Shown here piece after piece: positions 1 through 43,607 of a stretch of DNA of 43,607 nt (position 1 is the first letter of the stretch; each line of letters starts with the position of its first letter). The translations under genes and the position numbers were made by a program. The stretch lies in NCBI GenBank assembly GCA_016783505.1, contig JADHWK010000017.1:1-43607 (forward strand), in the 5' to 3' direction. Source of the stretch: Candidatus Zhuqueibacterota bacterium (GTDB lineage: Bacteria; BS750m-G25). The notes under the pieces are model-generated. The model was not told where the DNA came from and ran no database searches. It worked only from the letters and a program-made list of their open reading frames with translations.

Positions 1-845
1 CCAGCTTCAATTCGGTGGCGCCGTAGATGGTGGCCATGGCGATCACCGTCTGCACCCCATCGTTGTAGATCAGAAAGGCGATCAGGAATTTCACCATCTC
101 CTTAAAATCCCCGATCTTCCTTAAGGTTTTGAAAAGGGTCGAAAATCCTAAAGATACATAATTCTTACCATCTGGTAATGTCACCGAATTTCTGCGCTCC
201 CGGACGAAGAGAAAAATGGGAATGGCAAAGACCGCCCACCACAGCCCCACGGTGGCAAAGCTGGCCCGGGTCCCCATCGCCTTGGTGGAAAACCCGAACC
301 ACTGGTATTTGGTAATCATTACTAAATTAATAACCAGCAGGAGGCCGCCGCCCAGATAACCGTAGGCGAACCCTTTTCCCGAAACCCAGTCAATTTCCTT
401 TTCGGTGGTGATGTGCCGCAAAAAGGCGTTGTAAAAGACATTCCCCCCGGCAAACCCAATGTTACCAAGGGCGAAGAAGACCATTGCCATCCAGTAATCC
501 CCGGTTTGGACGAAGAAAAGGAGGCCGGTGAATAGACAACCCAGGTAACAATAGACAAACAGAAATCTCTTTTTGGAATTGGAAAAATCGGCAATGGATC
601 CCAGCACCGGAGCGGAGAAGGCCACCAGCAGCATGGATAGGGAAACGGTGTAGGCCCACAGGGAGCTGGCGGCGGTGGTAAACTTTAGACCAAACAGGTG
701 GATGGGAACCCCGTTGGCGGGAACGATGGAGGCAAAATAGATGGGCAGGACCGCGGCTAAAATGGTGGTGGCAAAGGCTGAGTTGGCAAAATCATACATC
801 ACCCAGCCGAATATCTCTTTTTTCTTTTTTGGGTCCATTTTCATA
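1..845 (-). CDS. MFS transporter, UMF1/Atg22-like family (the C-terminal part runs off the window edge)
   Basis: Minus-strand translation from the ATG at 843-845 gives MKMDPKKKKEIFGWVMYDFANSAFATTILAAVLPIYF... followed by several hydrophobic helices. The WVMYDFANSAF N-terminal motif is typical of UMF1-family MFS proteins. The ORF is open to the window edge. Confidence 0.75.
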
Positions 846-855
846 AAAATTCGGT

Positions 856-1752
856 TTACAAATCCCGGTTAAAATAATCTTCCGCATTGAACGAACTGCG
901 GGCAAAGGGGGCCGAGAAAACATATTCGAACCCCAATTCATAACCCTTGCGGGCATATTCCTCGAAAAGTTCGGGATGAATGTATTCGGAGACAGGAAGA
1001 TTTACCCTGGTAGGCTGGAGGTATTGGCCGATGGTTAAAATGTCACATCCCACCGATCTTAAATCTTTCATCAGTTCGAAGATCTCAGAGGGGCTTTCCC
1101 CCAACCCCACCATGGCACCGGATTTGATCTTGATCCCTGGGAACAGCCTTTTAGCCTGGGCCAGAATCTTAAGGGAGCGGTCATATTGGGCCTGGGGCCT
1201 GACGGCGGGATAAAGTCTTTTAACTGTTTCCAAATTATGATTAAAAATGTCGGGCTTTTCATTCAACACCGTCCCCAAGGCATCCATCGAACCCATAAAG
1301 TCCGGGGTCAGCACCTCCACGGTGGCCCGGGTAAGAAATCGTCTGATCTGTCGAATGGTACACGCAAATTGCTCCGCTCCCCCATCGGGGAGGTCGTCCC
1401 GGGTTACGGAAGTAATGATGACGTGCTTTAATCCCAGCCCCCGGGCCGTCTCGGCCACCCGTCGGGGCTCATTGGGGTCCAAGGCTCCGGGGGAACCGTG
1501 CTCAACCCCACAGAAGCGGCAGGCCCGTGTGCAGAGATCCCCTAAGATCATGAAGGTGGCGGTGGGTTTGGCAAAGCACTCCCCGATGTTGGGACAGCGG
1601 GCGCTCTCACAGACCGTGTGCAGATTTTGCCGGTGCAGAATTTCCCGCATCCGTCTCATCCCACTGGGGGCGGGTATCCTCTTCTTCAGCCACGGCGGCT
1701 TTCTATTAAGTTTCTTCATCCTTCTATGGTTAATGCCAAAAATTTCTGTCAT
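856..1752 (-). CDS. lipA: lipoyl synthase
   Basis: 298-aa ORF with the radical-SAM CxxxCxxC cluster (CTRACRFC) and a second N-terminal Cys cluster ([12 protein letters not shown]). It has the typical LipA length and KPPWLK N-terminal motif. The true start is probably the internal Met at about 1719 ([13 protein letters not shown]). Confidence 0.9.
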
Positions 1753-1854
1753 GAGTATACCTTAATGATGATGACTTGGAACAATGAATTAACATAATAA
1801 AAATAGACTTAAAAGTCAACAAGAAATACAGAAATCTTAAAAATAATCAGTATA

Positions 1855-1876
1855 GAACCGCTCTAAAGAGCGGTTC
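1855..1876. promoter_or_regulatory. Inverted repeat with perfect 10-bp arms (GAACCGCTCT-AA-AGAGCGGTTC) in the divergent lipA/mpl intergenic region; candidate operator or RNA hairpin
   Basis: The perfect palindrome is read directly from the sequence. It lies between divergently transcribed genes and has no adjacent T-run on either strand, so it is not an obvious terminator. Confidence 0.3.
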
Positions 1877-2139
1877 TGGCTAACTAACTGTTTAACAAAA
1901 CATTAACGAGTCCGCCGAGCCCGGTCCCAAGATCGCTTTGCGACTAGGGCAGGAGGCTACGCTCAATCATATCCCGATAGTTTGGTGTAGGTTCTGTACA
2001 TTAGCAACGTTCATTAGTTGTGCCACTTGCCCTTCCTGATTAACTCCAAAGGATTAACCTGAGAAAATAGGGGACATTCTGGTACAATCAAAAAAAAGTC
2101 CTTGCAAAAAAAAAATCAAATCAGTATATTAGACATCAT

Positions 2140-3609
2140 TTGAAATTTTCCTTCAAAAGGTATTATATGGAAAAAGGCAAACCCTTCGTTGGAATTACAG
2201 GAAAAGCCGTCCGCTCGATCTACTTTATCGGCATCTGCGGCACCGCCATGGCTTCGGTAGCCACCCATCTCAAATCCCAGGGGTTTCAGGTTGCCGGATC
2301 TGATGAGAACGTCTATCCCCCCATGGACGCCTTTTTAGCCGCCCACGAGATCGTTCCCTTTCAGGGGTATGACGAGGCCCACCTCGACCCACCGCCGGAT
2401 CTGGTGGTCATTGGCAATGCCCTCTCCCGGGGAAACCCAGAGGTGGAAAGGGTTTTAGAACGCAAATATCCTTACACCTCCCTTCCCGATCTGATAAGGG
2501 ACTTCTTCATTCGGGGGAAAAGATCCATTGTTATTGCCGGCACCCACGGAAAGACGACCATCTCCTCGCTTTTGGCCTGGATATTGAAAACGGCGGGGAA
2601 GGACCCTAGTTTCATGATCGGCGGCATCCCCATGAATCTTAATACCGGTTTCCGGATTGGCAAGGGGACTGACTTCGTCATTGAAGGGGACGAATACGAC
2701 ACCGCCTTCTTCGACAAGACCGCCAAATTCCTCCATTACCTGCCGGACATCGTGGTTATAAACAACATAGAATTTGACCACGCCGACATCTACGAGAATC
2801 TGGACCAGGTGATTTTAGCCTTCAAACGCTTGATCAACCTTATTCCCCGGAACGGTCTTTTGATCGCCAACGGAGACGACCCCATCGTTAAGAACCTCAT
2901 TCCACTGGCCTTCTGCCCGGTGGAAAGTTATGGGTTGGGGACAAAATACCCGTGGCTTGTCGGGAACATCGAACATAGAGGGGAAATAACTACTTTTTCC
3001 GTAACTAGGCGGGGGAAACCCTGGGGGGCTTTTGAAACCCATCTACTGGGGAACTACAACGTCACCAACGCCTTAGCGGCCTTGGTCATTGCCGACCATT
3101 TGGGAATTGATCTACCAGCTATCCAGGAGGCCTTAAAAACCTACCAAGGGGTTAAAAGAAGGCTGGAGGTTCGGGGGGAGGTAAACGGGATTACCGTCTA
3201 CGACGACTTCGCCCATCATCCCACCTCGGTGAGAGAAACCCTCAAAGGGTTGAGAGGGCGTTTTCCCGACCGGCGTATCTGGGCTGTCTTTGAGCCCCGC
3301 ACCAACACCACCCGGCGGAATATTTTTCAGGAGGAGTTAGCCCGGGCCTTTGTCCCTGCCGACGGGATTATCATCGCCAAACTTGATCGCCCCCATCTCC
3401 TCAAACCCGAGGAAAGGCTTTCTACGGAAAAACTTATCGAAGACCTTCGTTGCATGGGAAAAACCGCCCATTTTATTCCAGAAGTAGATGACATCGTAAC
3501 TTTTTTATCCAAAAACCTCAAAGGCCCTGACCTGGTTGTCATCCTCTCCAACGGCAAATTCGGGGACATTCATACCAAGCTGCTGGATCGTCTAAAGTGC
3601 GAAGTGTGA
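2140..3609 (+). CDS. mpl: UDP-N-acetylmuramate:L-alanyl-gamma-D-glutamyl-meso-DAP ligase (Mpl) or MurC-family Mur ligase
   Basis: 489-aa ORF. It has the N-terminal IYFIGICGTAMASVA motif (the Mpl-type HxxGICGTxM P-loop-like motif), GTHGKTT ATP-binding motif and the Mur ligase middle and C-terminal domains (DDFAHHP). The likely start is the MEKGKP Met at 2167. Confidence 0.8.
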   Translation: MKFSFKRYYMEKGKPFVGITGKAVRSIYFIGICGTAMASVATHLKSQGFQVAGSDENVYPPMDAFLAAHEIVPFQGYDEAHLDPPPDLVVIGNALSRGNPEVERVLERKYPYTSLPDLIRDFFIRGKRSIVIAGTHGKTTISSLLAWILKTAGKDPSFMIGGIPMNLNTGFRIGKGTDFVIEGDEYDTAFFDKTAKFLHYLPDIVVINNIEFDHADIYENLDQVILAFKRLINLIPRNGLLIANGDDPIVKNLIPLAFCPVESYGLGTKYPWLVGNIEHRGEITTFSVTRRGKPWGAFETHLLGNYNVTNALAALVIADHLGIDLPAIQEALKTYQGVKRRLEVRGEVNGITVYDDFAHHPTSVRETLKGLRGRFPDRRIWAVFEPRTNTTRRNIFQEELARAFVPADGIIIAKLDRPHLLKPEERLSTEKLIEDLRCMGKTAHFIPEVDDIVTFLSKNLKGPDLVVILSNGKFGDIHTKLLDRLKCEV

Positions 3610-3904
3610 AATTACCCATTCTAGCCCGAATCCCGAACCTTCGGGACTGACCGAAGGGCAGTAGAATTATAAAAGTTTGGGGCTTCAGTGAGATACCTTC
3701 GCCCTAGCGAATTTTGGAATTTCGTACTTTTTAGACTTCGAACTTCTCACTTCGCACTCCAAACTTAACACTCAAAAACTTTTAACCCAAACACAGTTAC
3801 AAACTGTGGTTAATCAGAATTTATATACCCAAGTGAAGTATACGTCTCGGAATTTTTAAGACATATTGTAGTGTTATTTAAGCATTTTCCAATATTGGTG
3901 GAAT

Positions 3905-3950
3905 GGATTATCGGATAATTATTTATCCATTTATCCACTTATCCATTTGT
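3905..3950. promoter_or_regulatory. Cluster of tandem DnaA-box-like octamers (TTATCCAT / TTATCCAC / TTATCCAT plus TTATCGGA) upstream of the suhB-like gene
   Basis: Three TTATCCA(C/T) repeats at 8-bp spacing are seen directly at 3923-3946. They resemble the DnaA box consensus TTATCCACA. No dnaA or other replication genes are nearby, so a regulatory DnaA site or other binding site is more likely than oriC. Confidence 0.25.
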
Positions 3951-3995
3951 CAATCTATTATTCCAATTAGGGCGTACCCCTAAGTTTTATAATCC

Positions 3996-4862
3996 GTGAG
4001 ATCCGTGATTAAAATTGCAAAACAAGCCGCCCGCATCGGCGGGAAAGTGCTGTTGGAACATTTAGGCAGGGTAAAGGAAGGTGAGATTGAACATAAGGGC
4101 CGCAGCGACTACGTCACCCGGGTGGACCGACGTTCGGAAGAGGCCATCATTAGTTATCTATCGGCTGAGACACCAGGCTTTTCGGTATTGGCGGAGGAAT
4201 CCGGACCACCCCAAAAGGTCGGCGATTACGTCTGGGTTATTGATCCTTTGGACGGCACCACCAACTACATCCAGGGATTTACCATGTTCGCCGTTTCCAT
4301 AGCCCTCGTCCGACGGACTACCCGAAAAGATGCCCCCCAAATTCCCGGACTGGGCCCGGTGGAGGTTCTTTTAGGGGTTATTTTTAACCCCAGCAACGGG
4401 GAAATGTATACGGCAGAAAAAGGCCAAGGGGCTTATTTAAACGGCACCCGTTTACGTATATCACAAAAGTCTGATTTTTCCCTCTGCCTTCTGGCCACCG
4501 GTTTTCCCTTCAGGGCCAAAGATTACATCAAGCCTTATCTGACCTGTTTTGAAGAATTATTCTGGGCAGCCAGTGGCATCCGTAGGGCGGGGTCGGCAGC
4601 CCTGGACCTCTGTTACACCGCCAGTGGGGTCTTCGACGGTTTCTGGGAGCTGAAGCTCTCTCCCTGGGACATGGCGGCAGGAACCTTAATGATCGAGGAG
4701 GCGGGCGGAGTAGTCACCGATTTTAATGGAGGAAAGAACCATTTCAGCTCGGGGAACATTATCGCGGCCAATCCCTTTATTCACAAAAGGATGGTAGAAA
4801 TTATCAGAAAACATTTTTATCATGAAAATAGATTTGTCCCTGTTCCCGGGACAACATCCTGA
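3996..4862 (+). CDS. suhB: inositol monophosphatase family protein (SuhB/ImpA-like)
   Basis: 288-aa ORF with the WVIDPLDGTTNY metal-binding motif and the downstream WDMAAG motif characteristic of the IMPase/SuhB family. Confidence 0.85.
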   Translation: MRSVIKIAKQAARIGGKVLLEHLGRVKEGEIEHKGRSDYVTRVDRRSEEAIISYLSAETPGFSVLAEESGPPQKVGDYVWVIDPLDGTTNYIQGFTMFAVSIALVRRTTRKDAPQIPGLGPVEVLLGVIFNPSNGEMYTAEKGQGAYLNGTRLRISQKSDFSLCLLATGFPFRAKDYIKPYLTCFEELFWAASGIRRAGSAALDLCYTASGVFDGFWELKLSPWDMAAGTLMIEEAGGVVTDFNGGKNHFSSGNIIAANPFIHKRMVEIIRKHFYHENRFVPVPGTTS

Positions 4863-5096
4863 ACTAACCGGGTTGATTTATAACCGCGAAACAGAATTTA
4901 AACCGCGAAAATTAAAGAGCAGAATTTTAAATTTATCCAATTTCGCGTTAAAAGAGCTTTCGCGGTTACAAACTATATTAGATCAGAATTCTACAGAATT
5001 TTGTTGGTTTTCGATAGAATCTCTCTATACTCGTGAGGGTGTTGTCATCCTCAATGGAGATATGAAAAAGCCTACTTTTGAGTCGGCTTTCTTAAT

Positions 5097-5273
5097 TTAT
5101 TTCTCTGAAGTTCGTTTATCTATCCTCTTATGAATAACCTTCCTCCGTCGGCGGGAGGACCTGCGTTCCTTTTTATGCTTTGTTTTTTCAATATAATAGG
5201 GAAATATCCACAAGGATACCACCAGAAATGCCGTCACCCCTGCAATGTAAACAATAACTTTCAGCAAACTCAT
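5097..5273 (-). CDS. hypothetical small membrane protein (58 aa) with one TM helix and a highly basic C-terminal tail
   Basis: Manual minus-strand translation gives MSLLKVIVYIAGVTAFLVVSLWIFPYYIEKTKHKKERRSSRRRRKVIHKRIDKRTSEK. It is not in the ORF track because it is shorter than 60 aa. There is no homology evidence. Confidence 0.3.
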   Translation of the reverse strand: MSLLKVIVYIAGVTAFLVVSLWIFPYYIEKTKHKKERRSSRRRRKVIHKRIDKRTSEK

Positions 5274-5446
5274 CGCCCGTCCCCTAAAGTTTTATAAGTG
5301 GAAATGTCCACCCTCTGATAATTTTCTGTTTAAATAGTATACGAAATAATTTCCTAATTATCAAGAAAAAAATTTACTGCGTTTAATCAGAATTAATAAC
5401 TATGCTCATCGAATTCACACTTAAAAATATTTGTAAAGAAGATGCC

Positions 5447-6433
5447 TTAGTGATGCCCAGTTGGAACGACTCTGGTTTGGAATCTGGAATAATGGATACG
5501 TCCGGCAAATGACGAAGCCCGACCGATAATTCCCTCGCCGAACCGATCCCTGAGGTGATCTACGGTCCGGTAAAGGCGGCTCGTCTTCCAGTCCCAATCC
5601 ACGGTAAAAAGATCCAACTGGTGGTGCAGGTTTTCCGGCCCGGACTTTATAAGGTGAGAGAGACACACCCCCACGAGGCGCACCATGCGACCGGGTGAGT
5701 AAATTTCATAGAATAAAGATTGCACCGTTTGGAATAATATTCCCTCATCATTGGTTAAAAATCCTAAGGTCCTCTGGTGGGTGTAGGTAGAAAAATCATC
5801 ATACCGAATTTTTAAGGTTACCGTACGCCCCTGAAGGAACCCTCCCCGCAGTCTTTTCCCCGTCTTCTCCACCAGATACCAGAGTTCTGATTCTATTTGA
5901 GTCCGGTTATTAGTATCTTCCGAAAAGGTATGTTCATGCCCCATGGATTTCTCATCCGGCCTCTCAACTTCCGTCAACACCCTCCCATCGTCCTCCCCCC
6001 GGGCCAGCTTTTGCAGGGTGCTCCCCCACTTTCCCATCCTCCTCAGGAGGCTGTCTTCGGGAAAATGGGCCAGAGCGCCTATGGTTCGGATACCCAGTCG
6101 GTCAAGGACATCCTCAACCCCGGGGCCCTCCCCGATGAGCCGGGAAATGGGTAGGGGATAAATCCTTTCCCCGAGATCCCCCTTTCGAATAACGACCAGC
6201 CCGTCCGGTTTTTCCAAGCGGGAAGCTATCTTGGCAAGGATTTTGTTGGGTCCGATCCCCACCGAAGCGGTTAGGTTCAATTCCCGACGGATATCATCTT
6301 TGAGGGTTCTGGCAATTCTTTCGGCGCCCCCGAAGATATGGACCGTATGGGTAATATCCAGAAAGGCCTCGTCAATGCTGTAGGGTTCTACCAGGGGGGT
6401 ATATTTCTGGAATATTTCCCTTAGCCGTTTCAC
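5447..6433 (-). CDS. dinB: Y-family DNA polymerase IV (DinB) homologue lacking the N-terminal ~80-90 residues
   Basis: 328-aa ORF aligns to DinB/Dpo4 from about residue 85 onward (KRLREIFQKYTPLVEPYSIDEAFLDIT matches [27 protein letters not shown]). It includes LTASVGIGPNKILAKIAS and the little-finger region. The catalytic Asp8 segment (VDMDxFFAxVE) is absent. The in-frame upstream sequence hits a stop at 6479-6481 and shows no DinB similarity. The start is a GTG. Confidence 0.75.
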   Translation of the reverse strand: MKRLREIFQKYTPLVEPYSIDEAFLDITHTVHIFGGAERIARTLKDDIRRELNLTASVGIGPNKILAKIASRLEKPDGLVVIRKGDLGERIYPLPISRLIGEGPGVEDVLDRLGIRTIGALAHFPEDSLLRRMGKWGSTLQKLARGEDDGRVLTEVERPDEKSMGHEHTFSEDTNNRTQIESELWYLVEKTGKRLRGGFLQGRTVTLKIRYDDFSTYTHQRTLGFLTNDEGILFQTVQSLFYEIYSPGRMVRLVGVCLSHLIKSGPENLHHQLDLFTVDWDWKTSRLYRTVDHLRDRFGEGIIGRASSFAGRIHYSRFQTRVVPTGHH

Positions 6434-6494
6434 GCAACATATCAGTCGGGCACTTGACCAATTTGTTAAGAAGTTGGCTTATGAAGACGGCTAG

Positions 6495-6749
6495 TTATCC
6501 CGCCAAGCAGACCCTGGTGATCCGCCAGTTCATTCCTACAGAATCGAAGCATAGCTCGAAGACATCGTCGGTTCCGCACAGGACGGCGTAATGATAGAAG
6601 CGACTAGCCCCCTCGTTAGTAACCCAGTGGCCGCTTATTTGGCTCACCTTATAGACCATCTGGTTCCACCGAAACCGCAGCGGTCTCATCTTCCCCCCCT
6701 GAGACAGGGAAATAACATCCACGGATTCGTTAATGTATTCATACCTCAT
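6495..6749 (-). CDS. hypothetical 84-aa protein encoded immediately downstream of a LexA box and upstream of dinB (possible YolD-like/UmuD-surrogate accessory protein; speculative)
   Basis: 84-aa ORF (MRYEYINESVDV...RFRWNQMVYKV...) with an ATG at 6747-6749. The other frames in this stretch do not encode a DinB N-terminus. A LexA operator lies about 25 nt upstream. Confidence 0.5.
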   Translation of the reverse strand: MRYEYINESVDVISLSQGGKMRPLRFRWNQMVYKVSQISGHWVTNEGASRFYHYAVLCGTDDVFELCFDSVGMNWRITRVCLAG

Positions 6750-6773
6750 CTTAACTCACTAAATTAATTACTG

Positions 6774-6785
6774 AACATTTGTTCA
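6774..6785. promoter_or_regulatory. LexA operator (Cheo-box type GAACATTTGTTC) upstream of the 84-aa ORF/dinB operon
   Basis: The GAAC-N4-GTTC palindrome is read directly. The extended context tactGAACAtttGTTCaaaa is nearly identical to the box upstream of lexA at 10288-10299. Confidence 0.6.
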
Positions 6786-6978
6786 AAAATGGGGCAAAAA
6801 AATAATAGGGCTTAAAATATCTATTTACAGATAACGTTAAAATGCTATAAGTAATCTCTTCATATCTATTTTCTTAATTTCATAGCTTAAAGGACTTACT
6901 CCTTTCCAAAAATCAACCACAGGCTTTACGCCTGCGGATGGCTCCGCACCCCGAGCCCTCAGGGTGCAGCTACTTCTT

Positions 6979-9324
6979 TTACTTCTTCCTCGCATACATT
7001 CCCGAATAGTAATTAATACTGAACTGGATTTGCTCCAGGTCGTATTCATTGAAGGCCTCGGGAAATTTTTCCATGGAGAACATAAGCACCGTTAGCCCAT
7101 CCACCAGATAGGAGTCAGCAATCTTAACCTTGGCGATCCCCTTTTCGATCTCGTCTCGATACTCCTGTTCCTTTTTAAACCCCTCCCTGAAAAATAGCTC
7201 AATGCTGTTCAGCCGTTCCTGGCCTGCCCTGAGGAACAGCTCCTTCACCCTCCTTGTCTCGGGGTCAGGACAGTCCAGTTCGGTTACCTCGTTTAAGAAC
7301 TTCTGGAAATATTCCCCGGCCTCATAGACCTCGGGGCTGATCTCATAGGAGACCCTGGGCTTGGTGAAAAGAAAGCGGCGCTTGTAGATAACCTTGGTCT
7401 GGTTCATCCCCTCCACGAACAGGTCGTTCCCCTTGGCGTAGTCTGCTTCGGCGGCGAGGAAGGCGGCCATCAGCCCCAACGGACCGGTGCCCACCGCCAG
7501 GCCCTTGATCTTCTCGGGAAACTCCTCCTTGGCCAGTTCCCCCCGAATGTTCTTCAGGATACGCTCCGCCTTCTCTACCCAACCCGCTTCCGCCGGTTGG
7601 TTGCGGGCCACTTCCAGATATTTGTTCAACTGGGCGATGGCCCGCTCCTTATCATCCCCAGCGAAGGTGTAGATGAGAGCCAGGTTGTAATGGGAATCGG
7701 CGTCCCGGGGATCGAGGGCGATGGCCTTTTGATACTCCTCAGCGGCCTTTTCGGGCATCTTAAGTTGGCTGTAGATGTAGGCCAATGAAAAATGATAATA
7801 AGGGATCACCGGGTTAAGTTCTGCTGCTCGCTGATATTCAGCCATCGCCTCCTCGAGCCTCTTCTTCTGCGCGTAGGCATACCCCAGGGAAAAATGATAG
7901 TGGGGGCTCTCGGGGCTGAGGTCAATGGCCTGCTGAAATTCTGAGATAGCCTCGTCCAATTTTCCGCTCTTGCTGTAGACATCCGCAAGGGAATAGTGAT
8001 ACAGGGCCTCCCCAGGGGAGAGGGCCACCGCTTTTTGGTAGGCCGCTTCTGCCTCGTCCAATTTTCCCTGCTGCATACTAGCATAGCCCAGGTTAGCGTA
8101 GGCTTTTCCCAACTGAGCATAGCCTAAATAGTACTCCTCCACGCCCCGTTCCTGCCATAGGACAATGGCCTTTCGATACTCAGAGGCGGCTCTCCCGAAA
8201 TTGCTCAACTGGTAGTTGTAAATGTCCCCCAGGGTGAGATAGGCGTTGCCATCGGCCGGGTCTATTTCCGTCACCCTCCGATACTCAGCGATGGCCTCCT
8301 CCAGCCGACCCCTGCGGTGGTAAATGCTGCCCAGGTTACGGTGGGCGGCGGTCAGGTTGGGGTCAATCCGCAAAGCCTGTTTATATTCTTGGATCACCCT
8401 ATCAAATTGTTTTTTTCTAACGTAGGTCAAGGCTAAAGTGAAATGGAGCTCGGCGTCCGGCGGACCTATTTCAACGGCCCCCTCCAGCTCCTCAGCAGCC
8501 AGATCATCATCCCCCTTATAGAAATAAAGGAGACCCAGTCCGTAATGAACCGTATAATCCTCTCCGGCTGCGCCTAAGGCCTGTTGATAGAGATCAACGG
8601 CAGCCCGGTATAACCCCTCGTTAAAATAAAAACTCCCACCATACAGATCACCCCCGGGATGATAATATTCCCCCAGGGGAACGACCCGCTTCAGCTCTTC
8701 TAAAGCCCCGGCATACCTTCCCCTGATGGCATAGATCAGTGCCAGGTTCAGATGGGCGTCCTTATTCCCGGGATCGCTCCTCAGCACAGCCTGACATTCT
8801 TCAGCCGCCCGCTCGATCTGATCCCCTTCCCGGTACAAAGACAACAGATCGTTGAAGATGCCTGAGCTGAAGCCATGGGTTAATGCCGATTTGTAGACCC
8901 TCACCGCCTTTTCAATTTCACCCGTTTTTTGATAGATCCTCCCCAACTCCCGATATTGATCCGGGAATTCGGGGTTTAACTTTAACGCCATTTCCAGCTC
9001 ATCGGTAGCGCCGGTTAAATTCCCTTGTTTTAGGTAAAGTTTGCCCAGGTAATAATGGGCAGCATGGTAGTCCGGGTCCAGGGCCACCGCCTTCTGGAGG
9101 AACTCGACGGCCTGACCGGGATTGGAACCCTTCACCCTGTTCGCCTTCACCAGCCACCCGTAGGCTTCCTCCGAGGTCGTCCCCTGCTCATTCAGTCCCA
9201 TGATCCGGGGCCCTTGAGGCCCCTCATTCCCTGAAACAGTAAAGATAATTAAAAGCAAAAAGAAAACCGACAACAAGGCAAGGGATAAACTTACCTTTTT
9301 TGGGGGACTACTCAATGCTTTCAT
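6979..9324 (-). CDS. TPR-repeat protein (781 aa) with N-terminal signal/TM anchor and an uncharacterised ~200-aa C-terminal domain
   Basis: N-terminal hydrophobic stretch (LSLALLSVFFLLLIIFTV). More than 12 consecutive TPR-like 34-aa repeats (AxxYxxLGxxYxxxGxxxEA pattern). The C-terminal 200 aa have no recognisable motif. Confidence 0.85.
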   Translation of the reverse strand: MKALSSPPKKVSLSLALLSVFFLLLIIFTVSGNEGPQGPRIMGLNEQGTTSEEAYGWLVKANRVKGSNPGQAVEFLQKAVALDPDYHAAHYYLGKLYLKQGNLTGATDELEMALKLNPEFPDQYRELGRIYQKTGEIEKAVRVYKSALTHGFSSGIFNDLLSLYREGDQIERAAEECQAVLRSDPGNKDAHLNLALIYAIRGRYAGALEELKRVVPLGEYYHPGGDLYGGSFYFNEGLYRAAVDLYQQALGAAGEDYTVHYGLGLLYFYKGDDDLAAEELEGAVEIGPPDAELHFTLALTYVRKKQFDRVIQEYKQALRIDPNLTAAHRNLGSIYHRRGRLEEAIAEYRRVTEIDPADGNAYLTLGDIYNYQLSNFGRAASEYRKAIVLWQERGVEEYYLGYAQLGKAYANLGYASMQQGKLDEAEAAYQKAVALSPGEALYHYSLADVYSKSGKLDEAISEFQQAIDLSPESPHYHFSLGYAYAQKKRLEEAMAEYQRAAELNPVIPYYHFSLAYIYSQLKMPEKAAEEYQKAIALDPRDADSHYNLALIYTFAGDDKERAIAQLNKYLEVARNQPAEAGWVEKAERILKNIRGELAKEEFPEKIKGLAVGTGPLGLMAAFLAAEADYAKGNDLFVEGMNQTKVIYKRRFLFTKPRVSYEISPEVYEAGEYFQKFLNEVTELDCPDPETRRVKELFLRAGQERLNSIELFFREGFKKEQEYRDEIEKGIAKVKIADSYLVDGLTVLMFSMEKFPEAFNEYDLEQIQFSINYYSGMYARKK

Positions 9325-9579
9325 GGTTTCTCTCCTTATTAGTTACCCCAAAATCACCTTTTCAAAAAATTCGGCGGAGGTAATAATCTGGGTGCCTTAA
9401 CGGTGATTAAACAAACTGTTAACTTCACATATATAATTTAATCATTCAAAAACAGAATATCAAGGTTTTTTTTATCCCAATTTAGCCTGAAGGCTGGTGA
9501 CTTGCAATGGGCGACCGGGGAGTTTCAATTTGACCTCTCGGATATCTTGTTTTTTATTTTAGATTTGAAATTGGGGGGG

Positions 9580-10191
9580 TTATAACTTCCTCAGCAGTCC
9601 CACCACCTTCCCGGCGATCCGGAAGCCGGGGGTGTCTCGTTCCACCACGATGGGCCCGTAGGCGGGATTGGCCGGTTGTAGCCTCACCCGGCCGTTTTCG
9701 GGATAGAAATACTTGACCGTGGCTTCGTCCCCGATGATGGCCACCACAATGTCTCCCTTATCAGCCGTATCCTGGAGCCGGGCGAAGACCACATCCCCAT
9801 CGAAGATACCAGCGTCCCTCATGCTATCCCCCTTGACCTTCAGGGCAAAGGTATCCCGGATTTTAAAATAGGTGCTGTCTACCCGAATGGTTCCCTCCAC
9901 ATGTTCAATGGCTAAAATGGGCTCCCCAGCCGCCACCCGACCGATGATGGGCACCTCCCCGTCATCCCTGAACACCCAATCCGAAAGTTCAATCCCCCGG
10001 GAAAGCTGACTTCGGCGTTTGATATAACCCTTCTTCTCTAAGGCCAGTAATACCTGCCGCACCCCGTTGGTTGACCGGATACCGAATTCCTCCCCGATCT
10101 CTCGGATGGTGGGGGGATAACCCCGCCCCTGGATTTCAGATTTAATAAAAGCCAAAATCCCAGCCTGTTTTTCCGTCAATTTCCTGCGCAT
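9580..10191 (-). CDS. lexA: LexA repressor
   Basis: 203-aa ORF with an N-terminal winged-HTH (TIREIGEEFGIRSTNGVRQVLLALEKKGYI), an Ala-Gly cleavage site (VAAGEPI) and the S24 peptidase Ser/Lys dyad (GDSM...K). Confidence 0.9.
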   Translation of the reverse strand: MRRKLTEKQAGILAFIKSEIQGRGYPPTIREIGEEFGIRSTNGVRQVLLALEKKGYIKRRSQLSRGIELSDWVFRDDGEVPIIGRVAAGEPILAIEHVEGTIRVDSTYFKIRDTFALKVKGDSMRDAGIFDGDVVFARLQDTADKGDIVVAIIGDEATVKYFYPENGRVRLQPANPAYGPIVVERDTPGFRIAGKVVGLLRKL

Positions 10192-10287
10192 CTTTACCTC
10201 CTATGCGTAAAATGACCCGTTTAATTGGTTAAAATCTTGAATCATTATTGCCGAGAATCATCTATCCACTTACATCCATAATATACT

Positions 10288-10299
10288 GAACAAATGTTC
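10288..10299. promoter_or_regulatory. LexA operator (GAACAAATGTTC) upstream of lexA (autoregulation)
   Basis: Perfect GAAC-N4-GTTC palindrome about 97 nt upstream of the lexA start. Confidence 0.6.
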
Positions 10300-10671
10300 A
10301 AAAGTCAAGAGAAAAAATAAGAAACCTGGGGGGGTCAGTAAAAACCTCCCCACCTTTATGCCGTAATCCCGTAGAGCTCTTCGGACAAATTCATTCCGCC
10401 CCAGAAAAATCTTGTAGATTAGTTCTGGAGAACTGCATTTTCTGCTTGGATAAATGAATTCGTATGAGTATATTGATCCCTAAAAAACTACGAGGATCCA
10501 TGGCACCGGAAACCTATCGATCAGGCGTCCAACTGATTAGGAAAGACTTAAAGATTCCAAAGAGGTAACCGTCCTCAGAAGAAGGATGGTTTAGTTCTTC
10601 TTCGAGCACCAACAAAGACGCCCCACTAAAAATGGGGCGGTCTCACCCGACGAGGTCATTTTAGAACACAA

Positions 10672-10708
10672 CTAAAAAACCCCTGGCCACCGCTGACCAG
10701 GGGTTTTG
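10672..10708. terminator. Bidirectional intrinsic terminator downstream of the MCP gene
   Basis: Stem CCCCTGG / CCAGGGG is flanked by an A-run on one side and a T-run on the other. This gives a hairpin followed by a U-run on both strands. Confidence 0.5.
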
Positions 10709-10743
10709 ATCTGACTAAACATTTCTATCGTCCCCTTCATTCA

Positions 10744-12450
10744 TCAAGGAACCACTTCGGTCTTTTCTGGGGTCTCTTTTTCAACAGCCTCACCTTGTTC
10801 AACGCCTTCCTCAGCAATGGTTTCCCCCTCAGATACAGGTCGTTCCGGCCTGCCAGTTTGGAATCGGTCAAGCAGGTTTTTCAGGTTACCGGTCAATCTC
10901 TTCAAGTCCTCAGCGGCCCGGGTAATGCTTTGGGCCCCCTGGGATGTCTGATTGACGGCTAAAGATATCCCCTCCAATCCCTTGTTAACGGTCTCTTGGA
11001 TATCCTCAGGAAGCTGATTGTCCTGTTCGATGGCCCGGATGGTCTCGGTCAGTTTATCCACTTCGGTCCGCAATTCCTGGATTGCTCCCCCCATCTTCTT
11101 TGCCAGATCCGTCTCATTATTGACCTCCTCATTCCCCTCCGCCACCGACCCCTGGGTTCCCTTTATCTCCTCGTCAATCTCGTTTAGGACGACCACCAGG
11201 TCTTTGGATACGTTCCCGACCCGTTCAGTCATCTTTTTGATCTCGTCGGTAACCACCACGAACCCCCCACCCCGCTCGCCGATGCGGGCCGCTTCAACGG
11301 CCGCAGTCAGGGCCAGTTGGTTAGCCTGAATAATGATGTCATTAATACTGTCAATAGCGGCATGGATCTTCTCAGCGTTGCGGTTGAAATTCTCCGACAT
11401 CTGGCTGAACACCCCGAACAGATGGACAAGATGGTCAATACCCCGGGACAACTGGGCGGCCAACAGATCCCCCCGTTCGCCGATCTCGCCCGCCCGGCGG
11501 GCAGTAACGCTGGCACTGGCCGCCCGCTGCTGGGTCTGGTTGATGGTCTCAGAAAGGTTTTCCACCTGATCAGCCACCTGCCTGGCCTGAGTATTCTGCT
11601 CTTCATAACCCGAGACCAGTCGGGAGCTTTCTACCGCCAGATTATCGGCTGTCTGAATGACCATCTCCGAGGAGCCGCCCATCTGGGAAATCACATTCTT
11701 TAGATTCACAGAAACGTCGCTTAACGCCTGAACCAGGGGAGCCAACGCCTCCCCCTGTCCCGGAGGAAACTCCACCGTTAAATCACCACCCTTCAGCGCA
11801 TTCAGCCTCTCTAAGATTCCCGGAAGTTCCTCCTCCAGAACCCCTTTTAGCTCCTGAACATCCTTCTCAGAAGCTTCATACTCCTTTAATTTGGTCTCCA
11901 ATTCTTCCACGGTACCCCGAAGCTCCTCCGAAATCCGACCCTTCTCTTCCATCTCTTTCTGGAGGGTCTCCTTCTCGGTTAACGCTTCATCCCTGGTTTT
12001 TACCGCCTCCGTCAGGGCATCCTTGGCCGATTTTTGCTGATCCTTGATCTCGTCCATTTCCCGGCGAATACTCACGACCATCTGGTTAAAGGTCGCCTCC
12101 AAGTCGCCGATCTCATCCCCGGAAACCACCCCCAGTTCGGCGCCCATATCCCCACTGGCCACCCGCTCCCCCGCCCTCTTCAATTCAACCAAGGGCGCAC
12201 CGATCTTCTTAGCCACCATCATCAAGGCTACGAAGAGAAAGACAACCCCCAATCCCACCAAGACACCTTGAAAAACTACCTCGATCCCGGCGGACACAGA
12301 AAAGCCGATCAGCCCGGAAATTACTATAATAGGTAGAAATAAAGCCAATACTTTAATGGTTATCTTCCGCTTAAAAAGCATCCACAACAGACCGGAGATA
12401 ACCAACGTCCCCAGGATCACCCCCCCCGACATAAGTAAAGATTTCATCAC
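10744..12450 (-). CDS. methyl-accepting chemotaxis protein (two N-terminal TM helices, short periplasmic loop, HAMP, MCP signalling domain)
   Basis: 568 aa with two N-terminal hydrophobic helices and a HAMP-like segment (LVELKRAGERVASGDMG...IGDLEATFNQMV). The highly conserved MCP hairpin tip is present (QANQLALTAAVEAARIGERGGGFVVVTDEIKKM). Confidence 0.85.
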   Translation of the reverse strand: MMKSLLMSGGVILGTLVISGLLWMLFKRKITIKVLALFLPIIVISGLIGFSVSAGIEVVFQGVLVGLGVVFLFVALMMVAKKIGAPLVELKRAGERVASGDMGAELGVVSGDEIGDLEATFNQMVVSIRREMDEIKDQQKSAKDALTEAVKTRDEALTEKETLQKEMEEKGRISEELRGTVEELETKLKEYEASEKDVQELKGVLEEELPGILERLNALKGGDLTVEFPPGQGEALAPLVQALSDVSVNLKNVISQMGGSSEMVIQTADNLAVESSRLVSGYEEQNTQARQVADQVENLSETINQTQQRAASASVTARRAGEIGERGDLLAAQLSRGIDHLVHLFGVFSQMSENFNRNAEKIHAAIDSINDIIIQANQLALTAAVEAARIGERGGGFVVVTDEIKKMTERVGNVSKDLVVVLNEIDEEIKGTQGSVAEGNEEVNNETDLAKKMGGAIQELRTEVDKLTETIRAIEQDNQLPEDIQETVNKGLEGISLAVNQTSQGAQSITRAAEDLKRLTGNLKNLLDRFQTGRPERPVSEGETIAEEGVEQGEAVEKETPEKTEVVP

Positions 12451-12564
12451 CGATAATCCCCCTTTCTAATAGAAAATTTGTTTTGTAGCTTAATATAAAT
12501 AAACATTACATAAAAGTCAAGAAATTTCTTAAAAACAATCCATTAAAAACAATATATAATTAAT

Positions 12565-14067
12565 TTATTCTAAATACGACACGTTTAGCCAACGCGCCGC
12601 CCTGACTTCATCCAATCTTTTCATCGGGGTAGTATGGGGGGCGTTATGCACCACCTCGGGGCGTCTTTCGGCCTCCCCGGCAATCTGCTCCATGGCTTGG
12701 ATAAAATGATCCAACGATTCTTTACCCTCGGTTTCAGTGGGCTCAATCATCAGGGCTTCGGGGACGATGAGGGGAAAATATACCGTGGGGGCATGAACAT
12801 CAAAATCTAAGAGGCGCTTGGCCACATCCAAAGCCTTCACCCCCATTTCCTTCTGTTTCACCGCTGAAAGCACAAATTCGTGCATGCAGGGTCCTGGATA
12901 GGGTAGATGGTAACAGGACTTAAGTTTTTCCATCACATAGTTAGCGTTGATGAGGGCATTTTCGGCCACCCTTTTTAGTCCCTTACCCCCTAACATTTTG
13001 ATGTAAACATAAGCCTTGACCAACACCCCAAAGTTGCCGAAAAAGCTGTGCATGCGACCGATGGAGTTTGGAAGTTCATAATCTAGATAATACCGGGATG
13101 CAGGACTTCTATTCATTTCTTCCGAAATTCCTGGCCTGGCGGGCTTGGATCTGGGCTCTAAAGTTCGCTGCTTTATGAGGGGAACCGGTAAGAATTCCGC
13201 CAGATGTTCCTTTACCCCAACGGGACCGCTTCCCGGTCCCCCACCGCCGTGGGGGGTTGAAAAAGTCTTGTGGAGGTTAAAGTGTACCACGTCGAACCCC
13301 ATATCCCCGGGTCGGACGATACCCATCAGGGCGTTGAGATTGGCCCCATCCATGTAAAGCAAGGCCCCGGCGTCGTGGACAACCCGGGCCACTTCCAGTA
13401 TCTGGGTCTCAAATAAGCCCAGGGTGTTCGGATTGGTGATCATAAAAGCGGCCACATCCTCGTCCATAACGCCCCTTAGGGCATCGAGGTCCACCAAACC
13501 CTGAGGGTTGGACTTTATCTCTACCCCCTCATAGCCGGCAAGATGGATGCTGGCCGGGTTGGTGCCGTGGGCCGAATCAGTAATGATAACCTTCCTTCTC
13601 GGATTTCCCCTCAATTTATGATAAGCCCGCATGACGAGAAGACCGGTCAGCTCCCCGTGGGCGCCGGCGGCCGGCTGCAGGGTTACCCTGTCCATGCCTC
13701 CGATTTCACAGAGATCCCGCCCCAGTTCATCCATCAAACGCAACGCCCCTTGAACGGTTTCCTCGTCCTGAAAAGGATGGATGTGGGTGAAGCAGAACCA
13801 TGAGGCGATTTCCTCATTGACCTTGGGATTATACTTCATCGTGCAGGAACCCAGGGGGTAAAAACCCTTATCCACGTGGTGATTCATTGAGGAAAGGTTT
13901 ATAAAATGCCGGATGACCTCGGGTTCTGATACTTCTAGTAGCCCTAAGTCCTTATTCCGCAGGAAATGCGCTGGGATAAGTCCATCCCTCTCCGGAATGT
14001 CCAAAGGGGGAAGCGAATAGCCCTTTTTCCCTTTTTTGCTGATCTCAAAGATTAATTTTTCAGGCAT
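12565..14067 (-). CDS. gcvPB: glycine dehydrogenase (decarboxylating) subunit 2
   Basis: 500-aa ORF with the PLP-binding region [17 protein letters not shown] characteristic of GcvPB. Confidence 0.9.
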
Positions 14068-14116
14068 CGGGACCTTACTAAATATCTCAAAATTTTTATG
14101 GCAATATCAGCTTAAT

Positions 14117-14422
14117 TCAGGCTTTCACCAGTTCCCAGAACTTTTTGGGCTTAAGGATTTTAACGCCCAGAAATTCCCCCAATCCAAGCAGATGTTTATC
14201 ACCAGTAACGAGGATCTAACCTATAAATTCTGATTTATCAACATGGGTGAATTTGAATTTGGGATATTCTATAACCTTTTTAATTTCTTGCAGAATCTTC
14301 GGGGTTATATAAATTTCAATTTCACTCTGCAAACATTTCAGGAATATTTTATGGGGAACACCCCGCCAACCCAGAGCAGAGATTAAAACATTCGTATCCA
14401 AGACTACCTTCTTCTTGCCCAT
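14117..14422 (-). pseudogene. vapC: PIN-domain toxin (VapC-like) interrupted by an in-frame TAG
   Basis: The N-terminal part reads MGKKKVVLDTNVLISAL... (the PIN DTN motif). The ORF stops at TAG (14216-14218). The same frame continues ILVTGDKHLLGLGEFLGVKILKPKKFWELVKA, which is the PIN C-terminal xVTGDKxLL motif. The stop sits where a conserved Tyr (TAY) is expected, so a single-nucleotide nonsense mutation is inferred. Confidence 0.6.
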
Positions 14423-14673
14423 TTTATAGCCTTATCAACATCCTTAGGGGTAATACCCTCATTTTTAAATTTCCTCCTTACTTTTTCAGAAAGGCTTCTA
14501 AATCTCTCATCAAGCGACGGCTTTCTAATTTTTCTTATTATTATGAAATCACCCCCACTAGAAACCAACAGATTGTCGTTTGGTTTCAAATGTAAATTTT
14601 CTTTTATCTCTTGAGGAAGCTCAAATTCCTTTTGGCTGTCAATAGTTAATATCCTTTCCATAACAACCTCCAT
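14404..14673 (-). CDS. vapB: AbrB/SpoVT/MazE-type antitoxin (VapB-like)
   Basis: 89 aa. The N-terminus resembles a swapped-hairpin beta-barrel (ILTIDSQKEFELPQEIKENLHLKPNDNLLVSSGGDFIIIRK). It overlaps the downstream PIN gene start by 19 nt, which is typical toxin-antitoxin coupling. Confidence 0.6.
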   Translation of the reverse strand: MEVVMERILTIDSQKEFELPQEIKENLHLKPNDNLLVSSGGDFIIIRKIRKPSLDERFRSLSEKVRRKFKNEGITPKDVDKAIKWARRR

Positions 14674-14754
14674 AAAATTAAACCATCTAGAAAATTTAAT
14701 CAGAAATTTAAATCATGGAGAATCCTTAGAATACATTCAATACTTCACCTATCT

Positions 14755-16098
14755 CTATCCGTAAGAATTCCTGAGTGCTTTCACAAATCGATCCATTTCG
14801 TCTTTGGTCCTCTTCTCAGTAACCGCTACCAAAAGGCAATCGTTCAACCCATAATCAAAGCGACCGAGGTCAATGCCGGCAAATATCTCTTTCCCCCTCA
14901 ACTGACGGATCAAATCTCCAGGGGAAAGGGGAACTTGGAGGACGAATTCTTTGAAAAAAGGTCTGGGGATTCTGAGTTTGAACCCCTTTAATTGGGCAAT
15001 CTCTTCTGCCAAATAATGGCTTTTTTGAAGACAAAGTTGGGCCACCCCCCTTATGCCCTCTTTTCCCATTAAGGACAGATAGACAGCAGCCGCCAAGGCG
15101 TTTAGGGCCTGGTTGGAGCAGATATTCGACGTCGCTCTTCCCCTACGGATATGTTGCTCCCGGGTCTGGAGGGTCATTACAAACCCCGGTTTCCCCTCCC
15201 TGTCCTGTGTGGCCCCGACGATGCGCCCCGGAAGGCGGCGGATCAGGCTTTCCTTAACAGCAAAGATGCCCAGGTAGGGCCCCCCGTAGGAGAGGGAATT
15301 TCCCAGACCCTGCCCTTCTGCAGTCACCACATCAGCCCCGTAGTCCCCGGGCGGCTTGAGAAGGCCCAATGAAATAGGGTCAACGGAAACCACATAAAGC
15401 GCCCCCGACCGATGGACGACCTTTTCAAGCTCCTCCACTTCTTCCAAACATCCCAAAAAATTGGGATGTTGCACCAGGACGGCAGCAGTCTGGTCATCTA
15501 CCGTTTCCCCTAACCGATCTTCATCGGTAGCACCCTCCTTCAGGTCTACCTCAACTAAGCTCAGTCCCAAACCCTGAAGACTGGTGCGGAGAACGGATCG
15601 GTAATGGGGATGGATCCCTTTAGAGATCACCACTTTCCGGCGACCGGTGTGGTGATAGGCCAGAAAGGCCGCCTCCGCCAGCGCCGTTGCCCCGTCATAA
15701 AGCGAGGCATTGGCCGCATCCATACCCATAAGGCGGCAGATTAAGCTCTGGTATTCGTAGATCGCCTGCAGGGTGCCCTGGCTGACCTCGGCCTGGTAGG
15801 GGGTATAGGCGGTGTAGAATTCAGGCCTGGAGGTTACAGCCCGCACCGCCGCCGGGATGAAATGATCGTAAGCACCCCCACCTAGAAAGGAGACAAATTC
15901 ATTAACGGTTTCGTTCAAACCGCTGATTTTAGCCAGGGATCTTGTTATTTCAACTTCGGATAATCCCCCTTTTATGTCCAGCTCCCGATTTAAACGGACA
16001 CTTTTGGGAATGGGAACCAGCAGATCCTCAAAACCTTGGACGCCGATCTCAGTCAACATATCCGCCCGATCCCGATCCGTATTGACGATAAAGGGCAT
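14755..16098 (-). CDS. gcvPA: glycine dehydrogenase (decarboxylating) subunit 1
   Basis: 447-aa ORF with GcvPA-type sequence (AYTPYQAEVSQG, PLP-dependent fold). It lies adjacent to gcvH and gcvPB. Confidence 0.9.
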   Translation of the reverse strand: MPFIVNTDRDRADMLTEIGVQGFEDLLVPIPKSVRLNRELDIKGGLSEVEITRSLAKISGLNETVNEFVSFLGGGAYDHFIPAAVRAVTSRPEFYTAYTPYQAEVSQGTLQAIYEYQSLICRLMGMDAANASLYDGATALAEAAFLAYHHTGRRKVVISKGIHPHYRSVLRTSLQGLGLSLVEVDLKEGATDEDRLGETVDDQTAAVLVQHPNFLGCLEEVEELEKVVHRSGALYVVSVDPISLGLLKPPGDYGADVVTAEGQGLGNSLSYGGPYLGIFAVKESLIRRLPGRIVGATQDREGKPGFVMTLQTREQHIRRGRATSNICSNQALNALAAAVYLSLMGKEGIRGVAQLCLQKSHYLAEEIAQLKGFKLRIPRPFFKEFVLQVPLSPGDLIRQLRGKEIFAGIDLGRFDYGLNDCLLVAVTEKRTKDEMDRFVKALRNSYG

Positions 16099-16126
16099 AA
16101 ATACCTTTGATAATCAATATTCCATT

Positions 16127-16504
16127 TTAACCGATCAGCTTTTTATAGTCCCCGGGGGAGAGGAGGTCGTCCTTCTCCCCTGGGTTGGAATTTTTTATCT
16201 TTATCATCCAGCCTTCCCCGTAGGGGTCTTGGTTTACCTTTTCGGGCGTCCCGTCCAGCTCCCTGTTCACTTCAACCACCTCCCCGGACATAGGGGCAAG
16301 CAGATCGGCCACAGTTTTTACCGCCTCGATGGTGCCGAAGCTCTTCCCCTGTTCCACCACCGTCCCCACCCCGGGGAGCTCCACGAAAACAACGTCCCCC
16401 AGCTCTGATTGGGCGTAGTCGGTGAGGCCCACCGTGGTACTATCATCCTCAATCAAAGCCCATTCGTGGTCCTTTGTATAAAGTAAATGATTGGGAACAT
16501 TCAT
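16127..16504 (-). CDS. gcvH: glycine cleavage system H protein
   Basis: 125 aa with the lipoyl-lysine motif (ESVKTVADL-like: TIEAVKTVADLLAPMSGEV) and conserved HEWALIEDD N-terminal region. Confidence 0.9.
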   Translation of the reverse strand: MNVPNHLLYTKDHEWALIEDDSTTVGLTDYAQSELGDVVFVELPGVGTVVEQGKSFGTIEAVKTVADLLAPMSGEVVEVNRELDGTPEKVNQDPYGEGWMIKIKNSNPGEKDDLLSPGDYKKLIG

Positions 16505-16522
16505 CTTCTCCTCCCTTCTGAT

Positions 16523-17887
16523 TTATCCAAAACGTTCCAGAAATCCGGTATCAAATTGACCCTTACGAAAATCGGGGTTGGTGATGACCCTCTGGTGAAA
16601 GGTAATGGTAGTCTTTACCCCTTCGACGACAAACTCTTCAAGTGCTCTTTCCATGCGGCCTAAGGCCTCCTCCCGGTTGCTGCCGTGGGTGATCACCTTG
16701 GCGAGCAAGGAATCATAATAGGGTGGGATCTCGTAACCGGCGTAGGCGTGTGTATCCACCCGAATGCCGGGTCCCCCAGGTACGTGGAAGGAGGTGATGT
16801 GACCCGGATTGGGCAAGAAGCTTTTATCGGGGTCCTCAGCATTGATACGACATTCAATGGCGTGGCCGTGGAGTTTGATGTCTGACTGGCGGCACCGCAT
16901 GGGCTCTCCCCCAGCCAGACGAATCTGTTCCTTAATGAGATCAATACTCGACACCAGTTCCGTAACCGGATGTTCCACCTGGATGCGGGTGTTCATCTCC
17001 ATAAAATAGAAGTTGCCATCCTTGTCCAATAGAAATTCGACCGTCCCCGCGCTCTGGTAGCCTATCGATTTGGCCCCGGTCACCGCCGACTGACAGATCT
17101 GCTGTCGTAATTCGGTATCAACGGCCGGGGACGGAGATTCCTCAATCAGTTTCTGGTGTCGTCGTTGAATCGAACACTCACGTTCTCCCAGATGGATCAT
17201 CTCCCCGTATTGGTCACCCAGAACCTGCACCTCTATGTGTCGGGGGTGATCCAGGTATTTTTCCAGATAGAGCTCCCCGCTGCCGAATCCGGCCTCGGCC
17301 TCGGCCCGGGCCATGTCGAAGGCGTTTTCCACGCCCCCCTCCTCCCTCACAATCCTCATCCCCCGGCCCCCACCACCGGCGGCCGCCTTGAGCATCACCG
17401 GATAACCGATCTCCCCGGCCAGTCTTCGGGCCTGGGACACATCCTCTAAATTACCATCGCTTCCCGGAATAACAGGAACCCCGGTCTTCTGCATGGTCAC
17501 CTTAGCCACCGCTTTATCCCCCATCAGAGAGATCATTTGGGCTGAGGGACCGATGAATTGCACACCGTTGGCGAGACAGATTTCCGCAAAGGAGGTGTTC
17601 TCCGCCAGAAAACCATAGCCCGGATGGATAGCATCAGAGGCGGTCACCTCAGCGGCGCTGATGATCCGGGGAATGTTGAGGTAGCTGGAGCCCACGGCAG
17701 GGGGGCCGATGCAAACCGCCTCATCGGCAAACCGCACGTGCAGGGAATCCCGATCAGCCTCGCTGTAGACGGCCACGGTAGCAATTCCCAATTCCTTGCA
17801 GGCCCGGATGATGCGGAGGGCGATCTCCCCCCGATTGGCGATCAATACCTTCTCTAACACGGGGATCCTTTTATATACTGGCTTCAA
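16523..17887 (-). CDS. accC: acetyl-CoA carboxylase biotin carboxylase subunit
   Basis: 454 aa with an ATP-grasp fold. Motifs present include [36 protein letters not shown] and [13 protein letters not shown]. Confidence 0.9.
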
Positions 17888-18347
17888 TCAAAAACAGGGG
17901 CTGGTTATATTCCACTGGTTGCCCATCCTCGACCACAATTCTGGAAATTCGTCCGCTTAATTCCGATTCAATTTCATTCATGATCTTCATAGCTTCAATA
18001 ATACACAGGGTTTGCCCCAGGACCACCGCATCCCCCACCTCGACATATGGATCGGCGTTTGGAGCGGGGGCCCGGTAGAAGGTGCCCACCATTGGGGATT
18101 TAACCTCCTGTATGTTTTTGATTTCAGCAGCGGGTGGGCCTTCCTCGGGGGGGGGAACCGAAGAGGTCGGAACTTCCTGGGCCGGGGCCATCTGGGTGAC
18201 AGGATTGGGGGCTTCTACAGGAAATGGATTGGGGGTGGGACTAGCTTTGCTCACCCGCACCCGGCTACCGTCCTCCTCAACCTCAAGCTCAAGGATGTTG
18301 CTCTTCTCAACCAGTTTTATAATCTTTTTGATCTCTGACAAATTCAT
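17871..18347 (-). CDS. accB: biotin carboxyl carrier protein
   Basis: 158 aa with a Pro/Ala-rich linker and the C-terminal biotinyl domain containing the EAMKIMNEI motif. It overlaps the accC start. Confidence 0.85.
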
Positions 18348-18404
18348 GATCTCTCCTGATCAACTATCCATAGCTAAATTGATGACAATTTAGTAAACAG
18401 CATT

Positions 18405-18968
18405 CTATTTCTTGATCCTTTCGATGTAACTGCCGCTGCGGGTATCTATTTTCAAGATGTCCCCTTCCTCGATGAACAACGGAACGGTCACCACGGCGCC
18501 CGTCTCCACGGTGGCCGGCTTCGATCCCCCAGATGCCGTATCCCCCTTGAGTCCTGGTTCCGTTTTCTCAACTTTCAATTCTACGAAAAGAGGAAGTTCA
18601 ATTTGGACGGGCTGTTGGCCGTGGAATAGCACCTTTAAGGTCTCGCCTTCCTTTATAAATTTCCACCGCTCACCCAACAGTTTTCCTGACAGGGGAGTCT
18701 GTTCGTATGTGTCCTGATCCATAAAAAAATAGCTGTCCCCATCGCGGTAAAGATACTGCATGGGACGCCCCTCCAGCCTGACCTCCTCGATCTTTTCCCC
18801 GCCACGGAAGGTATTGTTAACTACCTGACCGGTGCGCACGTTTTTCAGCTTTGTCCGCACGAACGCCCCCCCCTTGCCCGGCTTCACGTGGAGAAATTCG
18901 ATAATCTCCCATAAGTTATCCCGGAACCTAATCGTCATTCCGTTTCTGAAATCAGCAGTGGTGGCCAT
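18405..18968 (-). CDS. efp: elongation factor P
   Basis: 187 aa with the N-terminal KOW domain and the modified-lysine loop KPGKGGAFVRTKLKN. Full EF-P three-domain length. Confidence 0.9.
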   Translation of the reverse strand: MATTADFRNGMTIRFRDNLWEIIEFLHVKPGKGGAFVRTKLKNVRTGQVVNNTFRGGEKIEEVRLEGRPMQYLYRDGDSYFFMDQDTYEQTPLSGKLLGERWKFIKEGETLKVLFHGQQPVQIELPLFVELKVEKTEPGLKGDTASGGSKPATVETGAVVTVPLFIEEGDILKIDTRSGSYIERIKK

Positions 18969-19035
18969 CTTTATATTACTTTATATTACTTTTAAAAATT
19001 AAATATCATTATGTGTTAAAACCAAGAATAATTAT

Positions 19036-19449
19036 CTATTGCTCCTCTAGAAATTCTCTTATTTTATCCATAGTTTCTTCTGTATGGCGTTCAATTTCAC
19101 ACTCCCATACTCGTAAGACCCGCCATCCGAGATCCGTTAATTCTTGCATATGTCTTTGATCTCGCTCTTTATTCTTTAAAAGTTTTTTAGCCCAATATTC
19201 GGTTCTAGTACCTGGTATTCTTCCCTCTTTACAATCCTTGTGCAAGTGCCAAAAACACCCATGAACAAATATAATTGCATTATATTTTTTTAAAACAATA
19301 TCTGGTTTTCCTATTAAATTTTTCACATTTATCCTGAATCTATAACCCATTGAATGCAAAAGGCTACGAACAAGCTTTTCAGGTTTCGTATCCTTACTTC
19401 GTATTCTTGACATCACTTCACTTCTTTTATCTTTAGTCCAAATATCCAT
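19036..19449 (-). CDS. vsr: very-short-patch repair endonuclease
   Basis: 137 aa with FVHGCFWH and the downstream motifs typical of Vsr. It sits immediately downstream of a C5-methyltransferase gene, the classical dcm-vsr arrangement. Confidence 0.85.
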   Translation of the reverse strand: MDIWTKDKRSEVMSRIRSKDTKPEKLVRSLLHSMGYRFRINVKNLIGKPDIVLKKYNAIIFVHGCFWHLHKDCKEGRIPGTRTEYWAKKLLKNKERDQRHMQELTDLGWRVLRVWECEIERHTEETMDKIREFLEEQ

Positions 19450-19473
19450 ACTGTAAGCTTATATTAATTATTC

Positions 19474-20604
19474 CTAATTCAAAATTTTTACAATAAATGA
19501 TTTTAAGGATTTTGCAAAATTAAAAGCAAGAGGCATAGGCACCCCATTGCTAATTAGCTTGAATTTGTTTGTTAAAGAACCACCTTCAGGCAGAATATAC
19601 GTGTCAGGTATCCCTTGGATCCTTATAACTTCCCTTACTGAAAGCCTTCTTGCTTTCCAAGGGTGAAGGTGAACTTCATTGTTTCCGTAACAGGCTGTCG
19701 GACTATATCGAAAACGGTGGAGTCTTTTAAATGATTTTCTGTATGTATCCCCCTCGTCAATTTCGTAAAACTTCTTAGAGTGTGGTTTAAAATATTCCAT
19801 ACCATTTGGCAAGTCTTCAGGCGAGGGATTAGTACTCAATGATGCATATACTGCCAAATTTTCCGGAATAAATTCCGGTTTTAAGACATTGCTTCCAAAT
19901 TTATTTCTAGTAGGCCATTCAATAGTTTCTATATTTTTAAATTTTCCTTTCGGAAAAGGAAACCAATTGGAATCGAAGTAATGTTTTGTAGTTTTGATTA
20001 TTTTATTCAATAATTGCATTCTCATACCGACTAAAAACATCCTTGGTCTGTCCTGTGGTACGCCAAATTGTAATGCATTTAAGATAGTCAAGTCTGTGAT
20101 GTATCTATTTTCTGTCAAATGTAATCTTAATTTTTCTAGAAACAATCTATGTTTTCTTATACGGAATAGACCAGATACGTTCTCCATAACAAAAAATGTA
20201 GGTTGCATATTAATTATCAATTCAATAAAAACCTGGGTCAATCTCCCTTTTTCACCACTAAATCCCAGGTTTTTACCACTATTGCTAAAATCTGGACAAG
20301 GCGGACCTCCTATAACACCCCAAATAGAAGGTTCTTGATTTCCAAAAGCTCTATCTTTGATTTCTTTAGAATTTAAGGATTCTATAGACCGTCTTTCTAT
20401 TATTTTTGCATCTTTTTTTATACCTTCAGCTTTTCGCCAGTGATTATATCCACATTCATATAACTCTATGAAACATGAATTGTTTTCATTGGTCCAAACA
20501 ATATCAAACCCGGCTTTCTCAAATCCCATATCCAAGAAACCAGCGCCTGTAAAAAAAGAAAGAATGGGAATATTTTTAAATAATTGTTCTTGATTATTTT
20601 GCAT
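19474..20604 (-). CDS. dcm: DNA (cytosine-5)-methyltransferase
   Basis: 376 aa. C5-MTase motifs present: motif I FFTGAGFLDMGF, motif IV PC (GGPPCPDFS; Gln replaced by Pro), motif VI ENV (FVMENVSGL), motif VIII QFGVPQDRPRMF and C-terminal motif X (ISNGVPMPLA). Confidence 0.85.
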   Translation of the reverse strand: MQNNQEQLFKNIPILSFFTGAGFLDMGFEKAGFDIVWTNENNSCFIELYECGYNHWRKAEGIKKDAKIIERRSIESLNSKEIKDRAFGNQEPSIWGVIGGPPCPDFSNSGKNLGFSGEKGRLTQVFIELIINMQPTFFVMENVSGLFRIRKHRLFLEKLRLHLTENRYITDLTILNALQFGVPQDRPRMFLVGMRMQLLNKIIKTTKHYFDSNWFPFPKGKFKNIETIEWPTRNKFGSNVLKPEFIPENLAVYASLSTNPSPEDLPNGMEYFKPHSKKFYEIDEGDTYRKSFKRLHRFRYSPTACYGNNEVHLHPWKARRLSVREVIRIQGIPDTYILPEGGSLTNKFKLISNGVPMPLAFNFAKSLKSFIVKILN

Positions 20605-20657
20605 TTTTGAAAATAAATAATTATTTTAATAATTCAAATTCATATATTTTAAATGAT

Positions 20658-22382
20658 TCACGATTTTTCATCATAATAATAAAATGGAGGAGGAAATCTT
20701 AGTATATGATCATCTTCGTCTGCATCCTGAATTGTTGTAACATCTTTCAACCATTCTCTGAGAAAGCTTTCTGCTCTTGGATCTTCACCGGTTTTATTAA
20801 CAAATTTTATAGGATTACCGAGCTTTAAATAGCGAGGAGTAGCTCCTAGCCTATTTTTAAGTTCAATACCAGCAGCAAAACGGCGAATATCAGACACGAA
20901 ATCTAAGACTATTACTTTATCTTTACCAGGGCTTATCCGTAATCCGCGGCCAAGTTGTTGTACAAATATTCGCCTACTATGTGTTACTCTCTGAAAAACC
21001 AATATATTTACATCTGGAACATCTATGCCCTCGTTAAAAATATCAACTGCACAAATTATACCAATAAGACCATCAGAAAAATCACATAACATTACACTAC
21101 GGTCTATTGGGCTCATCTTCCTTCCATTATAGGTCCCACTGTAAATTACAGTAGCATTCGTAAATCCGGTAGCATTTATTTTGTCTCTCATCGTAAAAGC
21201 ATGGTCTATCCTTGAACAAAAAACTATTGCTTTAGGGTTTTTCACTTGATACCATGTTTTACGAAGAACATCTATAACAGCATCGTCCCATTCCTTGATG
21301 AAAAGAGTGCGGTTTAAAGCTCGCGGGGTGACATTTTTAATTTCTACCAGCTGTTTCCAGTTAACGTTGTCTACATGCATCCTATAGTCCACGTTTGCTA
21401 GGAAACCGTTTGCCATGCCCTGAATTATATCTATGCAACATAGTTTTTCAGTGAAAAGTTCTTCAAGATCCTGCTCATCGCTCCGCCAGGGAGTTGCCGT
21501 CATTCCTAGCAAAAAAGGCCCACTACGGTTTCCTGCTCTGGTTTCACTTAATAGTCCCATGTAAGTTGGGCTTCCTGCATGGTGAGCTTCGTCTATTATA
21601 ATCATGTCGTAGGAAACAGGCAACTCTCCAAATTTTTTAAGTTCATTTGACACTGAGTCAACGCAGGCAAATGTGATTATACTAGATTCAAGATTTCCCC
21701 TTTCATAACCGTTCCATACTATAGTTGTTTGGTTTTTTGTAAGGAATGGCCAGAATGCTCTTTCAAGCTGATATACAAGTTCATTCGTATGTGCAAGCAC
21801 AAGGACTCTTCTTAATTTTTCAGGATTCCTGCTCAGCAACTGGCGGACTGCGGAAGCGGCAACAAAGGTTTTCCCTAAGCCGGTAGCCATAATTATGATT
21901 CCGGACTTATTATCTCCTGCTAGAAAACAATTTACAATATTTTTTATAGGGGATTCCTGGTATTTACGGTGGGATTTTAAACAACTACTGCTTTCTGGAA
22001 GCGAACCCCATTCCCTTTTCAATTTTGCGCCATCCCAGAGCTGCAGCGGTATGCCGCTAGCTTGAAGGGTAACTTGTCTCTGGTATACATCTGTTCGGAA
22101 AAACCGATTTGTTGCTATTATAGGTATTTCGGACCTGTATCTTCTGGAGGCTTCTATAATTTCGTCAACAACATCATTGTCAATATTCCCAGAGCTCCGA
22201 AACTTAACTTGTACAATGTAGCGTTTACCGTACCTTCTTGCCAAGATATCCGCACCTCCATCTCCTGTTCTGCCAACAAGCCTGACATCTTCAAAAAAAC
22301 CGTGAATCATTAACCTAGCAACCGCGCGTTCCATTGCCTGCCATGGCCCGCATGATATTAGCTCATCGCTGATAAATGGCAT
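20658..22382 (-). CDS. Mrr-like restriction endonuclease domain fused to a superfamily-2 DEAH helicase
   Basis: 574 aa. The N-terminus has a PD-(D/E)xK Mrr_cat-type motif (GRTGDGGADI ... IVQVK; Q-x-K is the Mrr variant). Helicase motifs present: I MATGLGKT, II IIDEAHH, III MTATPWR and VI QQLGRGLR. Confidence 0.8.
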   Translation of the reverse strand: MPFISDELISCGPWQAMERAVARLMIHGFFEDVRLVGRTGDGGADILARRYGKRYIVQVKFRSSGNIDNDVVDEIIEASRRYRSEIPIIATNRFFRTDVYQRQVTLQASGIPLQLWDGAKLKREWGSLPESSSCLKSHRKYQESPIKNIVNCFLAGDNKSGIIIMATGLGKTFVAASAVRQLLSRNPEKLRRVLVLAHTNELVYQLERAFWPFLTKNQTTIVWNGYERGNLESSIITFACVDSVSNELKKFGELPVSYDMIIIDEAHHAGSPTYMGLLSETRAGNRSGPFLLGMTATPWRSDEQDLEELFTEKLCCIDIIQGMANGFLANVDYRMHVDNVNWKQLVEIKNVTPRALNRTLFIKEWDDAVIDVLRKTWYQVKNPKAIVFCSRIDHAFTMRDKINATGFTNATVIYSGTYNGRKMSPIDRSVMLCDFSDGLIGIICAVDIFNEGIDVPDVNILVFQRVTHSRRIFVQQLGRGLRISPGKDKVIVLDFVSDIRRFAAGIELKNRLGATPRYLKLGNPIKFVNKTGEDPRAESFLREWLKDVTTIQDADEDDHILRFPPPFYYYDEKS

Positions 22383-22399
22383 TATAAACTCCGTAATGT

Positions 22400-24931
22400 T
22401 TAAACTAGGCGATCCGTTACCATCCTCAAAGTCTGATTTATTTTCCTAATATAGTTAATGTCGGGATTCCTATATTCAGAGAACGCTAGCATATCCTCAA
22501 GGCACCTTTGGTATTTACCAACAATCTCTTTCTTAATCTTTTGCAGGGTCTGCGGATCAGGTACATCTAGTTTTTCATAAAGTTCTTCCCAGTATTTACC
22601 ATCGAAGAATTTATCAGGGTAGTTTCGGAAAAGGGTTACTATCATATTATCTGGTAAATACCTCAGGTATTCCCCGCTTTTAGTAAGTTCATCCTTCCTG
22701 TGCAAAAGGTTATTTTTGTGAAGTTGATCAATCACACATGACTGTTCCTTATCGTCCATGTTTTCATATATAGATTGCGATGTTCTTCCGAAAAGACTGG
22801 GGAGGGCATCACCCATCTGTCTGAAGAATTCTTTGACTTCTCTAGATACTTCTTCGCTGTCAAGCTCTACCCGTTTCCTCCAAACCTCAGAATGGATCAG
22901 GTAATATAGGTTGGAATGGGACCATAATTGTCTGCTTTCATCTGTAATCCTGCCCTGGTAGCTCTGCCATATCCATTTTGCAACTTCGATAGAAATAATA
23001 TCTTCTGGTCTGTCCTGGTATCTATTATAAATCGGGTGGGTCTGGTCGAGGAAAACATGCATTTCATTTGCAGTACAGTGCACCACTGCTGGCAACCTGA
23101 ATTCGCCTCTCTGCAATACTAAACCGTTATTTACGTAATAAGCCTTTAGCTGTAACGATGACATAGAGATGCCATCGGGAAGTTTAATAGAGAGGCTTTC
23201 GCTAGAAAGATCACCAACCATAGTAGAATTTTCTTTTAAATATTCAAATTTAAACGTATCTTCAACCCCTCGAGGTAGCCCGCACCTTCTACACTTAAAA
23301 GCATCGGGTGGGTTTCTCCGCAGACAAGAATTGCACGTCCATTCTCTTTCTTCTTCAGGTACCTGGTTTTTACCACAGTTAGGACATGTAGGGGCTGAAA
23401 GGGCTATATCTTGGCCGCATTCTATACATTTTTTAGCAATAAAAATGTGGCCGCAGTGACACTGTTCCTCATTTTTGAGACATTGCATACCACAGTTAGG
23501 ACACTCTTTCATTTCAGGTGCTGGTCGGATATCTGCCCTCTCAACAAGCGCCCACCATCCAGAATCGTCTTTGGGACCGTAACCGGGTTCATTTTTTTCA
23601 AACTTCTCGTACAATTCCTTTTCAACTTCTCTAGAAATACGGCTAGGACCACCTTTGCTTTCATCCCAGTAACCCAAATACATATCGGACCGTCCAGGTT
23701 TCCTGACTCTTCTATACCCCTGGAAGAGCTTATAAATTGGCGATTTGTTTTCTGGTTCGTTATAGGACCGCTGGGTCTCTGGCAAAAGAGAGCTATCTCC
23801 GCGCAGGAATTTTATTATTTCTATCCACTCAGGCGACGTACTCTGAAAATCAGTTTTTGTAAAATCTGTAGGTACATGGTCAATATGGACTTCCCCTACT
23901 ATACGCCCGTGTATTCCATCAACAACATATTCCTTAATTTTTTCTCCTGTAGCTTCAGGAGTCCAATAAAACACAGCTTCTTTTTCTTCTATAAGGATTG
24001 CCCTTCCGTTTCTAATAAAATCTATGCCATATTTATTTTGGTCATCGAACCGCTGAATTCCTACAAACCCTTTAATTAAACATTCCCTAGTTTTGACTTT
24101 ACCCGCTTTTCCGCAATGTTCACATTCATCCATATGCAATGGAACTAAGCTGCTACAGGTATAGCATCTTTTCTCTGTCCTGAGTATCTCATGAAAATCA
24201 AACCTCGCCGGGATACGTCCGTGCCCGATTCTTTCTACAAACCTGTTAGCTCCCCATACACAATGGTGAAAAACAGGGCATTCCCTGCTATTTACATTTA
24301 TATTTAATTTTTTCCTTAACAAAGTAGAGTACCTTCTACCAATCTGCTTTGTAAGCTTAGGAATACCTATGTTAACAAGTTTTTTTATAAATCCGTAATT
24401 CTGGGTCCCTTCCTCCCACCAGTCTGAAATTTCTACTTCAACACCTGTATATTCTTCATATGCTTTCGGGCATTCTTCAACGGGCACATCAAAAGTTCCA
24501 CCTTTGACTAGCTCTGGCAGATTAATTGTGATGCAAAAAAGATTTTTATCTTCTTTCCGCGCAGTTCTAAATACAGTTTTTTTTCCTAGTTTCCCTGTTG
24601 AAATATTAAAACCCATGCCGAAAAGTCCTAGTTTCCCGATTGCTTCATGTCCGCTGAACCCCGCCCTTACTGCGTCATTAGCTTCTTCCTTGCTTAATCC
24701 TGGACCATTATCTCTAATAATCACTCTACCGATTTCTTCATCAATTTCCCTCCTTGTAGGCAACGTAATGTCAATAGTTGGATTTTTAATTTCCAGCCCC
24801 TCCTCTTTTGCTTCACTAAATCCATCAACAGAATTATCAATTAATTCACAAATTGCATTAATAGGTGGCATAGGATTATGTGTAATAACTTCAAGGATTC
24901 TGGGATTCGGTGTAATATTAATAGTTTTCAT
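22400..24931 (-). CDS. GHKL-superfamily ATPase (MORC/MutL/HATPase_c-like) with central array of zinc-ribbons and a large uncharacterised C-terminal region
   Basis: 843 aa. Bergerat fold motifs present: N-box ELIDNSVDGF, G1 IRDNGPGL and G2 GLFGMGFNIS. The middle region has at least 5 CxxC pairs in tandem (CYTCS...CEHCG; CPNCG...CHCG; CIECG...CPNCG; CNSCL...CRRCG). The about 330-aa C-terminal region has no recognised domain. Confidence 0.75.
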   Translation of the reverse strand: MKTINITPNPRILEVITHNPMPPINAICELIDNSVDGFSEAKEEGLEIKNPTIDITLPTRREIDEEIGRVIIRDNGPGLSKEEANDAVRAGFSGHEAIGKLGLFGMGFNISTGKLGKKTVFRTARKEDKNLFCITINLPELVKGGTFDVPVEECPKAYEEYTGVEVEISDWWEEGTQNYGFIKKLVNIGIPKLTKQIGRRYSTLLRKKLNINVNSRECPVFHHCVWGANRFVERIGHGRIPARFDFHEILRTEKRCYTCSSLVPLHMDECEHCGKAGKVKTRECLIKGFVGIQRFDDQNKYGIDFIRNGRAILIEEKEAVFYWTPEATGEKIKEYVVDGIHGRIVGEVHIDHVPTDFTKTDFQSTSPEWIEIIKFLRGDSSLLPETQRSYNEPENKSPIYKLFQGYRRVRKPGRSDMYLGYWDESKGGPSRISREVEKELYEKFEKNEPGYGPKDDSGWWALVERADIRPAPEMKECPNCGMQCLKNEEQCHCGHIFIAKKCIECGQDIALSAPTCPNCGKNQVPEEEREWTCNSCLRRNPPDAFKCRRCGLPRGVEDTFKFEYLKENSTMVGDLSSESLSIKLPDGISMSSLQLKAYYVNNGLVLQRGEFRLPAVVHCTANEMHVFLDQTHPIYNRYQDRPEDIISIEVAKWIWQSYQGRITDESRQLWSHSNLYYLIHSEVWRKRVELDSEEVSREVKEFFRQMGDALPSLFGRTSQSIYENMDDKEQSCVIDQLHKNNLLHRKDELTKSGEYLRYLPDNMIVTLFRNYPDKFFDGKYWEELYEKLDVPDPQTLQKIKKEIVGKYQRCLEDMLAFSEYRNPDINYIRKINQTLRMVTDRLV

Positions 24932-24993
24932 CTTAACCCTCCATTACTATCAAAACTTTAACAACAATTCTTCCACACCATCAAAAAAGTACT

Positions 24994-26271
24994 TCAGTCT
25001 CGCATCGCACAATATTCCCCGCACATGGTGCACATTTGCTGGTCCGGGGTGGTCCCTCCTTGATCGTGCAATTCTTGAGCCCTTTTAGGATCAATGCTTA
25101 AGGCGATGTGTTCCTTCCAATCAAACCGCTTTCGGGCCTCGGAGAGCCGATCGTCCACCTCCCGGGCTCCAGGAATCCCTTTGGCGATGTCACCGGCGTG
25201 GGCAGCGATGCGGGCGGCGATCACTCCTTCCCGCACATCGTCCACATTGGGTAGACGTAGATGCTCCGAGGGGGTCACGTAACAGAGAAAATCGGCACCG
25301 GCGGCCGCCGCCATGGCCCCACCGATAGCCGAGGTGATGTGATCATACCCGGGGGCAAAATCGGTCACCAGGGGTCCTAATACATAGAAGGGAGCCCCAT
25401 GGCAGAGCTTTTTTTCCAGTTCTACGTTAATGGCCACCTCGTGCAGGGGGATGTGACCCGGCCCCTCCACCATAACCTGCACCCCGGTTTTCCGGGCCCG
25501 GTCCACCAGCTCGCCCAGGGTGATGACCTCTTCAATCTGGGTGCGGTCGGTAGCATCCTTTAAACTTCCCGGCCTCATCCCATCCCCCAGGCTTAAGGTA
25601 ACGTTAAACTCCCCGGCCATTTCTAACAACCGATCGTAATGCTCATAAAGAGGGTTTTCCCTGCCGTGATGCTGCATCCACTTGACTAAAAAAGATCCTC
25701 CCCGACTCACCACCCCCACTAAACGGCCCTCTTTTTCCATCCGTTCCACAGCGCTTAACGTCACCCCGCAGTGAACGGTAATATAATCAATCCCGTCTTC
25801 CAGATGGCGGCGAATGGCATCAAAGATATCATCAGGGGTCATCTCCACTATGTGCTTTTTTCGCTTAGCCATGTCGCAAGCAGCCTCGTAGATGGGAACC
25901 GACCCCACCGGAACAGTGGAAACCTCCATGATCCTTCGCCTGATTTCCCTTAAATTTCCCCCGATAGAAAGGTCCATAATGGTATCGGCTCCATTGGCAA
26001 TGGCCGTTCTCACCTTTTCCAATTCCATCTCAAGGTCAACTTTTTCGGGTGAAGTGCCCAGGTTGGCATTAACCTTCGTCCGGAGACCCTCTCCTACCGC
26101 CAACAGCTTTGCCTTCAGGTGCCGCTTGTTTCGGAACAGAACCACCCGGCCCGAGTTTATTTTCTCCTCCAGCTCCCGAACCGAAATACGTTCCTCTTCA
26201 CTTACTTGCTTAACCGCCGCCGCAAAATTTTTATCTTCAAACAAATGTGAATAGCTCAATGTAATCTCCAA
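24994..26271 (-). CDS. thiC: phosphomethylpyrimidine synthase
   Basis: 425 aa with the radical-SAM-like ThiC core, the conserved C-terminal CxxCxxxxC cluster (CTMCGEYC) and characteristic GPGHIPL and DxxxQxEE motifs. Confidence 0.9.
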   Translation of the reverse strand: MEITLSYSHLFEDKNFAAAVKQVSEEERISVRELEEKINSGRVVLFRNKRHLKAKLLAVGEGLRTKVNANLGTSPEKVDLEMELEKVRTAIANGADTIMDLSIGGNLREIRRRIMEVSTVPVGSVPIYEAACDMAKRKKHIVEMTPDDIFDAIRRHLEDGIDYITVHCGVTLSAVERMEKEGRLVGVVSRGGSFLVKWMQHHGRENPLYEHYDRLLEMAGEFNVTLSLGDGMRPGSLKDATDRTQIEEVITLGELVDRARKTGVQVMVEGPGHIPLHEVAINVELEKKLCHGAPFYVLGPLVTDFAPGYDHITSAIGGAMAAAAGADFLCYVTPSEHLRLPNVDDVREGVIAARIAAHAGDIAKGIPGAREVDDRLSEARKRFDWKEHIALSIDPKRAQELHDQGGTTPDQQMCTMCGEYCAMRD

Positions 26272-26305
26272 AGTTATTTTTCTTTTTGTTTAGAAGATAT
26301 ATTTT

Positions 26306-26731
26306 TTAATCCTCTTCAAATGTTATTCTTGCCAACACAAACCTTGAAATCTTCTCCGCTGCTTCAAAAGCCTCATATGCATCTCTCTCACCAATGGCTT
26401 CCCAGGGTAGATCTCCCGGGTAACGACCTTCTTCGATATATTCGTCTAACAGTTTGCATTCCTCTCTTAAATCTTCAAAGTCCGAATCAAACTCAATGGC
26501 ATAGGCTAACAGGTTCTCTTAATCGTGAATTTTCTTAAGTCTCCATCCATTCCAGATAAGGTAGGCTTTCAAGTATTTTTCTGCACATCCTTGACATATA
26601 AAACATACTGTATGGCATGGAATGAAATGTTCACCCTCAAAATCAGATTTAATAGATTTTTTTGCGGCAATCAAATTATCCCTTGCAAAAAGTAGCCATT
26701 CCTTAACATATTCAACATTATTTTTTTTCAT
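26306..26731 (-). pseudogene. HEPN-domain toxin interrupted by an in-frame TAA
   Basis: The first part, from the internal Met, reads MKKNNVEYVKEWLLFARDNLIAAKKSI...CQGCAEKYLKAYLIWNGWRLKKIHD and stops at TAA (26519-26521). The same frame continues ENLLAYAIEF...LLDEYIEEGRYPGD..., which contains the HEPN RYP (Rx4-6H-type) region. The stop sits at a position normally occupied by Leu (TTA), consistent with a single-nucleotide nonsense change. Confidence 0.55.
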
Positions 26732-27067
26732 ATAATACCTTTCCGTCCTTAAAGATATGATACAGATAAAAATGATCCCCCATTTCAAATCTTCGCTTAA
26801 CTTCTTCCGTTTTTCGAACCCATAAATCAACTGGAAATTTCCTGCCCCAGAGCAAATCTGCCACTTTTCTTCGCATCATCCGACTATTGTGGTCGCCGTC
26901 CTTGATAATAAATAAGTCTAAATCACTACTTTCACGATAATCTCCCTTAGCATAAGAACCAAATAAGATAATCTTTTCAGGATTAATGGCTCTTACAATT
27001 TTCTGAACGATATATTGTATTAACTCCGGGGTAATTTTAGAAGTAGCTAATTTTTTATCACCTGTCA

Positions 27068-27068
<1 letters not shown>
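26718..27068 (-). CDS. minimal nucleotidyltransferase (MNT) antitoxin of an MNT/HEPN toxin-antitoxin pair
   Basis: 116 aa with the pol-beta-like NTase motif LFGSYAKGDYRESSDLDL. Its start overlaps the ligA stop (TAATG) and its stop overlaps the HEPN gene start. Confidence 0.7.
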
Positions 27069-29128
<2,060 letters not shown>

Positions 29129-29175
29129 CTAATTTAACACATATTTTGGTAAAAATCAATCATTTTTTATCAATT

Positions 29176-29205
29176 TTGCAAAAAACCCAATGCATAGGCA
29201 TTGGG
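29176..29205 (-). terminator. Intrinsic terminator downstream of the NlpC/P60 gene
   Basis: On the minus strand the hairpin CCCAATGC-ctat-GCATTGGG is followed by TTTTTTGC. A second strong hairpin (ACCCACCCCGAG-tac-CTCGGGGTGGGT) lies at 29234-29260. Confidence 0.5.
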
Positions 29206-29376
29206 GTCTTCTTATATAATGGTAGGAAGGAAACCCACCCCGAGTACTCGGGGTGGGTACCAAATATAAAAGAACATATGCAACCGATTCATCGGTTTTC
29301 TATCAGGCGCCCGACTGATTCATGGGCTGCTAAAAGGTAAAATTCCGATCCGGGTAAAATTATCCGTTATTACATT

Positions 29377-29961
29377 TTAGCGCAATCGAGCAATCCTCCG
29401 GATCCCAACAAATCTCTTTTGAAAATAGTCATCCTTAAAATAGGCTAAGATAACCCCCTCGGCGGTGCTGGCGTGGACGAACAGGCCCTTGCCGTAATAG
29501 ATACCCACATGGTCCAACCCGCTGCCGTCCATTTCGAAGAATAACAAATCCCCGAATTTCAGCTCTCCTTTGGAGATCACTGTCCCCAGACGGTATTGTT
29601 GCTTGGAGGTACGGGGTAGGTCAATTCCCACCGCCTCCCGGAAGACGGTCTTCACCAGCCCCGAGCAGTCCATCCCCGCCCGGCTCTCCCCGCCCAACTG
29701 ATAAGGAGTCCCCAGATAATAGCGAATCCGCCTGTCCAGTTTCTGTCGAAATTCAGAGAAATCTATAGCTACTAACGGACTACTACTATCTGGAGTCCGG
29801 GCAACAGCAGGCTTCTGTGCACTGCTTGGGGGTGATCTAAATTTAGGGGCCGGTTTCAGCCCCAAGCATCCGGTCCCCAAGATCGTTCCAATCCCCAAGA
29901 TCGCTCCGACCGACCAGATGACAGCGGCAGGGAAGAAAAAGCTTTTTATCCCAGCGCGCAT
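29377..29961 (-). CDS. NlpC/P60 family cell-wall peptidase (lipoprotein)
   Basis: 194 aa with a signal peptide and lipobox-like LGTGC. The catalytic Cys is in GMDCSGLV and the His downstream is in LDHVGIYYG. Confidence 0.8.
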   Translation of the reverse strand: MRAGIKSFFFPAAVIWSVGAILGIGTILGTGCLGLKPAPKFRSPPSSAQKPAVARTPDSSSPLVAIDFSEFRQKLDRRIRYYLGTPYQLGGESRAGMDCSGLVKTVFREAVGIDLPRTSKQQYRLGTVISKGELKFGDLLFFEMDGSGLDHVGIYYGKGLFVHASTAEGVILAYFKDDYFQKRFVGIRRIARLR

Positions 29962-29968
29962 CGGGATC

Positions 29969-30733
29969 TTATTTTTTCTCAGGGGATGCCAGCTTCAGGT
30001 CCAGAAAAGGCTTGAACAGGTCAATGGGAACGGGAAATGCGATAGTAGAATTATTCTCAGCCCCCACTTCGGTCAGGGTCTGCAGGTACCGTAGTTGCAG
30101 GGCAATCGGATGTTCAGCGATGATACCCGCCGCTTCCGCCAGTTTAGCGGACGCCTGAAATTCACCATCGGCGTGGATGACCTTGGCCCTCCGCTCCCGT
30201 TCGGCCTCGGCCTGCTTGGCCATGGCCCGCTTCATTTCCTCGGGCAGGTCCACGTGCTTTACCTCGACGTTGGAGACCTTGATCCCCCAGGGGTCGGTTT
30301 GCCTGTCAATGATCTCCTGGAGCTGTTTGTTGATCTTCTCCCGGGCGCTTAAGAGTTCGTCCAACTCCGCCTGGCCCAGGATACTCCGCAGGGTGGTCTG
30401 GGCCAACTGAGAGGTGGCGTAGAGGTAGCGCTCCACCTCCACCACCGCCCTGCTGGGGTTGATCACCCGGAAGTAGAGCACCGCGTTCACCTTCATCGAG
30501 ACGTTGTCCCTGGTGATGATGTCCTGGGGTGGCACGTCCAGCACCACCGTCCGCAGGCTAACCCTCACCATGCGATCAACGATGGGGATGAGCAGAAAGA
30601 TCCCCGGCCCCTTGGCCCCGACCAACCTTCCCAACCGGAAGATCACCCCCCGCTCATACTCCCTACACACCCGCACGGCGCTGGCCAAAAGCAGCACCAG
30701 CAGGACAATAATGGTGACTAATCCTAACGGCAT
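29969..30733 (-). CDS. SPFH/band-7 (stomatin-like, slipin) protein
   Basis: 254 aa with an N-terminal TM helix and the SPFH domain ([14 protein letters not shown]... [25 protein letters not shown]), followed by a C-terminal coiled coil with the [10 protein letters not shown] motif. Confidence 0.85.
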
Positions 30734-30929
30734 ATTTCCATCCTCCTTTTAAATGATATTTCTCTTTTCTCGGTCTTTAATAGTGTTCATTATATTTGAA
30801 TATACAAAGTATAATCAAAACTTGTTTGACTAATGTCAAAGATGTGACCCCTTATCGACTAACATGTTGTTATATCGCACTTTATCGCTTTCCCTTGAGA
30901 ATTTAAGATATGGCTTTCCTCCGGATTCA

Positions 30930-32054
30930 TCAGCTTTTCCATTTCACATTTACAAAAGTACCCCAGATACCGAAGAACACAAGATATGGAATATGTAATA
31001 GTGCAGATATGGGGAAATATGACATTAATTTACTTTCTTTTAAAAGTAATGACGTTTGATAAAGTAGAAAAAATTCTGAGACTGTCTTAATAGCGAATGA
31101 GATTATTGGTATTGTTGAAAAACCTAGTCCTAAGATAAAAGATGGTACTGTAATCAACAGGAGTAAATTATAAAAGAATACCGCTGATAGTGCAGCAGTC
31201 ATGGGAAGTGAATAATGCAATCCTTTGGATGCCCATCGCATTCGTTGCCTTAGAATTTGGATTAGAGTAAACGGTGGTACAGTATTGACAAATGACCCTT
31301 CTGATGAGGCAAACCGGAATTTCCAATGTGTTCTATCACGGATAAGCATCATCAATAAGTCGTCATCACCCGAGTCGAATTGTTTGATTTCAGAAAATCC
31401 GCCTACTTCATCAAAAGCCTTGCGGCGATAAGCAAGATTTCGTCCTGCACACAGGATGGGATAGCCACCACCAATTCCACCGGCACCAGCAGAGATGATT
31501 GATAGGTTGTCAAATTGTATCAGTCTATTAATAAATCCATTTCCTTCAATAGGAGAGTAACCAGCTACAAATCCTACATTGCTATCGAAGTATTTTACCA
31601 TTTCAGCTATCCAATACTGTGAGGGGAAGCAATCGGCATCTGTTGTGCATATGATTTCTCCTTTCGATATAGAAATTCCACGAGTAAGTGCATATTTTTT
31701 AGGTGATATCATGTAATCGTCCGGAACATCTTCAATTTCAATCAGATGCAAATTTGGATGGGTTGTCAAATATGATTTAACAATTTCACCCGTTTTATCT
31801 TCTGAGCGATCATTAACGATAATTACTTCATAAAGTTCCTTTGGATAGTTCTGATTGATAAGTGCCTTAATACATTCCTTTATTGTTTTTTCCTCGTTCC
31901 TTGCCGCGACAATTATTGAGATAAAAGGTTTATCTTTATTTAGTTTGTGTTGTGATTTTACTCTTCTGAGATAGTAAACACCAAAATTCAGCCACAAAAC
32001 AACAAGAAAGTAAAAACCTGTCAATCCAAAGAGTATTATCTCAATGACATCCAT
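30930..32054 (-). CDS. membrane-embedded processive GT2 glycosyltransferase (NodC/PgaC/cellulose-synthase-like)
   Basis: 374 aa. N-terminal TM helix, GT-A domain (IIVAARNEEKTI, DADC) and the processive-GT signature QRMRWA (QxxRW), followed by several C-terminal TM helices. Confidence 0.75.
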   Translation of the reverse strand: MDVIEIILFGLTGFYFLVVLWLNFGVYYLRRVKSQHKLNKDKPFISIIVAARNEEKTIKECIKALINQNYPKELYEVIIVNDRSEDKTGEIVKSYLTTHPNLHLIEIEDVPDDYMISPKKYALTRGISISKGEIICTTDADCFPSQYWIAEMVKYFDSNVGFVAGYSPIEGNGFINRLIQFDNLSIISAGAGGIGGGYPILCAGRNLAYRRKAFDEVGGFSEIKQFDSGDDDLLMMLIRDRTHWKFRFASSEGSFVNTVPPFTLIQILRQRMRWASKGLHYSLPMTAALSAVFFYNLLLLITVPSFILGLGFSTIPIISFAIKTVSEFFLLYQTSLLLKESKLMSYFPISALLHIPYLVFFGIWGTFVNVKWKS

Positions 32055-32068
32055 ATAACCTTTTTATA

Positions 32069-33238
32069 CTAAAATCCCATTAGACCACAACATCGAGAAC
32101 ATATCGGTAACAGCCCTTTTTCTTTGAGCGTATTTCGGAAGAGCTGGTAGCGTTCATTATTCCAAATATCGAGAATGCTGCCTTTGGTAATATTTCCCGT
32201 AATATAATCAGAATAATCTCTACAAGTTACTACATCACCGTTTGGCATTATCTCACAAATCAACCAGGGTGCAACGCATTGTTTATAGCTAAACTTTTCT
32301 GATGCGTCTTGGTAATATTTGGGAATTTGTTCGGTTTTCAAGTCGGGCAGAAAGATGTATTGAAATTTCCATTTTTTGGATTTAATTCTTTGAACGTTTT
32401 CTTGAATGGCTTTTGTGTCAATCTTATCAATTGGAAGCAAGTATCCTGTCCATGATGTTGGTGTTATACCGAAATGTTCTTGCATAATTTCCACATATTG
32501 TTTGCCGATTTCTTGATTTGTAAACCACGAATAATAACATACTACTGCATCTGCGCCTACATCTTCAATAATTTTAAATAGATTATATAATTCATAGTTA
32601 TTACGATCTGAAATAGTAATTAAAAAGACTAAGTAAGGCAATGAACTATCATGCTTCAGTTTATATTCATGAACTTGTCTAACGCCATCCATTAGATGTT
32701 GGTAACTTTTGTTCCATCCACGAATTTTATTATGTACTTCTTCAGGACCATCGAGGGACATTAGTAACCCATCCAACTTCATTCGCACCAGTTCTTCTGC
32801 ATTTTTTACTAATCCAATACCATTTGTAACGATTGTAGTTGTTAGCTGCATTTCTTTTAGATACCATAATACATCCATAATTGAATGATACAAAAATGGT
32901 TCGCCACCCCATATATAGAAAATTGGATTGAAAGGTTTAATGTCATCAATCAAGTTTTCATAAACTTTGAAAGGTAATTCGACATTGATAACTTCGCCGG
33001 GTTTAGCAAAGTTATAACCTTTCTCACCCCATTGAGCACACATTTTACAGCTAAGATTACATTTGTTGGTAATCTTAAGGCTTAATTGACGGAATGGCGC
33101 ACTTCTACCTTTTTTGAAATAGTAATCATAATTTACCGTTAGATGTTTCCGTAAAAGTGAGGAAAAAACCTGCATTATAAGATGCGGCTGTTGTGTCAAA
33201 AGTCGTTTTAAAACAGTAAATGGGACATTACTATGCAT
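32069..33238 (-). CDS. radical SAM enzyme with C-terminal SPASM/twitch domain
   Basis: 389 aa with CNLSCKMC (CxxxCxxC). The C-terminal region has additional Cys clusters (CVAPWLICEIMPNGDVVTCRDY...GNI...ILDIWN...CSRCCGLMGF) matching the SPASM pattern. Confidence 0.75.
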   Translation of the reverse strand: MHSNVPFTVLKRLLTQQPHLIMQVFSSLLRKHLTVNYDYYFKKGRSAPFRQLSLKITNKCNLSCKMCAQWGEKGYNFAKPGEVINVELPFKVYENLIDDIKPFNPIFYIWGGEPFLYHSIMDVLWYLKEMQLTTTIVTNGIGLVKNAEELVRMKLDGLLMSLDGPEEVHNKIRGWNKSYQHLMDGVRQVHEYKLKHDSSLPYLVFLITISDRNNYELYNLFKIIEDVGADAVVCYYSWFTNQEIGKQYVEIMQEHFGITPTSWTGYLLPIDKIDTKAIQENVQRIKSKKWKFQYIFLPDLKTEQIPKYYQDASEKFSYKQCVAPWLICEIMPNGDVVTCRDYSDYITGNITKGSILDIWNNERYQLFRNTLKEKGLLPICSRCCGLMGF

Positions 33239-33244
33239 GGTTTT

Positions 33245-33640
33245 TTTCTTGATTGAATTTTAAAGTATTACCTTTCCTTAAGCAATTCCATTTTAAGGAT
33301 CATCCGATCCATGCCTACCACCTTTATTTTTGTTCCCGCCTTGATCTTAATGCATTACCTTCAATAATTTTTCCCCTCGTTTTTCAATTATATCCTTTTT
33401 TGACCCCTCAACCAATTCTTTGACAGCTTCTGTTCGCAGTAGTTTTTTAACATTAAAATTCTTTGGTATTTTAAGCTGATGCCTAAAACAGTTTGCAGGG
33501 TGGTTATTGAGAAAAGCCGCTACATTAATAGTGGTATCATCATACAGCACCCGTATTTCATAGTCTTTTCCTTCAAATGTCATTGGAATTTTTTTAAATA
33601 GGTCCATAATCATCCCCGTTCATCATTTTTGAAAAAACCT
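33245..33640. repeat. Segmental duplicate unit 1 (diverged nfeD 3'-end fragment plus 88-aa gene plus about 30 nt upstream)
   Basis: Aligned by eye to 34740-35215, at about 95% identity across the small gene and its upstream leader (atccccgttcNtcatttttgaaaaaacctaacg). The copies diverge beyond that leader. Confidence 0.6.
33347..33613 (-). CDS. hypothetical 88-aa protein, paralogue of the ORF at 34905-35165
   Basis: About 90% identical at protein and DNA level to the 86-aa ORF at 34905-35165, including about 60 nt of upstream sequence. It is first in an apparent operon with the radical SAM and GT2 genes. No recognisable motif. Confidence 0.5.
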   Translation of the reverse strand: MIMDLFKKIPMTFEGKDYEIRVLYDDTTINVAAFLNNHPANCFRHQLKIPKNFNVKKLLRTEAVKELVEGSKKDIIEKRGEKLLKVMH

Positions 33641-33777
33641 AACGCCTGAGCTCACCTGCCCCGAGACTTCAGGGTCAGGTGACAACGACTTGCTATACAT
33701 ATAGCTCTACCCTGCAATTGTCTTCGTAAAAATAGGAAGTATTGGAAGTTAGACCCTCTACTTGATCTCCTATTTGC

Positions 33778-34179
33778 CTATATTTCCAATATGCACTCTT
33801 TAAAGTCTATTTTTAGTTTAAGTTCAACCAACGATTTCAATCCAAGCAATCCGTCTACATAGCTTTTGGGTGGAAGATCATGGACAACAACCCCAGTCCC
33901 TTCTATCTTTTTACCCAAAACAACCATAGACTTCAGGGTGACCAAAGGTGCTTTTTCCACTCCACTGGCAGTAATTATCTCTATTCTCTCTTTGGATAAC
34001 TCTGGCTCTAACCCTAAAATATCAGCGGTGTTCCATGGAATCATAGAAAAGGTTGCCCCTGTATCAAGAGCCATCCTTATCTTTTGCTTAGAGTTACTGC
34101 TACCCTCCAATAGGACACTTAATATGATTACTGGTGCTTTGGTGTTAAATCTAAACTTTGACATAAAATGCAACCGCAT
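33778..34179 (-). CDS. retropepsin-like (clan AA) aspartic protease
   Basis: 133 aa with the ALDTGAT catalytic motif (D-T/S-G-A) and a hydrophobic-hydrophobic-G motif downstream. It has an N-terminal hydrophobic segment. Confidence 0.6.
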   Translation of the reverse strand: MRLHFMSKFRFNTKAPVIILSVLLEGSSNSKQKIRMALDTGATFSMIPWNTADILGLEPELSKERIEIITASGVEKAPLVTLKSMVVLGKKIEGTGVVVHDLPPKSYVDGLLGLKSLVELKLKIDFKECILEI

Positions 34180-34471
34180 AACCCTTTTGGGGAATCTTTC
34201 CTGTATAGAAATGGTAGGTATATTTACCTTTCGCCTGTTTCATTGCCCCATAGGTATCATCCCTATTTTTAGAATGGGCTATCATCTTCACTTCTGTTGG
34301 TTCTCCCAATTTATCCTCTTTTAATACCTCAACCAATACCCATTCATTCTTGTATTTTTCTTCTACCTCTTTAACCTTCATTTCTACACCCCTATTTGTT
34401 TTGCGATATTTAGTGTCAAACCTAAAAGACGAAAAGTAGAATATAATTCTGCTTTCGAAATCTAACCCCAA
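34151..34471 (-). CDS. hypothetical small protein upstream of, and overlapping, the retropepsin-like gene
   Basis: 106-aa ORF. The likely true start is the internal Met at about 34381 (MKVKEVEEKYKNEWVLVEV...). No recognisable motif. It overlaps the protease gene start. Confidence 0.3.
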   Translation of the reverse strand: MGLDFESRIIFYFSSFRFDTKYRKTNRGVEMKVKEVEEKYKNEWVLVEVLKEDKLGEPTEVKMIAHSKNRDDTYGAMKQAKGKYTYHFYTGKIPQKGYAVAFYVKV

Positions 34472-34490
34472 TTGCCCATTGAATACTGTA

Positions 34491-34692
34491 TTATCTAACA
34501 GTCTGGATTAACCCTATATCTCTTCTGAGCCAGTCGTTCACTATCGTCTCAATGTCCGTATCTTTTTCCCCAGCAAGGTTACGGATGAAATCAGCTATCT
34601 TTGGCTCCAGATAAACAGGGAAATTTAATTCGGCATCAGGATGATAAAACTTGCCACGCTCACCCTTGTAAAAAATCGTATTCTTTCTTCAT
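34491..34692 (-). pseudogene. BrnA-like (CopG/RHH-type) antitoxin remnant with a frameshift in a T6 homopolymer
   Basis: ATG AAG AAA GAA TAC GAT TTT TTA CAA GGG TGA gives MKKEYDFLQG*. Removing one T yields MKKEYDFYKGERGKFYHPDAELNFPVYLEPKIADFIRNLAGEKDTDIETIVNDWLRRDIGLIQTVR, which resembles the EYDFSKGKRG...DWFK family of BrnA-type antitoxins. No partner toxin is evident. Confidence 0.4.
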
Positions 34693-34739
34693 AAGTTTCA
34701 CCAGCAATACCCCCCAATTCCGTGAAAAATGTTAATACC

Positions 34740-35215
34740 CAATTTTTGAGTTCAAGATCTTTAAAATAGCATACCTAACTAAACCGTAAAATTTGGGTAA
34801 TTTCCAATATTTTTTTATCCTACAATCAACTTTCCCTAAACCGTTCCACCTTAAGGATCATCCGATCTACGCCGATCACCTTAACTCTTGTTCTCGCCTT
34901 GATCTTAGTGCATTACCTTCAATAATTTTTCCCCTCGTTTTTCAATTATATCGTTTTTTGACACATCAATTAATTCTTTGACGGCGTCTGTTCGCAGTAG
35001 TCTTTTAACATTAAAATTCTTTGGTATTTTAAGCTGATGCCTAAAACAGTTTGCAGGGTGGTTATTGAGAAAAGCCGCTACATTAATAGTGGTATCATCA
35101 TACAGCACCCGTATTTCATAGTCTTTCTCTTCAAATGTCATTGGAATTTTTTTTAATAGTCTCATAATTATCCCCGTTCCTCATTTTTGAAAAAACCTAA
35201 CGAAAAGCTAAGCTG
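34740..35215. repeat. Segmental duplicate unit 2 (~100-nt nfeD downstream flank plus ~75-nt nfeD 3'-end plus 86-aa gene plus leader)
   Basis: 34740-34904 matches 41530-41700 (the nfeD tail and its downstream flank). 34905-35215 matches 33347-33640. Confidence 0.6.
34905..35165 (-). CDS. hypothetical 86-aa protein, paralogue of the ORF at 33347-33613
   Basis: Near-identical to the 88-aa ORF. Like that ORF, it directly abuts an nfeD 3'-end fragment on its 3' side. Confidence 0.5.
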   Translation of the reverse strand: MRLLKKIPMTFEEKDYEIRVLYDDTTINVAAFLNNHPANCFRHQLKIPKNFNVKRLLRTDAVKELIDVSKNDIIEKRGEKLLKVMH

Positions 35216-35310
35216 TTGGAGCCCGCGAAAAACGGGTTTGAATCAGTTTGAGTGATAGGTTAAGATTTTATTTTGTGCTCAAATCCAATACTTTGGACCT
35301 AAACCCATCT

Positions 35311-35757
35311 TCATTTTAAGGGGTTGAGGTTGGCGTGGGCAATCCACTGCCAACCGCTGTCTGTCTTCAAAAAGACACTAAGCCTCGGGGCTGGCTTGGT
35401 TGACAGTCGTTTGCCCTCGATCGTCTCCTCCACTGAAACAAAGTAAGTTGCGATGATGACGGGGCCATTTTGAGTCACTTCAAAATTACTCAGAGTATAT
35501 TCGCCAATGTTCAGTCCCCTAAGTAATTCTATCTGTTGCTCCCGATTACGTGCGCCGTCCTCATGCACTGATTGAAAGCCTGGGGCGATCTTCTTTTCAA
35601 GCGCCGCCAAATTCCGCGCTTTCATATCAGCCCACAACTGACGCACCAATTTCTCGCCCAGGGTAGGTTCAGGGGCGGACTGCTCAGCGGTCAGGCGAAC
35701 TTGGCTGACAAACAGAAAGGCGAAGGCAAGCAATAATACTGATTTTAATGTATTCAT
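35311..35757 (-). CDS. secreted NTF2-like/SnoaL-like (DUF4440-like) protein
   Basis: 148 aa with a signal peptide (LLLAFAFLFVSQVRLTA). The length and hydrophobic pattern are compatible with an NTF2-like fold. This call is weak. Confidence 0.4.
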   Translation of the reverse strand: MNTLKSVLLLAFAFLFVSQVRLTAEQSAPEPTLGEKLVRQLWADMKARNLAALEKKIAPGFQSVHEDGARNREQQIELLRGLNIGEYTLSNFEVTQNGPVIIATYFVSVEETIEGKRLSTKPAPRLSVFLKTDSGWQWIAHANLNPLK

Positions 35758-35803
35758 CTTTCCCTCCTTTCTACGATTAACCTAAATTCCAAATGTGCAT
35801 CTA

Positions 35804-35865
35804 CCACGAAAATTCCGCAGTTCCTATTAATAGTAAGCGATCTAAAAAGCCCAGAAGCTACCCAC
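35804..35865. repeat. Conserved ~65-nt upstream element, copy 1 (shared with 38867-38935)
   Basis: tccgcagttcct...cgatctaaaaaScccagaagctacccacgcRcctaacg occurs upstream of two unrelated minus-strand genes. It contains a GGAACT element. Confidence 0.4.
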
Positions 35866-36041
35866 GCACCTAACGGATTGCTGTTCAGCGGTGCAAGGAC
35901 TACGGCACACTGAACTTCATATTTAAAAAATGACTTTATGCGATGCAACAAACGCAACTAATTCTAAACATTGCCCTTGCATACGTTGTAACCGCTGGTT
36001 AGACATGATCTATTATGACAAAATTAGAAATAAATCATAAA

Positions 36042-36890
36042 TTATTTTTCACTCAATAATAGTTCAGGTAATTCCCAAGATTTTCTATACTCGATAAAGA
36101 GTTGTTTTGTAAATTGTACTAAAATTGGATTTTTCAATGCGTCCAACCAATAAATAATATCTTTCATAGCTGAAGGAGCCATAGCTGTACAACCAGAGGT
36201 TGAATCTGTAGGACTAGACCAATTATGTAAGAAAATGCATGATCCAGCGCCTTTCTTACTGGGATTTTTATTATGATCAACCACAACACCCAACTCATAC
36301 CATATATCTGACAGACGCATTTTTTCAGACGAATGCCAATCAACGTTTTCAACTTCATTTCGGAGGACAATTAAATTATAGTACCTTGAATTCACGTCAT
36401 CCACACATTCCAGCATTTCGGTAACGTGAATATAAGGGATTTTTATACTATACATTTTTTCTACTGGAGAATAGGCAAATGCAGAACTCAACGTGAAAAC
36501 TCCTGCTGGACTTCTTCCATCTCCTTCTCTTTTAATTGGAATGTTTGTAGTATCTAATCTGTGCAATCCTATTCCCCAACCAAGTCCATTTTTCCCTATA
36601 ATAACATGTATTTTATCAACCAACTTATTCCAATCAGTTTCAGCATTATCGCGCTCAAAACGAAATAGAATCCCATTAGATTTCTTAAATGATTCAATTA
36701 TAACTAAAATCATCTGGCGACTAGATGAAGGGATTGGCGAAGTATTTTTAATTTGAGCAAAACAGAGTGAATTATTTAGAAGTGTAATAATAAGATAAAA
36801 TGAAAATTTCTTGGTTGCAGAAAAAGACATTTTTCTATTCTTCTTTAATAGGTCTAACGTTAAAATAAGCTGCTGGAACATACGGCGCAC
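36042..36890 (-). CDS. putative L,D-transpeptidase-like (YkuD) domain protein
   Basis: 282 aa. It has an internal signal peptide and a C-terminal region with His and Cys in an arrangement resembling the YkuD H...SxGCxxM motif (FLHNWSSPTDSTSGCTAM). Confidence 0.4.
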   Translation of the reverse strand: MRRMFQQLILTLDLLKKNRKMSFSATKKFSFYLIITLLNNSLCFAQIKNTSPIPSSSRQMILVIIESFKKSNGILFRFERDNAETDWNKLVDKIHVIIGKNGLGWGIGLHRLDTTNIPIKREGDGRSPAGVFTLSSAFAYSPVEKMYSIKIPYIHVTEMLECVDDVNSRYYNLIVLRNEVENVDWHSSEKMRLSDIWYELGVVVDHNKNPSKKGAGSCIFLHNWSSPTDSTSGCTAMAPSAMKDIIYWLDALKNPILVQFTKQLFIEYRKSWELPELLLSEK

Positions 36891-37002
36891 TGTATTTCAA
36901 TATTTTAAAAAACGTTTTGCGTGCACTGAAAATACAAATTCGCACATCGCTGTTCCAGACAGCTTAATTTTGATTGTTATAAGGTATTTACCACAAAATA
37001 TA

Positions 37003-38235
37003 TTATTTTAATAAAACTAATTTTCGCGATTCTATAAAGCCCTTGTCCGTTTGTAATCTAGAATAATATATTCCACTGGCAAAACCACTAGCATCCCATT
37101 CCACATTATGATTACCTGCTGACTGTTTTGTGGATACCAACGTTGCCACCTTTTGACCAAGAAGATTGTAAATACTAATATCTACTTTGCTGATACTTGA
37201 TAATTGATATTCGATAGTTGTTACCGGATTGAATGGATTGGGATAATTTTGAAGCAAGGCAAAGCCTTCGGGAATTTCATTCTGTGAATCTCCAACCGAC
37301 GCGATTGCTCTCAGCTCCTCGATCACTTGGCTGCTCACCCAGTATGGATTGCCGTCCCATTGTTGATGCCGGTCGGAATGGAAAAACAGATACAATCCGT
37401 CGGGTGACACGAATGGTGCATTTTCCTGGGCAGAAGAGTTCACCGGCTCACCCATGTTTAAGGCGGGCGTCCATGAGCCGTCCGCCTTCTTGAAACTAAT
37501 GTATAAATCCGCCCCTCCATATCCCCCTGGACGATGGGATTCAAAGATCAAGTATTCATCGTCAGGATCGATATACGGTCCCAACTCCATGGATGATGAA
37601 TTGATGTTATCATCCAGCCTTTCAGGCGCTGAGTATATGCCGTTCACGCACCTGATGCAATAAATATCGGGATCCTGATTTCCAATCACCTCCATCCGCA
37701 AATAGAGGGTACCGTCCTTGGTGGCCGAAACCTCCCAGCCGCCGCCCAGGTTAGCAGGCCAAGGGAAATTGACTACCGTCGGAGTGGACCAACCGGTTTG
37801 TGTCCGTGTCGAAGTCCAGATCGATCCGCCGGGTCTATCGGAAATGAAATAAACGGTATTCCCGCTATCCGTAAAGGATGGGCTCGCAGTCATGAATCCT
37901 TCGGCAAATGAGGGCGTTTGAGGATCCGTCCACACATTGTCAACCATTTCCATGTAACGGATTCGAATCCCCTGATAATTGGCAGGCACATAAATGTCCA
38001 TATAAAACTCATTGCCGTCCTGCGTGAATGCCAGGGCGCCGTGCCACCACCAATCCGCATTCGACCGCAACTGGTTGGGTACGAACATTTGTGGCGTATT
38101 CCCCGGCGGCGCTTGCCCGAGATACGGCCCGGTGAGTTGTTGACCGAACGATAAACCAATACCACAGACAAAAATAGCAAATACGACCGTCAATAAAACA
38201 ACGGTCGTTACCGATGGAATGTTTTTCTTCTTCAT
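37003..38235 (-). CDS. secreted PD40/TolB-like beta-propeller protein with type IX secretion system C-terminal sorting domain
   Basis: 410 aa with a signal peptide and repeated PD40 motifs (VYFISDRPGGSIW; LIFESHRPGGYGGADLYIS; LFFHSDRHQQWDG). The C-terminal about 80 aa match the Por_Secre_tail/T9SS CTD pattern (NYPNPFNPVTTIEYQL...GIYYSRLQTDKG...KLVLLK). Confidence 0.7.
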   Translation of the reverse strand: MKKKNIPSVTTVVLLTVVFAIFVCGIGLSFGQQLTGPYLGQAPPGNTPQMFVPNQLRSNADWWWHGALAFTQDGNEFYMDIYVPANYQGIRIRYMEMVDNVWTDPQTPSFAEGFMTASPSFTDSGNTVYFISDRPGGSIWTSTRTQTGWSTPTVVNFPWPANLGGGWEVSATKDGTLYLRMEVIGNQDPDIYCIRCVNGIYSAPERLDDNINSSSMELGPYIDPDDEYLIFESHRPGGYGGADLYISFKKADGSWTPALNMGEPVNSSAQENAPFVSPDGLYLFFHSDRHQQWDGNPYWVSSQVIEELRAIASVGDSQNEIPEGFALLQNYPNPFNPVTTIEYQLSSISKVDISIYNLLGQKVATLVSTKQSAGNHNVEWDASGFASGIYYSRLQTDKGFIESRKLVLLK

Positions 38236-38537
38236 AAATATCTCTCCTGTTAATCATTTGATTTTTTCTAGAGTTTGCACATATGACATATATTCCTGAG
38301 ACAAGCATTCAAAAAAAAGTGTTATCTTTTCATTATAACGTTTCGCATAACGGGCAAAACCGCTAAACGCGATAATAATGAAAGCAGACTTTAGACATAA
38401 AATTCAGAAACACTTAAAACGCTGCAGCGGTTTTGTCCCTGTTCAAACGATTGTTAGGTCATCAGTTGTTAGTTCCTTGCCAGGCATTGCAAGAACGCGT
38501 ATCCCAGACTCCTTTCTATAATGCCACCATTACATGA

Positions 38538-38804
38538 TCAATCAATACGGCTTAACTTAAGCGTGATACCACACGGATCAGGGCAGTGGATTACAGCAAC
38601 CCCATTCTCGTCTTCCCAGGGGAAGTCCCCGCCATAACAAAGGGTCATTAGATAAGGAGCGATTGCTTCCCAAGCACCCAGACAGATCCCCTCAGGAGTT
38701 GTCTCATCTACCTTGAACACCTGGCCAACGACGTGAATGCCGCCTTGGCATACTCCGTCTTTGACTGTGATACTAACAGGCACTTGTGTTTTGTTATCTT
38801 TCAT
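38538..38804 (-). CDS. hypothetical small Cys-containing protein (88 aa)
   Basis: ORF with 5 Cys (C19, C41, C57, C75, C79), Gly-rich (VKDGVCQGGIHVVGQ). No confident family assignment. Confidence 0.4.
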   Translation of the reverse strand: MKDNKTQVPVSITVKDGVCQGGIHVVGQVFKVDETTPEGICLGAWEAIAPYLMTLCYGGDFPWEDENGVAVIHCPDPCGITLKLSRID

Positions 38805-38866
38805 ACTACGGGCTCCTAATGGCCGGGAGCTGAGCGGCGTCGGAACCTATTCTCCAATCTAAAAAA

Positions 38867-38935
38867 TCCGCAGTTCCTTTCAACCTACCAATATTAAACG
38901 ATCTAAAAACCCAGAAGCTACCCACGCGCCTAACG
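38867..38935. repeat. Conserved ~65-nt upstream element, copy 2
   Basis: See copy 1. It has the same orientation and is located about 65-130 nt upstream of the start codon of the small Cys-protein gene. Confidence 0.4.
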
Positions 38936-38975
38936 ACCACTGCTAACAGGCGCCGGGTAATCCTAAGACATGAAC

Positions 38976-39674
38976 TCATGCCTCAACTAAAAGCGTCCCG
39001 TTTATGACATTTTTAGACTTAACTTTCTTTTGTTTTTTTATTTGTTTTTTTTTTTTAATCATGCTGCGAATTTTCGATTTTGTCCCCATCAAAATATATT
39101 TCGACTGATAACTTTTTAAATATTTAACGGTCTTATCATAATCTTCTAATATTTTTGTGATATCATCATTATTAGAATCATCTTGATCCGGGTCGAAGTA
39201 TTTCCATTTATAATGAACAAATGCATTTCTGTGCTCCATCAATTGGAGCATCCTTAATTTATGATCATTGTGGAGGGGTTTAAAATTAAAAATTTCTAGT
39301 AGCCATGTAATTTTACCTATAAAAGAAACACTACGGATTATGTCCTTTATAACACTATATTTTATACCTTGCCTCCTACAAACTGATGAAATAATTCCAT
39401 TAATCCAATGTTCAGTCCATACTGCATACAGTAAACAAGATAAGTGTGGCTTCCCCAAGTTTCTGAATTCTCGTGCATTATTTAAAATGTCGGAAATATG
39501 ATCAATGGAAATTTCAAACCGAATGTTATTTAATTTGGGTAGATATTTTTCAAAGTATTTTTTAATTATAAGATGAAGTTCTTCAGGAGTTTTTTCTGAT
39601 GGATCTATCGTCCCATCGGCAATCATGCCTTCTAAAATACACCATACAAGTTCTTTCTCATAAGATTTTTTCAT
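38976..39674 (-). CDS. HEPN-like (Abi-type) protein
   Basis: 232 aa, acidic/basic, with the candidate HEPN Rx4H motif MEHRNAFVHYKW near the C-terminal third. It has a Lys-rich tail. Weak call. Confidence 0.35.
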   Translation of the reverse strand: MKKSYEKELVWCILEGMIADGTIDPSEKTPEELHLIIKKYFEKYLPKLNNIRFEISIDHISDILNNAREFRNLGKPHLSCLLYAVWTEHWINGIISSVCRRQGIKYSVIKDIIRSVSFIGKITWLLEIFNFKPLHNDHKLRMLQLMEHRNAFVHYKWKYFDPDQDDSNNDDITKILEDYDKTVKYLKSYQSKYILMGTKSKIRSMIKKKKQIKKQKKVKSKNVINGTLLVEA

Positions 39675-40075
39675 GAATTCAGAAATTTTGTTAGAAACCT
39701 TAGGTTAAGTCTAACGTTTTCGGCATCACCGGCCGAAACGCCAAGAGCAACTATCACGATTGATGTTATTCCACCAAACTTACAAACGCGGAATCAATGG
39801 ACCGCGGTTCGATCCGACTGCAGTTTTGTGTTATATGCTCAAAAATAAATCTGAGTATTTATCCTTCTCTTCCGGACTAAGATCATGAACTCTAGTTCTT
39901 GAGGACAAATCCATAAACATGCCTTCAGTCATGAAAAAATTTCCTTTATCGGCTAAGAATATCTAGTTTGTGTTTCTCCTGACAAATTCAACGAAGCACC
40001 TTGTTTAGACACAGTATAATAACGCCAACCCAAAACTGACTTCCCTAACCGCAATTTTAGGCATCTATGATTTTT

Positions 40076-40678
40076 CTATGTTGTTGCTATTCTTTTAGAA
40101 ACAGCGGCCATAAGTCCATAATATCCGTATGCAAGTACTAAAATAAAAATTATTTGAAGAGGGAAGAAAATATATGTTTTTAAAGACTTCCAAACTGTTC
40201 CTTCCATTAAGGCCGTTTTTATTACAATTACTTTATCGGCATATTGATTTTTATGCGCACGACTTAATTCATCAAAAATAGAAAATTCTTCGGTAAAGTA
40301 TTGTTGCAGGGTTATTGAGTCGTTCTCAAGCTTCCTGTTTAAATCAGCCAGATTAGTATCTTGATACGACATAGATTTAAAACTCGAAATTATTCTATTC
40401 TTAATAATTTTTTGATTTTCTTGTGAAAACCGTTCAAAGGGTATAAACTGTTTGAAAGCAGCAAATTCACTGCTTAATTGATCGTTGGCGGAGACTTGCA
40501 GAAGATTGGAAGCTCCCAATATTTCCAGAAAAACTGAATTCTGATATTCACTAATACGAAAATCCGCATATTGAATCAGAACCGATGAAACGAAAACAAA
40601 AATTAAGGAAATGATCTGTAGTCGGAGGATTCTAACCTCTTCGATGACTCTCATAATTTCCTCCGCTTTTTGCTTCAT
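40076..40678 (-). CDS. hypothetical membrane protein (TM helices at both termini)
   Basis: 200 aa. Hydrophobic helices at the N-terminus (LQIISLIFVFVSSVLI) and C-terminus (IFFPLQIIFILVLAYGYYGLMAAV). No motif. Confidence 0.4.
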   Translation of the reverse strand: MKQKAEEIMRVIEEVRILRLQIISLIFVFVSSVLIQYADFRISEYQNSVFLEILGASNLLQVSANDQLSSEFAAFKQFIPFERFSQENQKIIKNRIISSFKSMSYQDTNLADLNRKLENDSITLQQYFTEEFSIFDELSRAHKNQYADKVIVIKTALMEGTVWKSLKTYIFFPLQIIFILVLAYGYYGLMAAVSKRIATT

Positions 40679-40803
40679 CCATTATTTGCCTAACATATTT
40701 TTGACTGCCCAATTACCGTGTTATAACATGGCGTTTAGGCCGAATAAACGGCGTTCCAAAGAAATGAGCGAGAAAGAAATCCGTCAATATTATTCCCCGA
40801 CAA

Positions 40804-41025
40804 TTAACCTTCCTTAAACCGTTCCACCTTAAGGGTCATCCGCTCCACGCCGATGACCCTGACCTTTGTTCCCGCCTTTATAGTCCGGGCGCTGGTGGCG
40901 TTCCATATCTCACCATGAACGGATACACTGCCGTCCTTAAAAACATTAGTGCGGGCCTCGCCGATCTCCCCCACCAGTCCCTCAGTCCCGGTGGCCACCT
41001 GGCGTTTATGGGCCCGTAAGCCCAT
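40804..41025 (-). pseudogene. orphan duplicate of the nfeD C-terminal OB-fold domain (the last ~73 codons; gene fragment)
   Basis: About 240 nt (40790-41040) are about 95% identical to the 3' end of nfeD at 41628-41870. The encoded protein, MGLRAHKRQVATGTEGLVGEIGEARTNVFKDGSVSVHGEIWNATSARTIKAGTKVRVIGVERMTLKVERFKEG, matches the NfeD tail nearly exactly. Homology ends abruptly at about 41040. Confidence 0.6.
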
Positions 41026-41155
41026 GGACAGGGCGAAGATATGGTTGCTACCAATTCCGTCTGAAATATTTCTTCAACAGCAAGGATGATTAATGGCCCT
41101 AGGTTTGGAAACCCAGGGCCACCCGCGAAATTAGTATCGAACTGTGCTTAATTGG

Positions 41156-41344
41156 CTACTTCTCAACCAACTTCTTAAAGGAAAAGCCAATTGCAAGGCA
41201 CATTCCAATTGCCAGAGCCCAGATACCAATAATGTTCAAAAGCATAGTACCATTGGCAAGACCAATAGTAATCAGTACTAATCCCCCAATTAGGAAGATG
41301 TGAGAGATTATCCATTGGGCGATAGTTAATACTTTTAAACCCAT
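41156..41344 (-). CDS. hypothetical small membrane protein (62 aa, two TM helices)
   Basis: ORF with two hydrophobic helices. No homology evidence. Confidence 0.3.
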   Translation of the reverse strand: MGLKVLTIAQWIISHIFLIGGLVLITIGLANGTMLLNIIGIWALAIGMCLAIGFSFKKLVEK

Positions 41345-41627
41345 TGTTAAAACCTCCTATGTGTTTGTTTTATTAAAATCTCAATTTTTCTTTACTTTAA
41401 ACCATGCTAATATTATAACTAAGAACTTCCTGCTGGGGGGCTCCTTTCGTGGATGTTTCTAATATTCAGAATTTTTACTTTCACAATCATTCAAAAAAGG
41501 CTTGTAAAATACCTTGCATAGATATTGATATTAGGTATGGGTGTCAAAAGTCCACTTGTTCTTTAAAATTACATACCTAACTAACCCCATAATTTGGGAT
41601 AAATCTAATATTTTTTTATCCTGACAA

Positions 41628-42923
41628 TTAACCTTCCTTAAACCGTTCCACCCTTAGGGTCATCCGATCCACGCCGATAACCCTGACCTTTGTTCCCGCC
41701 TTTATAGTCCGGGCGCTGGTGGCGTTCCATATCTCCCCATGAACGGATACACTGCCGTCCTTAAAAACATTGGTGCGGGCCTCGCCTATCTCCCCCACCA
41801 ATCCCTCAGTCCCGGTGGACACCTGGCGCTTATGGGCCCGTAAGGCCATGGACAGGGCGAAGATGAAGAACAGGGCGGTGAAGATCACCGCCGGCAGAAT
41901 GACCCCCAAGGAGACTTTAAAGAAGGGCTCGGGGGATTCGAACAACATAATGGAACCTAAAATCATAGAAATCACTCCTCCCACCGTTAACATACCGTAA
42001 CTGGTAATTTTGATCTCAGCGATGAACAGCACAATTCCCAACAGGATCAGCAGCAGCCCCGCATAGTTGATAGGCAGGGTCTGAAGGGCAAAAAAGGCTA
42101 AGATCAGAAAAATGGCCCCCACCACCCCGGGGAAAATGGAGCCGGGATTAGAAAGCTCGAAGAAAAGCCCATAGATCCCCAGCATGAGGAGAATATAGGC
42201 GATGTTGGGATTGCTGATCACACTCAGGATGCGATAGCGGAGGCCCATCTCCAACCGTTTTATCACCGCCTCCTTGGTTTTGAGGATTTTTTTACCCGCA
42301 AGCACCTCCACTTCCTTGCCGTCAATGCGGTCAAGGAGCTCTCTCAGGTTCTCGCAGACCATGTCCACCACCCCTATTTCCAGGGCTTCCTTTTCGGTAA
42401 TGGAGACGCTCTTTCTAACCGCATCCTCGGCCCAGTCCGGGTTGCGTCCCCGTTTTTCGGCGATGGAGCGGTTGAAGGTAGCCCACCAGTTGGTGTACTT
42501 TTCCATTTTGACATCAGAGGTATCCTGGGGACCGGGGGTAACCGGATGAGCCGCTCCGATGTTGGTGCCGCTGGCCATAACAGCGATGTGGGCCGCCAAG
42601 GTAATGGACACCCCGGCCGACACCGCCCCGGAACCGCTGGGAGCCACGTAAACGACGACGGGAACCTCAGAGGAAAGAATATGCTTGACGATGACCTGGG
42701 TGGCCTGAACCAGTCCGCCCGGGGTATCCATCATGATGATGAGGCATTCCGCTGAATCTTCGATGGCCTCCTCAATGGATTCCTTGATAAAACGAGAGGT
42801 CACCGGAGTGATGGCGTCGTTTATCTCAATCAAGTCCACCTGGGGCACTGCCCGGGTTTGAGAAAAACCCGACAGAAAAAACCCAAAAAAGCACAGACGT
42901 AAAAAAAGGGTATACTTTTTCAT
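41628..42923 (-). CDS. nfeD: NfeD-family membrane-bound ClpP-class serine protease (stomatin operon partner protein)
   Basis: 431 aa with a signal peptide and a ClpP/crotonase-like protease domain (GGLVQATQ; SGSGAVSAG). It also has multiple TM helices and a C-terminal OB-fold beta-barrel domain. This is the canonical partner of SPFH/stomatin genes. Confidence 0.85.
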   Translation of the reverse strand: MKKYTLFLRLCFFGFFLSGFSQTRAVPQVDLIEINDAITPVTSRFIKESIEEAIEDSAECLIIMMDTPGGLVQATQVIVKHILSSEVPVVVYVAPSGSGAVSAGVSITLAAHIAVMASGTNIGAAHPVTPGPQDTSDVKMEKYTNWWATFNRSIAEKRGRNPDWAEDAVRKSVSITEKEALEIGVVDMVCENLRELLDRIDGKEVEVLAGKKILKTKEAVIKRLEMGLRYRILSVISNPNIAYILLMLGIYGLFFELSNPGSIFPGVVGAIFLILAFFALQTLPINYAGLLLILLGIVLFIAEIKITSYGMLTVGGVISMILGSIMLFESPEPFFKVSLGVILPAVIFTALFFIFALSMALRAHKRQVSTGTEGLVGEIGEARTNVFKDGSVSVHGEIWNATSARTIKAGTKVRVIGVDRMTLRVERFKEG

Positions 42924-43007
42924 GGGATCAACCGACTATTTGATTGACAAAAGAACTTATCAAATATAATATATTAAAAAATTCAGTGATTAGCAACAGG
43001 TTTTTTG

Positions 43008-43112
43008 CTAAATCCGTTCTTTTTTCTTCTCTTTTTTGGCAGTCCTTCTTTCCTTCAACGACTTCTGGGGCTTTTTTTTCTTCTCATGCTTATACCGATC
43101 CTTTGTACCCAT
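43008..43112 (-). CDS. hypothetical very basic 34-aa protein with strong Shine-Dalgarno
   Basis: Manual translation gives GGAGGTAACC-ATG then MGTKDRYKHEKKKKPQKSLKERRTAKKEKKKERI. It is not in the ORF track because it is shorter than 60 aa. Confidence 0.3.
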   Translation of the reverse strand: MGTKDRYKHEKKKKPQKSLKERRTAKKEKKKERI

Positions 43113-43189
43113 GGTTACCTCCTTTCCTATTGTTTGGAGCATGAAGGTTTACGCTAAAAATGAAATCTCTATCCCTGAAAAAAAGATGT

Positions 43190-43435
43190 CATTCTGACCC
43201 CGTCCCAAGATCGTTCCGAAAGTTTCGGGGGAAGAATCTCTCTTTCCGTTCTGAAAGTAAAATTTTCATCTCTTAATGCTTCAAGGTGCAACCTTGAAGC
43301 AACAAAATAGGATTTTTTTCTCCCCTGTTCCCCCCTGGGAGCGTAGCCTCTTTCCGGACAGTAGCCCGGCCACCCTGGCCGTGCCTACGGGCGAGGCGGG
43401 CAGGCAGCCCTTCTGCTCCTCTGCCACTTTTTGAT
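43190..43435 (+). ncRNA. candidate structured non-coding RNA (unclassified) ending in an intrinsic terminator
   Basis: About 250-nt GC-rich segment with no ORF on either strand. Several perfect hairpins are present (CCGAAAgTTTCGG; GCTTCAAGGtgcaaCCTTGAAGC). A GC-rich stem is followed by CACTTTTT at 43400-43432. Confidence 0.2.
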
Positions 43436-43607
43436 TTCAGATAGCTAAAAAATTACAATAGTTTTACGCGATAACTTTTTTAGTAATTCCCGGATTATTG
43501 TAAGTAGCAATATTTATATGAATTATTTTATAAATTGATTAACCCTCTATGAAGGGGTGATTACCACCAAGCCTACACTTCATCCCTTTAACAAGTCCCC
43601 CCTATTA

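Follow-up and report, generated by a model that had tools for sequence, protein, structure and literature searches.

The nfeD and Stomatin Genes Are Separated by AT-Rich DNA

Intact nfeD and stomatin genes share one strand and the canonical order in the 43,607-nt stretch of DNA analyzed here (the window), but they are not the immediate neighbors that partners in an NfeD1b–SPFH1b operon are, because 10,894 nt lie between them (Table 1). Pfam searches confirmed the identity, coordinates, strand and order that a preliminary description had given for both genes, with nfeD matching NfeD1b_N, NfeD_membrane, the NfeD C-terminal OB domain and CLP_protease (PF25145, PF24961, PF01957, PF00574). The stomatin gene, the downstream partner from which nfeD has become separated, has a backbone-typical GC3 (0.78) and is 65–79% identical to the stomatins found directly 3′ of nfeD in relatives.

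Table 1. Coordinates of the genes, repeats and blocks between stomatin and nfeD, and of the independent contigs that cover them.
Feature	Position	Strand	Remarks
Stomatin (SPFH1/Band_7)	29969-30733	(-)	intact, 254 aa; Pfam Band_7 E=1.5e-38
AT-rich spacer 5′ of stomatin	30734-30929	(-)	196 nt
Basal block	30930-33238	(-)	GT2 + radical SAM/SPASM; GC3 0.29
GT2 glycosyltransferase	30930-32054	(-)	Pfam Glycos_transf_2 E=2.3e-25
Radical SAM/SPASM enzyme	32069-33238	(-)	Pfam Radical_SAM E=6.8e-17, SPASM E=8.1e-14
R_D, nfeD terminus remnant	33267-33345	(-)	last 78 nt, in-frame stop
X1	33347-33613	(-)	88 aa; orphan second gene of two-gene module
PDC-M08 candidate defense cassette	33778-34381	(-)	two overlapping adjacent ORFs (PADLOC)
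PDC-M08 component B, retropepsin-like aspartic protease	33778-34179	(-)	PADLOC PDC-M08B E=1.7e-8
PDC-M08 component A	34151-34381	(-)	76 aa; PADLOC PDC-M08A E=1.7e-6
R_C, third nfeD terminus copy	34758-34903	(-)	blastn 82% over 147 nt, E=2e-33
X2	34905-35165	(-)	86 aa; 90% aa identity to X1
Cargo of R_A-X2 unit	35311-40678	(-)	six genes; GC3 mixed, 0.27-0.55
DUF4440 gene	35311-35757	(-)	
YkuD L,D-transpeptidase	36042-36890	(-)	
PD40 beta-propeller with T9SS C-terminal sorting domain	37003-38235	(-)	Por_Secre_tail match
TIGR04076 protein	38538-38804	(-)	
232-aa protein	38976-39674	(-)	weak HEPN/DUF3644 similarity
200-aa protein	40076-40678	(-)	no family match in any library searched
R_A, displaced nfeD 3′ end	40799-41040	(-)	last 79 codons + stop + ~5 nt
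S1, inserted segment	41041-41622	(-)	582 nt, GC 0.35
R_B, functional nfeD 3′ end, partner of R_A	41623-41864	(-)	
nfeD (NfeD1b class)	41628-42923	(-)	intact, 431 aa; Pfam match to all three domains
Contig L001	43607-35072		
Contig L175	34963-33728		
Contig L174	34586-30889		
Contig L004	33782-29753		

Stomatin directly follows nfeD at each of the 152 related loci whose sequence extends far enough downstream (median gap ~34 nt, maximum ~306 nt); the separation is thus not ancestral. The claim that the two genes are almost universally adjacent holds for these NfeD1b orthologues, but overstates the case for SPFH1 genes overall, whose published adjacency is lower (229/353; PMC2636767). As in the canonical operon, exemplified by Pyrococcus PH1510/PH1511 (PMC2636767, PMC4208085), both genes are intact and co-oriented, and NfeD carries ClpP-like, membrane and OB domains. 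In contrast to that operon, 10.9 kb with 14 foreign genes separates the partners here. No insertion at the nfeD 3′ end was found in any other genome or nfeD locus examined. The closest NfeD homologue in any search is 63% identical, and there is no close relative to supply an empty or intermediate site.

GC content is 0.383 in the interval; the left flank has 0.538, nfeD 0.536 and stomatin 0.588 (flanks overall 51–59%). The break is sharp, in keeping with the low GC claimed for the interval. GC3 is 0.56–0.78 in backbone genes and 0.27–0.43 in most island genes, with intermediate values (0.47–0.55) in the DUF4440, PD40-T9SS and TIGR04076 genes. The island sub-blocks correlate poorly with one another in tetranucleotide usage (r 0.37–0.48), and the term mosaic is therefore apt. 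The composition of the cargo is foreign.

The spacer 5′ of stomatin holds the region's two best sigma-70-like promoter matches (30839-30811 and 30818-30789, both 10/12 in a consensus scan) and no recognizable nfeD remnant (z=-1.1). Stomatin is probably now transcribed from a promoter in this spacer, and not jointly with nfeD.

Cargo of the Island

The glycosyltransferase and the radical SAM/SPASM enzyme of the basal block were confirmed by Pfam; neither reached the cut-off of an NCBIfam equivalog, and no nfeD scar borders the block toward stomatin. X1 and X2 are the duplicated small genes noted earlier. Their homologues form ~80 clusters, and in other genomes a 72-aa gene invariably stands before X; this partner is absent at the present locus. 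X1 and X2 are thus the second genes, left without their partner, of a conserved pair (72-aa gene plus X), and only in that sense does the label of toxin–antitoxin remnants stand. The AF2 model of X1 (pLDDT 91.5) gave no significant match in the PDB. Both components of PDC-M08 are present and adjacent, forming a candidate defense pair; component B is the retropepsin-like protease of the preliminary description (Pfam Asp_protease_2 E=1e-12; TIGR02281 E=3.5e-11).

The cargo of the R_A-X2 unit was annotated with Pfam, NCBIfam and PADLOC, and its Por_Secre_tail match agrees with the T9SS substrate reported before. The HEPN superfamily is marked by an all-helical fold and an Rx4-6H motif. The HEPN-like assignment of the 232-aa protein is weakly supported: an RNAFVH motif at residue 149 lies inside a weak PADLOC match to DUF3644 (E=0.004), a HEPN family (PMC3710099), but there is no Pfam or PDB sequence match, and the AF2 single-sequence model (pLDDT 48) is too poor to use. 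A repeat with a ~75-nt core (35809-35878 and 38862-38935) precedes the start codons of the DUF4440 and TIGR04076 genes by 52–58 nt. S1 contains a 62-aa hydrophobic ORF (41156-41344), with no family match in the libraries searched (including Pfam, NCBIfam and PADLOC), and a 14-bp hairpin at ~41096-41123 (z=-2.9).

The nfeD 3′ End Is Present in Four Co-oriented Copies

The insertion point had been placed at the 3′ end of nfeD, and the repeats bear this out. Besides the live end (R_B), the island contains three further co-oriented copies, R_A, R_C and R_D, which match the live end less closely the farther they lie from it (95, 82 and 76% identity at 0.8, 6.8 and 8.4 kb; E=9.5e-90, 2e-33 and 6e-12, respectively). 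In a four-way alignment, all four termini keep the in-frame stop codon. In the whole 43.6-kb window, the only significant repeats are the R copies, the X copies, TPR-internal repeats and the one ~75-nt island pair. The nfeD-terminus repeat was on no viral contig searched.

R_A duplicates the last 242 nt of nfeD 824 nt downstream, with sharp edges. It retains an intact 73-aa ORF (40804-41025) that matches the Pfam NfeD C-terminal domain (E=2.4e-15). Aligned over their 242 nt, R_A and R_B show 11 substitutions and no indels; seven substitutions are synonymous and four conservative (P=0.007 against neutral expectation), a bias indicating that the two diverged as parts of working genes.

Farther into the island are two remnants of the last 78 nt. 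R_C consists of these 78 nt, with the stop codon, and of 68 nt that match the DNA now directly 3′ of nfeD, namely the first 68 nt of S1. Since R_C keeps 68 nt of today's nfeD-proximal sequence, it was probably once the nfeD-proximal end itself. R_D was detected by blastn (76% over 79 nt), by tblastn (24 aa, E=8.5e-7) and by comparison with shuffled sequences (z=19.8). R_C starts 1 nt past the X2 stop codon and R_D 1 nt past the X1 stop codon, so that both joins fall at the identical nfeD nucleotide. The layout is repeat–segment–repeat, and each copy has a different continuation, unlike a tandem duplication of a whole unit.

No integrase, transposase, excisionase, conjugation or phage gene was found among the window's ORFs or in the 5.6 kb past the window's right end, where the preliminary description had proposed to seek an integrase. 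The cassette-like stacking suggested an integron, which has an IntI integrase with attI and cassettes flanked by attC hairpins, but this was rejected: there is no integrase and no Rfam match, and each boundary is a duplicated end of a coding gene instead of attC. Because the window holds no recombinase and no relative offers an empty site, a site-specific mechanism is something we only infer; the repeats extend to different lengths before the stop (242 vs. 78 nt), so they do not demonstrate a single common crossover site.

A Model of Successive Recombination at the nfeD Terminus

We read the island as a stack in which three or more nested units overlie a basal block, not as one insertion. On balance, we favor its origin by successive recombination at the nfeD 3′ end, that is, tandem accretion of recombinase-less integrative elements. 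Each incoming DNA would carry its own copy of the nfeD terminus. A crossover in the shared segment would fuse the new terminus to nfeD, leaving the gene intact, and would shift the earlier terminus with its downstream cargo one step toward stomatin. Joining would probably be due to a site-specific recombinase since lost or encoded elsewhere in the genome.

From nfeD toward stomatin, the layers would be (i) the live end R_B, presumably the replacement end delivered by the latest arrival, with S1 (a 0.8-kb unit); (ii) R_A with a 5.9-kb cargo block, X2 being last; (iii) R_C with the PDC-M08 cassette and X1 last (a 1.56-kb unit); (iv) R_D; and (v) the basal radical-SAM/GT2 block, which bears no recognizable scar beside stomatin. 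As the four nested copies belong to one gene terminus, the layers can be dated relative to each other; S1 is probably the youngest inserted segment and R_D the oldest terminus remnant. The unit ends are modular: the 68 nt after the repeat are common to the R_B-S1 and R_C units, and the leader-X right end is common to two units. These shared ends fit a family of related elements using one attachment site.

The window derives from a metagenome-assembled genome, and several short-read assemblies break at the repeats, as a chimeric contig that joined nfeD and stomatin to foreign DNA might lead one to expect. However, contigs of three independent ENA assemblies (L001, L175, L174 and L004) tile the island end to end and overlap across every junction, with 99–100% identity and similar coverage. 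R_A is present in the independently assembled L001, the R_C-X2 junction is confirmed in L175, and the unaligned stretches in the compared assemblies are 100-N scaffold gaps. The island is not an assembly artefact, and a chimera is effectively refuted. A genuine island could also go back to a single ancestral insertion between nfeD and stomatin, after which the nfeD terminus and the X-R block underwent local segmental duplication and further, unrelated insertions took place; the repeats would then be by-products of rearrangement and not footprints of successive arrivals. X-R is indeed repeated as one block, 40-nt leader included, and the ~75-nt pair shows that other internal repeats are present. 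Over all sites, R_C and R_D differ at 16/79 nt (20%) and X1 and X2 at 15/261 nt (5.7%; P=0.0005), which favors two separate events over one block duplication. At third codon positions the contrast is suggestive at most (P=0.085), so X and R could be of equal age and form one duplicated block. We nevertheless judge a single insertion to be unlikely: there is no simple mechanism for three dispersed terminus-only duplications, all co-oriented and all at unit boundaries; the copies continue differently downstream; and the synonymous bias between R_A and R_B points to divergence within functional genes, not to decay after duplication in place.

Serial addition to the nfeD 3′ end, with the same outcome, may have required no dedicated recombinase, an explanation that we consider possible if somewhat doubtful. 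One form would be homology-facilitated illegitimate recombination with DNA taken up from related strains: nfeD would anchor one crossover, and the other end would be joined illegitimately 5′ of the nfeD terminus that the recipient already had. The other form would be Campbell-type homologous integration of circular DNA carrying an nfeD fragment. The lack of a recombinase gene nearby is consistent with either form, the left repeat edges differ (242 vs. 78 nt before the stop) as non-specific joins predict, and the 95% identity of R_A and R_B, with mainly synonymous changes, is what alleles of related strains would show. Against it, the X1-R_D and X2-R_C joins at the same nfeD nucleotide need site specificity or a secondary duplication, and the related unit ends fit an element family better than random fragments.

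Comparison With Known Integrative Elements

Accretion of integrative elements at the nfeD terminus has several parallels. Prophage e14 and phage 21 integrate at E. coli icd, where the element brings an alternative 3′ end with mostly synonymous differences, and the original 3′ fragment persists as a pseudo-copy at the element's distal end. The R_B/R_A pattern resembles this arrangement, but the present island has no phage genes and no integrase, and it contains four nested copies rather than two.

Tandem accretion of ICEs, IMEs and CIMEs at the 3′ end of a protein-coding gene is documented for ICESt1/ICESt3 and for CIMEs at fda of Streptococcus thermophilus (model outlined in PMC5704250, which credits Pavlovic 2004 and Bellanger 2011). 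As there, direct repeats of the target gene end mark the unit boundaries, the target gene is intact, and the units are decayed, having no integration and transfer genes. Unlike in those systems, no unit here keeps a recombinase or any transfer gene. In this class, at least one unit typically carries a tyrosine, serine or DDE recombinase, whereas CIMEs have lost theirs and one of like specificity is encoded in the genome or by a helper element; no recombinase domain was found in the window's ORFs or in the 5.6 kb past the right end. Moreover, the units are very small (0.8–6 kb), and the target is nfeD, so that a conserved two-gene operon is split, in an uncultured KSB1 bacterium.

In the tycheposon islands of Prochlorococcus, arrivals at one site push older ones deeper (10.1101/2020.12.28.424599). 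Partial attachment-site copies and degraded elements scattered through the island, as well as adaptive or defense-related cargo, are common to both. Tycheposons, however, use tRNA gene sites and carry tyrosine recombinases and replication modules, whereas the site here is a protein-coding 3′ end and no such modules were seen.

Implications for the nfeD–Stomatin Pair

That elements accrete at attachment sites is well established; what is new here is the site, since the nfeD 3′ end was not an integration site at the other nfeD loci examined. The general mechanism being familiar, the value of the locus lies mainly in a clean example, in which the assembly of a variable island can be read with unusual ease, and in a lead to an unknown recombinase. 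To our knowledge, no mobile elements have been characterized in the KSB1 candidate phylum. A bolder and distinctly improbable extension is that the nfeD terminus serves this KSB1 lineage as a gene-capture platform, with recombinase-less units of 0.8–6 kb that share modular ends (68 nt on the left, leader-X on the right) and an unlinked recombinase acting in trans to add them serially to the 3′ end of this housekeeping gene. If true, it would be a functional analogue of the integron, with a coding-gene terminus as the recombination site.

Compared with the 152 related loci, this is the only case in which the pair is split with both genes intact, and the two would now be transcriptionally uncoupled. 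In the Pyrococcus pair, the NfeD protease is described as acting on stomatin; if it still does so here, the partnership can do without operon linkage.

Related loci point to a derived gap between nfeD and stomatin

The nfeD and stomatin genes are both intact and lie in canonical order on one strand, separated by 10,894 nt. For comparison, related loci with an NfeD identity of 46–58% were taken from species-representative genomes (80 loci) and from metagenomes (80 loci). In each of the 152 loci whose sequence extends far enough downstream, stomatin lies directly 3′ of nfeD on the same strand, the gap having a median of ~34 nt and a maximum of ~306 nt; neither an exception to adjacency nor a second NfeD fragment was found among them. 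The preliminary description had left it to related genomes to show whether the separation is ancestral, and these data indicate that adjacency is the rule for this orthologue group and the 10.9-kb gap the derived state. Across all SPFH1 genes, NfeD operon membership is lower, at 229/353 (PMC2636767).

No close relative with an empty site was found in GTDB genomes, JGI metagenomes or a large protein search (best NfeD identity 56–63%), and the best NfeD match among all collections searched was 63% identical. Stand-alone NfeD C-terminal ORFs elsewhere were considered as integration scars and rejected for the two whose contexts were read: one is a frameshift-split nfeD with Band_7 directly after it, and the other, on a 1.2-kb contig, has the same compact layout. 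In a chimerism comparison across homologues, with NfeD split into its first 352 aa and last 79 aa, the OB domain was more divergent everywhere and hit selection biased the correlation.

The window is a complete contig of 43,607 nt, and the MAG to which it belongs is annotated as candidate division KSB1. The entire interval is spanned, at 99–100% identity, by overlapping contigs from three separate ENA assemblies of the same population, which rules out an assembly artefact; the unaligned pieces of these contigs are 100-N scaffold gaps. The contig L001 reaches 5.6 kb past the right end of the window (peptidase C69, Omp85, TldD and a DUF559 fragment). Just past that end (L001 5322–5552), tldD/pmbA and nfeD are 1.3 kb apart, and a 76-aa DUF559/Vsr-like fragment between them may represent a further decayed insertion, immediately upstream of nfeD.

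The GC content of the interval is 0.383 vs. 0.538 in the left flank, 0.536 in nfeD and 0.588 in stomatin. GC3 is 0.56–0.78 in backbone genes and 0.27–0.43 in most island genes, with intermediate values (0.47–0.55) in the DUF4440, PD40/T9SS and TIGR04076 genes, and tetranucleotide usage correlates poorly among island sub-blocks. On these figures, the labels "low-GC" and "mosaic" given to the island earlier are both right. The 14 ORFs between nfeD and stomatin all share the orientation of the two genes, and the same holds for nearly every gene in 5447–42923. A promoter scan of the minus strand placed its two best sigma-70-like matches in the spacer immediately upstream of stomatin, making transcription of stomatin independently of nfeD plausible.

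Features of the nfeD-stomatin interval, from nfeD to stomatin, and the overlapping ENA contigs (window coordinates)
Feature	Position	Strand	Remarks
nfeD, complete, NfeD1b-type, with R_B	41628–42923	−	NfeD1b_N/ClpP-like, membrane and C-terminal OB domains
R_B, last 242 nt of nfeD	41864→41623	−	
S1, 582 nt	41041–41622		62-aa hydrophobic ORF; 14-bp hairpin (z = −2.9)
R_A, second copy of those 242 nt	41040→40799	−	824 nt downstream
5.9-kb cargo			200-aa protein, 232-aa protein, TIGR04076, PD40/T9SS substrate, YkuD, DUF4440, X2 (34905–35165)
R_C, with 68-nt segment	34903→34758	−	82% identity, 147 nt, E = 2e-33
PDC-M08A, PDC-M08B, X1			X1 at 33347–33613
R_D	33345→33267	−	76% identity, 79 nt, E = 6e-12
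28 nt, then radical-SAM/SPASM and GT2 genes			
196-nt spacer			
Stomatin (Band_7/SPFH)	29969–30733	−	Band_7 match, E = 1.5e-38
L001	43607–35072		
L175	34963–33728		
L174	34586–30889		
L004	33782–29753		

Four nested nfeD termini

The terminus of nfeD (R_B) is repeated in R_A with sharp edges on both sides, 11 substitutions and no indels. Of the 11, seven are synonymous and four conservative (P = 0.007 vs. the neutral expectation), which points to divergence of the two copies as parts of working genes and not to decay after duplication in place. A sensitive search with the nfeD terminus as query uncovered R_C and R_D, both on the strand of nfeD. R_C consists of the last 78 nt of nfeD, a stop codon and 68 nt homologous to DNA now 3′ of nfeD. 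It thus holds sequence that is nfeD-proximal at present, and therefore was once the nfeD-proximal end itself. The in-frame stop is kept in 4/4 copies, and identity to the live terminus drops with distance, from 95% in R_A (0.8 kb away) to 82% in R_C (6.8 kb) and 76% in R_D (8.4 kb). The decay of R_D is AT-biased (13 GC-to-AT vs. 5 AT-to-GC changes).

The whole window has no significant repeats other than the nfeD-terminus copies, the X genes, TPR-internal repeats and one ~75-nt pair in the island. The other low-GC islands of the window carry no nfeD-type scars, no older scar above shuffled background was found beside stomatin or in other spacers, and the basal radical-SAM/GT2 block has none on its stomatin side. 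The earlier observation and its interpretation as an insertion at the 3′ end of nfeD hold, and to them we add that four nested nfeD termini make the island a dated stack built at one site.

In S1, between R_B and R_A, the hairpin GGUGGCCCUGGGUU/AACCUAGGGCCAUU (41096–41123) follows the 62-aa ORF ~55 nt before the R_A boundary, lacks a U-tract and might act as a terminator or be related to recombination.

Cargo genes

The GT2 and radical SAM/SPASM genes matched no specific equivalog at cut-off. PDC-M08, a candidate defence system in PADLOC, has components A and B, and both find a match here, in the retropepsin-like protease and in a 76-aa ORF located upstream of the protease gene. The 232-aa protein is a weakly supported HEPN candidate (PMC3710099); its single-sequence model was too poor for an assignment by structure, and no relative was found on viral contigs. 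A direct repeat (35809–35878 and 38862–38935) has a core of ~75 nt, the two copies of which match at 80% over 75 aligned nt and are near-identical in the central stretch; it lies 52–58 nt upstream of the start codons of DUF4440 and TIGR04076, the two GC-richer island genes. It has no other copy in the window, gave no signal of RNA structure (z about +0.8) and may be a regulatory region common to both genes.

The X family comprises ~80 clusters conserved across distant phyla. In four unrelated genomes, X in every case follows a 72-aa gene in a two-gene cassette (72-aa + X) set between housekeeping genes; X1 and X2 both lack this 72-aa partner gene here. The fold of X is predicted with confidence (pLDDT 91.5): a sheet of four strands comes first, then helices. 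It has no significant structural match (weak best matches PUR-alpha/Whirly-like). A recombination-module role for X, e.g., as an excisionase, was rejected: the cassettes elsewhere have neither a recombinase nor flanking repeats. The two-gene module is strongly conserved in distant lineages (L166 387–982, L169 5670–6279, L172 5725–6255 and L173 5753–6276); its 72-aa gene starts MKGETKE, X has 84–92 aa, and the housekeeping genes on either side are unrelated. Neither protein matches a Pfam family, and the module may represent an addiction or defence pair not yet described.

Other features of the window

A second low-GC island (19036–24931, GC 0.38) between efp and thiC encodes Vsr, a Dcm-type C5 methylase, a Mrr-ResIII helicase fusion and an 843-aa GHKL ATPase with zinc ribbons. 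It looks like a restriction or defence cluster and has no flanking repeats and no recombinase. Between thiC and ligA lies a low-GC pair of HEPN and minimal-nucleotidyltransferase (MNT) genes of toxin-antitoxin type (26519–27068), the MNT start codon directly abutting the ligA stop codon. The genes gcvPB and gcvPA are normally adjacent, so the ~690-nt gap between them here (14068–14754; GC dip to 0.38 over 14001–15000; no ORF of at least 90 aa) may mark one more insertion, either small or decayed. A DinB/IMS-family polymerase ORF (5447–6433), matched by the IMS profile only from position 77, appears to be truncated at its N-terminus or to have been given a wrong start; it adjoins a low-GC stretch (4501–5500, GC 0.41) on one side and lexA and a TPR gene on the other.

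Formation of the island

The layout is repeat-segment-repeat, and the continuation after each nfeD-terminus copy differs, which we read as the mark left when incoming DNA with an nfeD terminus of its own recombined with the resident gene. Every such event would put a new unit beside nfeD and shift the older terminus and its cargo stomatin-ward. Counted from the nfeD side, unit 1 is R_B with S1, unit 2 is R_A with the cargo ending in X2, and unit 3 is R_C with PDC-M08 ending in X1. A left end (68 nt) is common to units 1 and 3 and a leader-X right end to units 1 and 2, suggesting a family of related modular elements that may use one site. R_C and R_D begin 1 nt past the stop codons of X2 and X1, respectively, and the leader-X-R block (~385 nt) is present twice as a unit. 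Divergence is 5.7% between X1 and X2 and 20% between R_C and R_D (P = 0.0005 over all sites and P = 0.085 vs. third positions alone), which favours two X-ended units having arrived independently over a single duplication of the block.

The window contains no recombinase or transfer gene, and the integrase/recombinase that the preliminary description proposed to search for on a longer contig is absent from the 5.6 kb past the right end. For this reason we only infer a site-specific mechanism for the joining. Homology-facilitated illegitimate recombination or Campbell-type homologous integration would leave the same scars with no dedicated enzyme, and we rate such an origin as possible though rather unlikely. 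The repeats are of unequal length (242 nt vs. 78 nt). A viral origin was rejected, no viral contig carrying the 26-nt core of the repeat, and no tRNA or known RNA was found that could serve as the attachment site.

The proposed accretion by recombination at the nfeD terminus has parallels. With e14/phage 21 at icd, the element provides a replacement 3′ end with mostly synonymous differences, and the logic is the same in nfeD. Accretion of CIME/ICE/IME at the end of a target gene (PMC5704250) follows the same logic as the nfeD-terminus stack. In tycheposon islands newcomers push older elements deeper and partial attachment-site copies remain (10.1101/2020.12.28.424599), the same build-up logic as in the island at nfeD. 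Apparently unique among the loci examined, the island at nfeD adds a new site, in a poorly known phylum, to the accreted islands located at the 3′ ends of protein-coding genes.
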